Assembly (NCBI GenBank): GCA_044229975.1
Contig: JBGARZ010000004.1
Location: forward strand, 96,001 to 160,000
DNA: 64,000 nt
Direction: 5' to 3'
Origin: Polyangiales bacterium
GTDB lineage: Bacteria; Myxococcota_A; Polyangia; Polyangiales; Ga0077539
In this document: one piece after another, positions 1 to 64,000 of the stretch
How the letters are laid out: each line of letters opens with the position of its first letter
Position numbering within the stretch: the first letter of the stretch is position 1
Notes under the pieces: model-generated
What the model was told of the DNA's origin: nothing
What the model saw: the letters and a program-made list of their open reading frames with translations, nothing else
Database searches by the model: none
Position numbers and translations under genes: made by a program

Positions 1-3000
1 TCGCTCGACGCGCTGGCCTCGCTGCTGGCCTCGGCCGAGCGCTGGGACGAGCTCGTGGTGGTGCTGCGAACGCGCGCCGACGCGGCCGCGACCGACGACG
101 CGCGGCGGGCCGATCTGGTGGCGGTGGCGAAGATCCAGGCCGACGCGCTGGGTCGCACCGACGACGCCATCGCGACGTGGCGGCAGGTGCGCGAGGCGTT
201 TGGCGAGGACGAGGCGGTGGTCGACGCGCTGTCGCTGCTGCTGGCGCGGGCCGAGCGCTGGCCCGAGCTGCTGGAGCTGCTCGACCGCGCGGGCGCGAGC
301 GAGTCCGACCCGACGCGGCGGGCGATGCTGCGGGCGCGGGCGGGCGACGTGTTTCGCGCGCGGGGTGACAGCCCCGACCAGGCGCTCACCGCATATCGGT
401 CGGCCCTCGACGACGCGCCGGGCCTCGAAGTGGCGCTCGCGGGGATGCGCGCGCTGCTGGAGGTCACGAGCACGCACGACGCGGCGACGAAGTCCCTCGA
501 AGGGGCGTTTCAGCGCACCGAGGACTGGGCCTCGCTGGTCGACCTCGTGGAGCACCGGCTCGCGGCGACGGCGGACGCGGGCGCGCGGCTGGAGGTGCTG
601 CGCGGGTCGGCCGCGGTGGCCGAACAGCAGCTGGGTGATCTGCACCGCGCGCTGAAGCTGGTGGCCCAGGGGCTGCCGCTGGCGGCGGGTCACGGCGCGG
701 AGCTCGGGCCGTGGGAGCAGGAGATCGATCGGCTCGCGGCGCAGGTGGGCGAGTGGCCGCTGGTTGCCGACGCCTACCGGGCGGCGAGGGACGCGCGGCC
801 CGACGCCGACGCCGACGCGCACCGGCTGGCGCTGCGGCTCGGGGAGATTCTCGAAGAGACGCTCGGTGACCGCGAAGGCGCGCTCGACGCGTTTGCGCGG
901 GTGGCGCGGGCCGATCGCTCCGATCTGCGGGCCGCGACGGCGACGGTGCGGGTGAGCGCGGCGTGCGGGCGGTGGGATCGGGCGGCCGAGGCGCTGGTCG
1001 CCACGAGCGGCGCGCTGGGTCGCATCGACGCGTCGCTGTCGGCGACCTTCGACGCGGCGGTGGAGGGCGGCGTCGACGCGCAGGGACAGTGGGCGTTGGC
1101 GCTCGACGCGGTGGACGCGGCGATGCACACGGCGGCGCTCTCCGACGCGCTGAAGGCGGCGTTGTTGACGTGGTCGGCCGTGCGGCACCAGCAGGGTCGC
1201 GGCGACCTCGACGCGGCGGAGGCGGCGCTCGGTCGGGCGGTGGCGCTCGACCGCGGCGACGTGGGTCGGCTCCAGCAGTACGCGGCGCTCCAGCGGAGGG
1301 CGCCGGGTCGCGCGCTGGTCGAGACGCTGCGCGCGCTGGTCGAGGCGCTGGGTGATGGGCCCGAGGCGCTGGGCGCGCTGCGCGAGGCGGCCGAGGTCGA
1401 GCTCGCGACGGGCGGCGATCGGGTGGTGGCGGGAGAGATCCTGCGGGCGCTCCTGGAGCGCAGCGCCGCGGCGTGGAAGCAGGGCGACGACGGGGCCGCG
1501 CGCGATCACACGACGTGGTCGATGCGGGCGCTGGTCGACCTGTCGGCGGCGGCGGGCGAGCACGAGTTCGCGGTGCAGCTCCTGAGCGCGGCGGCGAAGC
1601 ACCCGTTCTCGCCGGACGAGGCGCGTGCGTTGCAGTGCGAGGCGGCCGAGCGCTCGGCCCGCGATCTCCGTGATGCGCCGCGGGCCATCGCGATCTACGA
1701 GGGGCTGCGGGAGGAGGGGCGCGAAGACGCCGCGGTCATCGCGCGGCTGGCCGACCTCTACGACGCCGCCGACATGCGCGCCGAGCTGCTCGACCTGCGC
1801 CGCCACGAGCTGTCGCTCGCTGATGATCCCGCGCGTCGGCTCACGCTGCGCATGGACATCGCCCGCAACCAGCGCGCGCTCAGCGACGACGACGGCGCGC
1901 TCGCGACCTACAACGAAAACCTCGAAGAGCTCGCCGGGCACCCGGCCACCATCGCGGCGCTCACCGACCTGCTCGACGTGAAGCGGGCGCGCGAGCTGCA
2001 CACCATCCTCGTGGCGCAGGCGAAGACCCTCGACGCGTCGGGCAGCGAAGGCGCCGACGGGCTCTGGATGTCGGCCGCCCGCGTGGCCGAGCGCGACCTG
2101 CGCGACGAGGCCGCGGCCATCGACGGGTACGCCCGCATCGCGGCGCGCTCGGACGACCCGGCGGCCCTCGACGCGCTCGCGCGGCTGTACCTCGCGCGCA
2201 ACGAGCCGGCGACGGCGGCGGCGTACCTGGAGCGGCGCCTCGCGGGCGCGACCGGGGCCGAGCGCCGACCGGTGGTGGCCGCGCTGTCGCGGGTGTACGT
2301 GGCGAGCGGCGATCCCGACCGGGCGCGCGCGGTGCTCGAAGCCCAGCTCGCGAGCGGCGGTGACGCGGGCGAGCTGCGCGCCGACCTCGCCACCCTCTAC
2401 CGCGAGTCGGCCCGGTGGGAACCCCTCGCCGCCCTCCTCGCCGAGCCCGCCGACGGGGCCAACGCCTCGGCGGCCGATCTGCGCGAGGCCGCGGAGATCC
2501 TGCACCGTCGCCTCGGTGCACCCGAGCGCGCGGTTCCGGTGTTGGAGTCGGCCGTCGCGGCGTCGCCGGACGACCGCGGGCTGCGCATCGCCCTGGCTGA
2601 CGCGTTGCGCGCGGGCGGACGGCTCGACGAGGCGCGGGCCATCCTCGCGATGCTGCTCGAAGCGTACGGTCGGCAGCGTCCGCCGGAGCGCGCCCACGCC
2701 CACCACCAGCTGGCGCTCATCGCGCGGGCGCGCGGAGACCTTCCCGAGGCGCTCGCGCAGCTCGACCTCGCGTCGAGCATCGACCTCGGGCACGCCGGGG
2801 TCTACCGGCTGCTGGGCGAGCTCGCGCGCGAGGCGGGTCAGCTCGACCGGGCGGAGCGGGCGTTTCGCGCGCTGCTGCTCATCGTGCGGCGGCAGACGGC
2901 TCCGTCGGACGACATGCCGCGGCCGGCGGAGGTGTTGTTGGAGTTGTTCCGCATCGCGCGCGACCTGGGTCAGCACGACCGCGCGGCCGAGACGCTGGAG

Positions 3001-6000
3001 ACCGCCTTCGAGGTGGCCTCTCGCACCGACGAAGACGGCGTGCGCTTCGAGCGCGCGCTCAAGGCCGCGGGCGAGCACGAGGTGCTGCTTCGGGCGCTGC
3101 GCTCGCGGTTGGAGCGGGTGCGCGAGCCGATCGCCCGCGCCGCGGTGCTGGCCGACACGGCCGACCTCCTCGACGCGCACCTGGGTCGTCCCGCCGAGGC
3201 ACTCGACGGGTTGATCGAGGCGCTCGCCCTGCGCCCCCTCGATGCCAGGCTCCACGACGCCGCCCAGCGCATCGCGCGCGGGCTCGGTGAGGTCGCCCGC
3301 TACGAGACCGTGCTGCGCACCGCGCTCGACCGGGTGCGGGACACGGGCGACGCGGTGGCCACCGGGGCGCTGGCGCTGCGCTACGCCGAGCTGCGGACGC
3401 GCGACCTGGCCGACCCCGCTGGGGCGGTGGGCTTCTACGAAGAGGCGGCGTCGCTGGGTGATGACGCCGCGCGGGTGGCGGCGTGGGCGGGCCTCGACGA
3501 GGCGTACGCGGCGCTCGGCGACACGACGCGACGGGTGGAGGTGCTGCGACGGCTGACGGCCTTCGAGGGCGACTCGGCCCGCGCCTCGGCCTGGAACTTC
3601 GCCGCCCTCCTCCTCGCCTCCTCCAACGAAAACGATGTGGAGGAGGGCCTCACGTGGATCGCGTGGGTGCACGAGCGCGCGCCCGATCTGTCGCGCGCGG
3701 CGCGGCTGCTACAGACGGCGTCGGGGCGGTGGCCCGATCGCCCGTCGGTGCTCGACCTGTACGAGCGGGTGGCGCGCGAGGCGGGCGACAACGGCGCGCT
3801 GCTCGACGTGCTGGAGCGGCGCGCGGCGTCGCCCGAGGCGTCGTGGGAGACGCTGCACCAGGCGGTCGATCTCGCGGTGGAGGTGCAGGCCCACGAGCGG
3901 GCCGAGGCGCTGCTGCGTCGGGCCGTGACGCTGGGCGAGGCTCGCGATGAAGCGGCCGAGTCGACGTGGGCGATGGTGGCGCTGGCGAAGCAGCGCGAGG
4001 CGGCGGGCGACCCGGCAGAGGCGGTTCGCTGGCTGCGCGCGGCGGCGACGCAGTCGGAGCCCGACGAGGCGACGGCGCTGATGCTGCAAGTGGCGGCGCT
4101 GGCGGCTGGTCCGCTCAATGATCTGGCGCTGGCGGCGCGCACCTACGAGGCGCTGCACGCCAACGACCCGGGCAACCGGCTGGTGTGGGAGCCGTTGTTG
4201 ACGGTGTACCGCGGACTCGGCGACGAGGCGCGGCTCGAGGCGCTCATCGACGAGTCGGTGTCGCACGTCTTCAACCCCGCCGACCGCAACCACCTGCGCA
4301 TGGAGCGTGCGCGCATCCTGCTGGCGCGACCGGGCGGCGAGGAGGCGGCGATGGACGCCCTGCGCGCGCTGCTGGACGAGGACCCCGACGACACCGCGGC
4401 GACCACGATGCTGGCCGACCTCTACGAGCGCGCGGGGCGCAGCGAAGACCTGGCCGACCTGCTCTTCGCCCGCTTCGACAGCGCGCGCGAGCGGGGCGAC
4501 GCGGAGGGCACGCGGGTGCTGGGTCTGCGTCTCGCGGGGCTGCTCGCGCCGACGCGGCGGGAGGGCGCCGTGGACGTGCTGCGCAGCGCGCTGGAGGTGC
4601 TGCCCGACGACGTCGAGCTGCTGACGACGGCGCACGGGCTGCTCACCAGCGACGATCCCCCGGAGGAGCGCGCGGCGGTGATCGAGCGCCTGCTGGCCAG
4701 GCGCACCGGCGCGGAGGCGGCGCAGCTGGCGATGGCGCTGGCGGCGCTGCGCGATCAGGTGGGCGACGCGGAGGGCGTCGAGCGGGCGCTCGAAGCGGGC
4801 TTCGCGGCGATGCCGGGTGACGACACCATCCGCGAGCACCTCGAAGCGCGCTACCAGGCGCGGGAAGACCTCGGCGCGTTGGCGTCGCTGCGCGAGCGCT
4901 ACGGGCGTCAGCTCACCGATCCGGCGGCGCGGGCGGCGGCGCTGCGGAGCGCGGCGGCTCTTCATCGCGACACGCTGGGGCACGCGGCGCGGGCGGCGGC
5001 GCTCTTGCGCGAGGCGCGGGCGGACGCGCCGGACGACCTCGACCTGCTGGCCGAGTACGCGCGCACGCTGACGGCGGCGGGCGATGGCGCGGGGGCGATC
5101 GAGGTGGTGGGCGCGGCGGTCGAGGCGCAGGTCGGCGGCGAGTCGATGGTGGCGCCGCTGCTGCGGCTGCGGGCCGAGCTGCGCGGCGCGGCGGGCGACA
5201 GCGGCGGCGCGGTGGACGACCTCGAAGCGGCGTTTCTGCGGGTGGGCGATGTGCTGGCGGGGGAGTTTGCGGCGGCGCTCGATCGGCGGCGTCGGCTGGC
5301 GCTCGCGGAGGGCGACACCGAGGCGTCGCGGGCGGCGATGCTGCGGCTCACCGAGGTGCTCCCGCGCATCGGCCGCGTGGACGAGGGGACGACGCTGCTG
5401 GCGGAGTGGGTCACCGGGCAGCCCGATGACCTGGAGGCGCTGCGGCGCCTCGCGACGCTGCACGCCGAGGCGGGGCGCTGGGACGACGCGGCGGTGGGCT
5501 TCCACCGGCTGGTGTCGCTCGAACACGGCGAGGCGCGCGCGGACGCGGCGGTGCGGCTGGCGGATGCGTGCGCGGCGGCGGGTCGCCCGACGGACGCGCG
5601 TGATGGATTGCAGCGGGCGTACGACGCCGACCTGGGCAACGCGGTGCTGCGCGACCGGCTGCGGTTGCTCTACGAGACGATGGGTCTCTTCCACGAGGCG
5701 GCGAAGCTGTGGACCGACGCGGCCGAGCGCACGGAAGACCTGGGCGAGCGCTTCGATGGGTTCAAGCGCGCGGGCGAGGTGTTGTTGGACAACGCGGCCG
5801 AGCCGGCGCTGGCCATCGAGCCGCTGGCGCGGGCCCACGAGCTGCGCCCGACGGACCACGACGTGACGGTGCTGCTGGTCGACGCGTACACGTCGTCGCA
5901 GCGGCTGGAGGACGCGTCGTCGCTGCTCAACGCGGCCATCGCGACGCACAAGAACCGTCGCTCGAAGGAGCTCGCGACGTTGCAGCACCGCATGGGCCGG

Positions 6001-6333
6001 CTGGCCTACGCGGCGGGCGACCACGCGGTGGAGCTCGCGTGGCTCAACGCGGCGCTCGACACCGATCCGCAGAACGGCCAGGTCGCGGCGGAGCTCGCCG
6101 ACGTGGCGATGGAGCAGTCCAACTTCGACATCGCGCAGAAGGCGCTGCGGGCCATCGCGCTGATGAAGAACCCGGCGCCGATGAGCCGGGCGATGGCGTT
6201 CTTGCGGCAGGGCATGATCGCGCGGAGCCAGGGCGACCCCAAGAAGGCGGTGTTTCTGGCGAGGAAGGCGCTCTCCGAAGACGCCAACCTGGAGGAGGCG
6301 CGGACCTTCCTGCGGGAGATCGGCGCGGAGTAG
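1..6333 (+). CDS. Giant TPR/helical-repeat protein (AgmK-like gliding motility TPR protein), 5'-truncated by window edge
   Basis: Frame open from base 1; >2100 aa of TPR-like helix pairs (e.g. ALDALARLY, W..L..LY), typical of myxobacterial giant TPR proteins. Confidence 0.8.
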   Translation, partial: SLDALASLLASAERWDELVVVLRTRADAAATDDARRADLVAVAKIQADALGRTDDAIATWRQVREAFGEDEAVVDALSLLLARAERWPELLELLDRAGASESDPTRRAMLRARAGDVFRARGDSPDQALTAYRSALDDAPGLEVALAGMRALLEVTSTHDAATKSLEGAFQRTEDWASLVDLVEHRLAATADAGARLEVLRGSAAVAEQQLGDLHRALKLVAQGLPLAAGHGAELGPWEQEIDRLAAQVGEWPLVADAYRAARDARPDADADAHRLALRLGEILEETLGDREGALDAFARVARADRSDLRAATATVRVSAACGRWDRAAEALVATSGALGRIDASLSATFDAAVEGGVDAQGQWALALDAVDAAMHTAALSDALKAALLTWSAVRHQQGRGDLDAAEAALGRAVALDRGDVGRLQQYAALQRRAPGRALVETLRALVEALGDGPEALGALREAAEVELATGGDRVVAGEILRALLERSAAAWKQGDDGAARDHTTWSMRALVDLSAAAGEHEFAVQLLSAAAKHPFSPDEARALQCEAAERSARDLRDAPRAIAIYEGLREEGREDAAVIARLADLYDAADMRAELLDLRRHELSLADDPARRLTLRMDIARNQRALSDDDGALATYNENLEELAGHPATIAALTDLLDVKRARELHTILVAQAKTLDASGSEGADGLWMSAARVAERDLRDEAAAIDGYARIAARSDDPAALDALARLYLARNEPATAAAYLERRLAGATGAERRPVVAALSRVYVASGDPDRARAVLEAQLASGGDAGELRADLATLYRESARWEPLAALLAEPADGANASAADLREAAEILHRRLGAPERAVPVLESAVAASPDDRGLRIALADALRAGGRLDEARAILAMLLEAYGRQRPPERAHAHHQLALIARARGDLPEALAQLDLASSIDLGHAGVYRLLGELAREAGQLDRAERAFRALLLIVRRQTAPSDDMPRPAEVLLELFRIARDLGQHDRAAETLETAFEVASRTDEDGVRFERALKAAGEHEVLLRALRSRLERVREPIARAAVLADTADLLDAHLGRPAEALDGLIEALALRPLDARLHDAAQRIARGLGEVARYETVLRTALDRVRDTGDAVATGALALRYAELRTRDLADPAGAVGFYEEAASLGDDAARVAAWAGLDEAYAALGDTTRRVEVLRRLTAFEGDSARASAWNFAALLLASSNENDVEEGLTWIAWVHERAPDLSRAARLLQTASGRWPDRPSVLDLYERVAREAGDNGALLDVLERRAASPEASWETLHQAVDLAVEVQAHERAEALLRRAVTLGEARDEAAESTWAMVALAKQREAAGDPAEAVRWLRAAATQSEPDEATALMLQVAALAAGPLNDLALAARTYEALHANDPGNRLVWEPLLTVYRGLGDEARLEALIDESVSHVFNPADRNHLRMERARILLARPGGEEAAMDALRALLDEDPDDTAATTMLADLYERAGRSEDLADLLFARFDSARERGDAEGTRVLGLRLAGLLAPTRREGAVDVLRSALEVLPDDVELLTTAHGLLTSDDPPEERAAVIERLLARRTGAEAAQLAMALAALRDQVGDAEGVERALEAGFAAMPGDDTIREHLEARYQAREDLGALASLRERYGRQLTDPAARAAALRSAAALHRDTLGHAARAAALLREARADAPDDLDLLAEYARTLTAAGDGAGAIEVVGAAVEAQVGGESMVAPLLRLRAELRGAAGDSGGAVDDLEAAFLRVGDVLAGEFAAALDRRRRLALAEGDTEASRAAMLRLTEVLPRIGRVDEGTTLLAEWVTGQPDDLEALRRLATLHAEAGRWDDAAVGFHRLVSLEHGEARADAAVRLADACAAAGRPTDARDGLQRAYDADLGNAVLRDRLRLLYETMGLFHEAAKLWTDAAERTEDLGERFDGFKRAGEVLLDNAAEPALAIEPLARAHELRPTDHDVTVLLVDAYTSSQRLEDASSLLNAAIATHKNRRSKELATLQHRMGRLAYAAGDHAVELAWLNAALDTDPQNGQVAAELADVAMEQSNFDIAQKALRAIALMKNPAPMSRAMAFLRQGMIARSQGDPKKAVFLARKALSEDANLEEARTFLREIGAE

Positions 6334-6354
6334 CAGCGGGGCGTTGAGCCCGTC

Positions 6355-6585
6355 GGGCCGGAGTTCGCGTGCCCCCGTTGCAGGGGCGTGCAGTCGCTCA
6401 CTCCGGGCTATTTCAGGTGGTCACCTCGCTTCGCCAGGTTGCAGGGACTCACCACAGACCATGGATGGTCGACGGGTTGTCCGTTGAAACCAGCGCTGCA
6501 ACCTCGCGAAGCGAGGTGACCACCTGAAATAGCCCGGAGTGAGCGACTGCACGCCCCTGCAACGGGGGCACGCGAACTCCGGCCC
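6355..6585. repeat. Long palindromic REPIN/MITE-like element, family A copy 1
   Basis: 90-bp arms 6355-6444 and 6496-6585 with one mismatch, 51-nt loop; homologous copy at 43254-43529. Confidence 0.9.
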
Positions 6586-6592
6586 AGCGTCC

Positions 6593-7003
6593 TCAGCGCA
6601 GCTCGTACTCCATGACCTCGACGCCCAGTGCGCGGGCCATGGCCACCTCGCGGTGCGACTGCGGCCCGCCGCCCACCCGGATCAACACCTCCACCGCCGC
6701 GACAAACGCCGCGCTCTCGTCGCCCCACGCGCTCCCGACGATGACCCGCTCGTCGACGGCAAAGCACGGCAGCCCCGCCGCCCGCGAGCACGCGTAGCCC
6801 GCCGTCCGCCACCCCCGGCGCACCGCCTCGCGATACGCGATCGCCGGAACCCCCACGTCCGTCAGCCCCGCGACGAGCACCCGCGGCGCGCCCGGTCGCA
6901 CCGCCTCCGTCGCGTCGAGCGCAACCACGACGAGGCGCCTCGCCTCACCCTCGTCGAAGCACGGCCGCGAGTAGCCCACCACACCGATACGGAGCGCGTC
7001 CAT
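6593..7003 (-). CDS. Small SLOG-superfamily (LOG/DprA-like Rossmann) protein
   Basis: IGVVGYS, LVAGLT..GV, WGDES, IRVGGGPQSHRE...A..LG pattern of the SLOG fold. Confidence 0.6.
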   Translation of the reverse strand: MDALRIGVVGYSRPCFDEGEARRLVVVALDATEAVRPGAPRVLVAGLTDVGVPAIAYREAVRRGWRTAGYACSRAAGLPCFAVDERVIVGSAWGDESAAFVAAVEVLIRVGGGPQSHREVAMARALGVEVMEYELR

Positions 7004-7011
7004 CGCGTCGG

Positions 7012-7043
7012 AGTGTAGGACCCGCCCGCAGGAGTTGTACGCT
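7012..7043. promoter_or_regulatory. Divergent -10 elements (putative leaderless promoters)
   Basis: TACACT on minus strand (7012-7017) and TACGCT on plus strand (7038-7043), each 8 nt before an ATG. Confidence 0.5.
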
Positions 7044-7051
7044 GCGCCGCG

Positions 7052-9637
7052 ATGGCGGAACCCGCGCAGCCCCCAGTCGACACCCCGGTCGCGCGCGCCC
7101 GGGCATTGCTGGCAGCCGCGGAGGTGACGCCCGCCGAGGCGCTGTCACTCTCACGCGAGCTGATGAAGGCACGCGCGTTCTCGTGGGCGGGCGAGGTGCT
7201 CCGTCGCGCCGCGCTGCACCCCGACGCCGACGCCGCCACGCGACGAACGCTCGGGGTCAAGCGCGCCGTCTGCACGTACAAGGACGAGCGCCTCCCGACC
7301 CTCACGCGGCTCGATGCGGCCATGGTCATCCTCGCGGCGAGCGACCCGCCCGCCACCACCGAAGACCCGGAGACGCTCGGCGTCGCGGGGGCCATCGAGA
7401 AGCGCCGCTGGGAGGCCACCGCCAGCGTCGACGCGCTGGAGACCTCGCTCGAATACTATCGTCGCGGCGCTGCGATCAGCCGCGGGCGCGACGACGGGTA
7501 CACCGCCATCAACGCCGCCTACGTGCTCGACCTGCTCGCCGCGCGTGACGCTGCGGCTGCGGTGCGCGCGGGCCTCCCCGAGAGGGAGTCGGCGCGGGTC
7601 CGTCGCGCGGAGGCCAACGCCATCCGGCGCGAGGTCATCGCGGTGCTCGCCGATCGCGCGGCGAGCGCGAACTGGTGGGTGCTCGTCACGCTCGCCGAGG
7701 CGCACTTCGGCGTCGGGGAGTTCGCCGAGGCGAAGGCGTACGTCGACCGCGCGAGGGCCCTGCCGGGCGTGGCCCGCTGGCAGATGGAGTCGACGCTCAA
7801 GCAGTTTGCGTCGCTCGCGACGGCGCAGCGGGGTGACGGCGAGGGTGCCCTTCAGGCGCTCGGGGCGATGTTCGATGGCGACCCGGAGACGGTGCGCGCG
7901 GCGCTGCTGGGCAAGGTCGGGCTCGCGCTGTCGGGTGGTGGGTTCAGGGCGTCGTTCTTTCACCTGGGGGTGTTTGCGCGGCTCGCGGAGCTCGACCTCT
8001 TGCGACACATCGAGGTGCTCTCGTGCGTGTCGGGCGGCGCCATCGTCGGGGCGTACTACTACCTCGCGCTGCGGCGATTGCTGGAGTCCAGGGCCGACGA
8101 GGAGATCACCCGCGACGACTACGTGACGCTGGTCGCGACGATGGCGGAGGAGTTCTACGCGGGCGTCACCAGCAACGTGCGGATGACGGCCTTTGCGAGC
8201 CCGCGCTTGCAGGCGCGCATGGCCCTCGGGATGGAGGCCAACGTCACCGACCACGTCGCCACCCTCTACGAGCAGCACCTCTTCCGGCGCGTCGACGGCG
8301 TCGCGCGGCACCCGCTGCGGAGCCTCGGCGTACGACCCAAAGGGGAGCCCAACGACTTCGACCCGCGCTACGACAACTGGCTGCGGCGGCATCGTGTCCC
8401 GACGCTGGTGCTCAACGCGACGACGCTCAACACGGGGCACAACTGGCAGTTCACGGCCGGGTCCATGGGCGAGCCCGCGGGCAGCATCGACCCGGAGATC
8501 GACGCGAGCGAGCACCTCCGCCCGGTGGATCATGGCGAGGTTCCGAAGGGGGTGCGCGAGGTCACGCTGGCCGAGGCGGTGGCGGCGTCGGCGTGCGTGC
8601 CGGGTGTGCTCGACCCGCTGGAGGTGCGCGGGCTCTACCCCGACCGCACCGTCTTCCTCGTCGATGGCGGCGTCTACGACAACCAGGGCGTGAGCAGCTT
8701 GCTGGAGCAGGACGTCACGGTGCTGCTCGTGAGCGACGCGAGCGGACCGCTGGAAGACGGCTCCACGGCGCCGGCCAGCCCCCTCGCGGTGCCGCTGCGC
8801 TCCAGCGGAATCCTCCAGGCGCGCGTTCGCTCGGCGCAGTTTCGCGACCTGATGACCCGGCGTCGTTCGCTGCTCTTGCGGGGGTTGATGTTCGTTCACC
8901 TGAAGAAGGGGCTCGACGTGCTGCGGGTGGAGCCCTCCGACGTCGACGGGCCCGACGCCGAGGTGCCCGACGACGGCAGCGAGCTCACGGCGTACGGCGT
9001 GCGCAAGGACGTGCAGCGCGCGCTCGCGGGGATACGAACCGACCTCGATGCGTTCTCGGAGGCCGAGGCGTACGCGTTGATGACGAGCGGGTATCGGATG
9101 ACGGTGGCGGAGGTTCCGGCGAGCCTCGCGCACTTCCCCGCGTCGACGGCGCCGCCGCACGCGTGGAGCTTCCTGCGCATCGAGCCGATGACGTCGTGGG
9201 TGGGGCAGAAGCCCGCTGGCTTCGACGACTTCATGGAGCACCTCGACATCGCGAGCTCTGGGTTCTTCAAGGTGTGGCGGCAGTCGCTGGCGCTGAAGCT
9301 CACGGCGCGCTTCGCGTCGATCGTCGTCGCGGTGCTCGCGGCGCTCTACTGCGCGAGCCACTGGGACGACGCGGTGGTGTCGTTTCGCCCGACGGTGGGG
9401 CGGCTCACCATGATCGTGCTCACCCCCTTCGTCGTCGTGATGCTGCGCGCCATCTTCCAGGGGAGGCTGCCGCTGCGGTCGCGCTCGGGCTCGCTGTCGC
9501 AGGCCGGGACGCGCATGGCCCTCGGCGTGATCGGCGCCCTGTCGGCGCGCCTGTTCAAGCTCTTCGATCCGGTCTACCTCAGCTACGGTCGGCTCGATCG
9601 CTTCGTCGACCCAGCCCGGAAGGATCCACGCCCATGA
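7052..9637 (+). CDS. TPR-sensor (TRAF-binding-like) + patatin-like phospholipase with C-terminal TM helices
   Basis: N-terminal ETLGVAGAIEKRRW...YRRG...GYTAINAA; patatin LALSGGGFRA, CVSGG nucleophile, DGGVYDN; hydrophobic C-terminus. Confidence 0.85.
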   Translation: MAEPAQPPVDTPVARARALLAAAEVTPAEALSLSRELMKARAFSWAGEVLRRAALHPDADAATRRTLGVKRAVCTYKDERLPTLTRLDAAMVILAASDPPATTEDPETLGVAGAIEKRRWEATASVDALETSLEYYRRGAAISRGRDDGYTAINAAYVLDLLAARDAAAAVRAGLPERESARVRRAEANAIRREVIAVLADRAASANWWVLVTLAEAHFGVGEFAEAKAYVDRARALPGVARWQMESTLKQFASLATAQRGDGEGALQALGAMFDGDPETVRAALLGKVGLALSGGGFRASFFHLGVFARLAELDLLRHIEVLSCVSGGAIVGAYYYLALRRLLESRADEEITRDDYVTLVATMAEEFYAGVTSNVRMTAFASPRLQARMALGMEANVTDHVATLYEQHLFRRVDGVARHPLRSLGVRPKGEPNDFDPRYDNWLRRHRVPTLVLNATTLNTGHNWQFTAGSMGEPAGSIDPEIDASEHLRPVDHGEVPKGVREVTLAEAVAASACVPGVLDPLEVRGLYPDRTVFLVDGGVYDNQGVSSLLEQDVTVLLVSDASGPLEDGSTAPASPLAVPLRSSGILQARVRSAQFRDLMTRRRSLLLRGLMFVHLKKGLDVLRVEPSDVDGPDAEVPDDGSELTAYGVRKDVQRALAGIRTDLDAFSEAEAYALMTSGYRMTVAEVPASLAHFPASTAPPHAWSFLRIEPMTSWVGQKPAGFDDFMEHLDIASSGFFKVWRQSLALKLTARFASIVVAVLAALYCASHWDDAVVSFRPTVGRLTMIVLTPFVVVMLRAIFQGRLPLRSRSGSLSQAGTRMALGVIGALSARLFKLFDPVYLSYGRLDRFVDPARKDPRP

Positions 9638-10482
9638 GACCGTCGTTGCTTCTCTTCTGTCTGCCGCTCGTCGCGTGCACGGGCGGCAGCTCCATCGTGA
9701 ACAACGGTCGGGCCGACGCCGCGACCACGGACATCACCACGGCCGTCGACGTCCCTGCTGCGACCGACGCTGGCACCGGGACCGACGTCGCAGCGGACGT
9801 TCCCAACAGCGTCACCGCGACCATCGGCCCCGCGGGCGGAACCGTCACCTTCAACCCCGGCAACGGCGCCGACGTGGTGACGTTGACCTTCCCGCCAGGC
9901 GCGCTTCGCATGGCGACGCCCATCACCATCGCGCTCTCGCCGCAGGCCGCTCCGGGCAGCTTCACGGCGGTGAGCGGGATGTACCAGTTTGGTCCTTCGG
10001 GGCTACAGCTCGGGACGCCGGCGCGCGTCTCGTTTCAGCCGTCGCGCCCGGCCGACCTCGCGCAGATGGACATCCTCTGGTCGCCCACCGGGACGGGTGG
10101 CTTCGTCAGCGTGGGTGGCCGCGCGATGACCAACCTGATCGTCGCCGACATCCGTCACTTCAGCTTCGGCTTCGTCGGCCGCTCGAACGACGACGCGGGC
10201 GTGACGGCCTGCGAGGAGGGCTTCCAGCGCTGCGGCGCGGTGTGCGTCGACACGGGCTTCGACGAGGCCCGCTGCGGCTCGTGCGAGCAGGGCTGCGCCG
10301 CGGGTGACCTGTGCTTCGAGGGCCGCTGCTACAAGGAGGTCTGCACCGAGAGCCGCCTCGATTGCGACGGCAACCCCGCGAATGGATGCGAGGTGGACGC
10401 CACCGTCGACCCGACCAACTGCGGCGGCTGCGGCATCCGCTGCGACGGCGGTCAGTGTGTTGAAGGGGTGTGCGGGACGTAG
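9634..10482 (+). CDS. Lipoprotein with ZU5-like domain and Cys-rich repeats
   Basis: ATGA overlap with the patatin stop; lipobox LVAC; IGPAGG...FPPGAL...FGPSG...RHFS; CDG..NGCE..NCGGCG repeats. Confidence 0.75.
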   Translation: MRPSLLLFCLPLVACTGGSSIVNNGRADAATTDITTAVDVPAATDAGTGTDVAADVPNSVTATIGPAGGTVTFNPGNGADVVTLTFPPGALRMATPITIALSPQAAPGSFTAVSGMYQFGPSGLQLGTPARVSFQPSRPADLAQMDILWSPTGTGGFVSVGGRAMTNLIVADIRHFSFGFVGRSNDDAGVTACEEGFQRCGAVCVDTGFDEARCGSCEQGCAAGDLCFEGRCYKEVCTESRLDCDGNPANGCEVDATVDPTNCGGCGIRCDGGQCVEGVCGT

Positions 10483-10526
10483 AGGTAGTCGCTGGGGTTC
10501 GCGCGTTGGCGCTCATCCCAGCGCTC

Positions 10527-13481
10527 CTACCGAAGCCGCTCCACCAGCGCGCGGCACGTCGTCTCCAGCGCGCCAAACCGCTTCTCCGTCGCCAGCGCCA
10601 GCGCCTCCTCCGCGCACGCGAGCGCCTCGGCCCGCCGCGCCAGCTTCGTGTCCAGCAGCTCCGCCTGCTGCACCAGCCCCTGAACCAGCGTGAACGGATT
10701 GCCCGCCACCCGCACCGCCGCGATCGATCGCGCCAGTAGTTCCAATGCCTCCTCCGCGCGGCCCATGCCCGCCAGCGCCGACGAGCGGTTGCCCTGCGCG
10801 ATGGCCGCCATCAGCGGGCTCCCCAGCTTCACCGCCAGCACCTCCGTCTTCTCGTAGGCCGCGGCCGCCTCCTCCCAACGCCCCTGCTTGCGCGCCAGCT
10901 CCCCCTGGTCGTTGTGGCAGATCGCCAGCTGCCGACCCATCCCGTACTCCCGGCAGATCGCCTCCATCTCGGCGTAGCGCCGACCCGCCGCCTCGTAGCG
11001 ATCGCGCGCCGCCTCGACGCGCCCCGTGATGGAGAGCGCCCGCGCCAGCGACTCGTGCGCGCCGCGGTGCCGACACGAGCGCTCGGCCTCGTCGAGCAAC
11101 GCCAGCGCCGCGTCGGCATTTCCGCCCGTGGAGAAGACGATCCAGGCGCGGCCCAGCAGCGCCGCGGTGAGCCCTTCGGCGTCGCCCTCGTCGCGCGACA
11201 TGCGCTCGACCTGCTCCAGCAATTCGAGCGATGCCGCGTGGTCGCCGCCGCTGCCCGCGAGGTCGGAGCGCAGCGCGCGGCACCGTCGCAGCTCGGACCG
11301 ATCGCCCGCCTCGAAGCACAACGGCTCGGCCCGATCGAGCCGCGCGACCGCACCTGCCGCATCACCGCGCGCGCGGAGGATCTGCGCCTGGTCGACCAGC
11401 GAGTTGGCCACCTTCGCGCGATCACCCTGCGCCTCGGCTCGCGCGATGGCGTGGTCGTAGAGCGCGAGCGCGTCGCTCCAGTGACCGAGCGCGTTGAGCA
11501 GGTCGGCCAGCGCGTCGCAGCCCGCCGCGGTCGGGGGAGGGGAGAGCCCCACCGCGCGGCATAGCTCGTTGGCGCGGGTGGCGTCGGTGCGTTCGAGCCA
11601 GGCCCACCACGCGCGCGGGCGGTACGGGTCGGCCGCGAGGTGCCACGACACGAAGTCTTCGCGCGCGAGCAGCTCCGCGAGCTCGTCGGCGCGGCGCAGC
11701 GACACGAGGTGATCGGCGAGGTGGTCGCGCCCGTAGGCGGACATCGCGGCGAGGCCCGCGCGCAGCTCGGAGAGCGCGAGGTCGGCGAGGCGCTGGTGGC
11801 CGCGGCGGGCGCTCACGAAGTACGGACCCGCGCGGTGTTCGTCGGTGAGCCACTCGGCGACCGTCGCGTGAAAGGGACGCACCGCCCCGTCGCTCGTCAC
11901 GAAGAGCGATCCCAGCGCGCGGCGTAGCTTCGGCGCGGCGTACTCGTCCCAGCCGAGCGCGGCGGTGAGCACCTCCGTCGGCAGCGCGCCGTGGGCCGCG
12001 GCGATGAGCTCCAGCGCGGGGCGAACGTCGCGCTCGTACGCCGCGAGGTCGGCGAACTGCCGCTTGAAGAACTGCGCGTACATCCCGCCGAGTCCGCGCG
12101 GAAACGCACCGACGTCGTCGAGCGAGAGGCGGCCCTGGGCGAGCTCCTCGCGCACGCGGTCGACGTAGAGGAAGAGCCCTTCGCTGCGGTCGACCATCGC
12201 GTCGACGACCGCGGGCGCGAGCTGTCCCTCAGAGGCGAAGGGCGCGAGCTCGCGGGTGACGTAGGCGGCGAGGTCGGCCTTGTTGTGCGAGGCGTCGGCG
12301 TCGAGCGGTCGCGGAGTGACGCCCTGGAGCGGGTGCATCACCTCGGGGTCGGGCCGCGTGAGCAGCACCAGGCGCAGCCAGGCGGGCGTCTTCACGAACT
12401 CCGTCGCGAGGAAGGCGGCGAGCTCGTTGTTGCCGTCGAGGGTGGCCTCGTCGAGGCCGTCGATGAGCACCACCATGGTGCGGTCGGGCGCGGGGAATCC
12501 GCCGTGCAGCGGCTGCACCACGAGGCGGTCGAAGAGCGTGCGGGCGTTGCATTCTTCGATGAGTCGCTCCAGCCCGAGGGCGTTGAGGCGCTGCTGGTAC
12601 TCGGGGAGCTGGCTCGCGAGCTGGTAGGCGATGGAGCGAACGCACCACCGCGGATCGGCCTTCTGCACATCACCATGGCGGCAGAGGTGGAAGGCACCGA
12701 CCTCGCGGCGGTTGGCGCAGAGCCACGCGGCGATGGCCGTCTTGCCGAGGCCCGGTCGCCCCGTCGCGAGGAAGATGCGCGGTGCGGTGGGGTCGGCGAG
12801 CCAGCGGTCGACCTCGTCGAAGAACCACCGTCGCCCGGTGAAGCGCGTGAGGTGCACCGCCACGTCGACGTCGAAGGGCAGCGGTTGCAGCGCGCTCAAG
12901 AGCCGCGACTGAACGCCCTCCGACTGCACCCGATCGTTCTCCAGCGCGTCGAGGAGGGACTCGAAGCGGGCGGCGTAGCGCTCGGCGCGGGCGGCCGGGT
13001 CGGACGCATCGCGCAGGTCGAGCCACTGGAGTCGGCAGATGGAGAGCGGCGGCTCGCACCAGCTCACCATCACGGGAACGACCGTCATCGCGCGGGAGAG
13101 CGCGCGGGCGAGCTCGTTGAGGCAGTAGCCGTCGGGTCGCCGCACCGAGTGGGGCGTGAGCAGCAGCACCACGCGCCCCTGGCCGGGGACCTCGTCGGTG
13201 CGCGCGAGCCCGTCGTCGATGCCGCGCTCCCAGTCGCCGCCGCCCTTCAGGCGCTCGACGTCGAACCACACCTCGTGGCCGCGCGCCCGGAGGTCGTCGC
13301 GCACCCTCTCCGCCAGCGGCGTGAACTCGTCGTGGCCGTACGAGAGAAAGATCCGCCGTGTCTGGATGCCCGTGGTGCGCGCGAAGGTGTGCTCGCACTC
13401 CGCGCACAGAAACACCTGGCGCTTCTTGCTGAAGGCGACGTCCTCGGAGCCGCACTGCGGGCAGACGGTGGCGTCGCTCAT
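10527..13481 (-). CDS. Zn-ribbon-TIR-NACHT-TPR protein (NLR-like STAND ATPase)
   Basis: CPQC..CAEC; TIR IFLSYGH...WFD...CLNEL; FTGRRW; Walker A GRPGLGKT; Walker B LIDGLDE; C-terminal TPRs. Confidence 0.88.
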   Translation of the reverse strand: MSDATVCPQCGSEDVAFSKKRQVFLCAECEHTFARTTGIQTRRIFLSYGHDEFTPLAERVRDDLRARGHEVWFDVERLKGGGDWERGIDDGLARTDEVPGQGRVVLLLTPHSVRRPDGYCLNELARALSRAMTVVPVMVSWCEPPLSICRLQWLDLRDASDPAARAERYAARFESLLDALENDRVQSEGVQSRLLSALQPLPFDVDVAVHLTRFTGRRWFFDEVDRWLADPTAPRIFLATGRPGLGKTAIAAWLCANRREVGAFHLCRHGDVQKADPRWCVRSIAYQLASQLPEYQQRLNALGLERLIEECNARTLFDRLVVQPLHGGFPAPDRTMVVLIDGLDEATLDGNNELAAFLATEFVKTPAWLRLVLLTRPDPEVMHPLQGVTPRPLDADASHNKADLAAYVTRELAPFASEGQLAPAVVDAMVDRSEGLFLYVDRVREELAQGRLSLDDVGAFPRGLGGMYAQFFKRQFADLAAYERDVRPALELIAAAHGALPTEVLTAALGWDEYAAPKLRRALGSLFVTSDGAVRPFHATVAEWLTDEHRAGPYFVSARRGHQRLADLALSELRAGLAAMSAYGRDHLADHLVSLRRADELAELLAREDFVSWHLAADPYRPRAWWAWLERTDATRANELCRAVGLSPPPTAAGCDALADLLNALGHWSDALALYDHAIARAEAQGDRAKVANSLVDQAQILRARGDAAGAVARLDRAEPLCFEAGDRSELRRCRALRSDLAGSGGDHAASLELLEQVERMSRDEGDAEGLTAALLGRAWIVFSTGGNADAALALLDEAERSCRHRGAHESLARALSITGRVEAARDRYEAAGRRYAEMEAICREYGMGRQLAICHNDQGELARKQGRWEEAAAAYEKTEVLAVKLGSPLMAAIAQGNRSSALAGMGRAEEALELLARSIAAVRVAGNPFTLVQGLVQQAELLDTKLARRAEALACAEEALALATEKRFGALETTCRALVERLR

Positions 13482-13550
13482 GGTCCGCACATGGTCACCT
13501 CCCACGAGGTCCAGGCAAGCGCCGAGTCTCACACGACCATCAGCGCCTCG

Positions 13551-14627
13551 TCAGGTGGCACCGCTCGGCGCACCGGACAGCTCGCCCGACGACGCCCGGG
13601 CGCGCCGGGCCTGCGGCGTCTCGCCCGTCCAGCGACGAAACGCCCGGAAGAAGGCCGCCGGCTCCGCGTACCCGAGCAGGAACGAGATCTCGGAGGCGCT
13701 CAGCCGCGCGTCGTCGAGCAGGAGCAGCGCCCGCTCTCGCCGCGCCTCGTCGACGAGCTCTGCGAAGCCGGTCGCCTCCTCCCGCAAGCGCCGGTGCATT
13801 GTGCGCTCCGAGAGCGCCATCCTCCGCGCCACCGCCGACAGCCGCGGCTCGCCCCCGGCGAGGAGCAGCCCGATCTCCCGCCGGGCGCGCGCGGCCAGCG
13901 AGGCCGTCGACGGCAGGCTCGCCGCCAGCTCTTCGACACGCCGCGTGAGGTAGCCGCACAGGCGCGGGTCGGCGCGCGGGAGCGGCAGCGCGCACAGGGC
14001 GCCGTCGAAGCGCAGCTCCGTCGTCGCCGTGGACCACTCGATGGGGCAGCCGAAGAGCGCGGCGTGCGCGCGCGGGTCGGCCGGCGCCGGGCGCTGCAAC
14101 GAGACGGCGATCGGCGAGACCGCGCGCCCGGTGAGGATCCGCATCACGGTCAGCGTCGCCGCGGCCTGCGCGTCGATGGGCTCGCGGAGGCGCGCGAAGG
14201 GGGGCGGCACGACCTGCACGAAGCGGAGCTGCGCCGGGCCCACCTCGATGCGCGGCACCGCGTCGGGGTGCACGATCGCGCGGTAGCGGGCCATGCACTC
14301 CGCCGCGTCGCCGACGGTGGCGCCGTGCTGCATGGCGTAGCCGACGACGCCGAGCCCGGTGAGCCCCATGCGCTCGCCGAGGGCGAGGCCGATCGGGCGG
14401 CGTGCGACCGCGGTCCACAGCGCGAGGTGCTGGGCGAGCGGCACGCGACCGTCGGGCTCGGCGAGCTGATCGGCGTCGAGCCCCGCCGCCGCGCGCAGGG
14501 CCGCCTCGTCGTCTCCGAGCGCCACCGCGCCCTCGATGACCGCCTGCGTGAGCGCCGCCAGGACCGTGATCACGCCGCGATCGTCACCGCTGGCGGCCGG
14601 AGGCACAAGCGTGGCGGACGCGGTCAC
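13551..14627 (-). CDS. AraC-family transcriptional regulator (start uncertain)
   Basis: C-terminal VARRMALSERTMHRRL...ISFLLGYAEPAAFFRAFRRWTGETP. Confidence 0.9.
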   Translation of the reverse strand: MTASATLVPPAASGDDRGVITVLAALTQAVIEGAVALGDDEAALRAAAGLDADQLAEPDGRVPLAQHLALWTAVARRPIGLALGERMGLTGLGVVGYAMQHGATVGDAAECMARYRAIVHPDAVPRIEVGPAQLRFVQVVPPPFARLREPIDAQAAATLTVMRILTGRAVSPIAVSLQRPAPADPRAHAALFGCPIEWSTATTELRFDGALCALPLPRADPRLCGYLTRRVEELAASLPSTASLAARARREIGLLLAGGEPRLSAVARRMALSERTMHRRLREEATGFAELVDEARRERALLLLDDARLSASEISFLLGYAEPAAFFRAFRRWTGETPQARRARASSGELSGAPSGAT

Positions 14628-14662
14628 TGTCTCGGCGACGAGCGGCTGCCAGATTCGCGGAC

Positions 14663-15295
14663 ATGAAACTCACGCTGCCTCCGCCGCTCGAAGTGCCCTG
14701 GACGATGAAGCCCCTCGAGTCCGCCCAGACCCGCCTGGAGGTGCTCGACGACGGTCGCCTCCACCTCTCGATCGTCCACGACCTGGTCTCCGGGGTGACC
14801 CCCGAGATGCTCCGCTGGTGGTTCCAGCACCTCGAAGGGGACATGGAGCTCGAAGGGCGACGCGTGCCCCGCTATCGGGTTTGGCACCCGCGCGATCACG
14901 TCGCCTTCCGGTACGGCCGGCGCACCGACCCGATCGGACCGGGGTCGATCTTCGTCATCCAGGAGGTGCTCGCGCGCAACCCCGACTGGGACGTCGACGT
15001 GCACAGCCATGTGGTGCGCCTCGACGAGGGCGGCTTCGGGCACCGCCCGCGGGTGCGCGGCCTCCAGCTCGCAAAGATGGACTACACGTTCGCCCGGGTC
15101 GCGGGCGGGACCCGATACGAGAACTCGCTCACCGTCGGGGTCGAGGGGCGCTCCGTCGTGACGCGCGCGATCAACGCGCAGGTGCGGCGGTTCACCTTCT
15201 CCGACGAGAAGGGGCGCGCGTGGCTGCTGCACAACATCGAAGAGGTCGGCAACTTCGAGCACTTTCTTCCGGCTCTCCACGCCCGGGAGAAGTGA
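14663..15295 (+). CDS. DAPG hydrolase (PhlG-like) family protein
   Basis: GVTPEMLRWWF...RYRVWHPRDH and H..EE..N..FLP motifs; divergent from the AraC gene. Confidence 0.7.
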   Translation: MKLTLPPPLEVPWTMKPLESAQTRLEVLDDGRLHLSIVHDLVSGVTPEMLRWWFQHLEGDMELEGRRVPRYRVWHPRDHVAFRYGRRTDPIGPGSIFVIQEVLARNPDWDVDVHSHVVRLDEGGFGHRPRVRGLQLAKMDYTFARVAGGTRYENSLTVGVEGRSVVTRAINAQVRRFTFSDEKGRAWLLHNIEEVGNFEHFLPALHAREK

Positions 15296-15325
15296 CCCGT
15301 CGCGCTGCCCATCCCCACGGGTGCC

Positions 15326-16294
15326 TCAGCGCACCTGACAGCGCAGCACGCGCAGCCGTTGCCAGAGGTCGTAGCCATCGCGCGGCGGGATCATGCGCTG
15401 GAGCCCTTCGGTCTGCGTGAGAAACTCCATCCACGCGCGGCTCTTGGCCGTCAGCTCGGAGGTGACGGCGTACACCTTCAGCGGAACCTCCATCGCCGCG
15501 AGCTCGGTCACCGCGAAGGCCGCTTCGAGCCACGGCATCACGAGGTCGTCGCACAGTGACGACACCACGATCACGAACGACCCGCCCGGCGCGAGAAACT
15601 CCGCGCCGCGCTCGGCCACCTCACGGATGAGCGCGACGCCCTCCCAGGGGTTGTCGCGGAAGCGCCCCTCGACGAGCTCTGGTGGGCGCCGGATGTACGG
15701 CGGGTTCATCAGCACGAGGTCGTGACGACCGCGCACCCGCAGCGCCTCGCCGCGCCGCCCGAGCGAGCCCGACACCACCGTGCGGCCCGAGCGCTTCTCC
15801 AGCGCACCCATGGCGCACTGCACCGCGAGCGGGTCGATGTCGATGACGTGCATCTCGTCGAGCGGGCGACCGGCGCGCGCGAGCGCCTCCATGAGGTAGA
15901 GCGAGAGGTAGCCCGACCCGCAGCCGATCTCGAGCCCCGCGCGCACGGGGCCGAGCGTGGGAAGGAGGTCGCGCACGGCCCGGCACACCAGCAGCGTGTC
16001 GATGGACGGCGACCACACCCGCGGAAACACCGACTGGTCGAAGTCGAGCTCGACGCCGTCGTATTCGATCACGCGCCGCGGCAGTCCGAAGAGCGACTGC
16101 ACGAGGTCGCGCCGCGCAGGAGGGAGCTGCGCGATGCGGTGCGGATCAGTCACCAGCACCGGGTGTTCGAAGCGCGCCACGAGGAGGCTCGCGCCGTCTT
16201 CTTGGAGTGATCCGTCGAGGATGCCCTCGATCTCGTACGCGCCCTCGGCCAGGGCCTCCTGCCACCTCAGATCAGCGTCGAACCGGATGCGCAT
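15326..16294 (-). CDS. Class I SAM-dependent methyltransferase (HemK/PrmC-like NPPY type)
   Basis: VWSPSIDT, LEIGCGSG, IDID, MNPPY. Confidence 0.8.
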   Translation of the reverse strand: MRIRFDADLRWQEALAEGAYEIEGILDGSLQEDGASLLVARFEHPVLVTDPHRIAQLPPARRDLVQSLFGLPRRVIEYDGVELDFDQSVFPRVWSPSIDTLLVCRAVRDLLPTLGPVRAGLEIGCGSGYLSLYLMEALARAGRPLDEMHVIDIDPLAVQCAMGALEKRSGRTVVSGSLGRRGEALRVRGRHDLVLMNPPYIRRPPELVEGRFRDNPWEGVALIREVAERGAEFLAPGGSFVIVVSSLCDDLVMPWLEAAFAVTELAAMEVPLKVYAVTSELTAKSRAWMEFLTQTEGLQRMIPPRDGYDLWQRLRVLRCQVR

Positions 16295-16307
16295 CGTGCC
16301 GTCATCA

Positions 16308-16748
16308 CTACCACCACGTGAAGACGATGGTGTGGTGATCGGGCTCGCGCCGCAGCCCGAGCGGTCGCCAGGTGATGACCACCTCGCGCAACGCGAAGCC
16401 CGTCGCCAGCACCGTCGCCGCCAGCGCCGTCCATCGCAGTCGGTCGAGCGACACCTCACCGCCGCGACCCGCCGCCGCGAGCGCTGCGCCCACGACCACG
16501 CCCGTGAAGCCCGCGCTCGACTCCAGACACATGCACGCGAGCCTGCGCGGCGTCGTTCGCACGGGGCGCGTCTTCATCCGGTAGAGCAGCCACGCATCGC
16601 GCAGTCCCCCCTGGAGCAGCCACGCGAGGCACGCCGCCGTCAGCAGCTCGCCCGCGCCGAGGTGCGTCGGCAGCGAAGGTGCGACCGTCGCGACGCCCGC
16701 CACCGCGACGGGGATGAGCGCGAGCTCGACCTTGCTGTGGGTGTTCAT
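16308..16748 (-). CDS. Small membrane protein, unknown function
   Basis: About four hydrophobic segments from MNTHSKVEL; directly upstream of the methyltransferase. Confidence 0.65.
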   Translation of the reverse strand: MNTHSKVELALIPVAVAGVATVAPSLPTHLGAGELLTAACLAWLLQGGLRDAWLLYRMKTRPVRTTPRRLACMCLESSAGFTGVVVGAALAAAGRGGEVSLDRLRWTALAATVLATGFALREVVITWRPLGLRREPDHHTIVFTWW

Positions 16749-16959
16749 GGCGAGTGTCGAGAGAACCGCCACGGGGCGAGGGACGCAAGGAACGGAAGGA
16801 TGTTGATGGGTTCGGTACGGCGAAGGTGGTGCACTCGCGAGGGTCCGTCGACCCGTTGGCCCGAACCTTGTTGAGTGTCTTCTGCGACCGCGGAATGGCT
16901 GGTTTCCTGTGCCATCGTGGGCCACGGGATCGCTGGCTCTTCACGGTCGGAGGTGTGTG

Positions 16960-18015
16960 ATGAGGCGACGGGTGACGTTCGGTTCTCTTGCCGTGATGGC
17001 TGGGCTCGCTGTGACCCTCGCGGCCCGACCGGCGGCGGCGTGCAGGGGGCAGATCACGTGTCTGGAGCCGCGGATCGTGCCGAGATCGGCGGCACCGGCG
17101 AACCTCCCCGCGGTCGCGTTCTGGCCTCGGCGGGACCTCTACGGCCCGCCGCCGACGGGGCCCGTGACCTTCACCCGCGTGGCGGGCGACACGCGCGAGG
17201 ACGTGCCCTTCACCACGCGAACCAGCGCCCTCGGTGATCCGTTGCTGGTTCCGACGACGCCGCTCGCTCCGATGACGGAGTACGAGGTCACGGGGCCGCC
17301 CGCCTGCCAGGAGGGAACACCAAACCCGCCGCTGCGCTTCCGCACCGGGCCCGAAGCGCCGCTCCCTACGTCCCTGGGCACGGTGGGCATCTCCGCGGTG
17401 CAGCGTGGGTTTCAGCACCTCCGCATCTCGGGGTGGGGTTCGGACTGCGGGCCGAACTTCGCCATCGCGTTCCTCGAAGCGCGGCTGGAGCTGCCACCCG
17501 ACGCAGAGCGGTGGTCGGGCGCACTGCTCTGGACGCCAACCCTGGACCGCCAACCGTGGAGCATCGACTCGGTCTTCGGAACAGTCACAACCCTGAGCGG
17601 CTTTGCGGTGACGCGGTTCTATGTGCAGTGCGACGGGCCCGACAGCGGTCAGTACAATGGCGGTCCGCGCCCTGGTCGCCATCGCATCGGGTACCGCGCC
17701 CACGTGCCGGGACAGGACACCGAGCTGACCGTCGAGCGAGAGGTGGAGATGCTCTGCGGCGATGGCGTCCCCACCCGAAGCGACGCTGGAGTGGTTGCCG
17801 TGACCGACCTCGGCGCCGCGACCGAACAGGACGCGACGACGGCCAGCGGCGCGATGCTCCGAGAGGGCGGCATCGGGTGCAGCGTGGGCGGTGGGTCGGC
17901 TCGGCCGGGCGCGCTCCAGGTGTCGTTGGCGGCGTTGCTGGGTCTGGTCGTCGCGCGGCGACGGCGCGTCACAGCCGCAGGTCGAAGCCCGCGGTCGCGA
18001 CGACCTCACCGTTGA
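16960..18015 (+). CDS. Secreted protein with MYXO-CTERM-like sorting tail
   Basis: GGAGG RBS, signal peptide, C-terminal GGIGCSV...LAALLGLVVARRRR. Confidence 0.7.
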   Translation: MRRRVTFGSLAVMAGLAVTLAARPAAACRGQITCLEPRIVPRSAAPANLPAVAFWPRRDLYGPPPTGPVTFTRVAGDTREDVPFTTRTSALGDPLLVPTTPLAPMTEYEVTGPPACQEGTPNPPLRFRTGPEAPLPTSLGTVGISAVQRGFQHLRISGWGSDCGPNFAIAFLEARLELPPDAERWSGALLWTPTLDRQPWSIDSVFGTVTTLSGFAVTRFYVQCDGPDSGQYNGGPRPGRHRIGYRAHVPGQDTELTVEREVEMLCGDGVPTRSDAGVVAVTDLGAATEQDATTASGAMLREGGIGCSVGGGSARPGALQVSLAALLGLVVARRRRVTAAGRSPRSRRPHR

Positions 18016-19078
18016 CGCGGAGGTCCACGCCGTGGCGACCGGCGTGGTAGCGGCGCGTGGTGATGAGCTTCATCGAGTGGCTCTTGCTGAGCGCGCGCTC
18101 CTCGTTGGCCCCGAGCTCCACCACCCACCCCTTGAACACCTTCGGCGTGGTCTCGCCGCTCGCCTTCACGTGGTGCACCGCGTAGTCGATCGCGAGCTTC
18201 TGCGTCCGCTTCGAGGTCGATCGCAACGTCACGTCCAACCGCAGGCTCTCCCCGACCGACACCCGCTTCGGTGCCACGGTGAGCGTCGCCTCGCCCGCCA
18301 TGCGCTTGCCCAATCCCCACGCCGCCAGGGTGTCCGCGTGGCCCTGCTTGATGAGCGTTCGGCTCGCGTGCTTGAGCAGCGCCCTTCGCTCCGTAGACGC
18401 GCCCGGCAGGTGCGCGTCGAGCCACTGCGAGACGATGGTTGGGTGGTCCTTCGCGATGTCGTTGAGGTGGTTGGCGACGCTCCGCCGAACGTACTCGCTC
18501 GGGTCGTCCTGCAACGCGCGTAGCAACGGAAGCGTGGGCGACGGATCGGCGATGAGCCCCTTCAACTGCATGCCCCATGGCAGGCGCGGTCGACTGCCTT
18601 CGCTCACCAGCCGCCGCACGTGCTCGCTCGGATCATCGGCCCAGCGGGCGAGCGTGTCCCAGCAGAGCTGCGGGTGCGCCAGGATGAAGGGACGAATCGC
18701 CCACTCGGCGGTGAAGCGCTGCGTGACGGCGTGCAGCGTGGTGAGCGCGCGCGCCGGGTGACCGATGCCCCGTCGCACCACGAACTCCCCGACGGGCCAC
18801 AGCGCCCAGCTCCGCAGACCGCTCGCGCCGGACGCGTCGTCGAGCGGCGCGAGGCTGGCCTCGATGACCGTCGCGGCGTGGTCGAAGTCGGGTGGCAGCG
18901 TCGCTTCGAGGGCACCCGCGATGTGCATGGCGCGGGCCTTCATCTCCAGCGCGTCGAGCCCGTCGAGCGAGCGGCGCTCGAAGGCGCGGGCGTCGAAGTC
19001 GGGCCACGCCCGGCGCAGGTGGCGCGCGGTGGCGCGGACGACGGCGGCGTTGAGGAGGTTCTTGAAGGCTTCGGTCAT
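17969..19078 (-). CDS. DNA alkylation repair protein (AlkC-like HEAT glycosylase)
   Basis: FTAEWAIRPF, HVRRLVSEGSRPRLPW, YVRRSVANHLNDIAKDHP, Ig-like C-terminus with KVFK. Confidence 0.88.
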   Translation of the reverse strand: MTEAFKNLLNAAVVRATARHLRRAWPDFDARAFERRSLDGLDALEMKARAMHIAGALEATLPPDFDHAATVIEASLAPLDDASGASGLRSWALWPVGEFVVRRGIGHPARALTTLHAVTQRFTAEWAIRPFILAHPQLCWDTLARWADDPSEHVRRLVSEGSRPRLPWGMQLKGLIADPSPTLPLLRALQDDPSEYVRRSVANHLNDIAKDHPTIVSQWLDAHLPGASTERRALLKHASRTLIKQGHADTLAAWGLGKRMAGEATLTVAPKRVSVGESLRLDVTLRSTSKRTQKLAIDYAVHHVKASGETTPKVFKGWVVELGANEERALSKSHSMKLITTRRYHAGRHGVDLRVNGEVVATAGFDLRL

Positions 19079-19198
19079 GGGTTGATGCTCTCGACCATCG
19101 ACGTCGGCGATGCAAGGCCAGTGGGACTTGCGCGCCACACGGACTTCCATCGGCGATCCCCGCTTGACCCCCGCCTCGCGCGTGTACCATCCGCGCCC

Positions 19199-21256
19199 AT
19201 GACGTCGCTCCGCTCGACCCTGGTCACGCTCTGCTCCGTGCTCTTCGTCGCCTGCACCGAGGAGGCCGCCGTCGCGCCGGCGGACGCCAGCACCACCGAC
19301 GTCGCCACCGACGTCACGCCCAACGACGTCGCGACCGACGTCGTGAAGGTCACCGACATCGCATCCACCGACGTGCCCACGGCGGACGGCGGCGCGGCGC
19401 GGTGCAACCCCCTCGCGATCACCAGCGACTGCCTGCTCCCATGGCCGACCGACCTGCTGACGCGCGCCGATCCGAGTACCCCGACGGGTCGTCGACTCGA
19501 CCTCCCCGAGAACGTTCTCCAGGTCCCCCCGCGGGCCACCAACATCGACGTCGTTCCGTTCAATCGCGCCGACGGGGCGCCCTCCACCGCGCCCATCCTC
19601 GTGCACTTCGGCGACGAGCTGGCGGCCGAGTTCCTGGCCAACATCACGCAGACCGCGCGCTCGCTCGAAGCCACGAGCGCCATTGCCCTCTTCGACGTCA
19701 CCCACTCGCGGCGCGTTCCCTTCCTCGCCGAGATGGACGCCAACCACGAGCCCGGCGTCACCAACCGCTCCGCGCTCATCATCCGCCCGCTCGAACCGCT
19801 CCCCTACGGCGCCCGCGTCGCCGTCGCCATCCGCCGCACCATCCGAACGCCGTCGGGCGCCATGCTCGCCGCGTCGCCGGGCTTCACCGCGCTGCGCGAC
19901 GGCACTCCCTCCGCCGACCCGCGCATCGAGGCGGCGCGGCCCGACTACGAGACGCTGTTCACCTTCCTCACGGCGCAGGGCTACGCGCGCGCCGACCTGC
20001 ACCTCGCGTTTTCGTACACGGTGGTGAGCGAGCGCCACGCCCTCGGTCCGGTGACGTCCATGCGTGCCGAGGTGACCCGCCGCGCGATGACCGCGGGCGG
20101 CATCCCCTTCACCATCCAGAACGTTCAGGAGAACCCCAACAGCAACGTCGCGCGCATCGTCACCGGAACCTTCACCCCGCCCAACTGGCTCGACGCGCGC
20201 AACACGCTGACCTTCGCCGCGGATGGCAGCGTGGTCACGCAGTCCAACGCCATCGCGTACCCGTTCACGATGGTCATCCCGGCGCGCGCGCGGCGCGAGC
20301 ACGTCCCGTTGCCGCTGGTGATCTTCGGCCACGGCGTCTTCGGAACGGGCCGCGACTACCTCACGGGCAGCGCCGCGGAGATCATCCACCCGCTGGCCGA
20401 GCGCTCCGGGGCGGTGGTCATCGCCACCGACTGGATCGGCCTCTCCGAGGGCGACCGCAACCTCATCATCCGAGACGTGGTCACCAACATCAACCGCATC
20501 AACCTGGTGACCGACCGGCTGCTCCAGTCCATCGCCAACAACCTCGCGATGGAGGAGATCGCCGTCGGTGGTCTCACGGCCGACAGCCGCGTGCGCTTCC
20601 CCGACAACGCGCTCATCGACCCGACGCGCATCTACTACTACGGCGTGAGCCTCGGCGGCATCCAGGGGTCGTCGCTGGTGTCGGCCTCGCGGCGCATCTC
20701 GCGCGCCGTGCTCGCGGTGCCGGGCGCGTCGTGGTCCAACCTGCTGCCGCGCTCCATCGTGTACGCGCCCATCCGCGCCTTCGTCGACGGCATCTACCCC
20801 GACCCGCTGGTGCAGGCGGAGTTCATCTCGCTGCTGCAATACCGCTTCGACCACGCCGACCCGGCCAACGTCACGCAGCTCCTGCGCTCGACCACCGACC
20901 CGCCCGCGCCGCGGCGCATCCTCGTGCAGGAGGCCATCGGCGACTGCCTCGTCCCCAACATCACGACGGACATCCTCGCGCGCGCCTTCGGGCTGCCGGT
21001 GCTCACGCCCGCCGTGGCGCCGCCCTTCGGGCTGCGAACGGTCCCCGCGCCCTCCACCGAGAGCGCGCTCGCGCAGTACGCCATCACCAACAGCCTCATG
21101 GGCTTCACGCCGCCCATCAACAACACCGTTCCGGTGATGGACAACGGGGTGCACTCCGACCTGGTGTCGCTGCCCAACGTCGGCGACCAGGTGGTCACCT
21201 TCCTGGAGTCGGGCCGCATCGAGCAGACCTGCACCGAGAGCTGCAACCCGGATTGA
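19199..21256 (+). CDS. Lipoprotein alpha/beta-hydrolase (lipase-like)
   Basis: Lipobox FVAC; IFGHG; GVSLGG nucleophile elbow; D and H candidates near C-terminus. Confidence 0.75.
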   Translation: MTSLRSTLVTLCSVLFVACTEEAAVAPADASTTDVATDVTPNDVATDVVKVTDIASTDVPTADGGAARCNPLAITSDCLLPWPTDLLTRADPSTPTGRRLDLPENVLQVPPRATNIDVVPFNRADGAPSTAPILVHFGDELAAEFLANITQTARSLEATSAIALFDVTHSRRVPFLAEMDANHEPGVTNRSALIIRPLEPLPYGARVAVAIRRTIRTPSGAMLAASPGFTALRDGTPSADPRIEAARPDYETLFTFLTAQGYARADLHLAFSYTVVSERHALGPVTSMRAEVTRRAMTAGGIPFTIQNVQENPNSNVARIVTGTFTPPNWLDARNTLTFAADGSVVTQSNAIAYPFTMVIPARARREHVPLPLVIFGHGVFGTGRDYLTGSAAEIIHPLAERSGAVVIATDWIGLSEGDRNLIIRDVVTNINRINLVTDRLLQSIANNLAMEEIAVGGLTADSRVRFPDNALIDPTRIYYYGVSLGGIQGSSLVSASRRISRAVLAVPGASWSNLLPRSIVYAPIRAFVDGIYPDPLVQAEFISLLQYRFDHADPANVTQLLRSTTDPPAPRRILVQEAIGDCLVPNITTDILARAFGLPVLTPAVAPPFGLRTVPAPSTESALAQYAITNSLMGFTPPINNTVPVMDNGVHSDLVSLPNVGDQVVTFLESGRIEQTCTESCNPD

Positions 21257-21305
21257 GTTGACCTCACTGCTCAACTCCATGGGTGTTGGGATGAGGGTTC
21301 AGCCC

Positions 21306-21537
21306 GCTGTGGGGCTGGGGTTTGGGCGTTGGCCCGCACCCCAGGCAATAACAAGCAGGCGCCCCGGACATTGTCCGGGGCTGTCGAACCGGAACTCGTT
21401 CAACCAAACGGTGAATGGCCTGGTGGTCACTCTGGAAGGTCCATCGCGCTCCGGTCCGATAGCCCCGGACCATGTCCGGGGCGCCTGCTTGTTATTGCCT
21501 GGGGTGCGGGCCGACGCCCAAACCCCAGCCCCACAGC
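21306..21537. repeat. Long palindromic REPIN-like element, family B
   Basis: ~80-bp inverted arms, each with internal hairpin GCCCCGGAC.ATGTCCGGGGC-like; single arm fragment at 28805-28839. Confidence 0.85.
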
Positions 21538-21568
21538 AGGTTGCATCCACATCCTGGTGCCTTTGGGG

Positions 21569-22780
21569 GTGAGTTCCTTCATCGCAGCCAGCCGCCTGCT
21601 CGCCAGCACACGCGACGTCATCGACGAGCGCTCCGAAGGCGCTGCCCCGCCCGCGTGGTGTGTGCGTCGGGGGTGGGTTCCGTTTCTCGCGGCGCTCGAC
21701 GACGAGGCCGTGCATCGCATGGAGCGCGACGGCCTCGCGGCTCACCTCGACGGCGCACCCGACGACCTCGTCGCGCTCGCGCGGGCCGTGGTGCAGGTGA
21801 CGACGCTCCCGTCGCTCCCGGCGGTGGCGTCGGCGGAGGTCGCGCGACGGCGGGCGTCTCCGCGCAAGCAGGCGCAGGTGGCGGCCTTCGCGACGCTCGT
21901 CGATCGACTCGGCGCGCGCGCATCGAGGGTCGTCGACCTCGGATCAGGCCACGGACACCTCACGCGCCACCTCGCAAGAGAGCTCAGGGTGGAGGCCGAA
22001 GGATGGGAGCGCGACCCGGCGCGGGTGGCGGTGGCGTCGGCGTTGGTGGGCAGTGAGGGCGCGCGCTTCGAGACGGTGGACGCGTACGGGGCCGCGGCGC
22101 GGCTGCGGCCGAGCGACCTCGTGGTGGGGTTGCACGCGTGCGGCGCACTGGGCGACCACGCGGTGACGGCGGCGGGCGAGGCCGGGGCGTCAGTGGCGAT
22201 CATCGGGTGCTGTCTGCAACGGCGGGTGGGTGACCGCGCAGCGCTGGCGGTGGCGGAGGGCGTCGAGGCGGAGGCGCTCACGCTGGGTCGCGCGGTGCTG
22301 GGCATGGGCAACATGCGCGACGGCGAAGAGGGGGTCGAAGCGTCGCTGGCGGTGCGAACAGCGTCGCGGGTTCATCGGCTGGCGTTGCGGCGGGTGCTGG
22401 CGACGGCGGGGCTGGTGGTGGCGCCGGGCGAGGAGATGCACGGGGTCAACCGGCGGCGCGCGACGGGGGCGCTCGATGAGCTGGTGGCGCGGGTGTTCGC
22501 GGTGCGGGGGTTGGCAGTGCCGTCGGCGGAGGTGATCGCGGAGGCCGAGCGGGAAGCGCGCGCCGACCACGAGCGGGCGCGCCGATGGGAGCTGCCGCGC
22601 GCGATGCTCTCGCGGCTGGTGGAGGTGTGGGTGGCGCTCGACCGCGCGGCCTCGCTGGAGCGTCGCGGGTATGCGACGGAGGTGCTGACGGCGTTTGACG
22701 CGTCGGTGAGCCCGCGCAACGTCGCCGTGCTCGGTTGGGCACCCGACGCGCGCGGGAGTGGCGCCTCACGGCCCGGTTGA
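21569..22780 (+). CDS. SAM-dependent methyltransferase (Methyltransf_32/METTL25-like)
   Basis: DLGSGHGHL, VGLHACGALGD, IGCC, SPRN; GTG start chosen downstream of the palindrome. Confidence 0.8.
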   Translation: MSSFIAASRLLASTRDVIDERSEGAAPPAWCVRRGWVPFLAALDDEAVHRMERDGLAAHLDGAPDDLVALARAVVQVTTLPSLPAVASAEVARRRASPRKQAQVAAFATLVDRLGARASRVVDLGSGHGHLTRHLARELRVEAEGWERDPARVAVASALVGSEGARFETVDAYGAAARLRPSDLVVGLHACGALGDHAVTAAGEAGASVAIIGCCLQRRVGDRAALAVAEGVEAEALTLGRAVLGMGNMRDGEEGVEASLAVRTASRVHRLALRRVLATAGLVVAPGEEMHGVNRRRATGALDELVARVFAVRGLAVPSAEVIAEAEREARADHERARRWELPRAMLSRLVEVWVALDRAASLERRGYATEVLTAFDASVSPRNVAVLGWAPDARGSGASRPG

Positions 22781-22877
22781 GGCGGAAGGGAGAGAGAGCC
22801 AACACCTCACCGCTCTGCCCGGCGTCGAGCACGGTGGCGCCCGCCGCGATCGGCTCACGACACCGGAGGCCGTCCCG

Positions 22878-24596
22878 ATGCAGAGTCGGCCGATGCCGCC
22901 GTTGCAGTTCGTTCCGAAGCGGGAGTTCTGGTTCGTCTCGGCCTTCGTCAACTCCGCCGCGGTCGACCCGCACGCGTGGGCCCGCGAGCTCGGCGCGCTC
23001 GTCGAGCACCGGCTCCACGAGCTCACCCCGGCAGACCTCCCCCGCATCGCGTGGGACCCCGACCTCGTGCAGCGCACCGTCGCGATGGCCCGCTCGGCGC
23101 GCGCGACGGCCTCGTGGAACCCCTACCTCGACGGCTTCCCCTACTACGAAGAAAACGCTGGCCTGCCCTTCAACAAGCTCGGGTACTTCGAGATCGAGGT
23201 GACCTACTTCCCCGACGCGCCGGAGCGCCGCCGCGAGATCGAGCCCCTGATGGTCCAGCAGCCGCCGACGGTGGTGCTGGAGCGCTTCCGCGAGCGCTCG
23301 GCGATGAAGTCCCACGGCCCCGTGCGGCTCGACCTCGCGTCGCCGGTCTACGTGCTCACCGTGACCGACGAGGCCCTGCCCGAGGCGCCGCCGTGGACGC
23401 GCGCCGCCGTCGACGAGCACAAGCGCTCGCTCGGCCCGTGGATCGAGATCTACTCCGGCGCCTGGCCCGACTACACCGAGGACCTCTTCGACGCGCGGGT
23501 GCGGCACAACCTCTCCAACCGCCTCTCCGAGCTGCACTTCCTTCGGCGCAACTCGGGCTTCGTGTACATGGCGCCGGACAACCTGCGGCGCTTCTTCGAC
23601 GGGTACATGCGGCCCTTCGTGCTGGCCCCGACCGCGCAGCTCCGCGCGATGCACTACGCGCTCATGTCCATCAACGAGTCGCTGGACATCCTGCTGATGC
23701 GCGAGGCGCGCGAGGACTTCGCCGAGCCCGCGCACATCGACGCCAAGCTCCGCAACCTGCGCGCGCTGCGCGGCACGCTCCACATGAAGATGAGCGAGAT
23801 CTACGCGGAGGTCGATCGCAACCACCGGCAGCACTACACCGCGGTGCTGACCCACCTGCTGCGGGAGTTCGCGCTCGGGCCGGAGGGGATCCTCGCGCGC
23901 GTCGCGGAGAAGTTCGACGCGCTCAACGACTCGATGCACCGGCTCTACGAGCGCAAGGGGGCCGAAGTGCAGGAGCGCACCCGCAGCGGCCTCGCCACGC
24001 TGGGAACGCTCTTCAGCCTCGGCGTGCTGTCGGACTTCGCGGCGCTGATGCTGGGCACGCGCACCGGGCTGCTGCGCCACGACCTCGTGACGGGCGCGGT
24101 CAACGGGGCGTTCTCCGCGGTGCTGCTGGTCGTGCTGGTGCTCGCGCTCGTGTCGCACGTGCGCCTGCGGCTCGCCGGCGCGCGCGCGCAGACGGTTGCC
24201 GCCGCCGACGCCGTGGTGCTGGACGGCGCGCGCCGCGTGCTGCTCATCACCCGCAAGACGCCGCCCTGCCGGGGCCAGCTCGCGCTGCCCGGGACCTGGG
24301 TGCCGGGGGGCGTCGAGCCCGAGGAGGCGCTGCGCCGGGCGGTCAAGGACGAGACCAACCTCGACGTGGTCGTCGAGCGCAAGGTCGGGGTCTACGACGC
24401 GCCCGAGCGTGACCCCCGCGGGCGCGTCGTCTCGCACGCGTACCTCTGCCGGCTGGCCACGGAGACCTACGAGATCCGTTGTCACGAGGACGCCGGGGAG
24501 GCGCGCTTCGTTCCGCTCGCCGAGCTCGACGGCGTCGACCTCGCGTTCGACCACGAGGACATCGTCGCGGACGTCACGCGCATCGTCCGCGCGTAG
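22878..24596 (+). CDS. CorA-like helical/2-TM membrane protein fused to a degenerate Nudix domain
   Basis: GGAGG RBS; long helices then two TM segments; C-terminal ADAVV..LLITR..LALPG..RDPRGRVVS..LAFDH Nudix fold. Confidence 0.75.
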   Translation: MQSRPMPPLQFVPKREFWFVSAFVNSAAVDPHAWARELGALVEHRLHELTPADLPRIAWDPDLVQRTVAMARSARATASWNPYLDGFPYYEENAGLPFNKLGYFEIEVTYFPDAPERRREIEPLMVQQPPTVVLERFRERSAMKSHGPVRLDLASPVYVLTVTDEALPEAPPWTRAAVDEHKRSLGPWIEIYSGAWPDYTEDLFDARVRHNLSNRLSELHFLRRNSGFVYMAPDNLRRFFDGYMRPFVLAPTAQLRAMHYALMSINESLDILLMREAREDFAEPAHIDAKLRNLRALRGTLHMKMSEIYAEVDRNHRQHYTAVLTHLLREFALGPEGILARVAEKFDALNDSMHRLYERKGAEVQERTRSGLATLGTLFSLGVLSDFAALMLGTRTGLLRHDLVTGAVNGAFSAVLLVVLVLALVSHVRLRLAGARAQTVAAADAVVLDGARRVLLITRKTPPCRGQLALPGTWVPGGVEPEEALRRAVKDETNLDVVVERKVGVYDAPERDPRGRVVSHAYLCRLATETYEIRCHEDAGEARFVPLAELDGVDLAFDHEDIVADVTRIVRA

Positions 24597-24606
24597 GGGA
24601 GGAGGC

Positions 24607-25720
24607 TCACACCTCATCCGCCGAGAGCGACGAAGCCGACCGACCGATCAGCGCCTCAGCTTTGGGCCCGGACGGAGCGCGCAGCGGAAGCCCATGCGGG
24701 AGCGACCCGCCGAGCCAGCGACAGAACGCCGCCGCCTGCCCCCAGTCGACGCAGTTGATGGGGTGCTCGCGGCGGTCGTAGCGTCCCGCGTTGCACGCGC
24801 CCGTGGCGATGCCGCGGGTGGACGCCTGGTCCGCCGACGAGCAGGAAGCCTCCCGGACGCAGCGCTGGTACGCCGCCGTCGTGACCTCCGTGCAGTCCAT
24901 GCAGTAGGCGCTCAGGTGCACCTGACGCTGCGGGTACTCGTGCATGCTCCCCGTGTTCCCGGCGGAGCCCATCATGAAGGTCGCCTTGGGGATGTGCACC
25001 ATCCCCTCGGGGCACGCGGGTGCCTGCGCCACCACCGGCTCCGCCTCGGCTTCCGCGTCCACCACCGCGTCCCCGGTCGCGGCCGACGGCTCGGGCGTCG
25101 CCGACGGCGAGCCGTTGATCGACACCGCGACCACCCCGACCACCGCGACCGCGACCGCGCCCGGCGATATCTCCGAGCAGCTCGTAGACGTTGTACTCGC
25201 CCTCGGGGACGTTGGCGCTCCGCCAGTAGTGGCGCCCCGTCAGCAGCCAGAACGCCAGCAGCCCCAGCGACCAGACGTCCGTCGGCGGGCCCACCGTCTT
25301 GCCCGCGGCACCCTGCTCGGGGGCGAGCCAGTGCGGTGAGCCCACGACGGTGGTGAGCGTCGCTGAGGCCCGGCCGTCCTTCACGATGCGGGCGATGCCG
25401 AAGTCGAGCTCCTTCACGTCGAGGTCGGCCCCGACCGTCTTCGAAGGGCCGACCATGACGTTCTCGGGCTTGAGGTCGCAGTGGACGACGCCCGCCGCGT
25501 GGGCGGCACCGAGTGCGTGCCCGACCTGCTCCAGCACCGAGTGCGCGACGGCGGGGCCCGCCACGCCGCGGGCCTTCACGAAGGCCGCGAGGCTCTCGCC
25601 CTCCACGAACTCCATCGCGATCCACGGCGTCTGCGTCCCCTCGTCGACGCCCGCGGCCACCACCCTCACGACGTGGCTGCTCCGGATCCGCCCCGCGACC
25701 CGCGCGTCCGCTTCGCTCAC
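24607..25720 (-). pseudogene. Fragmented Ser/Thr kinase-FGE-sulfatase (SUMF1) fusion
   Basis: Kinase HCDLKPEN, DFG, APEQ, DVWSLG without Gly-loop or VAxK; truncated FGE part (CPEGMVHIP..FMMGS..EVT..HPINCVDW) in another frame. Confidence 0.75.
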
Positions 25721-25819
25721 GGTTACTACCAGACGACCATCAACGCGACCGTGGTGGCCCCCTGAATGGGGCGCCGGGTAGTGTCCGAGTTTGAGTCGCA
25801 GTGTTCCCGGTTGAGAACC

Positions 25820-26066
25820 CGCCGCGTCCACACCGGAGTTCACCGTGCCGCCCCCGCGCCCGTCACGCTCGGTTCACTCCACGGCTACTTCACGCGGATC
25901 GCCCCGCCGAAGCGGGGCTCAGGAGGCCCACCTGAGGGCATTCGATCGTCCCTGGGTAGAGGCACTGAGCCCCGCTTCGGCGGGGCGATCCGCATGAAAT
26001 AGTCCGGAGTGAACCGAGCGTGACGGGCGCGGGGGCGGCACGGTGAACTCCGGCGTGGACGCGGCG
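25820..26066. repeat. Long palindromic element related to family A
   Basis: ~100-bp inverted arms; shares TGAAATAGYCCGGAGTGA core and CCGGAGTTC/GAACTCCGG motifs with family A. Confidence 0.85.
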
Positions 26067-26364
26067 AGCTGTCCTGCTTTGGATGCGTAGGAGAAATCGG
26101 TGTCCTCAGGACACCACCGGGCGCCCTCGTCGGTTGACGCTCGCCCCGGCGTGGAGAGACCCTCACACCGTGCCGTACCGCGTCGCTCCGCTGCGCCGCC
26201 CCGGAGGGCCGCGCCCCGATCGAGGTCGATGGTTCGCGCTGCTCGGGGTGTTCGCCGGTGCGGCCGTCGGGCCGTTCGTCCTCCGCGAGCGTCGACCCGG
26301 CGCGCGGCCGGTGTGCATCCGACAGCGGCCGCCGCCCGCGCTCACTGAAGCGCACCGGTGAGCC

Positions 26365-27453
26365 TCAGCGCATCGCGTCCGCCGTCGGGAGCGCTCGCGC
26401 GAGCCACTCCTTCACCAACGCGTGTCGCGTGGCGGCGTCGCCGCTGCGTTCGAGCAGCGCGCGCAGGTCGGCGCCCGTGAGCGCGCCCATCAGCACCGCC
26501 CGCATCGGGTCGGCGCCCAACGCCTGATGAACGCGCTTGCGCCCATCACGGTCGAGGGTCTTTCCACCGAGCACTTCGGACGACCACGCGTTCAAGCGCG
26601 CGATCAGCGTGTCGAGCGCGCGTCCATCGAAGGGCTCTTCATCGGGCGTCGTCGCCTCCGTCGGTCGCGCTGGCAGCGAGGGAGCGCCGCCCCACTCGTC
26701 GAGCACCGTGACCTCTCCCTCCGCCGGAATCTCCACCAGCAGAACAGACCCCCGATAGGCGACCTTGTTCAGTCCGACGGTGCGTACGCCTGCGATGACG
26801 CGCTCGGTGCGCGCGTGCAGGTGTCCGGTGAAGCACACGCGCGGTCGAAGCGCGGCGACGAGCTCGGACTGCCCCTCGCCGACGAGCGTCCAGGTGCGCG
26901 GCTTGAACCCGGGCGGCGCGTGGAGTTCGCTGAACGTCCCCGCCGGAGGCTCGTGCAGGAGCAGCACATCGAGCCGCTCGGTCGCGCGGGCCTTCAGGCG
27001 TTCGAGGTCGGCTTCGACGTAGTGGCGGCGCGCCCACCCCGAGACGCGGACCTTTTCGTAGTCGCGCGGGCCGTAGCAGCCGCCGATGCCACCGACGCGC
27101 AGGGTCTCTACCCCTGCGCGCACCTCGGTGACCTCGCCCCATGGGAGAAACCAGAGGTTCTCGATGAGCTCGTTGGAGGAGCGCGCGGCGAGGTAGTCGA
27201 AGTCTTCGTGGTTGCCCGCGATGAAGATCGTCTTGCGCGGCACGCGCCCGGCGCGAAGCAGTCGGCGAAAGCTGCCGTCCTCGCCGTGCTTCTGCGTGGC
27301 GTCGTCGAGGTGATCGGGGTCGGGCCACACGCCGAAGTCTCCGACGTGCAGCACGCAGGCGACCTCGCGTCCGGCCTCGCGCTCCAGCGCGTCGACGGCC
27401 GCGTACATCTGATCAAATTCCCCGTGGGCGTCTCCCACCGCACAAACAAGCAT
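26365..27453 (-). CDS. Calcineurin-like metallophosphoesterase resembling lariat debranching enzyme Dbr1
   Basis: GDAHG, GDFG, GNHE, LLHEPP, GHLH motifs. Confidence 0.85.
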   Translation of the reverse strand: MLVCAVGDAHGEFDQMYAAVDALEREAGREVACVLHVGDFGVWPDPDHLDDATQKHGEDGSFRRLLRAGRVPRKTIFIAGNHEDFDYLAARSSNELIENLWFLPWGEVTEVRAGVETLRVGGIGGCYGPRDYEKVRVSGWARRHYVEADLERLKARATERLDVLLLHEPPAGTFSELHAPPGFKPRTWTLVGEGQSELVAALRPRVCFTGHLHARTERVIAGVRTVGLNKVAYRGSVLLVEIPAEGEVTVLDEWGGAPSLPARPTEATTPDEEPFDGRALDTLIARLNAWSSEVLGGKTLDRDGRKRVHQALGADPMRAVLMGALTGADLRALLERSGDAATRHALVKEWLARALPTADAMR

Positions 27454-27487
27454 TCGCGTGCGGTGGTAGCTCCCGTCGAGGGCAGGT

Positions 27488-27886
27488 TCAAGCGCGGCGG
27501 GTTCGTGTCCCTGTTCGGGTGGTGGTGGCGCCCTCGACCCGCAGGATGCTCTCCATCTTCTTCCCCTTGGCGAGCTCGTCGACCAGCTTGTCGAGGTAGC
27601 GGATCTTCTGCATCAACGGGTCGGCGACGTCCTCCACGCGCACGCCGCACACGAGGCCCTTGATGAGCCCGACGTTGGGGTTCATCCGAGGCGCGTTGGC
27701 GAAGAAGGTCTCGAAGTCGGTCTTGTCGTCGAGGACGCGCTGAAGCTGCGCGCCCTCGTAGCCGGTGAGCCACGCGATGACCTCGTCGACCTCGGCCTTC
27801 GTGCGCCCCTTCCTCTCGGCCTTCTTCACGTAGAGCGGATACACGCTCCCAAACGACATCGTGTAGATGCGGTGCTTCTTGTCCAT
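27488..27886 (-). CDS. DUF2200 family protein
   Basis: [23 protein letters not shown]...WLTGY...[15 protein letters not shown]. Confidence 0.9.
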
Positions 27887-27986
27887 GCGCGTCGGATCAC
27901 CGATAGCAGCGGGCGCAAGTCGGCACCAAGATCGTGTCCGCGCGGGGATCTCACGATGCCGGCCGACCGCGGCGTACGATCTCGGG

Positions 27987-28751
27987 ATGCGTGATCGAGA
28001 CGGCAAACAGATCCTGAGGCTGCCGCTCTTCACCCGATCGCCGAGCACCATGAGCGCGGTCGAGCTCGCGATGGCTGCGGTCGAGGACATCCACCGCGTG
28101 AAGCTGGTGCTCGCGGAGTTCGATCGCGGTGGCCGGGTACCCGACGCGGAGGCGGCCGCCGTCGTGATCCGCGCGCACGAGGAGGACAGCATCGAACCGT
28201 GGTGGGCCGCGGCGCTCCTCGGGCGCATCGGACACCCGAGCGGGTACGCGGTGGCGCTCGCGATCCTCGGGCCAGAGTCGGGGCGGGCGACGTCGTTCTA
28301 CGCAGAGGAGGCCGTCGCGCGGTTGGGCGGTGCGGGGGGCGCGGTCGACCTCCTGCCGTGGCTCGACGAGGAGCCCGCGGAGCGGCGCCAGGCTGCCGTG
28401 CGGACACTGGGCCTGGCTGGTGCTCGCGATGCGTTGCCGATGATCTGTGAAGCAGCGCTCGCGGGGCGTGTCGGGTACCGCAGTGCGTGGGTCGCGCTGG
28501 TGACGCTCGACGTGGACGACGCCACGGTCGCGTCGTGGCTGCGGTCGGAGGACAGCGCCGCGGTCTACCTCGGATGCGAGGTGGTGTTCGAGCGGCTGGA
28601 GCGGAGGCCGGGGACAGCGTGGCGACGCGCGGCGCGACAGCCCGGGAGCGAGCTCGCGCCGTGGGTTCGCGCGGCGTGCGGGCGCGCGGACGTGAAGCTG
28701 CTGCGGTACGAGCGAGAGGCGCTGATGACGTGGGCCGAGCAGGCGCGCTGA
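27987..28751 (+). CDS. HEAT-repeat protein
   Basis: [27 protein letters not shown] repeats; TACGAT 6 nt before the ATG. Confidence 0.6.
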
Positions 28752-28804
28752 GCGCCGCGGAATGGGACTGCGCGTCGGTTGGGGGTGGCGCAGCCCGTTG
28801 TGCC

Positions 28805-28839
28805 GGCTGGGGTGCGGGCCAACGCCCAAACCCCAGCCC
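28805..28839. repeat. Single REP-like hairpin (family B arm fragment)
   Basis: GGCTGGGGTGCGGGCCAACGCCCAAACCCCAGCCC, nearly identical to the arm end at ~21500-21531; lies between convergent genes. Confidence 0.75.
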
Positions 28840-28896
28840 GCGCGCCACACCCAATCGACGCTCATTGCACGCCGCGCGCGATGCGCTGCTCCCTCT

Positions 28897-30366
28897 CTAA
28901 TCCGCCAGCACCATCGCGATCGGCGGCAGCTCGCCCTCCGTCCAGCGCGCGGCGAGGAAGCGCCGCACCTCGTCGACGTCGAGCGTCTGCTTCGCGCGCG
29001 GCGACAGCGTGAGCTCGGGCTGCTCGACCCACTGCGGGTGGGCGACGCCCCGCGCGCTCACCTCGCGCACCGCCGGGTGCTCCGCCGCGAGGCGCGCGAG
29101 CGCCGACGTATCCACCCACTGACCGCCGCAGCGCACGAGCGGCTTGCTCCGTCCCGTGAGCCGCAGCGAGCCCCGCGCGTCGCGCACACCGAGGTCGCCC
29201 GTGCGGAGCCATCCCCCATCGCTCCAACGATCGGGCGTCGCACCCAGCGAGACGTACGCCTCGGCCACCCACGGACCGCGCAGTTGCACCTCGCCCTCGC
29301 GCTGCGCGTCCCACGGGAGCTCATCGCCCCCGTCGCCCACCACCCGCATCTCCATCAACGGAACCACCCGCCCCTGCGCGCTCTCCCCGAGCGCCGCGCT
29401 CGCGAGCGGGCCCGTCTCGGTCATCCCGTACACGTGCAGCACCTCGATCGCGTGCGCCGCGAGCGACGCCAGCAGCGACGGCGGCGCGGCGTTGCCACCT
29501 GCGAGCAGACGCAGCCCGCGCGGCAGTGTCGGCCCTTCAGGGTGCGCGTCGAGCTCCCCGGCGAGGGCCACCCAGGTGCTGCTCACGCCCGCGGCGAAGG
29601 TCACCGCCTCCGCGGCCATCACCTCGCGCAGTCGCGCTGGTGGCGTCGCAGGGTCGATCAGCACCATCGCGTGTCCGAGGAGCGCGAGCGTGTGCGGCAG
29701 CCCGCAGCCGTTGGCGTGGTGCAGCGGGAGCGCGGGGAGCACCACGTCGCGCCGCCCGAGGCCGAGCCCGTCGACGGTCGCGCAGGCCATCGCGTGCAGC
29801 ACCAGCGCGCGGTGCGAGTACACCACGGCGCGCGGCAGGCCGACGGTTCCGGCTGCCTCGCACATCACGGCGGGGCGCGCCTCGTCGTCGGCGAGCGCCA
29901 CGGTGGCTTCGGCGCCGAGCGCGCACAGGTCGTCGTAGCGCCACGCACCCTCGGCGTCGGCGTCGACGAGCACCAACGTGGTCACGCCCGCCTCGTCGCA
30001 GAGCGCGCGCGCCAGCGCGGCGTGACGAGCGTCGGCGAGGAGACAGCGGTCGCCAGCGCGGCGCAGCGCATGGACCAGCGCCTCACGCGGCGCGCGCGGG
30101 TTGAGCGGGTGCAGCACGAGCCCGGCAGACGGAACCCCCCACAGCGCCTCGATGTGCGCGCGGCTGTTGTCGAGCAGCGAAGCAACGACGTCGCCTTCGG
30201 CCAGGCCCCGCGCGCGGAGCCCACGACCCAGCGCGAGCGCTCGCCCGGCGACTTCGTCGAGGCGGTGGGCGTGGCGCGTTCCGTCGGCGGCGTAGACCAC
30301 CAGCGACCGGGCGCCGTGCTCGCGCGCCGCGCGCTGAACCAGCGATGTCAGGGTGAGCGCGCTCAC
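28897..30366 (-). CDS. AMP-dependent synthetase/ligase-like protein with degenerate motifs
   Basis: YGMTET, RGPWV, GWLRTGD, GRSK present; P-loop reads CEAAGTVGLPR; no C-terminal catalytic Lys motif; GTGA overlap. Confidence 0.8.
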   Translation of the reverse strand: MSALTLTSLVQRAAREHGARSLVVYAADGTRHAHRLDEVAGRALALGRGLRARGLAEGDVVASLLDNSRAHIEALWGVPSAGLVLHPLNPRAPREALVHALRRAGDRCLLADARHAALARALCDEAGVTTLVLVDADAEGAWRYDDLCALGAEATVALADDEARPAVMCEAAGTVGLPRAVVYSHRALVLHAMACATVDGLGLGRRDVVLPALPLHHANGCGLPHTLALLGHAMVLIDPATPPARLREVMAAEAVTFAAGVSSTWVALAGELDAHPEGPTLPRGLRLLAGGNAAPPSLLASLAAHAIEVLHVYGMTETGPLASAALGESAQGRVVPLMEMRVVGDGGDELPWDAQREGEVQLRGPWVAEAYVSLGATPDRWSDGGWLRTGDLGVRDARGSLRLTGRSKPLVRCGGQWVDTSALARLAAEHPAVREVSARGVAHPQWVEQPELTLSPRAKQTLDVDEVRRFLAARWTEGELPPIAMVLAD

Positions 30367-31067
30367 AGCGCCTGCTGGACGGAGGCCGCGCGGGCGAGGA
30401 GCCGTCGACGGTATGCGTCGGTGTCGTCGTCGAGCGTCGGGAGATGGCGTCGGATGAGCGCGGTCGGCACGGCGCCTTCGCGCACGAGGAGCGGGCGCTC
30501 GAAGGTGAGGTCGACGATGGTGTTGGCCGCGGGAACATCGGACGTAGCGTGCGCGCCGCCGTCCACGGCGAGGGCGACGTGCGCGCCGAGGTCGGCGAGG
30601 GCGTGGGCGAGGGTGACGCGGCCGCTGGCGTTGCCCGAGAGGTTGGCGGAGCTCGACGCGAGGGGCCGACCCGCAGCGCGCGCGAGGGCAGCGTAGAAGG
30701 GCTCCGAGGTCACGGTCACGGCGAGGGTGCGAAGCCCGCACGTGAGCCGCTCGGGGAAGGGGTGCGACTGCCGAAACACGAAGCACACCTCGCCCGGCCA
30801 GAGCGCGCGCATGGCCTCCCGGTTGAACCACTCGGGCACGTGCACATAGCGGTCGACGCTGTCGGCGTCGGGGAGGCACAGCGGTAGTGGTCCCAGCTTG
30901 GTTCGCTGCTTGGCGCGGAAGATCGCCTCGACGGCGGAGGCGGAGTCGGCGTCGCAGACGACGTTGTAGTTGGTCGCGTGCGGAACGATCACGAGCTCAC
31001 CGCGGTCGATGGCCGCGAGCGCGGCGGCAAGTGCCTCAGGGCCCGCGGGGTACACCGGAGCGGTCAC
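30363..31067 (-). CDS. YrdC/Sua5/TsaC-family paralogue 2
   Basis: G.LVIVPHATNY, IFRAKQR, LWPG, SSSANLSG, TIVD; GTGA overlap. Confidence 0.85.
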   Translation of the reverse strand: MTAPVYPAGPEALAAALAAIDRGELVIVPHATNYNVVCDADSASAVEAIFRAKQRTKLGPLPLCLPDADSVDRYVHVPEWFNREAMRALWPGEVCFVFRQSHPFPERLTCGLRTLAVTVTSEPFYAALARAAGRPLASSSANLSGNASGRVTLAHALADLGAHVALAVDGGAHATSDVPAANTIVDLTFERPLLVREGAVPTALIRRHLPTLDDDTDAYRRRLLARAASVQQAL

Positions 31068-31783
31068 GCCGCCTCCGCCATGCGCGTCCCGAGGAGGCCG
31101 ACGTAGTGGTCGTGCAGCGCGCTCCACGCGGCGCAGATCTCCGTGACGGCCTCGGTGGCCTCGCGGTGGAAGTCCGGGACCTCCTCGGCGTAGCGACGCA
31201 CCAGCGCGAGGCCCGTCGCCGCGTGGTCGTCCTCCGCCTCGGCATGAACGCTGAACCACTCCAGCTCCATCGCCGTGAACGTGTGGTTCGCGCGCAGCCA
31301 GCGGAGCACCCGCAGCACGGCCTCACCGGACTGGCTCTCGATCGCGTGCAGCGCGAGCATGGCGACGGCGGGGTGGCGCGTGCGGCAGATGCCGATGGCG
31401 GTGCGCACCCAGGTCATCACCGGCTGCGAGGCGCCGCCGCGCTCGAAGGCTTCGTCGGCGACGCCGCACGCCTCGGCGAAGCGCCGCATGAGGTCGTAGT
31501 GCGAGGCCGTGCCCGAGGTGATGGCGGTCTCTTCGGCGACGATCTGCTCGACCATGAACTGCCGCACCGGCTCGCAGTCCCAGGCGTTGGCGTGGATGGC
31601 GGTGAACATGGCGTTCTGGAGGAAGACCTGGTGGTACTTCTCCGCGGCCCAGGCGCCGAGGCGCGCGCGGTCGGGGCGGGTCGCGTCGAGGGAGGCCACG
31701 AAGGGGTGGCGGGCGGCGCGGTGCCGCTGGCAGATGTCGTGACAGGCGGTGAGGGTCTCTTCGAGCGTGGGTTCGTGGGTCAT
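31064..31783 (-). CDS. Heme-oxygenase-like diiron enzyme (CADD/PqqC/TenA fold)
   Basis: HPF; EE...SH; AIESQ; WFSVHAEAEDDH ligand pattern. Confidence 0.8.
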   Translation of the reverse strand: MTHEPTLEETLTACHDICQRHRAARHPFVASLDATRPDRARLGAWAAEKYHQVFLQNAMFTAIHANAWDCEPVRQFMVEQIVAEETAITSGTASHYDLMRRFAEACGVADEAFERGGASQPVMTWVRTAIGICRTRHPAVAMLALHAIESQSGEAVLRVLRWLRANHTFTAMELEWFSVHAEAEDDHAATGLALVRRYAEEVPDFHREATEAVTEICAAWSALHDHYVGLLGTRMAEAA

Positions 31784-31818
31784 GGCGTGAGCTCCGTGGG
31801 TGTCGATGGTCATCGGGC

Positions 31819-32556
31819 TCAGGCCGCCGTGGAGAGGCGCGCACGCTCGCTGAAAAACGCCTCGAAGTCGGCGCGAATGCGAGGCCCGTTGACCCCTTCG
31901 CGCTTGAGGGTTCCGTTGGTGAAGTTGAGGATCGTGGTGGCCTTGCGCGCCGGGTTCTCCAGGGCCGCGACGCCGTGGTCGATGGCGCAGTCGACGCCTT
32001 GCACGATGTGTTCGGGCATCTCCTCGAAGCGGAAGATGTTGCCCATCGAGGAGGGGTTGGCCGACGAGCCGACGAAGCACCAGCCCTCGCTGAGCGCGCG
32101 GGAGACGAGGCGCTCGAAGAAGCCGCCGCAGCGCATGAACACCGCGATGGTTCCGCGGGTGACGGCGTGCGAGCGGACCCACGGGTCCATGCGCTGCAAC
32201 ATCGGCGACTCGGCGCGAACGGGGAAGACCGCGGCACAGGTGGAGTAGTTGAGCACGCGCTGGAGCAGGGCCCGCTCCTCGGGCGTGACGATGGCGACCT
32301 CATCGAGCAGGTCCCAGTTGCCGGCGAACACGCAGGGGTTGCTGTCGGGGCGCCCCTTGAGCTCGTACATCTTCTGGATCGCCGCCGAGGAGGTTCCGAG
32401 CAGCCCGTACCCGATGTCGCCCTTCGCGAGGAGGAGGCCGCCGTCGCGGAGGCAGTTGAGCGCGCGGGTCTCCTCGTCGACGGTCCACGCGGGGGCGGGG
32501 ACGAGGCTCAGGCGGCTGCTGCGGGGGGCGGTATCGAGGGTCGGGGTGAGGTTCAT
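31819..32556 (-). CDS. YrdC/Sua5/TsaC-family paralogue 1
   Basis: GGLLL..DIGYGL, ELKGRP..NP, GSSANPS, TTI, REG; AAGGAG RBS. Confidence 0.82.
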   Translation of the reverse strand: MNLTPTLDTAPRSSRLSLVPAPAWTVDEETRALNCLRDGGLLLAKGDIGYGLLGTSSAAIQKMYELKGRPDSNPCVFAGNWDLLDEVAIVTPEERALLQRVLNYSTCAAVFPVRAESPMLQRMDPWVRSHAVTRGTIAVFMRCGGFFERLVSRALSEGWCFVGSSANPSSMGNIFRFEEMPEHIVQGVDCAIDHGVAALENPARKATTILNFTNGTLKREGVNGPRIRADFEAFFSERARLSTAA

Positions 32557-32859
32557 GATCGGGCTCCTTGTTGGGGTGGTGGAGCCTCTTTTTCATTGCT
32601 CATGCCAGGGCCCGAATCGGCTGCGAAACAAGGGTATCCGGTGCTGTGGCGGACGGCGTGTGATGCACGGTGTCGGCTCCAATCGGTGACACGAGGGAGC
32701 CGTGTGTCAGTGGCACTGACCTGGTTGTCTCGTCCAAGGGTTCTGCGGCGCGCACGCACCGCCGTAGAGGGCATGGGCGCCGCGCGCTCGGTTGGGCATC
32801 CCCCTCGTCGCGGGCATTGGGCTACGGTGAGCGCCTCCGTGAAGAAGCTCTGGTCGTCC

Positions 32860-33237
32860 ATGTCCCCGCGGGTTCGTCAGTTGATCGCCGCCGCCGTGCT
32901 GGTGCTGGGCGTCGTGGTGGTGGGCCGCGAGCTCGGTGGTCGTGCCCCGCGTGACGTGACGCTGCGGGCCGACCTCGGCGGGCTCGCGCGGCAGGGCTTC
33001 GTGGCGCGCACGCTGCGCGTCGAGCTGCTCGACGTCGACGGCACGACGCTGCGGCGCATCGAGCGACGGGCCGACCCGGGCGGGGCGCTCGACGTGGTGC
33101 GGGCGCCGCTGTCGCTGCCGACGGGCCGCTGGCGCACGCGGGTGGAGGTCGCGGGCGACGCGCGGGTGCTGAGCCGCGAGGTCACCATCGAGGTCGAGGC
33201 GGGGCACACGGTCGACGTGCCGCTGCCGGAGCTGTAG
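32860..33237 (+). CDS. Membrane-anchored hypothetical protein (start uncertain)
   Basis: N-terminal TM LIAAAVLVLGVVVV followed by a beta-rich domain. Confidence 0.55.
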   Translation: MSPRVRQLIAAAVLVLGVVVVGRELGGRAPRDVTLRADLGGLARQGFVARTLRVELLDVDGTTLRRIERRADPGGALDVVRAPLSLPTGRWRTRVEVAGDARVLSREVTIEVEAGHTVDVPLPEL

Positions 33238-33243
33238 GGGCCG

Positions 33244-33274
33244 CGCTTCGACCCACCGCCAGTGGGTCGAAGCG
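33244..33274. terminator. Hairpin between convergent genes (non-canonical terminator candidate)
   Basis: 13-bp perfect stem CGCTTCGACCCAC/GTGGGTCGAAGCG; no U-tract. Confidence 0.4.
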
Positions 33275-33296
33275 AAAGGCTATGGGCCCGTCGGTG

Positions 33297-33596
33297 CTAC
33301 CGGCAGCGCCCGCCGCGGCACTCCTGGCCAGCCCCGCAGCGCATCCCGCATCGCCCGCAGTGGGCTTCGTCCTCGCGCAGGTCGACGCACTTCCCACCGC
33401 ACCGCACCGTCTCGCGCGGGCACACCCCGCCATCCACCGCCGCGTCCACCGCCGCGTCCACCGCCGCGTCCGCCGCCGCGTCCACCGCCGCGCCCACGTC
33501 CATGCCTGCGTCCGTGCCCGCGTCGGGCGTCCAGTGGCCTTCCTTCAGCTCCGAGCACCCGATCAGCGACACCGCAGCCACCAGCCACCGAGTCAC
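33297..33596 (-). CDS. Small Cys-rich lipoprotein
   Basis: Lipobox LIGC, DAAV repeats, CGGKCVDL..HCGRCG..C. Confidence 0.65.
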   Translation of the reverse strand: MTRWLVAAVSLIGCSELKEGHWTPDAGTDAGMDVGAAVDAAADAAVDAAVDAAVDGGVCPRETVRCGGKCVDLREDEAHCGRCGMRCGAGQECRGGRCR

Positions 33597-33598
33597 CC

Positions 33599-34522
33599 TC
33601 AAAACCACCCCACGCACGCGACGCCCACGGTGCCCGGTCCGGCGCCGCAGGACACCCGCGCGCTCGCCCCGTCGCGCCTCGACGGCGCCGCCACGAACAT
33701 CACCACCGCCGCCACGCCCAGCACCCCGCCCGCGATGAGCCCCGCCATCGACACGTCGCCCAGCGTCCCCGCCAGCTCGCGGTCGTCGCGACACGTCGGC
33801 GTCTCCGCCGCGAGCGGCGCCGACGTCCCCAGGCATCGTCCGTTGTAGCGACCCACCGTCGACTCGTGCAGCGCGAAGGTCACCGCCGCGCCCACCAGCA
33901 GCGCCGCGCCCACGCCGGCGCTCGTCCACGCCAGCGCGCGCAGCGTCCCACCGCGCGCAGTGGGCGTCGTCACCGCGAGCCTCGGCGCGAGCTGCACCGC
34001 CTCGCGCGTCACCCCGGTGGGCCTGACCGTGAGCTCGCGCACCATCGGGTCGTAGCCCGGCGCGCTCACCTCCAACCGCACCGCGCCGCTCGGCACCCGC
34101 ACCGGCGCCGCCATCGGAACCACCCCCACCAACGACCCGTTGATCAGCACCTGCGCGCCCGCCGGTCGACCGCGCACCTCCACCGCGCCGAACTGCCGCT
34201 CGATGGCCGCGAGCAGGCCCCGCAGCGCCGCGCGGTGGCGCTGGATCCACGGGTCACTGGACTCCAGCGCCTCGCGCAGATGGACGTGCGCCTCCACCCA
34301 GCGGCCGAGGGCGTGCTCGGCCATCGCGATCTGCGCGCGCGCCCGCGGGCTGTGCGTCTCCTCCCACGCCTCGCGGAAGATCGTCAGCGCCTCCTCGTCG
34401 CGCCCGGCCTCCCGCAGCGTCACGCCCCGCTCCATCATCGCGTCGATGCGGGACACCTGCGCCGCCGCGGGCGTCGCGAGCGCCATCCACGCCGCCGCGA
34501 TGGTGGCCGCGACGACCTTCAT
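33599..34522 (-). CDS. TPR + PEGA domain protein
   Basis: Signal peptide, TPR, PAGAQVLING..G..P...VSAPGY PEGA, C-terminal hydrophobic segments. Confidence 0.85.
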   Translation of the reverse strand: MKVVAATIAAAWMALATPAAAQVSRIDAMMERGVTLREAGRDEEALTIFREAWEETHSPRARAQIAMAEHALGRWVEAHVHLREALESSDPWIQRHRAALRGLLAAIERQFGAVEVRGRPAGAQVLINGSLVGVVPMAAPVRVPSGAVRLEVSAPGYDPMVRELTVRPTGVTREAVQLAPRLAVTTPTARGGTLRALAWTSAGVGAALLVGAAVTFALHESTVGRYNGRCLGTSAPLAAETPTCRDDRELAGTLGDVSMAGLIAGGVLGVAAVVMFVAAPSRRDGASARVSCGAGPGTVGVACVGWF

Positions 34523-34528
34523 GGTGCT

Positions 34529-35950
34529 TCAGCGCAGGATGAGAACATCACGTCGAGGCGGCCTTCGTGGGGCCGCGCCGACCGGAGCGGTAGTGCGCGC
34601 GACGAGCGGTCGGCGCACGGGCACCGGGCGCGCAACGGCCACCGCGACCGGCGCCGCGACGACGGGCACGGGCGCCTCCACGACGACCGCGGGCGCGGGC
34701 GGCGGTGCGACGACCACCGGGCGAGCGAGCGGGCGGGGTGACGGGGCGGCGGCCGGGGCGCGCGGGACGAGCACCCACGCGGCGGCGACGGACAGCGCGA
34801 CGAGCGCGGCGGCGACCCAGCGGGTGCGATGGGGCGACGCGACGACGGCGGTCGCGGGTGCATCGACCGGGCGGGCGGCGTCGCTGAGCGTCGACGTGAT
34901 GCGCGGGCGCGACGGAGGGACCGTCGGCAACGGCTGGTCGAGGGTGACGGCCCCGCGCGGAGACGTCGTCGCCGCGGGGGGCAGGGGCAGGGGGTGTGAG
35001 GGCACGAACGACCGCAGCGTGTCGCCCGTGGAGTGCGGGGCGAACTCCGAGCGCCAGAGGGAGCGCGCCGCCTCGCTGGCGAAGGGGAGCAGCGCTGCGC
35101 CGAGGGCGTGCACCGAGGGGAAGCGGTGCGCCGGGGTGCGGGCGAGGGCGCGCAGGACGACCTCCTCGAAGCCCGGCGGAATGCCAGGGCGCAGCGATCG
35201 CGGCGGGGGGATGGGCGCCCGCACGATGGCTTCGAGCAGCTCGAAGAGCCCGTCGCACTCGAAGGGGACGCGCCCCGTCACGCCCTCGTAGAGCACCACG
35301 CCGAGGGCGTACTGATCGCTGAGCATGGAGGCGTTGCGGCTGTTGACCGCCTGCTCGGGCGACAGGTAGAGGGGCGTCCCGAGGAGCACGGACCCGCTGG
35401 TGAGGGAGGTGTCCTCGTCGAGGAGCCGGGCCACGCCGAAGTCGAGCACCTTGGGCTTCACCGCGCCGTCGGGGGACGCCGTGAGGAAGACGTTTTCGGG
35501 CTTGAGGTCGCGGTGGATGATGCCCTCGGCGTGGGCGGCCCCGACCGCCGCGATGACCGGGAGCATGAGGTCGGTGAAGCGCTCGATGGGGAGAGCGCCC
35601 TCGCGCTGCATGAGGGCGGAGAGGTCTTCGCCGGCGAGGTACTCCATCGCGAGCCAGGCGACGCCCCCTTCGACGCCGCTGTCGAGGATCTCGACCGCGT
35701 GCGGGTGCTTCACCCTCGACGCCGCCCGTCCCTCGCGCAGGAAGCGCTCGCGCGCGGTGGGCCCGTCGACCCGCGCGTGGAGCACCTTCACCGCGACGCG
35801 CGTGCCCAGGTCGGCGCGCACCGCCTCGAAGACGAGCCCCATGCCCCCGCGGCCGATGCGCCGGACGAGGCGGTACGGCCCGAAGCTCGACCCGATGTCG
35901 AAGCCACCATCGTCCGCCTCGGGGGCGCCGTCGGTCGTGGTCTCGTTCAT
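34529..35950 (-). CDS. Hanks-type Ser/Thr protein kinase, membrane anchored
   Basis: GRGGMG, VAVK, HRDLKPEN, DFG, GTPLYLSPEQ, TM segment. Confidence 0.95.
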   Translation of the reverse strand: MNETTTDGAPEADDGGFDIGSSFGPYRLVRRIGRGGMGLVFEAVRADLGTRVAVKVLHARVDGPTARERFLREGRAASRVKHPHAVEILDSGVEGGVAWLAMEYLAGEDLSALMQREGALPIERFTDLMLPVIAAVGAAHAEGIIHRDLKPENVFLTASPDGAVKPKVLDFGVARLLDEDTSLTSGSVLLGTPLYLSPEQAVNSRNASMLSDQYALGVVLYEGVTGRVPFECDGLFELLEAIVRAPIPPPRSLRPGIPPGFEEVVLRALARTPAHRFPSVHALGAALLPFASEAARSLWRSEFAPHSTGDTLRSFVPSHPLPLPPAATTSPRGAVTLDQPLPTVPPSRPRITSTLSDAARPVDAPATAVVASPHRTRWVAAALVALSVAAAWVLVPRAPAAAPSPRPLARPVVVAPPPAPAVVVEAPVPVVAAPVAVAVARPVPVRRPLVARTTAPVGAAPRRPPRRDVLILR

Positions 35951-36043
35951 GGCCGTTACCGACAACATCGCGAAACCCGCCGCGGCGTCAATGCCACCAC
36001 GGAAGAAACACCTTGTGGGTATACCTCCGGAAATAGCGGCTTT

Positions 36044-36200
36044 CGTGCGTGCCGCGGGTTGAAAACCCACGGCAACGATGGGGATGCTTCGGCATGACCC
36101 GAAGTCCGCGGCGGACTCTCAACAGGAGTCCGTTGCGGATTTCGAATGCCTTGCCCCAAGAGAACATCGTTGCCGTGGGATTCATCCCGCGGCACGGACG
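36044..36200 (+). ncRNA. Putative rod-like structured RNA (~155 nt)
   Basis: Nested stems GTGCCGCGGG/CCCGCGGCAC, CCCACGGCAACGATG/CATCGTTGCCGTGGG and an 18-bp apical stem with three G-U pairs on the plus strand. Confidence 0.45.
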
Positions 36201-36218
36201 GTCGGATGAGATATCGAT

Positions 36219-36292
36219 TGATCGCGGCGGGAGTCGAACCCGCAAGCCCCGGGTTTTGAATCCAGGAGGTCTGCCCATTGCCTCACACGATC
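36219..36292 (-). tRNA. tRNA-Leu(CAA)-like, short variable loop, no encoded CCA
   Basis: Cloverleaf: acceptor GATCGTG/CGCGATC, anticodon loop TTCAAAA, T-loop TTCGACT, A73. Confidence 0.7.
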
Positions 36293-36301
36293 AGAGAGGA
36301 G

Positions 36302-36375
36302 TCCCCACACCCGGAATTGAACCGGGAAGCTCCTGCACCTCAAGCAGGCGAGTCTGCCAATTCCTCTATGCGGGG
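36302..36375 (-). tRNA. tRNA-Leu(GAG)-like, short variable loop, no encoded CCA
   Basis: Acceptor CCCCGCA/TGTGGGG, Leu-type D region GGAATTGGCAGAC, anticodon arm CCTGC-TTGAGGT-GCAGG, T-loop TTCAATT. Confidence 0.8.
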
Positions 36376-36377
36376 GG

Positions 36378-36538
36378 AGAGTGCGTCGAGACCCTCTTCT
36401 CATCGAACTCGCTTCAGATCCACGTCGCCCGGCGGCGTCCGTCCTCCCTTGCGTAGCAGGGGCTACGCGCGGTCGAACGTCCTTGCCGAGCTCGTGTCTC
36501 TTCGCGATTTCGACGAGAAGAGGGCCTCGACGCACTCT
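36378..36538 (-). ncRNA. Putative rod-like structured RNA in tRNA spacer (~160 nt)
   Basis: 35-bp closing stem with two G-U pairs on the minus strand, internal stems, apical GCGTAGC-CCCT-GCTACGC. Confidence 0.5.
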
Positions 36539-36539
36539 A

Positions 36540-36612
36540 TGCCCAGGGAGGGACTCGAACCCTCAAACTCCGGGGTCTGAAGCCGGCGTGTCTACCATTC
36601 CACTACCCGGGC
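36540..36612 (-). tRNA. tRNA-Leu(CAG)-like, short variable loop, no encoded CCA
   Basis: Acceptor GCCCGGG/CCTGGGC, D region GGAATGGTAGAC, loop TTCAGAC, T-arm GAGGG-TTCGAGT-CCCTC. Confidence 0.78.
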
Positions 36613-36651
36613 GGGCGTTGGTCGCCGGGATTGGAGGAGCGTCGCTTCAGG

Positions 36652-36723
36652 TCACAAGCGAACGACCGCCATCCCGGCGCCGGTAAGGCTTGGTGCGCGC
36701 AGGATGTTGGCGGTGGTCGACAT
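36652..36723 (-). CDS. Putative 23-aa leader peptide MSTTANILRAPSLTGAGMAVVRL
   Basis: ATG just downstream of the -10 box; overlaps a hairpin preceding the first tRNA. Confidence 0.35.
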   Translation of the reverse strand: MSTTANILRAPSLTGAGMAVVRL

Positions 36724-36732
36724 GACTCGCGG

Positions 36733-36768
36733 GTTGTACGCGGACTCCCTATTGGCGTCAAGGGAGTC
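36733..36768 (-). promoter_or_regulatory. sigma70-type promoter with overlapping palindromic operator candidate
   Basis: TTGACG-17 nt-TACAAC on the minus strand; GACTCCCT-N10-AGGGAGTC straddling the -35 box. Confidence 0.65.
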
Positions 36769-36828
36769 GGCAATAAAATGTTGATGGGACACTGAAGTGG
36801 TGTGAGCGAGGTCGGATGAAGCCGCCCG

Positions 36829-37236
36829 CTACGCCCGCGCGCGGCGCTTCGGGGGGACGGGGTAGAGCGCTTCGAGCTGCTGGTTCTGGCGGAGGCCGAT
36901 GGCCTCGCGCTGGATGAGCAGGTGCTCACGCCGCAGCAGGGCCTCCTCGCGCTGCGCGTTGAACGACTCCACCAGCGCGGGGTAGTCCGGCGGCAGCGGG
37001 AGCTTCGCCTCGGCCTCGTCGAGCTCGCGGCTGAGCACCTCGCAGCGGAGGAGCGCGACGTTGATGCGGTCCTCGGCGCGGCCGAGGGAGGAGGCCATCT
37101 CCTGGAGCATCTCGTACTCCAGCGACGACTGGCCGGTGGCGATCTGCATCCGCCGCTGGAGCCGGTCGAGGAAGGTGCTGCGGAAGCCCTTCTGTTGGAG
37201 GGACTCGATCATCGGTCGCCAGGTGCTGTCGTCCAT
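36829..37236 (-). CDS. Hypothetical helical protein
   Basis: Coding-like GC3 bias; coiled-coil character, LLIQREAIG. Confidence 0.7.
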   Translation of the reverse strand: MDDSTWRPMIESLQQKGFRSTFLDRLQRRMQIATGQSSLEYEMLQEMASSLGRAEDRINVALLRCEVLSRELDEAEAKLPLPPDYPALVESFNAQREEALLRREHLLIQREAIGLRQNQQLEALYPVPPKRRARA

Positions 37237-37336
37237 CGCACCGCAAAGTCTGGGGTGCGGGGCGCCGCGGGCAAGTGCTCGAACGATCGGGGCGCGCTTG
37301 CGCGCGGAGGCCATCGTCCCTTACACGGGCGCATCC

Positions 37337-38200
37337 ATGCTGGTTACTTCGTCGCAGGCGGTACGGTCTCTGGTGGTGCGGCTCAACAAGGGGGAAGACC
37401 TCGGCGAGTCGCTGGCTTCGCTCATCGGCTCGCAGCGCATCACCGTCGCCACGGTGACGGGCCACGGGGTGTTGGAGGCGGTGATCCTCGACGCCTACGA
37501 CGCGCGGTCGCGGGCCTACTCCGACGCGCGCACCTTCACCGGTCGCCTTGAGCTCATCTCCCTCACCGGGCACCTCTCCACGCGCGAGGGGCACCCCGAC
37601 CTCTACCTGCACGCCGCCGTCGCGCGCGACACCGGCAACGGCGTCGAGGTGCTGGGCGGCCGGCTCATCGAAGCGCAGGTCATCGCCGTCGAGCTCACGC
37701 TCCTGCTCCACGACGACCTCTCTCTCGAACGCTCCCCCGAAGCCACCGGCATCCCCACCTGGCGCGTTGGTTCGGGCTCCGCGCCGGCCCCTGCGCCGCG
37801 GCCCGCGCCCACCATCGCTCCGGCCCCCGTCGTCGACGCCGCCAAGCCCCGGCGCATCCCCGCCTCCGAGCGCGTCGAGACCGCCGCTGCCCCGCGCCGC
37901 CCGACGGCCGCGCCGCCCACGACGCTGGCCGAGGCCGCCCAGCAGCTCCAGGCGATGCCCGCCAAGCAGGAGCGCGCCGTCGACGAGACGGTGCTGCCCG
38001 AGATGTCCGTGGGCGACATCGTCGAGCACCCGACCTTCGGCGACGCCCGCGTGGTCGGCGTGCAGGAAGACCGCTGCGACATCCGCCTCGATCGCAGCGG
38101 GTCGGTGCGCACCATCATGCTCGACTACCTCGACGTGACGCCGCTCCCCGACCGCGACGGAACGCGGGCCTGGCGCCTCAACCCCCGCAAGCCCCGCTGA
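37337..38200 (+). CDS. PPC/DUF296 domain protein with Pro/Ala linker and small C-terminal domain
   Basis: RLNKGEDL, ELISLTG, LHAAV, GGRL. Confidence 0.82.
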   Translation: MLVTSSQAVRSLVVRLNKGEDLGESLASLIGSQRITVATVTGHGVLEAVILDAYDARSRAYSDARTFTGRLELISLTGHLSTREGHPDLYLHAAVARDTGNGVEVLGGRLIEAQVIAVELTLLLHDDLSLERSPEATGIPTWRVGSGSAPAPAPRPAPTIAPAPVVDAAKPRRIPASERVETAAAPRRPTAAPPTTLAEAAQQLQAMPAKQERAVDETVLPEMSVGDIVEHPTFGDARVVGVQEDRCDIRLDRSGSVRTIMLDYLDVTPLPDRDGTRAWRLNPRKPR

Positions 38201-38247
38201 CGGGTTCGTTGATCGGGCGCACCGAACCGTGATTGCCTCCGCGGTCG

Positions 38248-40248
38248 ATGAGCGCCCCCCACGAGCCTGAGTCTTCGCCCGCCAACGCGTTTCCCATCGA
38301 CCTGTCACCGCTCTCCGACCCGGAGGCGATCGCCGCCCGCGACCGCGAGTGGCTGGAGAAGGTCTATGCGCGAGGGGTTCCGCAGCTCACCGTCCGCGCG
38401 GCCGTCACGGGCATGCTGCTCGGGAGCATCCTCGGCGCCTCCAACCTCTACATCGGCCTGAAAATCGGCTGGAACTTCGGCATGTCCATCACCGCGAGCG
38501 TGCTGGCGTTCGCGATCTTCTCGGCCGTCCGCAGGCTCATCCCGGGCCTGTCCGAGTTCACCATGCTGGAGAACAACACGTCGCAGACGGCCGCCTCGGC
38601 CGCCGCGTACATGTCCTCGGCGGGTCTCGTGAGCTCCATCCCCGCGCTGACGATGCTGCGCCGCGAGCACGTCATCAACGTCCCCGAGCTCACGCCGATG
38701 CAGCTCACCTTCTGGCTGCTGGCCGTCTCGGTGCTCGGCGTGGTCGTCGCCATCCCCCTCAAGCGCAACCTCATCAACGCCGAGCAGCTCCGCTTTCCGT
38801 CGGGCATCGTGTGCGCGGAGACCATCCGCACCATGCACGCCGCCGGGAAGGAGTCGCTCGCCAAGGCGCGCTCGCTCCTCGTCGCCGGGCTCTTCGCGGC
38901 GGTGATGAAGTTCATCTTCGACTGCAAGCTGTGGATCTTCCGGCGGTTGCCCGAGACCGTGGGGCTGCCGTTCATGGTGCGGGGGTATCCGGCGGAGTCG
39001 TGGTCGTTCGCGCTCAACACGTCGCTCCTGCTGTACGCCGCGGGCGCCATCGTCGGGCTCAAGGTCGCGCTCAGCCTCGCGGTGGGCAGCGCCATCAACT
39101 ACGGCTTCATCGGCCCGTGGCTGCTCGACCACGACGTGCTGCGCGTCGCAACCGCGGCTGACACCGCGACGCCCGCCGCGTGGCAGACGTTCGTCCACGC
39201 CGCCGAGCACGACCACGCCATCCCGGTGCGCTCGGCTGCGGCGCTGCATGCGCTGCTGCGGTCGAAGTGGAGCGTCTGGCCCGGAACCTCCCTCATGGTG
39301 AGCGCGAGCCTCGTGGCGTTTGCGTTCCGCTGGCGCACCATCGCGCGAGCGTTTTCTGGGCTCGGCGGGCTGTTCTCGTCGGGCCGGAAGGCGGTCGCGG
39401 AGGAGGACGCGCTGGCCGAGGTGGAGGTGCCGTCGACGTGGTTCGGGGTGGGGCTCGCGCTCTGCACCGTGGCCTCGGTGGTGATGCTGAAGGCGTGGTT
39501 TGGTGTTCCGGTGTTCGAGGGCGTGATGGCGGTGGCGCTGGCCTTCGTGCTGAGCGTCGTGGCGGCGCGCGCGACGGGCGAGACCGACGTGACGCCCATC
39601 GGCGCCATGGGCAAGATCGCGCAGCTGCTCTTCGGCGTGCTCGTTCCGGGCAACGCGGCGGCCAACCTGATGACGGCCACGGTGACCGCGGGCGCCGCGT
39701 CCCACTCGGCCGATCTGCTGACGGAAGTGAAGACCGGCTACCTGCTGGGCGGAGCGCCGCGGAAGCAGTTCTGGGCGCAGATCCTGGGCGTGATCGCGGG
39801 CGCGTTCGTGTGCGTGCCGGCGTACTTCCTCATCGCGAAGCCCGAGCGGCTGGGCAACGACCTCGCGGCGCCCGCGGCGGTGGCGTGGGCCTCGGTGGCG
39901 AAGCTGCTCAAGGACGGTCCGGGCAACCTGCCGCGGTACGCGATTCACGCCATCGTGGCGGGCGCGGCGCTGGGCGTGGTGCTCGCGGTGGCGGAGGAGT
40001 TCGCGCCGAAGAAGTGGAAAGCCTACCTGCCGAGCGCGACGGGCCTGGGCATCGCGATGGTCATCGACTTCAACGACAGCTTCGCGATGCTGGTGGGCGC
40101 GGTCATCGCGTGGGTGCTGCACCGTACGCACAAGGACTTCGCCGAGCGGTACATCGTGTCGGCGTCATCGGGCGTGGTCGCGGGCGAGGGGCTCATGGGC
40201 ATCGTGGTGATCGTGCTGCGCGACATCGCGCATGTGCTGCCGGGGTGA
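38248..40248 (+). CDS. OPT/YSL-family oligopeptide transporter
   Basis: QLTVRA, NLYIGLKIG, LENN, LRFPSG, TGETDVTP, KTGYLLG, SGVVAGEG; many TM segments. Confidence 0.93.
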   Translation: MSAPHEPESSPANAFPIDLSPLSDPEAIAARDREWLEKVYARGVPQLTVRAAVTGMLLGSILGASNLYIGLKIGWNFGMSITASVLAFAIFSAVRRLIPGLSEFTMLENNTSQTAASAAAYMSSAGLVSSIPALTMLRREHVINVPELTPMQLTFWLLAVSVLGVVVAIPLKRNLINAEQLRFPSGIVCAETIRTMHAAGKESLAKARSLLVAGLFAAVMKFIFDCKLWIFRRLPETVGLPFMVRGYPAESWSFALNTSLLLYAAGAIVGLKVALSLAVGSAINYGFIGPWLLDHDVLRVATAADTATPAAWQTFVHAAEHDHAIPVRSAAALHALLRSKWSVWPGTSLMVSASLVAFAFRWRTIARAFSGLGGLFSSGRKAVAEEDALAEVEVPSTWFGVGLALCTVASVVMLKAWFGVPVFEGVMAVALAFVLSVVAARATGETDVTPIGAMGKIAQLLFGVLVPGNAAANLMTATVTAGAASHSADLLTEVKTGYLLGGAPRKQFWAQILGVIAGAFVCVPAYFLIAKPERLGNDLAAPAAVAWASVAKLLKDGPGNLPRYAIHAIVAGAALGVVLAVAEEFAPKKWKAYLPSATGLGIAMVIDFNDSFAMLVGAVIAWVLHRTHKDFAERYIVSASSGVVAGEGLMGIVVIVLRDIAHVLPG

Positions 40249-40259
40249 GCTGAGCGGGC

Positions 40260-40442
40260 GGGTGGGGACGGTTTCAGCTTTTCAGTTTGTTGAGCGGCGG
40301 TGAGTGGGTGAGGACGGTTTCAGCTTTTCAACTTGTCACAATCGATCGGGTCCAGACATTCGTGACAAATTGAAAAGCTGAAACCGTCCCCACCCGCTCA
40401 CCGCCCGCTCAACAAATTGAAAAGTTGAAACCGTCCCCACTC
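40260..40442. repeat. Composite palindrome of four ~31-bp units (two direct, two inverted), family C
   Basis: GGGTGGGGACGGTTTCAGCTTTTCA..TTGT at 40260 and 40306; reverse complements at ~40365 and ~40412. Confidence 0.9.
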
Positions 40443-41873
40443 CACCACCTCCGCGCTCGCTCTCCCCGCCTGGCGCTTGTCGTCGACCACGCCGCGCTCA
40501 CCTTCGCCGACCTCGACGACCGCTCGGCCCGCGTCGCCACCGCCCTCGCCCGCCGCGGCGTCGCGCCCGGTGACCGCGTGGCCGTCGCGGTGCGCTCCTC
40601 CCTCGACGGCGTCGTGTGCCTGCTCGGTTGCCTGCGCCGCGGCGCCGTCGTCGTCCCGGTCAACCCCGGTTATCACGAGGCCGAGCTCTCCCACCTCCTC
40701 GCCGACAGCGGTGCTGCCCTCGTCATCGAAGACGAACCCTCCGCTCCTCTCCGCGCCGTCATCGCGACCACTCCCCTCGTCACCTCCGCCGCGCTCGTCG
40801 CCGAGTCCCCCTCGACCGACCCCGCAGCCGATGCCCTCTCGCGCGACGACGAACTCGCGATGCTCATCTACACCTCCGGAACCACCGGGCGCTCCAAGGG
40901 ATGCGCCCACACCCATCGCGGACTCGCCGTCGGCATCGACGCCCTCATGTCCCTCTGGGGCATCGGCCCCGATGACGTGGTGCTCAACGCGCTGCCGCTC
41001 TTTCATGTCCACGGCCTCTGCGTGTGCCTCCTCGGTGCGCTCTCCCGCGGCGCCTGCACCCGCCTGCTTCCGCGCTTCTCCCCCGAGGCCGTCGTCGATG
41101 GTGCTCGCCACGGCGCCACCGTCTTCATGAGCGTCCCCACCATGGTGCACCGCCTGCTTGCCGCCCTCGACGACGACGGCGCGCGCACCCTCTCGTCGCT
41201 CCGCCTCGTCACCTGCGGATCAGCTGCGCTCTCCGCCGACAACCTCCGCGCCTTCGAGGCGCGCACCGGCCTCACCATCCTCGAACGCTACGGCATGAGC
41301 GAGACCCTCATCACGCTCTCCAATCCCCTCGTCGGCGAGCGCCGCCCCGGCGCCGTCGGGTGGCCCGTCCCCGGCACCCTCATCCGCGTCGTCGACGACG
41401 AGCTCCAGGTGTCCTCCCCCGGCACCATGCGCTCCTACTGGAACCGCCCCGACGCCGACGCCGAGGTCTTCGTCACCGACGCCGAAGGCATTCGCTGGTT
41501 TCGCACCGGCGACGTCGTCGCCCTCGACCCTGACGGGTGCGTTCGCATCGTCGGCCGCGCCAGCCAGGACATCATGAAGGTCGGCGGCTACAAGCTCTCC
41601 ACGCGCGAGATCGAAGAGCAGATCGAGACCCACCCGGCCGTGCGCGAGGTCGCCGTCGTGGGCCTGCCCGACGCCGAGTGGGGCGAGCGTGTCTGCGCCG
41701 TCGTGGTGCTGCATCCCGGCGCGTCGCTCACCCTCGACGCGCTGCGCGCCCACGTGAAGCTCGCCGAGTCCAAGCGCCCCCGCGCGCTGGTTTTCAGAGA
41801 AGAACTGCCCCGCAACGCGCTCGGCAAGGTGATGAAGTCGGCGCTGAAATCGGGACTCTCGGAAGGGCGCTGA
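40425..41873 (+). CDS. Acyl-CoA synthetase (MatB/malonyl-CoA synthetase-like)
   Basis: YTSGTTGRSKG, LPLFHVHGL, ERYGMSE, WFRTGD, PRNALGKV. Confidence 0.92.
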   Translation: MKPSPLHHLRARSPRLALVVDHAALTFADLDDRSARVATALARRGVAPGDRVAVAVRSSLDGVVCLLGCLRRGAVVVPVNPGYHEAELSHLLADSGAALVIEDEPSAPLRAVIATTPLVTSAALVAESPSTDPAADALSRDDELAMLIYTSGTTGRSKGCAHTHRGLAVGIDALMSLWGIGPDDVVLNALPLFHVHGLCVCLLGALSRGACTRLLPRFSPEAVVDGARHGATVFMSVPTMVHRLLAALDDDGARTLSSLRLVTCGSAALSADNLRAFEARTGLTILERYGMSETLITLSNPLVGERRPGAVGWPVPGTLIRVVDDELQVSSPGTMRSYWNRPDADAEVFVTDAEGIRWFRTGDVVALDPDGCVRIVGRASQDIMKVGGYKLSTREIEEQIETHPAVREVAVVGLPDAEWGERVCAVVVLHPGASLTLDALRAHVKLAESKRPRALVFREELPRNALGKVMKSALKSGLSEGR

Positions 41874-41930
41874 GACACCCTCCTGGGGGCCTCGCGCGAA
41901 GCACGGGTGACGGTGCTAGTGTCGCCAGCG

Positions 41931-42374
41931 ATGTACAAGAACGACAAACCCACGCGCGAGACCGAAGCTCCGCTGCGGTCGGCCATCGCGGAGAAGCATG
42001 GCATCGAGGCGTTCACGCTCTTCTGCGCGTACCACCTCGGGGTGACGGCGAGCGACGGGTACGAGTTTCAGAACGTGCACCAGGTGGCCAAGCGGTTTGG
42101 GGTTCCGAGCGGGGTCATCAAGCAGGCGTTGCAGGACTTCGGCATGGACTCCGACCGGCTCATCCAGAGCGACTTCGACCTCTCGGGCGCCCAGGTCGAC
42201 GTCATGAACGTCCCCGAAGGCGTCTCCCGCACCGAAGTCGCGCGCACGCATTGGGAGGCGTTTCGCAATGCACGGACGAAGCCCCGCGACTGGCAGCGCG
42301 AGCTCGCCACCGACGCGCGCGAAAACGAGAGGATCTTCGGCCCACCCCCCGCCCGCCGCTCGACGCGGAAGTAG
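41931..42374 (+). CDS. Hypothetical protein
   Basis: Coding-like codon bias; extended -10 TGcTAGTGT 8 nt before the ATG. Confidence 0.75.
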   Translation: MYKNDKPTRETEAPLRSAIAEKHGIEAFTLFCAYHLGVTASDGYEFQNVHQVAKRFGVPSGVIKQALQDFGMDSDRLIQSDFDLSGAQVDVMNVPEGVSRTEVARTHWEAFRNARTKPRDWQRELATDARENERIFGPPPARRSTRK

Positions 42375-42392
42375 AGAGAGCCCCACCAGACC

Positions 42393-43253
42393 ATGGACCC
42401 GACCGCTACCGTCCGCGTTCCTGTGTGCAGCGACCCGAAGTGGCTGCGCTCCGCCGTGCTCGGGCTCACCGCCGGCGCCTCTGGGCTCTTCGTCGCCCTC
42501 TTCTCGCAGACCCCCGTCGGCGCCGCGCTCGGCGTGCTCCCCGGCATGACCATCGGCGTCTTCGGCGGCAGCGCCCTCGCTGCCTGGGCCCGCCGCCGCG
42601 GCGGAACCATCTCCCTCCTCGCCACCCCCGGCCGCCTCGACGTCAGCGACGCCGACCGCCGCGTCGAGCTCGTCGACCTCACCGCCCCCTACGGCGCCCT
42701 GCTCCTCGCCGACGCCACCCGCCGCGTGCTCATCCTCTCGCAGCGCAACGACCCCGTCGTGCTCATCGAGTCCCTCGTCACCACCGCGGCCACCACCTCC
42801 GACGCGTGGCGCGCCCGCACGGCCCCCGTCGACCTCGACGCCGTCGCCCTCTCCGCCGCCACCTCCCACGCCTTCGCGCTGCTGCCCGGTGAGTCGCTCG
42901 ACCCGCTGCTCGCGCACCTCGAAGCCACCCTCGACGCCGACGCGCCGTGGATGCTCCAGCCCACCAGCTCGGGGCCGCTCACCCTCACCCGCGACGCCCT
43001 CAGCTTCGCCGACCGCGCCCCGCTGCGCGCGCCCATCCACCCGCTCGACTACGGCGTGAAGGTGCAGGGGGCTCAGGTCGCCGGCCTCGGCCTCGCCTCC
43101 ACCGCCGAGGAGGGCGCGCTGCTGCTGCTCGCGTGCGACGAGGCCACCGTCGAGAAGCGCGCCGTGACCACCGACAACCCGGTCGACGCCTTCGTCCCGA
43201 TGTCCACCTACGAGGTGCTGCGGGCGATGTACCGGGCTCCGGCGAAGGGGTGA
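42393..43253 (+). CDS. Hypothetical membrane protein (two N-terminal TMs)
   Basis: Two hydrophobic helices then a soluble domain; co-directional with the upstream gene. Confidence 0.7.
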   Translation: MDPTATVRVPVCSDPKWLRSAVLGLTAGASGLFVALFSQTPVGAALGVLPGMTIGVFGGSALAAWARRRGGTISLLATPGRLDVSDADRRVELVDLTAPYGALLLADATRRVLILSQRNDPVVLIESLVTTAATTSDAWRARTAPVDLDAVALSAATSHAFALLPGESLDPLLAHLEATLDADAPWMLQPTSSGPLTLTRDALSFADRAPLRAPIHPLDYGVKVQGAQVAGLGLASTAEEGALLLLACDEATVEKRAVTTDNPVDAFVPMSTYEVLRAMYRAPAKG

Positions 43254-43529
43254 GGGCGCTGTGCGCCGGAGTCCGCGGGACCCCGTTGCAAGTGTGTGCA
43301 GTCGCTCACTCCGGGCTATTTCAGGTGGTCACCTCGCTGCGCGAGGTTGCAGGGACTCACCACCGACAATGGATGGTCGATGGGTTGTTCGTTGCAACCA
43401 GTGTTGCAACCTCGCGCAGTGAGGTGACCACCTGAAATAGCCCGGAGTGAGCGACTGCACGCGCTTGCAACTGGGTCCCGCGAACTCCGGCACGCACTTG
43501 CAACGGGGTCCCGCGGACCCCAGCGCCCC
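43254..43529. repeat. Long palindromic REPIN/MITE-like element, family A copy 2
   Basis: Same arms (CAGTCGCTCACTCCGGGCTATTTCAGGTGGTCACCTC) and similar loop as 6355-6585; partial duplication of the right arm. Confidence 0.9.
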
Positions 43530-45479
43530 TCACCGCCAGCGGAAGTACGCCGCCCGCACGGCCTGTCCCCGCCGCGGCCGGTAGGTGTTCCCGCGGAACA
43601 AGATCGTCCTCGCCGCGTCGTCGTAGTCGAAGCCGTCGAAGCGCGAGCGCGGCGCCAGCGTGCCGTCCACCCGCACCCGCAGCGACGCCGAGATGGGCGG
43701 CAGCGTCACCTCGAACTCGCTCGCCGCACCGGCCACCGCGTCGACGATGCGCGAGAGCGCCGCGGCCACCTCCGCGTCGGTCGCGCTGCTGATCGGGATG
43801 TACGCCCCGCCGTTGCCGGTCACCACGCACGGGACGAAGTTGTCCGTCGACGGGCACGCCGAGCGCGAGAACAGGTTGGCCATCCCGAAGGTCTGCCAGC
43901 CGTTGGTGCCGAACCACCGCGTCACCGCGCGCACCCGGTCTTCGCGCAGCGCGCCCCAGCGCACCCGGTCGTTGGCGAAGTACCGCACGTCGTCGTTGGT
44001 CCCCGCCTCGTCCGTCACGAAGAACGCCACCCGCTGCGCCCCCGCCCGAAACCGCCGGCTGTCATCGGGGTCGCGGGTTCGGGCGTCCATCGCCTGCGCC
44101 GTCACCACCGCCGCCGACACCGGCTCCTCCTCGCCACCCTCCAAGGGATACGGCTGGCGAAGGTCTTCCGCGGCGTTGCCGAAGCGCTGGTAGGTCACCT
44201 GCCACGCGAGCTGGCGCGCGCCGTCAGGGTCGCTCCCGCTGATCCACGCGAAGCCGGGGTTGTCGAGGTCGGGGCCCCGCGCCGCGCTCCCCGCCTGCAC
44301 CACGCCGACGCGCAGGTCGATGCCCGCGGCGTTCATCTCGCGGAAGAACCTCGCGGCCACGTTGCCCAGTCGCTCCTGGTCGTCCTCCATCGAGCGCGAC
44401 GTGTCCACCAGCCAGAGGAAGTCCGCGCTCACCGTGCGCGTCGCCACGATGCGCTGGCAGAGCGTGTCCAGCACGGCCCGCGAGCCGCCGAGCCCGGTCG
44501 CGTTGGTGAGGTCCTGCAAGCGGATCGCGGTCGTCGCGCGTGGGTCGTCGAAGCGCGCCTCCGGGGCCGCCGCCACCATGATCACCGCGCGCCCGATCTC
44601 CGGTCGCAGCACCGTGGTCACCTCCAGCGTGAAGCTCCGCGCGCCCGAAAACCCCGGCCGTGATCCACCCGGGTTGAGCATCGCCACGTCGCGCGACACC
44701 CGATCGCGCACCACCGCTGCGGACGTCTCCAGCGAGCCCAGCCGAAACGAGCTCCGTCGCGACGCCCAGCCCTCGTCGGTGCGCCCCTCGCGGCCCACCA
44801 GCACCGGCGTCGCCCCCACGCTCGCGGCGATGCGCCCCTCCCACATGCCCGCCGCCTCGGCCAGCATGCGCGACTCCGGGACCTCCATCACCAGCGCCGC
44901 CACGTCGTCGCCGGGAGCGTCCGTCGCCAGCACCCGCACAGCGCGCGTGGTGTCTTCGGCGATGCGCGGCGTCGACCACGCGGGATCGAGCGCGAGCTGC
45001 GCATCCGAGCGGGCGAGCGCCACCACCGTGGGCTCTTCGAGCGCATCACCGGGACACAACGGATCGAGCGGGTCGGCCTGCACGGTCACCGGGCACTGCA
45101 ACGCCTCGCCGCTCCGCAGACGATACGGGGTGGTGACCAGCAGGTCGTAGTTGCCCTGGATGTCGGGCGTGAGCGAAGCGCGCTCGTCGCCCGTGGAGAT
45201 GACCGTCGCGACCGATCGACGGGGCGCCTGGCGCAGCGACCACGCGTAGCCCGTGGTGCGCGGTGTCACCTCGTCGACCACGAGGCGCAGGGCGGCTTCG
45301 GTCCCGACGCGAGCGCGCACCCGCAGCGCGCGGCAGCGGGGTTCGGGCGGGAGCGGCGCGTCGATGGAGGCGTCCATCGCGGGCGGCGGCGGATCGTCGA
45401 TGAGGCCCGTGCGCGCCCCGCACGCCGAGGTCAGCAGGGCTGCCAGTGCCATCCATCGATCCGCGCGCGGTCCGCTCAT
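43530..45479 (-). CDS. Lipoprotein with VWA domain (CglB/CglD-like)
   Basis: Lipobox TSAC; MIDAS DFLWLVDTSRSM; VTDE. Confidence 0.75.
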   Translation of the reverse strand: MSGPRADRWMALAALLTSACGARTGLIDDPPPPAMDASIDAPLPPEPRCRALRVRARVGTEAALRLVVDEVTPRTTGYAWSLRQAPRRSVATVISTGDERASLTPDIQGNYDLLVTTPYRLRSGEALQCPVTVQADPLDPLCPGDALEEPTVVALARSDAQLALDPAWSTPRIAEDTTRAVRVLATDAPGDDVAALVMEVPESRMLAEAAGMWEGRIAASVGATPVLVGREGRTDEGWASRRSSFRLGSLETSAAVVRDRVSRDVAMLNPGGSRPGFSGARSFTLEVTTVLRPEIGRAVIMVAAAPEARFDDPRATTAIRLQDLTNATGLGGSRAVLDTLCQRIVATRTVSADFLWLVDTSRSMEDDQERLGNVAARFFREMNAAGIDLRVGVVQAGSAARGPDLDNPGFAWISGSDPDGARQLAWQVTYQRFGNAAEDLRQPYPLEGGEEEPVSAAVVTAQAMDARTRDPDDSRRFRAGAQRVAFFVTDEAGTNDDVRYFANDRVRWGALREDRVRAVTRWFGTNGWQTFGMANLFSRSACPSTDNFVPCVVTGNGGAYIPISSATDAEVAAALSRIVDAVAGAASEFEVTLPPISASLRVRVDGTLAPRSRFDGFDYDDAARTILFRGNTYRPRRGQAVRAAYFRWR

Positions 45480-45516
45480 GGGGTGTAGCCCTACTACCGC
45501 AGCACCGCGGGGGCCG

Positions 45517-46314
45517 TCATCTCTCGGCGCGACGGACCGCAGTCAGCGCCGCGACCAGCTCGTCGTGCACCGGACCGTTGCTCGCCACCAGCCACCCGTC
45601 GCGGAAGTCGAGCGCACCACCCGCGAGGTCGGTGACGCGGCCGCCCGCTTCGGTGACCAGCAGCGCGCCCGCTGCGAGGTCCCACGGCTTCAAGAAGCGC
45701 TCCCAGTAGCCGTCGAAGGTTCCGTCGGCGGTGAGGCACAGGTCGAGCGACGCGGCGCCGCAACGACGAACGCCCCGCGACCGTTGCGTGAGCGCCGCGA
45801 ACTCGGCGAAGTTGTTCAATGGGTTGGTGCGGTTGTCGTAGGGGAAGCCGGTCGCGAGCAGCGCGCGGTCGAGGACGGCGGTCTTGCTGACGTGACAGGG
45901 CAGACCGTTGCGCCGCGTGCCGTGGCCGAGAACAGCGGACCACTCCAGCCCGAGGGCGGGCGCGACCACCGCGGCGGCGAGCAACGTGGGGCCCACCGCG
46001 AGCCCGAGCGACACCGCGAAGAACGGCAGTCCATGGATGAAGTTGGTGGTGCCGTCGAGGGGGTCGGCCCAGATCGCAGGGCCGTCGGGGATGGTTCCGT
46101 CGGCGCTCTCCTCGGCGACGAGGGTGACGCCCGGGAAGGCACTACGGAGGGCGGTGCGGAGGGTGTCTTCGCTCGCGCGGTCCCAGCGGGTGACGAGGTC
46201 GATGGGGCCCTTGTGCTCGACCTCGACGGGCGCGCGGAAGCCCTCCATCAACACGGCAGCGGAGGCGCGGGCCACGGTGAGCAGCGAGAGCGCGTCGTCG
46301 GGGGTGACGTTCAT
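45517..46314 (-). CDS. suhB: Inositol monophosphatase family protein
   Basis: DLVT..D, EE, DPLDGTTNF, TGFPY, RRCGAASLD, KPWDLAAG. Confidence 0.9.
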   Translation of the reverse strand: MNVTPDDALSLLTVARASAAVLMEGFRAPVEVEHKGPIDLVTRWDRASEDTLRTALRSAFPGVTLVAEESADGTIPDGPAIWADPLDGTTNFIHGLPFFAVSLGLAVGPTLLAAAVVAPALGLEWSAVLGHGTRRNGLPCHVSKTAVLDRALLATGFPYDNRTNPLNNFAEFAALTQRSRGVRRCGAASLDLCLTADGTFDGYWERFLKPWDLAAGALLVTEAGGRVTDLAGGALDFRDGWLVASNGPVHDELVAALTAVRRAER

Positions 46315-46388
46315 GATGGGCGCGGCTCTATCACACGCCGCCGCGTGGCAGCGCACCCGGCTGGCAGCTAGCATCGCTCCCCTCACCG

Positions 46389-48170
46389 ATGCCCCGAACG
46401 AACTCCCACCCCACGCTGCTGGCCCTCGCGGCGATCGGGGTGTTCGTGTACGGCGTCGAGCACTGGCGCCGCCGCGCGTCGGCCCGCGTCGGTCGCAGCG
46501 AGCGCGAGCGCTTCGCCGCCCTGAGCCTCTGCCTCGTGGGCCCCGAAGGCGCGCACCGCGTCGATCACGTCGACGAGACCCGCCGCCGCCTCCGCCGCCT
46601 CGCCATGGAGACCTCCCTCGACCCGGCGCCCACCTGGATCGACGCGTGTATCCCATTGGCCCGCGCGCTCACCGTGGAAGGCGCCGCCGTCGACGTCACG
46701 GGCCGCCCCGGCGCCGTCGGGACGCAGGTCGCTCGCCGCGCGCGTGAACTCACCCGGGCGATGTCGCGCGTGGGCCTCGTGTGGCAGGTGCGGGCGGGCG
46801 ATCTGGAGGCCGACCTCGACATCGTGGCCGACCTGCTGTCGCGCACCTCGGCGGAGATCGACCTCGCGACGGGCGGGGCGCAGGTGTTCGCGTCGAAGGG
46901 CGTTCGCGCGCCGAGGGTGGGGCCGCTGCCGACGCCGCTGACGGTGGACGTTCCGGGGCTGTACCCGTTGCCGCTCGGTGGTCCGCGAGAGTTTCTCGTG
47001 GGGACGCCGGCGCCGGCGCTGTCGGCGGTGTCGCTGCGGGCGGGCGCGGCCACGGTGACGGTGCGGGCCAACGACGAGACAAGGGCGTGGTCGCTCGGCC
47101 CGTCGGCCGTCGTGCGGGTGCTGCCGGAAGACGGACGCGCGGATGGGTTGTCGCCGGTGCGCCTCGATGGGGTGGAGGCTGCGCTCGGGGTGGCGCGCAT
47201 CGCGGCTCCTCCCGCGGGGGTCGATGCGACGGGCATCCGGTTGGATGGCGTGGTGCGCGACGGGGTGTTCTGGCTGGGCGAGGCGGTGCGGGGGCAGGGG
47301 CCGGTGCTGGCGAGGCTGCCGGTGCAGGGGCGCGAGGCGGCGACGGCGGTGCGGCTCACGATGGCGCCGATCGACCCGGCCGGGAGCGCGGTGGACGAGC
47401 ACATCGCGGTGGGCGAGGGGACCGCGGCGGTGTTTGCAGCGTACACGGCGCCCGCGGAGGATGGGGTCGCGGTGCGCGTGGTGCGCGCGGCGGACGGTGC
47501 GCGGGCGGCCGTGGTGGCGGTGGCGGTTCCAGAGGGGTGGCGGGGGTACGAGCGGCGGCCCGAGGTGGCGATGTGCCGCGCGGGCGCGACGCTGTGGCTG
47601 GCGGTGACGGCGCACGACCGGTGGCGCGTGGCGACGGTAGATGGTCGGGCGGTGCGTGAGGTGTGGAGCGAGCGGCCGGAGAGCGGTCGGCGCTTCGACG
47701 ACGCGGCGGTGCTGCGCTGCGAGGCGGGCGGGGTGCTGTTGCAGGGGCGCGAGCGACCCCGGTCGAGCCCGGTGGTGTGGTGCGGCGCGGACGGGTGCAC
47801 GGCGGTGGGCGCGCCCGCGGCGCAGCAGCCGATGGACCTGCCGGCGTACACGACGCCGACGCCGCGCGGCGGACAGCGGGCGCACGCCGAGTGGCCGCTG
47901 CGGTTTGCCCGCACGGGTCGCGGGACGCTGGTGGCCGCGCGGGCGTGCGGCACCGTGGTGGGCGTGCGGCGACGGGCGACGAGCGACGCGCGGTGGAGCG
48001 ACGAGGCGGTCGTGCTGGACGCAGCGATGGCGCAGCACGGGGCGGCGGTGCTGGGCGTCGAGGTGTACGGCGAGGGGCAGCGGGTGCTGCTGGCGGTGAC
48101 GACCGCGACGGGGCTGCACCTGCTGGAGTCGCGCGACGACGGTCGGAGCTGGCGCGCGCCGACGGAGTGA
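46389..48170 (+). CDS. Hypothetical membrane-anchored protein
   Basis: N-terminal TM; beta-rich body; SRDDGRSW Asp-box-like motif. Confidence 0.6.
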   Translation: MPRTNSHPTLLALAAIGVFVYGVEHWRRRASARVGRSERERFAALSLCLVGPEGAHRVDHVDETRRRLRRLAMETSLDPAPTWIDACIPLARALTVEGAAVDVTGRPGAVGTQVARRARELTRAMSRVGLVWQVRAGDLEADLDIVADLLSRTSAEIDLATGGAQVFASKGVRAPRVGPLPTPLTVDVPGLYPLPLGGPREFLVGTPAPALSAVSLRAGAATVTVRANDETRAWSLGPSAVVRVLPEDGRADGLSPVRLDGVEAALGVARIAAPPAGVDATGIRLDGVVRDGVFWLGEAVRGQGPVLARLPVQGREAATAVRLTMAPIDPAGSAVDEHIAVGEGTAAVFAAYTAPAEDGVAVRVVRAADGARAAVVAVAVPEGWRGYERRPEVAMCRAGATLWLAVTAHDRWRVATVDGRAVREVWSERPESGRRFDDAAVLRCEAGGVLLQGRERPRSSPVVWCGADGCTAVGAPAAQQPMDLPAYTTPTPRGGQRAHAEWPLRFARTGRGTLVAARACGTVVGVRRRATSDARWSDEAVVLDAAMAQHGAAVLGVEVYGEGQRVLLAVTTATGLHLLESRDDGRSWRAPTE

Positions 48171-48234
48171 GCGGGCGCGATCGCGGTGACTCCTACCGCC
48201 CCGTCCGCTCGCGTCTCGTGACTCCTACCACCGC

Positions 48235-48690
48235 TCAGCCCGCGGTGGGGCGCCCGGCGTAGCGGCTCTGCGCGAGGGCGTACGCCTCGGCGAGCAAGGG
48301 CTTCACGGTCTCGAAGGTGGTCTCGCTCGGGTTGAGCACGCAGACCCAGCCCAGGTACGCGTAGACGGGGTGCGGCAGGAGCTGATCGAGCACCGCGAAG
48401 TCGTGCGTCGTCTCGATGAGTCCGTCGTCGCCGGGCCGCGGCGGCAGCGGCCCGAACAAGCGTTGATACGTGGCCTCGGTCACGCCGACGTTGAGCCGAT
48501 AGACCGACGGTCGATCGAGCGCGGAGACGTCGTCGTTGGGGTCGTCCTTCGACTTGAGCGTGGCGAAGTAGACGCTCGCGGCAGGGACGCCGTCGGGGTT
48601 GTACGCGAAGGACGTCGCGCCCTCCGTGGCGTTGACCTGGAGGCCCGTGAAGTTCGCGGCGAGGTGCTGCCTGATCGCGGCCTCATCCAT
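48235..48690 (-). CDS. DUF6194-like protein
   Basis: FATL..KD..D..S.LDR..VYRLNVG, LPHPVYA..GWVCVLNPS. Confidence 0.75.
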   Translation of the reverse strand: MDEAAIRQHLAANFTGLQVNATEGATSFAYNPDGVPAASVYFATLKSKDDPNDDVSALDRPSVYRLNVGVTEATYQRLFGPLPPRPGDDGLIETTHDFAVLDQLLPHPVYAYLGWVCVLNPSETTFETVKPLLAEAYALAQSRYAGRPTAG

Positions 48691-50296
48691 GGCGGCGCCG
48701 TCGACGACCAAGCGTCACGAACAGCAATCCCGCAACCAGCAACGGCCCGGGTCCGCCGGTCGCGCCCGGTCGCGCGCTGCACTGCACCTCTCCGCGGAGC
48801 TCGGTGAGGCGCTCGCCCGGCGGTTCGCTCCCAGCATCGACGATCACCGGAGGCTGCTTGTCGTCAGGGCCCGCATCGCTCGGCGGCATCGCCGTGCCCG
48901 CGTCTCTCGGCGGCGTCACGGTGCCCGCGTCCCTCGCGACCACCCCTGCGTCGGGCGTCGTCATCACGCCCGCGTCGGGCGTGCTCGTCGGCGGAACCAC
49001 CCCGAGAAACCAAGGCCCCCGGTCGTTGCGTCCGTTGCGTCGAACGCCGCGGATGTCGTCGAGCGCGAGGTACGGCGCGACGGCGGTGTTGAGCCCCGAC
49101 GACGACGCGGGCCCGCCCATCGCGGGCATGAGCGCGACGATGATGGCGGCGCGATCGCCCAGCGTCGCCGGAACCCTCACCCCCGGATCAGCGACCATGT
49201 GCCCCGGCTGCGCCGCGAGGTTGATGAGGGGGGAGGAGGGGATGGACGAACCGTTGTTCCAGAAGAGGTTGTGCGAGGTGGTGAAGTTGTTGAGGCCGTG
49301 GTTGCTGCGGCGGAAGGTGGTGGGCATGCGACCGCGCAGGTCGACGAAGAGGTTGTTGACGATGGAGACGTCTTCGCTGCGCTCCAGCGGCCCGGAGCCC
49401 GCGCGAAACTCCACGTAGCCGCCGGAGTTGTTGACGAAGAGGTTGTTGGCGATGGCGACGTTGCTGCCGTCGTAGACGCCGATCGCTCCACCAACTCCGC
49501 CGATGACGACGTTGTTGCGAAACACCACGTCGATGGCCTCGAAGTCCTCGCCGTCGAGGAGCGACGAGTCCGTCACGGCGCCGAGGCCCACCATCGGGTC
49601 GACGGCGCCCGCGCGCTGGCCCGTGATGACGTTGCGCTCGAAGAGCACCGCCCGCGAGCCGCCCTTGGCGTACATCAGCGAGTTGCCGCCGTCGTGGATG
49701 TACGAGTCGCGCACCACGATGTCGTTGGTGTGCACGAAGTCGATGCACTCCTGCGACGGGTTTTCGCTGTCGTCGCGCGCGCCCGGAAACGCAAACTCCG
49801 ACCCCTCCAGGTAGATGCTGCGCGCCTGGTTGACCTTCACCACGTCGCCGTCCTGGCCCGCGTGGTGCGCGTAGACGTTGCGCAGCCAGATGTGGTGCGC
49901 GCCGCCGTCGATGTGGATGACGTTGTTGCCCGACTGCCGGATCTCCAACCCGTCGAACACCAGGTAGGCCGCGCCCTCGCCGATGCGCAGCGACTCCTCG
50001 GCCCCCTCGATGATGGCGCGCCGCGGGCCGTCGACGGACACCACCGTGATGGGCGCCGCGGCCGTGCCCTGGGCGCTGATCCAGCCGCCGCCGGGGTAGG
50101 TCCCGGCGCGCACGAGGATGCGGTCGCCGGGCCTCGCGCGGGAGAGCGCGGAGGTGATGCGGTCGAGCGGCGCGGCGCTGGTGCCGGCGTTGCCGCTGCG
50201 GCCGTTGGGGGCGACGTAGAGATCCGCTGCGGAGGCCGTCGCGGAGAGCGAGAGGGCGATGAGCAGCGCGCGAGAGAGAGGACGTCGGAGTCTCAC
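48683..50296 (-). CDS. Secreted right-handed beta-helix (pectin lyase-like) protein with MYXO-CTERM-like tail
   Basis: Signal peptide, YVAPNG..PGD...RAGTY, Asn-ladder repeats, CSA..LLVAGLLFVTLGRRRR. Confidence 0.8.
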   Translation of the reverse strand: MRLRRPLSRALLIALSLSATASAADLYVAPNGRSGNAGTSAAPLDRITSALSRARPGDRILVRAGTYPGGGWISAQGTAAAPITVVSVDGPRRAIIEGAEESLRIGEGAAYLVFDGLEIRQSGNNVIHIDGGAHHIWLRNVYAHHAGQDGDVVKVNQARSIYLEGSEFAFPGARDDSENPSQECIDFVHTNDIVVRDSYIHDGGNSLMYAKGGSRAVLFERNVITGQRAGAVDPMVGLGAVTDSSLLDGEDFEAIDVVFRNNVVIGGVGGAIGVYDGSNVAIANNLFVNNSGGYVEFRAGSGPLERSEDVSIVNNLFVDLRGRMPTTFRRSNHGLNNFTTSHNLFWNNGSSIPSSPLINLAAQPGHMVADPGVRVPATLGDRAAIIVALMPAMGGPASSSGLNTAVAPYLALDDIRGVRRNGRNDRGPWFLGVVPPTSTPDAGVMTTPDAGVVARDAGTVTPPRDAGTAMPPSDAGPDDKQPPVIVDAGSEPPGERLTELRGEVQCSARPGATGGPGPLLVAGLLFVTLGRRRRRHG

Positions 50297-50360
50297 TGGA
50301 GCCGACGGTTGTACGCCGCAAGAGGGAGAGTGCCAACGGCACCAGAGCGCCGAGACGGAA

Positions 50361-53114
50361 TCAGGGGAGCTGCACCGTGAACGACGTATGAAACACGTCG
50401 GTCGGGTCGACGCGGGCCTTCACCCGCTGGAGCGCGGCGTACGTCGCGGGCGAGTCGTAGTAGCGCGACCGCGTGTCGGCGTTGCGCATGTCGAGCTGCG
50501 CGCCGTCGGTGCCCTTGTCTTCGTAGGTTCCCCAGAACATCCGCCAGGTCTCGTCGCCCAGGTGCGCGTCCCACAGAGCACGCATCTCGTCCTGCAAGCC
50601 CTCCGCGACGTCGGCGTGGCCGGGTCGGTAGAACACGTCGAACACCACCTGCACCAGCGCGTCGCGGTGCTGCATCTGCGTGGTCTTCAGCACGGCGTTG
50701 TCCTGAAAGCTCCCGCCCCCGATGACTCCCTGGAACACCACCTTCACGTCCCGCGTGCGGTTGGCGCGGTCGACCAGGTCGACGAAGCCCTCGCAGAACG
50801 CAGCGGGCAGCGGGTCGCGCGTCACGTAGAGCGACTTCTTGTACGGCAGCCCGAACTCACGACCGCCGGGCATCCCCCCGAGCGAGCCCGTCGATCGAAC
50901 GCCCTTGTGCACGATGCTCGAGAGGTTCATCGCACCGTTCGCGTCCCCGTGGGCGAGGTCGATCACCTTGCCGGCGATCTTGTCGATCCACGAGACGTTG
51001 CTCTCGACGGCCTTCACGACGGCCACGATCTCGGGCTCGTGGACGGTCGAGAGCGCCGTCGTCTCCACCAGCAGAACCGCCGGGCGCACGTTGGCATCGG
51101 GCAGCAGCTCGAAGTCGCTGGAGATGACCGAGAGGAAGTAGTCCACGCCTCCTGGCAGCGAGCCCGCGTGCTCCCGCTCGGACCACACCCGCATCTGGTC
51201 GAAGGCCGCCGCCCACCCGGCGCGGTTGTACGGATACGTCCGGGTGTACCCGCGGGTCGGAGGGTTCTGCGGGTTGGCGTCGGCGACGGTCTTGAAGGTG
51301 ATCTCGGTCAAGACGCCCCAGCTCCCGGGGCCGCCGCCGAGCACCGCCGCGAAGACCTCGTCCCCGGGCTGCGGGTTGTTGGGGTCGGGTCGATCGAAGA
51401 CGCGCTCGGCCCATCCGCCGTTGGCGTCCCATCCGACCATCTTGAACGACCTCACCCAGTCCAGCGTCGCGCCGAGGCTGCGAAGCTGGTGCCCGACGCC
51501 GCCGGTCTGCACGTGCCCGCCGAGGTTCACGAGGGGGCACTCCCCGTGGGGGATCGAGAGGTTCAGCTCGACCAGCTTCTTCGAGAGCACCTGAAGCTCC
51601 ACGCCCGGGCCGACCGTGACCCGCGTGCGATCGGCCGAGGGAGCGACGGTGTTGAATCCCCCGACGTCGATCAGGAGGGTGTCCGCACCACCCGACGAGA
51701 GCCCGCAGTACTGGTGTCCACCCGAGCGCGCGACCACCTTGAGGCCCCGCTCGGCGGCCCACCGGACGGCGGTCACGACGTCGGCCGAGTGATGGGGCAC
51801 CGCCACGAGGAGCGGCCGCATGCGCCGGGCGATGGTCGCCGCGTCGAGGGACGACACGGCGTACTGCTTCCCGGTGGCGTCCTTGTATGGGTTGTCGTCG
51901 ACCGCGAGCTCGAAGACCTCCCCGCCGAAGCCCGGAATGGGCCCGCCGATGTTCGTCGGGGCGAGCAGCGACGCCGCGGGAGCGACCGCGGCCAGCGCCG
52001 CGACGACCGGAGGCTGCGCGGGCGCGGCGACCGGGGCGGCGACCTCCGACACGAAGGTGCGTCGGAGCGCGGTGTCCATCAGCAGGTTGACCCAGGCGCC
52101 CGCCCTGATCAGCGCGTCGGCCTCGGTGAGGAAGGTCGCCTCGTTGCCCGGCGACCACGCATGGTCATTGGACACGATCGTGTTGACCTCGTCCTCGCGC
52201 GCTGTCCCTGGCCCGGTGCCGACCCAGGCCGCGAGCGCGGCGCCGGCGCCCTCGATGTGCTCCGACCACAGCACCAGGCACTGCGTCTTCTTGAGCGCCT
52301 CCTCGACGAAGAAGCGCGTCTGCTCGCTCAGGTCGCGCTCCAGGCCCGTGGCGCGAACCAGCACCACCCGCGCGCCGAACGCGCCGGACGAAGCTCGCAG
52401 CCCGAGGTCGACCCCAGCGGGCACCGCGCCGCCGAAGAGCTCGTCGCAGAGCGGCCCGAAGGTCGTCGCCGCGTACGGGATCATCCACGCGCGGATCCAG
52501 CGGTTCTTGCCCGCGGATCGCCAGAGCGACGCGTCGATCACGAGGCGGGTGACGATGCCTTCGCCGCTCGCCTGAAGCGCCCGCCAGTCGTCTCCGTTGA
52601 GCGTCTGCACCTCGCTCGCCTGATCGCCGCCGGTGCGGATGACGTCCGCCTCGATGACGCCGTCTCGCAGCAGCGTGGGGCCGCCGCTGCGTGGGAAGGG
52701 GGAGCGTCGCTGCGGACCGACCGCGCTCACGATGCTCATCGTCGGCTGGTCGGGCAGCGGCAGAAACAGCGCCCGGTTGCGCAGCGCGGTCGCCACGTCG
52801 CCGACGGTGGCGGCGGGTCCGACGGTGACGCGTTCGAGGTCGACCTTCACGCCCGCGAGCGTCTCCAGGCTGATGACCGCCGCGTTGGGCTCGGGCTCGA
52901 TGTCCTTGGCGGCGACGCGACCGCCGCTGCGAAAGAACACCCTGGCCCCGGCTGCCTTCGCGAGGGTCACCGCGCGCTGGACGTCCGCGATCGTCTCGGG
53001 GATCAACACGGGAGGCAGCCCGACAAACTGCGTATGGGCCGCGTGTATCTGGGCGATGCGCCCGGCAAACCGTCCGCGCATGGCCAGCAACTTGGTGATC
53101 GATAGTGTCGCCAT
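50361..53114 (-). CDS. FAD-linked oxidase (BBE/VAO family) with duplicated FAD-binding region
   Basis: RSGGHQY, PHGECPLV, GGHVQTGG, C-terminal YY...L..VK..VDP..VF; earlier degenerate RSGGR copy. Confidence 0.85.
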   Translation of the reverse strand: MATLSITKLLAMRGRFAGRIAQIHAAHTQFVGLPPVLIPETIADVQRAVTLAKAAGARVFFRSGGRVAAKDIEPEPNAAVISLETLAGVKVDLERVTVGPAATVGDVATALRNRALFLPLPDQPTMSIVSAVGPQRRSPFPRSGGPTLLRDGVIEADVIRTGGDQASEVQTLNGDDWRALQASGEGIVTRLVIDASLWRSAGKNRWIRAWMIPYAATTFGPLCDELFGGAVPAGVDLGLRASSGAFGARVVLVRATGLERDLSEQTRFFVEEALKKTQCLVLWSEHIEGAGAALAAWVGTGPGTAREDEVNTIVSNDHAWSPGNEATFLTEADALIRAGAWVNLLMDTALRRTFVSEVAAPVAAPAQPPVVAALAAVAPAASLLAPTNIGGPIPGFGGEVFELAVDDNPYKDATGKQYAVSSLDAATIARRMRPLLVAVPHHSADVVTAVRWAAERGLKVVARSGGHQYCGLSSGGADTLLIDVGGFNTVAPSADRTRVTVGPGVELQVLSKKLVELNLSIPHGECPLVNLGGHVQTGGVGHQLRSLGATLDWVRSFKMVGWDANGGWAERVFDRPDPNNPQPGDEVFAAVLGGGPGSWGVLTEITFKTVADANPQNPPTRGYTRTYPYNRAGWAAAFDQMRVWSEREHAGSLPGGVDYFLSVISSDFELLPDANVRPAVLLVETTALSTVHEPEIVAVVKAVESNVSWIDKIAGKVIDLAHGDANGAMNLSSIVHKGVRSTGSLGGMPGGREFGLPYKKSLYVTRDPLPAAFCEGFVDLVDRANRTRDVKVVFQGVIGGGSFQDNAVLKTTQMQHRDALVQVVFDVFYRPGHADVAEGLQDEMRALWDAHLGDETWRMFWGTYEDKGTDGAQLDMRNADTRSRYYDSPATYAALQRVKARVDPTDVFHTSFTVQLP

Positions 53115-53229
53115 TGGTTCCTCCGTCGGGTTGTTACGGGGGGCAATGCCGGCACCCAGCCGGGTCCCCCAACCGAGGAGACTACCGACTTCAGCGATGT
53201 GTCGACAGCCCTTCAGGGCATCGACGTCG

Positions 53230-54102
53230 TCACGGCGCGGGCGCGAGCACCCGCTGCACCGCGTGCCCCGTGTACGTCGACGGCACCGCGATGCCGAGCG
53301 CCGCGAGGGCCGTCGCCGCCGTGTCGACCGTGCGCACCGGGTCGGCAAAATCACCGCGCGTGACCTGTACCCCCCAGGCCACCCAGGGGATGTGCAGGTC
53401 TTCGGGCGCGTGCGTGCCGTGTTGGCGTCCGTGGCCGCCGTGGTCGGCCGTCGCGATCACCAGGAAGCGTCCGTGGTCCGCCCTCGCTTCGATGGCGTTC
53501 ATCACGGTGGTGAGGCACCGGTCGCTGCGGGCGATGGCCTGGAGGTAGCGCGCGCGCATCCATCCGTAGCGGTGCCCCGAGTCGTCGGGCTCCGCGAAGT
53601 GGATGAACGTGATCCCCGGCGTCGACGTCGCCAGGTACTCCGCCGCCGCCGCCGCGACGCGCTCGCACGACCAGTGCGGCAGCGACCAGCGATCGACGCT
53701 GCCCGGCGTGGCCATGTGCCGGAGCTTCGTCTTCGCCACGAACATCGCCGTCGAGAAGCCCAGGTCGTGCGCCGTGTAGAGCGCCGTCGGCACCCGGATG
53801 AACCCGCGCTCGGGGCGGAAGTCGTCGAAGTTCATCCCGTGGGTTCGCACCTCGACGCCCGACAGCATCGAGCTGTGCGAAGGCAGCGTCGACGAGTCAC
53901 CCACCGTCTGCGCGTTGACGGCCGCGGCGCCTTCGGTGCGAAGCCGGTGCAGCGTCGGAGCGTCGGCGAGCGCCATGCCGTCGGGGCGCATGCCGTCGAA
54001 GCTGACCACGACGACGTGATCGTAGGGGCGCGTGGGCGCGGTCTGCGTCGCCGCCGCGGTGGGGAAGAGCGCGAGCGCGATGGCGAGGACGGATCGCTTC
54101 AC
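53230..54102 (-). CDS. Alkaline phosphatase/nucleotide pyrophosphatase superfamily protein, secreted
   Basis: SFDGMRPD, TLPSH, PDDSGH, TADHGG. Confidence 0.88.
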   Translation of the reverse strand: MKRSVLAIALALFPTAAATQTAPTRPYDHVVVVSFDGMRPDGMALADAPTLHRLRTEGAAAVNAQTVGDSSTLPSHSSMLSGVEVRTHGMNFDDFRPERGFIRVPTALYTAHDLGFSTAMFVAKTKLRHMATPGSVDRWSLPHWSCERVAAAAAEYLATSTPGITFIHFAEPDDSGHRYGWMRARYLQAIARSDRCLTTVMNAIEARADHGRFLVIATADHGGHGRQHGTHAPEDLHIPWVAWGVQVTRGDFADPVRTVDTAATALAALGIAVPSTYTGHAVQRVLAPAP

Positions 54103-54437
54103 GGTGAGGGCGGCGCGTCGAGGGGCGGCGGCAGCGGGGCGACGCCGGTGCGGAAGAAGGCCGCGGCGAGGACCCACGGCGAGGCGCAGCCGACCATCCA
54201 CGCGACGGTGTGCGACGTCGCGCAGCCCGGGGCGACGAGGGCGAGGGAGACCGTCGTCTGCATGGCGGCGGCGAGCAGGCACGACAGGGCCCACATGAAG
54301 CCGTGACCCGCGGCGGCGACGCGGTCGCGGGTGCGCCACGCGGTGGCCACGGCGAGGAGGGCGGCGAGGCCGAGGAGCACGGCGATCTGCTCGGCGCGCG
54401 GGGTGTCGATGCACGCGAGGTCGGGCGCTTCGAGCAC
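54099..54437 (-). CDS. Small membrane protein (start uncertain)
   Basis: Three hydrophobic segments; stop overlaps the phosphatase start. Confidence 0.45.
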   Translation of the reverse strand: MLEAPDLACIDTPRAEQIAVLLGLAALLAVATAWRTRDRVAAAGHGFMWALSCLLAAAMQTTVSLALVAPGCATSHTVAWMVGCASPWVLAAAFFRTGVAPLPPPLDAPPSP

Positions 54438-54569
54438 GGGCGTCGGGACGATCTGCCAGCGAAGAACCACCACAGCGCGGCGCACGCTATCACACGCCGT
54501 ATCGGTCGCGGCATTGGGGTGAGGAGGGGGTGCCGCCACCCCGCGGTTGTGTGCGATCTTCGGCGAGCG

Positions 54570-57500
54570 ATGAGCGGTCGATGGAGCTTCGGGCTGGTGG
54601 CGTTGGCGGTGTCGGTGGGCTGCGCGGCGGGCGGCAGCGAGGACGCGGGTGCGGTCGACCCGGACGTCGGCGTCGAGGAGGACACCGGCGAGGTCGACAA
54701 GGACACCGGCGAGCCCGAGGACGTGGTGCTCCCGAGCTTCGACATCCCGGTCGACCGCGGCAACCCATCGGATGTCGTCGCCTCTCCCGACGTGCCGACG
54801 GTGATGGACGTGGCGACCGACGTTCGCGTCGACGCGGGCACCGTCGAAGCGGGGGGGCCGCACGACGTGGGCTGCACCGCCATTTGCAACGGGAGCTGTG
54901 CCAACACCGCGGTCGACCCGCTCAACTGCGGCGCGTGCGGGCGGGACTGCACGGCGTTTCCCGGGGTCAACCCGGCGGGGGTGACCTGCGTGCGCGGTGC
55001 GTGCGTGTTCGGGACGGCGGGCTGCGTCGCGGGGCGCGGCGACTGCGACGGCAACCCGACCAACGGCTGCGAGGCGCTGCTCAACACGACCACCCGCTGC
55101 GGGAGCTGCGTGGCGGCTTGCAGCGGGTCGACGCCCCTCTGCGCGATGGTGCCGACGGCGCCTTCCGGGTACGCGTGTACGAGCGGCTGCACGGCGCCGG
55201 CGTCGTCGCGCTGCGGGTCGACCTGCGTCGACCTCACGAGCAGCCCACTGAACTGCGGCGCGTGCGGCACCGTCTGCCCCGCGGGCACAGGCGGCACGGC
55301 GGCGTGCGTGGGCGGCGCGTGTCGCTTGAACTGCACCGCGGGCCGCGGTGACTGCGACGGCGCCGCGGCCAACGGCTGCGAGGTGCAGCTGACGACGTCG
55401 GCGCTGCACTGCGGCGCGTGCGGCAACGTGTGCAGCGGCGGCGCCAACGCGACGGCGGCGTGCAGCGCGGGGGCGTGCTCGCTCACGTGCGCGGCGGGCT
55501 TCGGCAACTGCGACGGGATGCTGGCCAACGGGTGCGAGACCGACACCCGCACGACGCTCACGAGCTGCGGCGCGTGCGGGGCCATGTGCCCGGCGCGGGC
55601 CAACGCGACGGCCACCTGCGCGGCGGGCGCGTGCGGCATCGCGTGCTCGCCCAACTTCGGCAACTGCGACCTCCTGCCGGCCAACGGGTGCGAGGTCGAC
55701 CTGCGGACCAACGCGACGAGCTGCGGGATGTGCGGTCGGCGGTGCGCGATCCAGGCCAACGCGGCGGCGACGTGCACCGACGGGGTGTGCGGCATCTCGT
55801 GCAGCGCAGGCTTCGGCGACTGCGACGGCATCGGCACCAACGGCTGCGAGGCGCCCTTCGCGATGGACGCGAGCAACTGCGGCGCGTGCGGGACGCGCTG
55901 CCCGGGCGGGGACAACGCGACGCCGACGTGCGCGGCCTCGCGCTGCGGGCTGACGTGCGCGACGGGCTTCGGCGACTGCGACGCGACGGCGGCCAACGGG
56001 TGCGAGACGGCGACGACGACGAGCATGGCGCACTGCGGGGCGTGTGGCCGGGCGTGCAACGCGCCGCCCAACTCCACCGCGGCGTGCGTGGCGAGCGTGT
56101 GCGTGGTGACCTGCGAGGCGGGCTACACGCTGAGCGCGGGGACGTGCGTGCGGACGCCGCCGCGGCCGGTGTCGCCGGCGGGGTTCAGCTTCGCGACGTC
56201 GACGACGCCGACGTTTCGGGTGGCGCTGCCGCCGGGGCAGACCGGGGCCTTCGTGGAGGTGTGCCGCGACCGCAACTGCACGAGCGTGGCGACCACGATG
56301 ACCTTCACCGGCTCGTCGGGAACACTGACGACCCCGCTGCTGACGACGCCGACGGGGATGTACTTCTGGCGCGCGAGCGGCCGGGTCGGGAGCACGACGG
56401 CGACGACGGCGGGGACGCCGACGGTGTTCTACGTGGCGGCGGCGCGGCGGCCGGGGATCAACGCGGCGTGGGGCTCGGTGCTCGACGCCAACGCCGACGG
56501 ATCGCCGGAGATGCTGGTGGGCGCGCCCGGCACCAACCAGGTGAGCTTGTACCCCGGGACGGCCACCGGCTTCGCTGCCGTGACGCTGCGGTCGGGGGGG
56601 ACGGGCTACGGCACCTCGGTGGCGGCGCTCGGCGACATCGACGGTGACGGGTACGCCGACGCAGCCGTGGGCGAGCCCGGAACCAACCGGGTGTACGTCT
56701 ATCGCGGCGCCTCGACGGGGCTCTCGACGGCGTCGACGGTGCTGCCCGCCCCCTCGACGGTGATGGGCTTTGGCGCGGCGGTGGCGGGCGCTGGTGACGT
56801 CAACGGCGACGGCTTCAGCGACCTGCTGGTGGGCGCGCCGACGTCCAACCGCACGTACCTGTACTTCGGGAGCGCGACGGGCATCCCGGCGACTTCGGTG
56901 GGGACGTTGGTGACGCCGACGGGTTCGCCGTCGAACTACGGCGCGTCGGCGGCGGGCATCGGCGACATCAACGCCGACGGCTTCGCCGACGTGGCCGTGG
57001 GGACCAACGGGGCCAACAACGTCTACGTCTTCCTCGGGTCGGCGACGGGTCTCGGGACGTCGACGCTGGTGAACGCGGGCGCGTCGGGCTTCGGCTTCGC
57101 GGTGGCGGCGGCGGGTGATGTGACCAACGACGGCTACCCCGACATGATCGTCGGGGCGTACAGCGCGCAGGTGGCCTACGTGTTTGCGGGCGGCGCGTCG
57201 GGCATCACGACGACGCCCGCGGCGACGCTGGCGGTGGCGGCGAACGGGGTGCTGTTCGGCTGGTCGGTGGACGGCCTCGGGGACGTCAACGGCGACACCT
57301 TCAGCGACGTGCTGGTGGGGGCGCCGGGCTCCGAGCGGGCGTACCTCTTCCAGGGAGGTCCGGCGGGCATCGTGGCGATTCCGACGCAGACCTATCAGCC
57401 GACGGCGGGCAGCACCGCGACGCTGCTGGGTCGCGCCGTCGCACACCTGGGCGACGTCAACCGCGACGGCGTGTACGACTTCGCGGTGGGTCAGCCGGGG

Positions 57501-57602
57501 CGCTACACGGTGCAGACCTTCCGCGGGGCGGCGACGCCGGTGCTGTGGCAGACGTTCTCCTCGGGGACCACGTCGCAGTTCGGAAGCGCCTTCGCGCGAT
57601 AG
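54570..57602 (+). CDS. Lipoprotein with tandem Cys-rich repeats and FG-GAP beta-propeller
   Basis: Lipobox SVGC; about 7 CDG..NGCE...CGACG..C units; GDVNGDGFSDLLVGAP repeats. Confidence 0.9.
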   Translation: MSGRWSFGLVALAVSVGCAAGGSEDAGAVDPDVGVEEDTGEVDKDTGEPEDVVLPSFDIPVDRGNPSDVVASPDVPTVMDVATDVRVDAGTVEAGGPHDVGCTAICNGSCANTAVDPLNCGACGRDCTAFPGVNPAGVTCVRGACVFGTAGCVAGRGDCDGNPTNGCEALLNTTTRCGSCVAACSGSTPLCAMVPTAPSGYACTSGCTAPASSRCGSTCVDLTSSPLNCGACGTVCPAGTGGTAACVGGACRLNCTAGRGDCDGAAANGCEVQLTTSALHCGACGNVCSGGANATAACSAGACSLTCAAGFGNCDGMLANGCETDTRTTLTSCGACGAMCPARANATATCAAGACGIACSPNFGNCDLLPANGCEVDLRTNATSCGMCGRRCAIQANAAATCTDGVCGISCSAGFGDCDGIGTNGCEAPFAMDASNCGACGTRCPGGDNATPTCAASRCGLTCATGFGDCDATAANGCETATTTSMAHCGACGRACNAPPNSTAACVASVCVVTCEAGYTLSAGTCVRTPPRPVSPAGFSFATSTTPTFRVALPPGQTGAFVEVCRDRNCTSVATTMTFTGSSGTLTTPLLTTPTGMYFWRASGRVGSTTATTAGTPTVFYVAAARRPGINAAWGSVLDANADGSPEMLVGAPGTNQVSLYPGTATGFAAVTLRSGGTGYGTSVAALGDIDGDGYADAAVGEPGTNRVYVYRGASTGLSTASTVLPAPSTVMGFGAAVAGAGDVNGDGFSDLLVGAPTSNRTYLYFGSATGIPATSVGTLVTPTGSPSNYGASAAGIGDINADGFADVAVGTNGANNVYVFLGSATGLGTSTLVNAGASGFGFAVAAAGDVTNDGYPDMIVGAYSAQVAYVFAGGASGITTTPAATLAVAANGVLFGWSVDGLGDVNGDTFSDVLVGAPGSERAYLFQGGPAGIVAIPTQTYQPTAGSTATLLGRAVAHLGDVNRDGVYDFAVGQPGRYTVQTFRGAATPVLWQTFSSGTTSQFGSAFAR

Positions 57603-59299
57603 TGAGCGGCGAGGCGCCGTCGCTGCGGCCGTACCAGCGCGAGGCCGTCGAGGCGGTGCTCGGTGCGCGGCGCGCGGGCGTTCGTCGCATGCTGGTGTGC
57701 CTGCCGACGGGCGCCGGGAAGACGGTGGTGTTCGCGCACCTGGCGCGGCTGGCGAAGCGCACGGTGCTGGTCATCGCGCACCGCGAGGAGCTGCTCTCGC
57801 AGGCGCGCTCGAAGCTGCAATCGGCGCTCGGTGACGGCGCGGTGGTGGCCATCGAGCAGGGCGCGCGGCGGGCGGTGGGCGAGGCGCGGGTGGTGGTGTG
57901 CTCGATTCGTTCGCTGCGGAGCGAGCGGCTGGCGCGGGTGCTGGCGGGCCGGGACGTGGGGCTGGTGATCTACGACGAGTGTCACCACGCGGCGGCGGAG
58001 GACAACCTGCGCGTGCTGCGCGAGCTCGGGTGCTTCGAGCCCGCCTGGACCGGAACGCTCGTGGGCTTCACGGCGACGACGTCGCGGGGTGATGGGAAGG
58101 GCCTCGACGCGGTCTTCGAGCGCATCGTCTATGCGCGGACGCTGCCCGAGATGATCGCGGACGGGTACCTCGTTCCGCTGCGGGGATACCGGGTGGCGAC
58201 GAGCGCCGACCTCACGCGGCTTACGCTGTCGGGTAACGATTTCCGCGAGGACGAGCTCGCCGAGGCGGTGGACATCGAGGAGCGCAACGCCCTGGTGGCG
58301 CGCACCATCCAGGAGCTGGCGCGCGACCGGCGGACCATCGCGTTCTGCGTGACGGTGGCGCACGCGCTGCACCTGCGGCGGTCGCTGCGGGCGCTCGGGG
58401 TGCGCGCAGGAACGGTGCACGGCGAGATGCCGAGCGACGAGCGAGCGCGGGTGTTGAAGGCCTTTGCCGATGGTGAGGTGCAGGTGCTCACCAACGTGGC
58501 GGTGTTGACGGAGGGCTTCGACGACCCGGGCGTGTCGTGCGTGGCGATGGCGCGACCGACGCGCTCGGAGGGGATGTACGCGCAGTGCGTGGGGCGCGGG
58601 ACGCGGCTGTCACCGGGCAAGAAGGACTGCCTGGTGTTGGACTTCGTGGACGTGTCGTCGCTGAGCTTATGCTCACTGCCGTCGCTCTTCGGGATGCCGC
58701 GCGATCTCGACCTGGAGGGTCGAGAAGCGAGCGAGGTGGCGGTGGCGTTGGACCGGTTGCTGTTCGACCACCCGGGCTTCGTGGTGGAAGCGGGGGCCAT
58801 CACGCTCGGAGAGATTCAGGCCAGGGCGGAGGCGTTTGATCCGCTGACGCAGGAGGTGGATGTCGAGGTGCGGGCGATCTCGCGCAACGCGTGGGCGTCG
58901 CTGGGGCGGTACGGGCTGGCGCTGCATTTCGAGCGGGCGCCGGGGAGGTTGAGCGAGGCGCTGGTGTTGTCGCGAGGGGCGCGTGGTAGGCGCTGGGAGG
59001 TGAGCGTGGAGGGGGAGGTGATGGAGCGGTTTTCGACGGTGGAGGAGGCGGTGCAGGCGGTGGACTACGAGGTGGGGGCGATGGGCCGGGCGGTGGAGGC
59101 GTCGGCGCGCGAAGGGGCCGGGTGGCGTCGCGGCGCGGTGGCGAAGGAGCGCGCGGAGGCGGCGACGGCGGCGGTGCGGCGCGGGGGGAAGACGGCCACG
59201 ATACTGGGCGAGGTGGTCGCGCTGGAGGCGTGGGCGAAGGCGATCGCGGGCGCGGTGGCGAGGGCCACGCCGCGGCGTCAGCGCGGCGCGCGACGGTAG
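57602..59299 (+). CDS. SF2 DEAD/DEAH-box helicase (ResIII/Irc3-like)
   Basis: LRPYQ, PTGAGKT, DECHH, TAT, LTEGFD, QCVGRGTR. Confidence 0.92.
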   Translation: MSGEAPSLRPYQREAVEAVLGARRAGVRRMLVCLPTGAGKTVVFAHLARLAKRTVLVIAHREELLSQARSKLQSALGDGAVVAIEQGARRAVGEARVVVCSIRSLRSERLARVLAGRDVGLVIYDECHHAAAEDNLRVLRELGCFEPAWTGTLVGFTATTSRGDGKGLDAVFERIVYARTLPEMIADGYLVPLRGYRVATSADLTRLTLSGNDFREDELAEAVDIEERNALVARTIQELARDRRTIAFCVTVAHALHLRRSLRALGVRAGTVHGEMPSDERARVLKAFADGEVQVLTNVAVLTEGFDDPGVSCVAMARPTRSEGMYAQCVGRGTRLSPGKKDCLVLDFVDVSSLSLCSLPSLFGMPRDLDLEGREASEVAVALDRLLFDHPGFVVEAGAITLGEIQARAEAFDPLTQEVDVEVRAISRNAWASLGRYGLALHFERAPGRLSEALVLSRGARGRRWEVSVEGEVMERFSTVEEAVQAVDYEVGAMGRAVEASAREGAGWRRGAVAKERAEAATAAVRRGGKTATILGEVVALEAWAKAIAGAVARATPRRQRGARR

Positions 59300-59382
59300 A
59301 CGCTACGCGCCTGGTTCTCAAGGTGTCAGCGCGGAGTCGGCGCTCTCTCACCGGCCACAGACACAGCAGACAGGGATGGGCG

Positions 59383-60603
59383 CTACGCGCTCAACCCGGC
59401 GAGCATCCTGGGCGACAGGTCGCCGCGGACGATCTCCGACGTCGTGGTGACTACGACGGCGTGTTCGACCTCGTAAATCAGTTCGCGGACGTTGCCCGGC
59501 CAGGCGTAACCCAACAACAGGTCGATCACCTCCGCGGAGAAGGTCACCGTGGGCCGCCCGAAGTTGGAGACGGAGCGGTCGCGGAAGTACTCGGCCAGCG
59601 GCAGGATGTCTTCGCGCCGTTCCGCGAGCGACGGGACCATGAGCTCGATGGCGTCGAGACGTTCGTAGAGGGCGCGGTTCAGACGTCCCGCGGCGATCTC
59701 CTCGTCGAGGTCGCGGTCGCTCGCGAAGATGAAGCGCACATCGAAGGCGCAGGGACTTCCGCGGTCGACCGGAACGACCGATCGGGCGTCGATGGTGTCG
59801 AGCAGCTTCGTCAGATCGCCTTCGACGAGTTCAGCGAAATTATCGACGAAGAGCGTTCCGTGATCGGTCAGTTGAATCATGCCGGGACGAAGTCGCCAAT
59901 GTGGCGGTGGGCCCCAGCACGCCGACTTCACATGTCCGAAGAGTTCGCTCTCGATGAGCGCCGACGGCATTGCGACGCAGTTGAATACCGTGAAGCACTC
60001 GTCCCTCCGCGGCGACGCCCGGTGGACGCAACGCGCCAGCACCTCCTTCCCCGAGCCGCTTGGCCCGCGAATCAGCAGGTTGCGGGTCGACCCCGCGGCG
60101 TCCCTCGCACGCTCGATCACTGCCTGCATCGCGGGGCTCTCGACGATGACCTCGTCGAACGCCTTGTCGATCGACCTTCGCAGGGGCCGCCCCCTGCTCC
60201 CCCAACGCTTCTCGCGCGCCTTGAGCGCCTCCGCGACGACCGCCAGCAGCGCGTCCGCGGCGACGCCGCGTGGGACGCCGAAGGTGCCACCGTAGGTCAT
60301 GTCGCGCAGCGCCTCGGTCGGCGTCCCGCTCCCGCCCAGCACGAGGATCACGTTGTAGGGGTCGTGTCGCTTGATCCAGTCGATGAGGTCGATCTCTGTC
60401 CCCGAGAGCGAGCGCTGGTCGACGATCGCGAGGTCGAAGGGTCCACCCCGGATGGACCGCCCCAGCACCTTGTCCGGGGAGTAGGTCGTGGTCTGGTAAC
60501 CGCCCTTGCGCAGTGTGCGCGCGACGGACTTCGCCTGCACCACGTCATCGAGGACGAGCAGGATGCGGTCGAGCGGGTCGACCGAGGAGGATGTAGCGCC
60601 CAT
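59383..60603 (-). CDS. Degenerate NtrC-like receiver-AAA+ protein without GAFTGA or HTH
   Basis: GPSGSGKE, FNC..ESELFGH, WPGNVREL present; GAFTGA replaced by SACWGP; ends before any HTH. Confidence 0.8.
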   Translation of the reverse strand: MGATSSSVDPLDRILLVLDDVVQAKSVARTLRKGGYQTTTYSPDKVLGRSIRGGPFDLAIVDQRSLSGTEIDLIDWIKRHDPYNVILVLGGSGTPTEALRDMTYGGTFGVPRGVAADALLAVVAEALKAREKRWGSRGRPLRRSIDKAFDEVIVESPAMQAVIERARDAAGSTRNLLIRGPSGSGKEVLARCVHRASPRRDECFTVFNCVAMPSALIESELFGHVKSACWGPPPHWRLRPGMIQLTDHGTLFVDNFAELVEGDLTKLLDTIDARSVVPVDRGSPCAFDVRFIFASDRDLDEEIAAGRLNRALYERLDAIELMVPSLAERREDILPLAEYFRDRSVSNFGRPTVTFSAEVIDLLLGYAWPGNVRELIYEVEHAVVVTTTSEIVRGDLSPRMLAGLSA

Positions 60604-60675
60604 GAATCGCCTCCGGTTGAAGTCCCACGAGTACCACGCAGTTCGTGTCGCGCCCGTCCTGACCTTCGGCCGATC

Positions 60676-61524
60676 TCAGCGTCGAGCGAGAAACGGCGCG
60701 AGCTGCGCGTCGTAGCTCGGGCCCATCGGGACGGTGCCGTGGTCGGCGTTGGGCACGATCACCAGCGTCGGCGGTAGCCCCGCGGCCCGCAGCGTCGCCG
60801 CGAGCCGCTGCGAGTTCTCGGGGCGCACGAAGTCGTCGCCCTCTCCGTGGAACAGCAGCACCCGACCGGCGTTGTGCGCGGCACGCACGATGACGCCGTT
60901 GGTATCGAACTCGTTGCCCGTGACGAGCTGTCGCGGCACCACCACCGACGAGTCCTCGACCAGCGCCGCGGCGCTCGCGAAGGTCGACTCCAGCACCAGC
61001 CCCGCGCAGCTCCCCTGGGTGGCCGCGGTGTGCGTCGCGATGGCGCCGCCGAGCGAGTACCCGTAGTGGATGATCGACGACGAATCGATGTTGGCCTCGG
61101 GGGAGCGCAGCCATCCGAGGGCGGCGCGCGCGTCCTGGTAGAGCCCCGCCTCGGAGGGCGTCCCGGCCGTGCGGCCGTAGCCGCGGTAGTCGTAGATGAG
61201 GACGTTGACGCCGAGCGACCAGAGGTGGCCGGCGCGCGCCCAGTAGTAGTCGATGTTCTGGGCGTTGCCGTGGTGGTAGAGCACCGTCGGGGCCGTCGCT
61301 GCCTCCGCCCCCGGGCGGCGCGCGAACACCGCGTAGACGACGGTTCCGTCCTCGGCGCGCAGCGCGAGCGGCTGACGCAGCGCCTCGGGGACGCGCCACG
61401 TCGGCGGGACGGAGGCGTCATACGCGAGGGTGTATGCGTCCACCGGCGTCGGGTTGAAGAAGAAGCTGTCGAGGTTGGCGCAGCCGACGATCACGGCGAG
61501 CGCGGCGACGTGCCAGCGGCTCAT
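60676..61524 (-). CDS. Lipoprotein alpha/beta hydrolase (ABHD17-like)
   Basis: Lipobox IVGC; HGNA, DYRGYG, GYSLGG, HGEGD, ADH. Confidence 0.9.
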   Translation of the reverse strand: MSRWHVAALAVIVGCANLDSFFFNPTPVDAYTLAYDASVPPTWRVPEALRQPLALRAEDGTVVYAVFARRPGAEAATAPTVLYHHGNAQNIDYYWARAGHLWSLGVNVLIYDYRGYGRTAGTPSEAGLYQDARAALGWLRSPEANIDSSSIIHYGYSLGGAIATHTAATQGSCAGLVLESTFASAAALVEDSSVVVPRQLVTGNEFDTNGVIVRAAHNAGRVLLFHGEGDDFVRPENSQRLAATLRAAGLPPTLVIVPNADHGTVPMGPSYDAQLAPFLARR

Positions 61525-62180
61525 CGCGAACCTCCGAGCGTCCACGTCGCGCCGAGCAGGAGACCGAGCGCCCCCTGTGACGCGACGGGGTAGTAGTCCG
61601 GGGCCACGCATCGTCCACACGCGTTGACGGCGTACCAGCGGGCCTCCACCTCGATCTCGAAGCGACCGCGCCGCCCGCCCGGGCGAAACGCCGCGAGCGC
61701 GAAGAGCGTCGGCGCCCATACGGACTGCTCGTTGATGACCGTTCCGCTGGAGCTCGCGCGCAGGGGGTTTCGCAGCCCGCCTCCGAGCCACACACCCGCC
61801 GAGACGCGAGCGCCTCCGGCGATCCACGGGTCGGCCAGCAGGGTGTAGCCCCCGTGACCCGCGACCAGCGTCGCCTGGAACCCCACGGTGAGCGCGTCGC
61901 GGTGGCGCGCGAGCGGGTGCCATGCGGCGCCGAGAGACGTCCCGACGTCGCCGAAGGCCAGCGCCGTGGGCTGCACCTCCGCCTGGATGGCCACCTGATC
62001 GCTGACGCCGTACGCGACGCCGACGGTGGTGAGCGGCACCGGGACGGGCGCCCCGAACGCCACGAGCGGACCACCCAGCGAAGCGCTCACGCGTACCTGG
62101 CGGGCGTCGAGGGGACGCGCGAGGTGCGAGGTTCCGCACGCGGCGCAGAGGAGTGAAGCGGAGAGGAGGGCCAGGCGCAT
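61521..62180 (-). CDS. Hypothetical lipoprotein (beta-rich)
   Basis: Lipobox CAAC; ATGA overlap with the hydrolase gene. Confidence 0.7.
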   Translation of the reverse strand: MRLALLSASLLCAACGTSHLARPLDARQVRVSASLGGPLVAFGAPVPVPLTTVGVAYGVSDQVAIQAEVQPTALAFGDVGTSLGAAWHPLARHRDALTVGFQATLVAGHGGYTLLADPWIAGGARVSAGVWLGGGLRNPLRASSSGTVINEQSVWAPTLFALAAFRPGGRRGRFEIEVEARWYAVNACGRCVAPDYYPVASQGALGLLLGATWTLGGSR

Positions 62181-62333
62181 GGGTGGCGTGGCAGGAGCGT
62201 CTCACACCGGAGGGTTCGCTGGGCCTCTCGCCGCCACCCACCGCCGCCACCCCGCCGCCACCCGCCGCCACCCCGTCACTGCTTCGTTCGTCGGTGATTC
62301 CGCGTGGCACGCGCGCTGCGATGGAGGCGTCGC

Positions 62334-63254
62334 ATGCCGCCCACGACGGTCCACGAATCGGTGCTCCTGTGGCTACGCGACGATCCGTCGCAGCTCCGCA
62401 CGCTGCTCGACCTGACGGGTCACGCGCCGTGCCCCTCGCAACTGGAGGTCGAGGACTCGGCGCTGCGCATGGCATTGACCGTCGATGTGGCGCCCGACCT
62501 GGTGCTGCGAAGCCCGGACTCTCGCAAGGTGCGTCGCTGGGTCATCATCGAGGTGCAGCGGCAGCGCGACGAGGAGAAGGCGCGCCGATGGCCGCTCGCG
62601 ATGGCGGTCATGGGCGACCGCTTCGGTCCCCGCGGAGAGCTCATCGTCATCACGGCGTCGGCGGCGGTCGCGCGCTGGGCCCGCCGCGTAGCGATGCACA
62701 AGAAGGGCGCGACTCGCTGGGGTGTCGTGCCCACCGTGTTGCTCCTGGGCCGCGCCGAAGCAGAGTTGATCCTCGCGAAGGCACCGCCCGAGATGGCGGT
62801 GTTTGCCGCGTGGGTGACGCAGGGGCGCGAGGGGCCACGTGCGCTCGATCTGGCGCGACGTGCGCTCGATCGCAGCGATGCGGTGGAGGACGAGCGATTG
62901 CGACGGGCGACGCAGGAAGGCATCATGTCCGTGCTGCACCCGTCGGTGTTGGAACAGTTGAGGAGAGCCGCGATGATCGACATCAATCAACTCCCCAAGA
63001 ACCCCGCTTGGGAACGATGGAAGGCCGACCTCCGCGCCGAGGGTGAGGCCCGCGGCGAGGCCCGCGGCGAGGCCCGCGGCGAGGCCCGCGGCGAGGCCCG
63101 ACTCCTCCTGCGCATCCTCCGTCGCCGCGGCTTCACGGTGACCGCCGATGTCGAGGCACGCCTTCTCGCCACGACCGACCTCGCGCGCATCGAGCGCTGG
63201 GCCGACCGCGCCCTCGACGCCGCCTCCCTCGACGCCGTCTTCGCCGACGACTGA
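62334..63254 (+). CDS. Rpn/YhgA-like PD-(D/E)XK-family protein with GEAR repeats
   Basis: GGAGG RBS; APDLVL...IIEVQ; C-terminal (GEAR)n LLRIL..R..ERW..RAL.A.SLDAVF. Confidence 0.75.
   Translation: MPPTTVHESVLLWLRDDPSQLRTLLDLTGHAPCPSQLEVEDSALRMALTVDVAPDLVLRSPDSRKVRRWVIIEVQRQRDEEKARRWPLAMAVMGDRFGPRGELIVITASAAVARWARRVAMHKKGATRWGVVPTVLLLGRAEAELILAKAPPEMAVFAAWVTQGREGPRALDLARRALDRSDAVEDERLRRATQEGIMSVLHPSVLEQLRRAAMIDINQLPKNPAWERWKADLRAEGEARGEARGEARGEARGEARLLLRILRRRGFTVTADVEARLLATTDLARIERWADRALDAASLDAVFADD
63045..63101 (+). repeat. In-frame 12-bp tandem repeat (GAGGCCCGCGGC x4 plus partial)
   Basis: Direct reading of the sequence. Confidence 0.95.
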
Positions 63255-63287
63255 GCGCGCCTCGCCGCCTCCGCGCCGGAGTCCCTC

Positions 63288-64000
63288 TCAACAATCGCAG
63301 TCGTGCGACGGCACCGCGTACGGCGTCGCCCCACGAAACACCGCGCCCGTCCGTCGCACGAACCCGTCCGCCGTGACGAACTCCGGCACCCCGTCGCCGT
63401 CGACGTCCACTGCCGCCCTCGGCACGAACGCCCCCGGATCGGCCCCGTCCGACTGCAACACCAGCCCCGTCGGTCCGCCCACCTCGAACACCGCCGTGAG
63501 CCCCCCCGCGAACTCCGCGCACCCTCCCACTGCCGTCGCCGCGCGCACCGTCACGAAGCGCCGCGCGCTCCCCTGCGCCTGCCACACCGTCACCGTCGGC
63601 GCGTTGCCCGTCCCGTGCGCGTCCCAGTTGGCGCCCGTCGCCCCTCCCGCGCGGTAGTCCGTCTGCAGCCGTCGCCACGCAGGCAGCGCGCGAAACCTCG
63701 CCAGCGCCCTCCCTCGCAGCGCCGCGTCCGCCGTCGTCGGCGCGAACACCGCCGCCGCGCTCTGCGACGCCACGCGCGCCCACACCGCGTCCCCGCAGCC
63801 CCGCGCGTCATCGAGCCGCGCCGCGAGCACCATGCCCCCGTCGGCCTCCGACCACGCCTCTCGTGCGACGACCTCATCGCTCAACGGCGTCCCCTGCGCG
63901 CCATCTTCCCCCTGTCCGCTCCACCGCTGCTCAACGCCGAAATGAACATCCACCCGCCCCAGCACCGCGAGGTCACCCGCGCGCGCATCGCAGGTCGCCC
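63288..64000 (-). CDS. Hypothetical protein, probably 5'-truncated by window edge
   Basis: DVDGDGVPEF Ca-binding-like motif and C-terminal CDC. Confidence 0.6.
   Translation of the reverse strand, partial: ATCDARAGDLAVLGRVDVHFGVEQRWSGQGEDGAQGTPLSDEVVAREAWSEADGGMVLAARLDDARGCGDAVWARVASQSAAAVFAPTTADAALRGRALARFRALPAWRRLQTDYRAGGATGANWDAHGTGNAPTVTVWQAQGSARRFVTVRAATAVGGCAEFAGGLTAVFEVGGPTGLVLQSDGADPGAFVPRAAVDVDGDGVPEFVTADGFVRRTGAVFRGATPYAVPSHDCDC

Follow-up and report, generated by a model that had tools for sequence, protein, structure and literature searches.

A YrdC-HDO-YrdC operon of Polyangiales as a candidate accessory small-molecule module

What reaction sequence could require two YrdC-fold proteins and a diiron oxidase encoded in one operon? 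This question is raised by four tightly packed genes, YrdC1, HDO, YrdC2 and an ANL homologue, at positions 28897-32556 on the minus strand of a 64,000-nucleotide stretch of Polyangiales DNA (the window). A preliminary description of this DNA had reported four co-directional genes, the last three joined by GTGA overlaps, and this arrangement holds. The start/stop overlaps are at the HDO/YrdC2 and YrdC2/ANL junctions; YrdC1 and HDO are separated by a 5-nt gap with no overlap. In public gene calls HDO is 239 aa long, as expected for a start at the second ATG, position 31783. A Shine-Dalgarno-like AAGGAG is present at 32564-32569 in the upstream intergenic region, and the upstream neighbour is divergent, running on the plus strand from about 32767. 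No sigma-70-like promoter was found in this region (32557..32766), nor any Rfam match up to E 0.1. The coordinates are collected in Table 1.

Table 1. Features of the four-gene operon and its upstream region (window positions)
Feature	Position	Strand	Length	Basis
YrdC1, divergent YrdC-fold protein	31819..32556	-	245 aa	ORF, PF01300, TIGR00057, family alignments
HDO, CADD-like heme-oxygenase-fold diiron oxidase	31064..31813	-	249 aa	PF14518, PF03070
YrdC2, TsaC-like YrdC protein	30363..31067	-	234 aa	PF01300, TIGR00057, Sua5 structure alignments
ANL-superfamily (acyl-CoA-ligase-like) homologue	28897..30366	-	489 aa	PF00501, 1ULT alignment
Operon upstream intergenic region	32557..32766	-		AAGGAG, promoter and Rfam scans

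Both paralogues have the YrdC domain: PF01300 scores 46.1 bits on YrdC1 and 124.7 bits on YrdC2, above the gathering score of 25.1 bits. TIGR00057, the curated TsaC equivalog model with a cutoff of 123.2 bits, gives 34.5 bits for YrdC1 and 117.5 bits for YrdC2, the latter 5.7 bits short. On the other hand, two proteins encoded elsewhere in the source genome pass this cutoff, a Sua5-type protein (L001, 178.2 bits) and a second protein (L002, 182.3 bits). Hence the genome has separate candidates for the canonical TsaC/Sua5, the operon YrdCs are not the housekeeping enzyme, and neither of them is the sole tsaC of the genome.

As the preliminary description had claimed, the K-x-R/S-x-N tetrad is kept in both paralogues, as KGR (K67, R69) and SAN (S165, N167) in YrdC1 and as KQR and SAN in YrdC2, and the motifs KGDIGYGL (YrdC1) and PHATNYNV (YrdC2) are as quoted there. 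The equivalent of Pa-Sua5 R195 is R219 in YrdC1 and is retained in YrdC2 too. The same ATP-binding residues are conserved across the YrdC2 family alignment and the tetrad also across that of YrdC1; the C-terminal tail of YrdC2 is conserved too. KxR, SxN and the R195 equivalent are all invariant in alignment A4 (10 sequences), which includes YrdC1, the LeuA-like::YrdC1, YrdC1::HDO and HpcH/HpaI fusions considered below, and a streptococcal-type homologue. The roles of these residues in Pa-Sua5, and the threonine-binding residues T33, S181 and R195 together with H67 in the same numbering, are described in passages of PMC10321239. At T33, S181 and R195, YrdC1 has G, T and R. The YrdC2 of the window has H, N and R, with C at H67, and most YrdC2 orthologues have T, N and R. 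Only the arginine is kept throughout YrdC1 and YrdC2. Thus both proteins share the fold, the tetrad and the R195 arginine with TsaC/Sua5 (COG0009, TIGR00057), but they fall under the curated cutoff, have an altered threonine pocket and no TsaD partner nearby, and are encoded in an accessory operon.

The second gene encodes a predicted heme-oxygenase-like dimetal oxidase, as judged from its seven-helix fold and ligand set. HDO passes PF14518 (55.8 bits, cutoff 28.9) and scores 51.2 bits with PF03070. Its profile matches are the p-aminobenzoate (pABA) synthases 9pj4, 8va9 and 1rcw, with the ligands aligned. The AF2 model is confident (pLDDT 91.0), and a Foldseek search with it places CtCADD chains on top (TM 0.77/0.88-0.89). 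By what we take to be the CADD ligand numbering, the metal-binding positions are E95, H105, E159, H190, E194 and H197, a set of three histidines and three carboxylates that is invariant or nearly so in the family. These matches raise the possibility that HDO is a CADD-type self-sacrificing pABA synthase and that the operon serves folate metabolism. Indeed, CtCADD and a second chain annotated as 4-aminobenzoate synthase, 9pj4, are the closest matches in sequence and fold, and TIGR04305 is the best NCBIfam match. However, TIGR04305 has a cutoff of 200 bits, and HDO scores 68.1. Furthermore, the positions of CtCADD Tyr27 and Lys152, presumably the sacrificial tyrosine and the amine-donor lysine, are occupied by V39, nearly invariant, and by Leu/Val in the HDO family, so that neither residue is kept. 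Compared with CADD, HDO also has four additional residues following the EE motif. A cleaved active-site tyrosine is stated for CADD-type enzymes in abstracts. CADD/NePabS enzymes are thus the nearest to HDO in sequence and structure and share its seven-helix fold and six ligands, but HDO lacks the sacrificial residues, and its gene is coupled to that of YrdC1 in the genomes and in one case fused to it. A folate role is the most improbable of the explanations considered.

The last gene had been described as an adenylation-like enzyme, which is half right: it encodes an ANL-superfamily homologue (PF00501, 187.4 bits, cutoff 29.9), but its adenylation motifs are degenerate or missing. The protein is similar over its full length to the Thermus thermophilus LC-FACS 1ULT (E 1.9e-80) and keeps YGMTE, TGD and GR-K-type motifs. 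However, its P-loop (A3), rich in Ser, Thr and Gly in ANL enzymes, is degenerate (AAGTVGLPRA, compared with TTGTTGLPKG in 1ULT), and the alignment reaches only as far as residue 509 of the 541 in the 1ULT chain. The protein stops 7 residues later, about 30 residues early. The C-terminal domain PF13193 was not detected in it, but was detected in another ANL protein of the window. We assume that the catalytic lysine (A10) of ANL enzymes falls within the missing stretch. The L006 orthologue has the same end point and an even more degenerate loop. An inactive protein, or one with a purely structural role, would explain the loss of motifs equally well. The gene is restricted to the Polyangiales variant of the locus, and in one close relative (L019) an MdcE-like gene replaces it.

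The YrdC-HDO-YrdC combination itself is found more widely. Public genomes and metagenomes yielded 27 related loci, in which HDO is adjoined by YrdC1 in 18, by YrdC2 in 14 and by both in 11, and organisms carrying the core are named as Myxococcota, Proteobacteria, Cyanobacteria and Firmicutes. Since the three genes occur together in 11 of 27 loci from several phyla, the grouping is more than chance. Neither of the outcomes that the preliminary description named as refuting its reading was observed. Most loci without YrdC1 or YrdC2 are contigs under 3.3 kb; in L025-L027 and L029 the flanking sequence has no YrdC2. As a complete set, the four genes occur only in a few Polyangiales. A sample of 150 other genomes from the same order contained HDO in 2, and five genomes of the same genus contained it in none; the cluster is accessory in character, with a patchy distribution.

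Outside Polyangiales the core is accompanied by LeuA-like, LeuCD-like, Amidohydro_2 and MFS genes. LeuA-like genes were found in 15 of the 27 loci, Amidohydro_2 in 18 and LeuC-like in 10, and the LeuA-like and LeuCD-like genes occur without LeuB, except in L016. Exporters are common. No TsaD/Kae1-type family was found in the scanned ORFs of these loci. The last two observations together make the unusual RNA modification suggested in the preliminary description unlikely. Such a system, a variant of the t6A type producing for instance a non-threonine carbamoyl-adenosine, would agree with the small margin by which YrdC2 misses the TsaC cutoff and with the T33 equivalent in most of its orthologues. 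However, two other proteins of the genome exceed that cutoff, the distribution is patchy, and the genes associated with the core are those of exporters and organic-acid enzymes; we consider this explanation very improbable.

Gene fusions suggest another direction. Firstly, among 14 odd-length matches to the YrdC1 profile there were two LeuA-like::YrdC1 fusions and one fragment; in L007 LeuA-like and YrdC1 are read in a single frame. Secondly, one match was a YrdC1::HDO fusion, 43% and 41% identical to the window proteins. Finally, six of the 14 were fusions of a YrdC-like domain with an HpcH/HpaI lyase. A link to leucine genes is also seen at a larger distance. In both small Bacilli genomes inspected, a distant relative of YrdC1 directly follows leuA-leuB-leuC-leuD; these homologues match the YrdC1 profile at E about 1e-16 and keep KxR and SxN. 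The solved structure nearest to YrdC1 is smu.1377c of Streptococcus mutans (PDB 3L7V, E 5.7e-8). It has the YrdC fold, but is only distant kin of YrdC1, and proteins of its type end a canonical leuABCD operon that contains neither HDO nor another YrdC. On the YrdC1 profile the streptococcal proteins and the HpcH/HpaI fusions reach 60-110 bits, as remote members. Taken together, the fusions and neighbourhoods tie YrdC1 to enzymes making or cleaving 2-hydroxy-dicarboxylic acids.

The explanation we favour, with a probability of about 0.4, is that the operon is an accessory small-molecule module whose YrdC enzymes adenylate alkylmalate-type carboxylates. YrdC1 likely adenylates the carboxylate of a 2-hydroxy-dicarboxylic acid of the alkylmalate type, which is the CH2-for-NH isostere of the N-carboxy-amino acid adenylated by TsaC. 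The diiron enzyme likely oxidises this molecule with O2, YrdC2 would supply a second adenylate, and the ANL homologue would transfer an acyl group that is activated beforehand to a thiol or amine. All catalytic steps are inferred, as are the class of substrate, the sequence of steps and the product. Gene association does not give the step order, and it is not obvious what a diiron oxidase would do with such acids. The window operon has no LeuA-like, LeuCD-like or Amidohydro_2 gene, and in the source genome, with the queries used, the sole LeuA-type match is 30% identical and Amidohydro_2 has no match. The alkylmalate link is therefore borrowed from the relatives.

The preliminary description had proposed amines and CO2 as substrates. 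According to this explanation YrdC1 and YrdC2 N-carboxylate non-threonine amines with CO2 or bicarbonate, giving carbamoyl-adenylates and then a ureido, carbamate or cyclic carbamate/urea metabolite, with HDO tailoring an amino-acid-derived substrate. The substrates of the two schemes are one atom apart. The characterised YrdC-fold enzymes covered in passages of PMC6594144 (TsaC/Sua5, HypF, TobZ) all give carbamoyl-type adenylates, and no precedent was found for C-carboxylate adenylation by a YrdC fold. The conserved tetrad and carboxylate-binding arginine, combined with altered threonine-pocket positions, agree with this scheme. A section of PMC6004061 describes spontaneous cyclisation of TC-AMP to an oxazolidinone, which makes cyclic carbamates chemically plausible. 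According to section 4 of PMC13108848, amino or fatty acids are the substrates of most characterised HDOs, and an NMT1-type ABC binding protein adjoins the L016 cluster. However, no Kae1/TsaD-like carbamoyl acceptor domain was found in the ORFs scanned in the loci. Moreover, nothing shows that the substrates are amines and CO2, and the constant partners, LeuA-like, LeuCD-like, Amidohydro_2 and HpcH/HpaI-type, are hydroxy-dicarboxylic acid handlers, not amine makers. Given the LeuA-like, LeuCD-like and HpcH/HpaI links, the formation of a carbamoyl-adenylate is no more likely than that a C-carboxylate is adenylated directly, and we regard the amine scheme as the foremost, though doubtful, alternative.

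Two known systems resemble parts of the alkylmalate scheme. In HypF and TobZ/NodU/CmcH the adenylate formed by the YrdC-fold domain is used by a second active site (passages of PMC6594144 and PMC6004061), and the fusions of YrdC1 with HDO and with LeuA-like proteins point to a comparable transfer of the adenylate. However, the operon encodes neither a Kae1-like transferase domain nor an acylphosphatase, the YrdC proteins have LeuA-like synthases, a diiron oxidase and an ANL homologue as partners here, and HypF itself is only a weak match (21.7 bits in NCBIfam, E 4.7e-4 in PDB). The other system is the biosynthesis of cystargolide and belactosin. As outlined in parts of PMC11427300, 3-alkylmalates are made there by cluster-encoded IPMS homologues and their C4 carboxyl is adenylated, and LeuA-like genes are likewise present in the loci related to ours. 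The adenylating protein, however, is the ANL enzyme CysF rather than a YrdC fold, and no HDO takes part. The set given there consists of the IPMS homologue, the C1 O-methyltransferase CysG, the ANL beta-lactone synthetase CysF and the hydrolase CysE. The window operon contains no IPMS homologue, methyltransferase or hydrolase, and we do not place it in this group.

The same organic-acid enzymes could also belong to a catabolic or salvage module, in which an organic acid or amine is taken up via MFS or ABC transporters, activated, oxidised and passed through TCA-like steps. In L010, L011, L016, L029 and L030 the cluster has genes for solute-binding proteins or ABC importers next to it; some loci contain citrate-synthase-like, isocitrate-lyase/PEP-mutase-family and IPM-dehydrogenase-like genes, and fusions with an HpcH/HpaI lyase are typical of the chemistry by which acids are assimilated. 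However, the models that best match the MFS proteins are of the efflux type, L008 and L009 contain HlyD-type genes, and several variants carry typical biosynthetic tailoring genes: L027 has an FAAL with a 93-aa ORF and a fatty-acid desaturase, L025 has a methyltransferase, a KAS III and an ANL-like match, and L013 and L014 have UbiA prenyltransferases. A catabolic role is unlikely, though more probable than an RNA modification or a folate role.

The preliminary description knew of no pathway with this gene set. Our literature search agrees with this: no paper was found that pairs YrdC/TsaC-like and HDO terms, and none that describes the set. The operon is likely to be an undescribed route to a small metabolite rather than a tRNA-modification system.

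The four genes encode a divergent YrdC-like protein (YrdC1), a CADD-like diiron oxidase (HDO), a TsaC-like protein (YrdC2) and an acyl-CoA-ligase-like ANL homologue, and occupy positions 28897-32556 of the minus strand with near-zero spacing. YrdC1 and HDO are separated by 5 nt, and the two following junctions are GTGA start/stop overlaps. AAGGAG occurs 8 nt upstream of the YrdC1 start. HDO has 239 aa in the public gene calls, consistent with a second ATG at 31783. Upstream of the operon is a small ORF on the plus strand, pointing away from it; downstream, another plus-strand ORF converges on it. Farther out, Ser/Thr kinases, a PEGA/TPR protein, DUF2200 and a metallophosphoesterase are encoded, which seem unrelated. 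The G+C content is 68-76% along the entire window, and the operon is not an outlier. No riboswitch or leader was matched by Rfam at positions 26000-36000 up to E 0.1. The promoter consensus scan found no sigma-70-like site, and the only terminator-like site in the terminator consensus scan was not above shuffle level.

Features of the window and of related loci (L-numbers)
Feature	Location	Strand	Properties
YrdC1	32556..31819	-	245 aa; PF01300 46.1 bits (Pfam)
HDO	31813..31064	-	249 aa; PF14518 55.8 bits, PF03070 51.2 bits (Pfam)
YrdC2	31067..30363	-	234 aa; PF01300 124.7 bits (Pfam)
ANL homologue	30366..28897	-	489 aa; PF00501 187.4 bits (Pfam)
Ordinary ANL gene	40374-41870		PF13193 detected
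TIR + NPHP3_N-type NTPase + TPR protein	10530-13550	-	1007 aa
OPT transporter, complete ANL enzyme, two ORFs	38233-43250	+	ANL: PF00501 + PF13193; ORFs Pfam-less
Long open frame	1-6333	+	> 2100 codons; GC3 0.93
YrdC-fold protein	L050:8046-8822	-	259 aa; adjoins leuD, ~2 Mb Bacilli genome
YrdC-fold protein	L051:8346-9122	+	259 aa; adjoins leuD, ~2 Mb Bacilli genome
MdcE-like gene	L019:2283-3026	+	PF06833, 128.8 bits
NsiR1 sRNA	L009:3488-3538	+	50.4 bits
Threonine ammonia-lyase, IlvA-type	L011:2298-3626	+	above TIGR01124 cutoff

Contigs of 236-341 nt from a biofilm metatranscriptome (run X13), about 90-95% alike, cover parts of all four genes. They are sequences of a relative in an RNA library and do not demonstrate transcription. 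Among DNA runs, those with the labels wastewater, activated sludge or aquaculture contain small shares, and the alignments in sequencing runs X1-X3 are short pieces with few differences. Elsewhere in the window, the combination of TIR, NPHP3_N-type NTPase and TPR in one protein is the typical architecture of a STAND-type defence or signalling protein. The genes of an OPT-family oligopeptide transporter, the complete ANL enzyme following it and the two Pfam-less ORFs may form another small operon. The long open frame runs off the window start and is coding-like in its GC3.

The genome (10.0 Mb, 39 contigs, 93% complete) contains four PF01300 matches. The two proteins encoded outside the operon, one of Sua5 type bearing the motifs PTETVYGL and KGRP and the other of 217 aa, score 178.2 and 182.3 bits with the curated TsaC model TIGR00057 (cutoff 123.2 bits), against 117.5 for YrdC2 and 34.5 for YrdC1. 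Candidates for the separate housekeeping tsaC sought in the preliminary description are present, the operon's two paralogues are extra copies, and the role of sole or housekeeping TsaC is out for them. The same description noted a changed threonine pocket with intact KxR and SxN motifs, and comparison with Pa-Sua5, using residue roles from PMC10321239, bears this out. K-x-R, S-x-N and the arginine equivalent to R195 are retained in both paralogues and their orthologues, and threonine-pocket positions are altered in both. In YrdC1 the motif is KGDIGYG (T33 replaced by Gly) and S181 is replaced by Thr, with P59 and N62 retained. In YrdC2, S181 is replaced by Asn, H67 by Cys or Ser and N62 by Gly; position T33 is His in the window and T in most orthologues. 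The YrdC2 orthologues have in common a conserved C-terminal tail (P210, L212, D215, Y219), whose role may resemble that of the Sua5 gating linker.

In the YrdC tree the YrdC2 rows form a single clade (97/95) that joins the Sua5/YciO rows, separate from the YrdC1 and streptococcal rows (99/96); the tree has three reference sequences, one row (Sua5like_L041) that is a wrong ORF on a very long branch, and a long-branch-join warning. We used it solely as an indication that YrdC1 and YrdC2 are distinct paralogue families. YrdC2 is closer to TsaC than YrdC1 is.

A profile of 21 HDO family members has self-sacrificing pABA synthases as its closest solved proteins (9pj4, E 3.2e-24; CtCADD 8va9/1rcw, about 1e-16). 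The AF2 model of HDO (pLDDT 91.0, pTM 0.86) fits CtCADD chains best (TM 0.77/0.88-0.89), followed by TenA, PqqC, PolF, BesC and UndA. The CADD metal-ligand positions E95, H105, E159, H190, E194 and H197 are conserved. The Tyr27 position is a nearly invariant Val, the Lys152 position is Leu or Val, and the TIGR04305 score is 68.1 bits against a cutoff of 200. With the ligands kept, both of these positions lost and the score far below the cutoff, HDO has the predicted make-up of a dimetal oxidase using a free substrate, not of a CADD-kind pABA synthase; the latter identity is rejected, as the sacrificial residues are absent.

The nearest relative of the ANL homologue is the Thermus LC-FACS (E 1.9e-80). 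YGMTE, TGD and GRSK motifs are retained; the P-loop reads AAGTVGLPRA, compared with TTGTTGLPKG in LC-FACS. The protein ends 7 residues past the position aligned to LC-FACS residue 509 of 541, and PF13193 is undetected, yet it is detected in the ordinary ANL gene of the same window. The orthologue in L006 (59% identical) has the identical end point and a more degraded loop, AVLRPGHLRA, and no other frame contains a continuation. We infer that the ANL homologue has lost the ATP-dependent half-reaction and may instead work on an adenylate supplied by a YrdC enzyme. Its gene is confined to two Polyangiales loci, L005 and L006. In the metagenome contig L019, where YrdC1, HDO and YrdC2 are 73-79% identical to those of the window, an MdcE-like gene (malonate decarboxylase gamma subunit) follows YrdC2 in place of the ANL homologue.

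With 25 clusters found by word-indexed search among 5.8 billion proteins, the HDO family is a small one. Pattern scans yielded 27 loci, 12 from species-representative genomes and 15 from metagenomes, and the neighbours of HDO were mapped by tblastn. YrdC1 and Amidohydro_2 each adjoin HDO in 18 of the 27 loci, a LeuA-like synthase in 15, YrdC2 in 14 and a LeuC-like large subunit in 10. Of the 15 metagenome contigs eight are shorter than 3.3 kb, so that absences there carry little weight; L027/L028 and L025/L026 are apparent repeats of one sequence, and L035 is from the same MAG as L005. Both YrdC genes adjoin HDO in 11/27 loci, and the co-occurrence that the preliminary description proposed to look for is conserved across phyla. 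Going by record titles, the core of YrdC1 and HDO, with or without YrdC2, is carried by two Polyangiales MAGs, a Nannocystaceae MAG, a 'Proteobacteria' MAG, Ramlibacter and Sulfurifustis MAGs, a Bacillales MAG, Anabaena subtropica FACHB-260 and Tumebacillus lacus DT12.

Outside Polyangiales the genes mostly come in the order LeuA-like, YrdC1, Amidohydro_2, HDO, YrdC2, MFS, LeuC-like, LeuD-like, with occasional citrate-synthase-like, IPM-dehydrogenase-like, ICL/PEP-mutase-family, HlyD and solute-binding genes. The LeuA-like proteins are without the regulatory domain and fall under every IPMS cutoff; among solved proteins, the Amidohydro_2 protein is closest to PtmU3, LigW and ACMSD. Variants without YrdC2 bear other tailoring genes: FAAL, a 93-aa ORF and a desaturase in L027, and a methyltransferase, an ANL-like match and KAS III in L025. 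Three actinobacterial loci (HDO 36-41% identical) have no YrdC gene, and in two of them LeuCD-like genes directly follow HDO. Rfam at the gathering score gave nothing relevant in nine related loci, the sole match being NsiR1, a nitrogen stress-induced sRNA, which precedes the Anabaena subtropica cluster by about 4.5 kb. The threonine ammonia-lyase gene is found about 1 kb ahead of the Sulfurifustis cluster, and its product could supply 2-oxobutyrate to the LeuA-like enzyme.

HDO was found in two of 150 other sampled genomes of the window's order, one match being weak, and in none of five of the same genus. The gene set is an accessory, patchily distributed trait. This distribution, together with the two TsaC-level proteins encoded elsewhere, makes the RNA modification suggested as one outcome unlikely, and a t6A-variant system is rejected.

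YrdC1 itself is rare: its profile matched 60 of 1.84 billion representatives at E <= 1e-30, and relaxing the threshold to E <= 1e-10 raised the count to 213. Fourteen matches of unusual length were scanned with Pfam. Two complete proteins and one fragment are fusions of a LeuA-like part (HMGL + HCS_D2) with YrdC1; in locus L007 the two share a single frame, cut by the contig end. One protein (P0069) is a YrdC1-HDO fusion, its halves 43% and 41% identical to YrdC1 and HDO of the window; it predicts contact between these two proteins. In six, a YrdC-like domain is N-terminal to HpcH/HpaI, the citrate-lyase-beta/malyl-CoA-lyase family. Five of these (P0138, P0142, P0160, P0166 and P0209; 876-896 aa) have an extra C-terminal region of about 400 aa, which in P0138 matches a FAS1-type dehydratase region; the sixth, P0170, has 419 aa. 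KxR/SxN is retained in the three that were aligned (P0142, P0160, P0209). The remaining four are three cases of PF01300 alone and an MmgE/PrpD fragment alone. K67, R69, S165, N167 and R219 are invariant across the aligned YrdC1, fusion and streptococcal-type forms. Fusions of YrdC2 were also sought among longer proteins, which gave only three multidomain proteins of Sua5 type and nothing specific.

Of 300 further genomes sampled from the class to which G152 (the genome with locus L016) belongs, seven, all of about 2 Mb, encode a distant relative of YrdC1 that resembles smu.1377c (PDB 3L7V). In both inspected Bacilli loci its gene directly follows leuA-leuB-leuC-leuD, an arrangement pointing to a fifth leucine-operon gene that has been overlooked.

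Every characterised YrdC-fold enzyme adenylates a carbamate (t6A, HypF, TobZ-type carbamoyltransferases), according to PMC6594144. It had been proposed that the operon's paralogues do likewise with amines other than threonine, giving a ureido or carbamate metabolite, and this remains a serious rival. On the other hand, YrdC1 recurs next to, or fused with, enzymes that release or split alkylmalate-type acids, and exchanging NH for CH2 (and the alpha-H for OH) in an N-carboxy-amino acid gives, by our own chemical argument, its isostere, a 2-alkylmalate. For these reasons YrdC1 most likely would activate a carboxylate of an alkylmalate-type acid, and HDO, in one case fused to it, would act on the same molecule. 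The biosynthesis of cystargolide and belactosin, described in PMC11427300, offers a precedent: alkylmalates made there by IPMS homologues of the cluster are adenylated by an ANL enzyme, whereas here a YrdC-fold protein is proposed. A further-reaching reading, to which we give a probability of roughly 0.3, is that YrdC1-type proteins are a new YrdC-fold class that adenylates (alkyl)malate-type C-carboxylates instead of carbamates and hands the adenylate directly to partners, leading to an undescribed family of oxidised alkylmalate metabolites. The partners would be the diiron oxidase, LeuA-like or malyl-CoA-lyase-like enzymes and, here, the ANL homologue devoid of its own adenylation, which would take over the activated acyl group. 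YrdC2 may carry out a further activation, perhaps of a genuine carbamate. For the operon of this window, primary metabolism would have to supply the substrate. Dedicated partners were not found: in the 93%-complete genome a single-protein query from L007 gave no Amidohydro_2 match, and one from L008 gave only 30%- and 24%-identical LeuA-like matches.

The statement that no described pathway with this gene set is known agrees with searches of the open-access and bioRxiv literature, where we found no description of a YrdC/TsaC-like protein together with an HDO or diiron enzyme, nor of LeuA/LeuCD with PqqC/TenA/CADD in such a cluster. In the 2026 HDO mini-review (PMC13108848) the terms carbamoyl, adenylat-, isopropylmalate and aconitase are all absent; its section 4 counts about a dozen HDOs with an established reaction among more than 10,000. 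A 2023 preprint describes the function of the YciO subgroup as unsolved, and YciO and smu.1377c are the YrdC paralogues that are still functional puzzles. The folds here are known and their conserved combination is undescribed; the odds are fair that the YrdC fold carries out new chemistry here. The operon and its relatives provide a defined handle on both the YrdC-paralogue and the HDO function problems, with a rare YrdC clade, natural fusions to HDO and LeuA-like synthases, and the two strain-named carriers. If the carbamoyl reading is true, the operon would give ureido or carbamate metabolites by a route that needs no NRPS. If the alkylmalate reading is true, it would widen the reaction scope of a universal enzyme fold and suggest both a function for the leu-operon-linked streptococcal homologues and a new metabolite class.

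Follow-up and report, generated by a model that had tools for sequence, protein, structure and literature searches.

Spare short-arm leucine tRNA genes behind a short leader ORF in a Polyangiales genome: a probable case of attenuated backup tRNAs

Why does a bacterial genome with a complete set of long-arm leucine tRNA genes carry three more that lack the long variable arm, and when would these be made? The three genes lie on the minus strand of a 64,000-nucleotide stretch of DNA (the window) from a Polyangiales bacterium. In our best reading, to which we assign a probability of roughly 0.65, they are backup tRNAs controlled by ribosome-stalling attenuation. The most informative part of the locus is a short leader ORF that was overlooked when the window was read earlier from its sequence alone.

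The tRNA genes, their promoter and their leader ORF

The sequence-only reading had described three minus-strand leucine cloverleaves with short variable loops and two 31-39 mismatches, and we confirmed this using ARAGORN and Rfam, with all three genes exceeding the RF00005 gathering score of 29 bits (Table 1). The variable loop is 5 nt in each tRNA (AGTTT, AGCTT, and GGCTT), and all three have A14-A15 with U48, A73, and no encoded CCA. The mismatches are C31.C39 in the CAG tRNA and A31.C39 in the CAA tRNA, while the GAG tRNA is paired; position 37 is A in the CAG tRNA and G in the GAG tRNA. The missing CCA is unremarkable because most housekeeping tRNAs of the source genome also lack it and the genome encodes two PF01743 nucleotidyltransferases.

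The source genome (G000; 10.0 Mb, ~71% GC, 93% complete) contains a full set of long-arm tRNA-Leu genes elsewhere (TAG, CAA, GAG, TAA, and CAG). A PF13603 search of this genome returned one strong LeuRS match of ordinary architecture, with an insert of leucine-specific-domain size before a KMSKS-like motif, and two weak matches besides. No second or dedicated LeuRS was found by this search or among 36 flanking ORFs from 13 short-arm loci. Because the long-arm set is complete and there is one LeuRS, we regard the three short-arm genes as spare copies. The five long-arm genes rule out that the short-arm genes are the housekeeping set, and the accessory status proposed earlier is borne out. With a leucine anticodon, a short loop, and coexistence with type II tRNAs and a single LeuRS, the genes have the features of type I bacterial tRNA-Leu. 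Identity elements read from the tRNA genes favour LeuRS, and leucylation is predicted.

Table 1. Features of the short-arm tRNA-Leu locus, in positions of the window.
Feature	Position	Strand	Basis or remark
AT-rich UP-like promoter element	36767..36788	-	sequence reading; identical in L266
Palindrome around -35 box (GACTCCC...GGGAGTC)	36743..36768	.	sequence reading
sigma70-like promoter (TTGACG -35, 17-nt spacer, TACAAC -10)	36733..36761	-	sequence reading
Leader ORF, 23 codons, MSTTANILRAPSLTGAGMAVVRL	36652..36723	-	between promoter and first tRNA
Predicted switch hairpin, leader ORF 3' half + C-rich spacer	36620..36681	-	-37.6 kcal/mol, z -4.8
tRNA-Leu(CAG), short-arm	36540..36612	-	ARAGORN; Rfam RF00005 59.3 bits
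163-nt palindromic REP/MITE-like repeat, between tRNA 1 and tRNA 2	36376..36538	.	absent in relatives
tRNA-Leu(GAG), short-arm	36302..36375	-	ARAGORN; Rfam RF00005 51.9 bits
tRNA-Leu(CAA), short-arm	36219..36292	-	ARAGORN; Rfam RF00005 40.0 bits
Second palindromic REP-like repeat, downstream of operon	36044..36200	.	absent from L266

The sigma70-like boxes upstream of the genes were read from the sequence, and a consensus scanner made no minus-strand call there. Both boxes are kept in a metagenomic homologue of the operon (L266), in agreement with the earlier suggestion that the set has its own promoter. AT-rich tracts similar to the UP-like element occur upstream of other spare and housekeeping tRNA promoters in the source genome. 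The palindrome around the -35 box was rejected as an operator, being lost in L266 while the -35 box, the -10 box, and the AT-rich element are kept; control through an operator, as had been supposed, is thus not upheld.

The 163-nt repeat that separates the first two tRNA genes is an insertion and lies outside the ancestral operon. It is missing from L266 and from sequencing run X14, is rare in the source genome, and is multi-copy in two other genomes (G001 and G021); its copies dominated a DNA search of 60 relatives. As an inserted multi-copy repeat, this inter-tRNA hairpin was ruled out as a structured RNA of the operon, and non-tRNA matches in the Rfam search stayed below threshold. The downstream repeat has dozens of copies in the source genome and belongs to an unrelated family. 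The neighbouring genes in the window encode a DUF6665 protein (upstream) and a Ser/Thr kinase, and the neighbours differ in L266.

The leader ORF starts with an ATG 9 nt after the -10 box and is separated from the first tRNA gene by a 39-nt spacer; given the 9-nt gap, its transcript would be nearly leaderless. Leucine is encoded at codons 8 (CTG), 13 (CTT), and 23 (TTG), which by itself is no significant enrichment (3/22 codons, P 0.33). L266 has the same leader and the same three tRNAs in different flanking DNA, and its codons 8-13 encode LRALRL. Close relatives have LRALRL or LRALSL, i.e., three leucines in six codons. Codon 11 is CTA (Leu) in L266 and run X4, CTG (Leu) in runs X13/X15, and CCA (Pro) in the window and run X1. 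Leucine is therefore present at codon 11 in three of the four leader alleles seen, and the CTA/CTG change is synonymous. Judging from these alleles, the window leader is a weakened form of the three-Leu cluster.

Conservation in relatives, which had been proposed as a check, supports the operon: it is kept in L266 at a different genomic site, with a compensatory swap (T-A to A-T) in the anticodon stem of the GAG tRNA. Position 37 of the GAG tRNA is A in L266 and G in the window. Contigs from three of three RNA runs (two studies), at low depth, contain only the leader and tRNAs of an L266-type operon, and a probable DNA run also covers its flanking gene; the sequencing runs contained under half of the query words. 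The confinement of RNA-library contigs to the operon is a weak hint of expression. A search of eight same-genus genomes (64-94% complete) found no short-arm Leu genes. In G003, the gene that follows the orthologue of the upstream gene (DUF6665) is greA/greB-like (named by eye), and no tRNA is present there. A tandem-tRNA pattern recovered only a housekeeping Tyr-Gly pair from five genomes of the genus, and this pattern is too narrow for the sister operons described below. Were the genes a silent, decaying remnant of an array gained by horizontal transfer, this would explain the absence from the eight genomes, the internal repeat insertion, the two 31-39 mismatches, and the leucine codon lost from the window leader. 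We nevertheless consider such a remnant highly unlikely, since all three tRNAs score above the Rfam cut-off, L266 keeps the operon at another site with a compensatory stem change and, more weakly, the RNA-library contigs cover the operon only.

Distribution of short-arm genes and codon-matched leaders

Of 30 family genomes, 13 have confirmed short-arm tRNA-Leu genes; 12 carry them within multi-isotype arrays and one has a lone TAA gene. A strict pattern search of 400 genomes of the phylum gave four matches with one confirmed tRNA, and relaxed ARAGORN settings on the source genome gave thousands of false calls. A tandem pattern searched in GTDB identified 55 loci, 50 with tRNAs and five without; a further eight tandem-pattern loci, in which the array starts at the edge of the fetched DNA, were left out and 42 loci were analysed. 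We estimate that viral short-arm Leu genes occur on ~700 stretches. Among 163 short-arm copies, A73 is retained in 160, U48 in 158, and A14-A15 in 129. The window operon shares the supernumerary nature and patchy distribution of L-arrays, but with three Leu genes it is not a single long multi-isotype array.

No conserved partner gene was identified among the 36 flanking ORFs from 13 loci. This bears on the possibility that the tRNAs serve solely to donate leucine to a non-ribosomal transferase (L/F-transferase, CDPS, or Fem-type), to which the unusual tRNA body, the Leu-only cluster, and a single L/F-transferase gene in the source genome would point. Donor use had been raised in the sequence-only reading and now seems extremely improbable: besides the lack of a common partner gene among those ORFs, no CDPS was found, the L/F-transferase gene is ~347 kb away, the neighbours here (DUF6665 and Ser/Thr kinase) are replaced by others in L266, and three anticodons that cover four Leu codons are sensible only for decoding.

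Several family genomes (G010, G013, G016, G017, G022, G024, and G026) have a conserved short-arm tRNA-Leu(TAA) apart from arrays, and this separate gene may be the housekeeping UUA reader in these seven genomes (G013 was checked with ARAGORN). The 5' ends of the long family L-arrays L219-L221 and L244 share a GGCC..GAGTCGGCCT-type hairpin. In L244 (6,880-7,200), a 76-codon ORF has an end complementary to this shared hairpin, and the two could possibly act together as a sensor of translation in general for the entire array. In the mixed arrays of Blastocatellia (L164-L209), an ORF of ~25 codons (..GGYLFNQHR type) is conserved upstream and a terminator lies ~40 nt ahead of the first tRNA; several of these arrays include long-arm tRNAs with the Ile anticodons TAT and AAT.

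The Leu set is one of about ten amino-acid-specific, dispersed spare tRNA loci in the source genome, so the Leu-only character that had seemed peculiar to it is not. Under a fixed rule, a promoter-linked short-ORF leader was detected at seven of ten spare loci versus one of 34 housekeeping loci, with loci sorted into spare and housekeeping by eye; the ORF at the single housekeeping match apparently extends through a tRNA gene next to it. When the leaders of nine operons were permuted among them, only 2 of 362,880 assignments fitted as well as the real one; leader starts for this codon-match test were chosen by eye. Cognate codons make up 20/41 of the leader (P 4e-12) before four Ser genes and a Cys-anticodon tRNA-like gene, 6/15 (P 1.5e-5; NSKPKNRNPKR) before Asn/Lys/Arg, 4/10 (P 3.6e-4; HHPHRY) before Tyr/His, and 14/33 (P 7.7e-4; DRERERER) before Glu/Glu/Arg/Asp. 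The leader of the Arg(CCT) operon contains three rare AGG codons and that of the Gly/Gly operon reads GGRGRGTG. Besides the Leu leader, two had no significant match, those of the Tyr-only operon C34 (1/10) and of C16 (9/104).

Further features were observed at these spare loci. The tRNA-Cys(GCA)-like gene that heads the Ser x4 operon (C32 ~448,880-448,950; L252) was missed by both ARAGORN and Rfam and was read by eye; it matches a CCC..C run in the leader of its operon. A Schlafen/AlbA_2-domain gene lies convergently just downstream of this operon. At C16 (42,026-42,698; L249), a 105-codon ORF extends across a divergently oriented tRNA-Trp gene, and its last part, a Gln-rich stretch and a Phe codon, directly precedes Phe, Gln, and Gln tRNA genes. 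At C21 (31,400-32,800; L253), a 50-codon leader with an antiterminator arm and a U-tract terminator precedes HNH, tRNA-Thr(CGT), and a tRNA-like RNA that we take to resemble Y RNA. RNAs similar to it are located at both TROVE loci (C2 10.4 kb and C4 126 kb). The HHPHRY leader belongs to two paralogous operons (C4 11,660-11,868 and C34 314,473; L247 and L248), both of which end in a 197-aa RF-1/PCRF (prfH-like) gene and have a spare tRNA-His with U37 in place of G37.

Leu-rich leaders were also found in other phyla. An upstream ORF with at least four Leu in eight codons precedes 9 of 17 Leu-dominated loci versus 2 of 25 mixed loci (Fisher P 0.003; several of the 42 counted loci are kin), and the two mixed-array positives are Leu/Ser blocks with Leu/Ser leaders. 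The other 8 of the 17 Leu-dominated loci fall below this threshold, and an antisense control for Leu runs was borderline (3/17, P 0.052). Examples come from Gamma- and Alphaproteobacteria, Limisphaerales, Acidobacteriota, Obscuribacterales, and Deinococcaceae, where a His/Cys/Leu-rich leader precedes Cys, three Leu, and His genes. CTA is present in all nine Leu-rich leaders. A hairpin with a U-tract terminator was detected in 9 of 13 hand-picked other-phylum leaders. Full-length equilibrium folding gave a switch in only four of nine terminator leaders. When the ribosome was placed at the Leu codons, the 5' arm of the terminator paired with the ORF in 8 of 8 hand-picked leaders (P 0.56-0.97), compared with 0.00-0.46 in the same leaders without a ribosome; the transcript was cut at the terminator loop in this test, and the zero pairing obtained at the stop codon is built into the set-up. 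The terminator-type version also occurs in a named isolate, Marinicella sp. W31 (L199), with only two Leu codons. Long-arm Leu genes are kept in five of five checked genomes with leader-gated operons.

These leaders count against another explanation, in which the operon is a fragment of an L-array under a promoter-bound protein repressor, as TrcR is for the Anabaena trn operon, and the leader is incidental or vestigial. Family relatives do carry short-arm Leu tRNAs in long arrays with HNH, the G026 array contains a TROVE-like ORF, and HNH, prfH-like, and TROVE genes occur at other spare loci of the source genome. An AT-rich quasi-palindrome recurs upstream of several promoters, and the window leader alone is not Leu-enriched. 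A repressor, though, leaves unexplained both the matching of leader to anticodon in each operon and the Leu leaders with terminators in other phyla, and the promoter palindrome is not conserved. We therefore consider this explanation unlikely, and note that repressor and leader control could coexist.

The leader might instead sense leucine starvation and the short-arm tRNAs be charged with another amino acid (e.g., Met, Ile, Val, or norvaline), trading accuracy for elongation. This would explain why a sensor of Leu shortage produces more tRNA with Leu anticodons, and it fits the absence of the long arm, which LeuRS recognizes in many bacteria. On the other side, A73, U48, and A14-A15 are mostly kept among the 163 short-arm copies, Leu anticodons presumably misfit the determinants of IleRS, ValRS, MetRS, and PheRS, and ordinary-shaped Ser, Glu, His, and Gly tRNAs in the source genome are gated by the same leader design. 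The known charging of type I tRNA points both ways. Streptomyces LeuRS leucylates a type I tRNA-Leu(CAA) via its leucine-specific domain and E. coli LeuRS does not, as described by Fan et al. (PMC6614811), and because the E. coli enzyme leaves this tRNA uncharged, leucine charging is not assured here. Taken together, we judge mischarging to be improbable.

A proposed ribosome-set switch and its purpose

Folding of the leader region predicts a hairpin between the 3' half of the ORF and the C-rich spacer (Table 1). A ribosome placed at codons 8-11 allows this hairpin, and one placed at the stop codon melts it and, in these folds, leaves a C-rich stretch (C16/G5 over 30 nt) just before the tRNA. 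There is no U-tract after the hairpin and no intrinsic terminator at the window locus. Compared with a classical attenuator, the locus thus lacks the terminator and has a ribosome-set alternative structure in folding predictions only. When the tRNA was included in the fold, on and off states did not separate consistently. The acceptor strand of the first tRNA was sequestered for C2, C33, and C34 and not for Leu, C4, C19-Asn, and C36, results that are weakened by the in silico misfolding of unmodified tRNA. C-over-G skew at the leader 5' ends is high in four of nine operons (Leu, C36, C32, and C16); it was dropped as a signal, gene starts being also C-skewed (mean 0.10, 90th percentile 0.40).

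Under ribosome-stalling attenuation, a ribosome slowed at the Leu codons of the leader would allow transcription to continue into the three tRNA genes, which would thereby be made when housekeeping Leu-tRNAs fail. A stall at codons 8-11 would allow pairing between the C-rich spacer and the 3' half of the leader; once a ribosome reaches the stop codon, the spacer would be left bare. We infer Rho as the read-out of the bare spacer because there is no U-tract, the source genome encodes Rho (one rho gene), and a stall-favoured stem-loop masks a Rho site in Salmonella mgtL. By this analogy the Rho step is possible, with odds slightly below even, because the exposed segment (~30-39 nt) is short for Rho and several sister leaders are not C-rich (the bare spacers of the terminator-less leaders C2 and C4 have C14/G12 and C9/G11). 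Control through tRNA folding or processing is an alternative to Rho.

We infer a backup purpose because an extra tRNA-Leu remedies the loss of a working tRNA and not plain leucine starvation. An accessory, promoter-driven, and conserved set fits the role under translational stress that had been suggested for it. The short-arm tRNAs would be leucylated by LeuRS, and with their altered body (which lacks the long arm and in most NAG copies has A37) they may function when housekeeping tRNAs are cut or undermodified. A37 is present in short-arm NAG tRNAs in 76/87 copies from GTDB loci, 19/20 family copies, and 34/77 viral copies, while all 16 long-arm NAG tRNA genes have G37. When m1G37 is lost, ribosomes stall at CUA in leuL and attenuation is relieved (Masuda et al., PMC8384417). 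Backups with A37 would bypass an m1G37 failure; the GAG tRNA of the window keeps G37. Phage tRNAs have altered anticodon loops that are proposed to evade host nucleases (PMC10264068). Escape from Schlafen-type cutting of long-arm tRNAs was set aside as having no direct support: the bacterial Schlafen report concerns cleavage of the anticodon arm of tRNA-Lys and, in the portion of that paper available to us, does not mention Leu (PMC13056530).

These observations allow a broader proposal, which we put forward tentatively and with a little less than an even chance of being right. In several phyla, groups of spare tRNAs would each be gated by a leader in their own codons and form a self-repairing supply, in which only the backup of the failed tRNA is switched on; the Leu backups, with no long arm and mostly A37 instead of a TrmD-methylated G37, would escape the nuclease or modification failure that triggers them. 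If true, this would explain redundant, odd-looking bacterial tRNAs and the timing of their production, and it would amount to codon-specific feedback on tRNA supply that would matter when cells recover from tRNA-cutting defence systems or from loss of modification. The short arm alone is already known. Attenuation is likewise known for amino-acid synthesis and synthetase genes, and no paper describing tRNA genes under leader-peptide control turned up in the full-text literature searched, which holds few subscription journals. What is added here is a bacterial genome in which the design is repeated for each amino-acid group, its terminator-less and terminator-type versions, and the A37 contrast.

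Comparison with known systems

The operon probably behaves as an amino-acid attenuator does, although it lacks the terminator that strict membership of this class requires. Among the closest known systems are the leader-peptide transcription attenuators of amino-acid operons, such as leuL of E. coli (PMC8384417). Other examples are hisL, trpL, and pheM. As described for attenuators of this type, a short leader ORF with cognate codons follows a sigma70-type promoter and its 3' part can pair alternatively, and the Leu loci of other phyla also share the GC hairpin with U-tract and frequent CTA codons. In contrast to them, the output is tRNA genes, not enzymes, and one genome has separate leaders for each spare tRNA group; the window locus further differs in having no intrinsic terminator and three Leu codons only.

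In Salmonella mgtL/mgtA, a stem-loop in mgtL masks a Rho site (PMC5021804). Similarly, the predicted stall-favoured stem-loop here would hide a C-rich segment that full translation exposes, in a genome that encodes Rho. Unlike mgtL as described there, the target is tRNA, the exposed segment is only ~30-39 nt, and Rho dependence is a prediction.

The trn operon of Anabaena PCC 7120 is one long operon repressed by TrcR at direct repeats (PMC8421152, PMC10272220), and the word 'leader' is absent from the available text of the TrcR paper. As in this operon and in L-arrays, the tRNAs are supernumerary, patchily distributed, and tied to translational stress, and HNH and RNA-repair type genes accompany them. 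Unlike the trn operon, the spare genes of the source genome are spread over about ten small operons that have codon-matched leaders.

The tRNAs themselves are most like the type I tRNA-Leu(CAA) of Streptomyces coelicolor, which has a short loop and coexists with long-arm isoacceptors and a single LeuRS (PMC6614811). The type I gene is the sole CAA tRNA in S. coelicolor according to that account, whereas here three short-arm isoacceptors duplicate long-arm ones and stand behind a leader.
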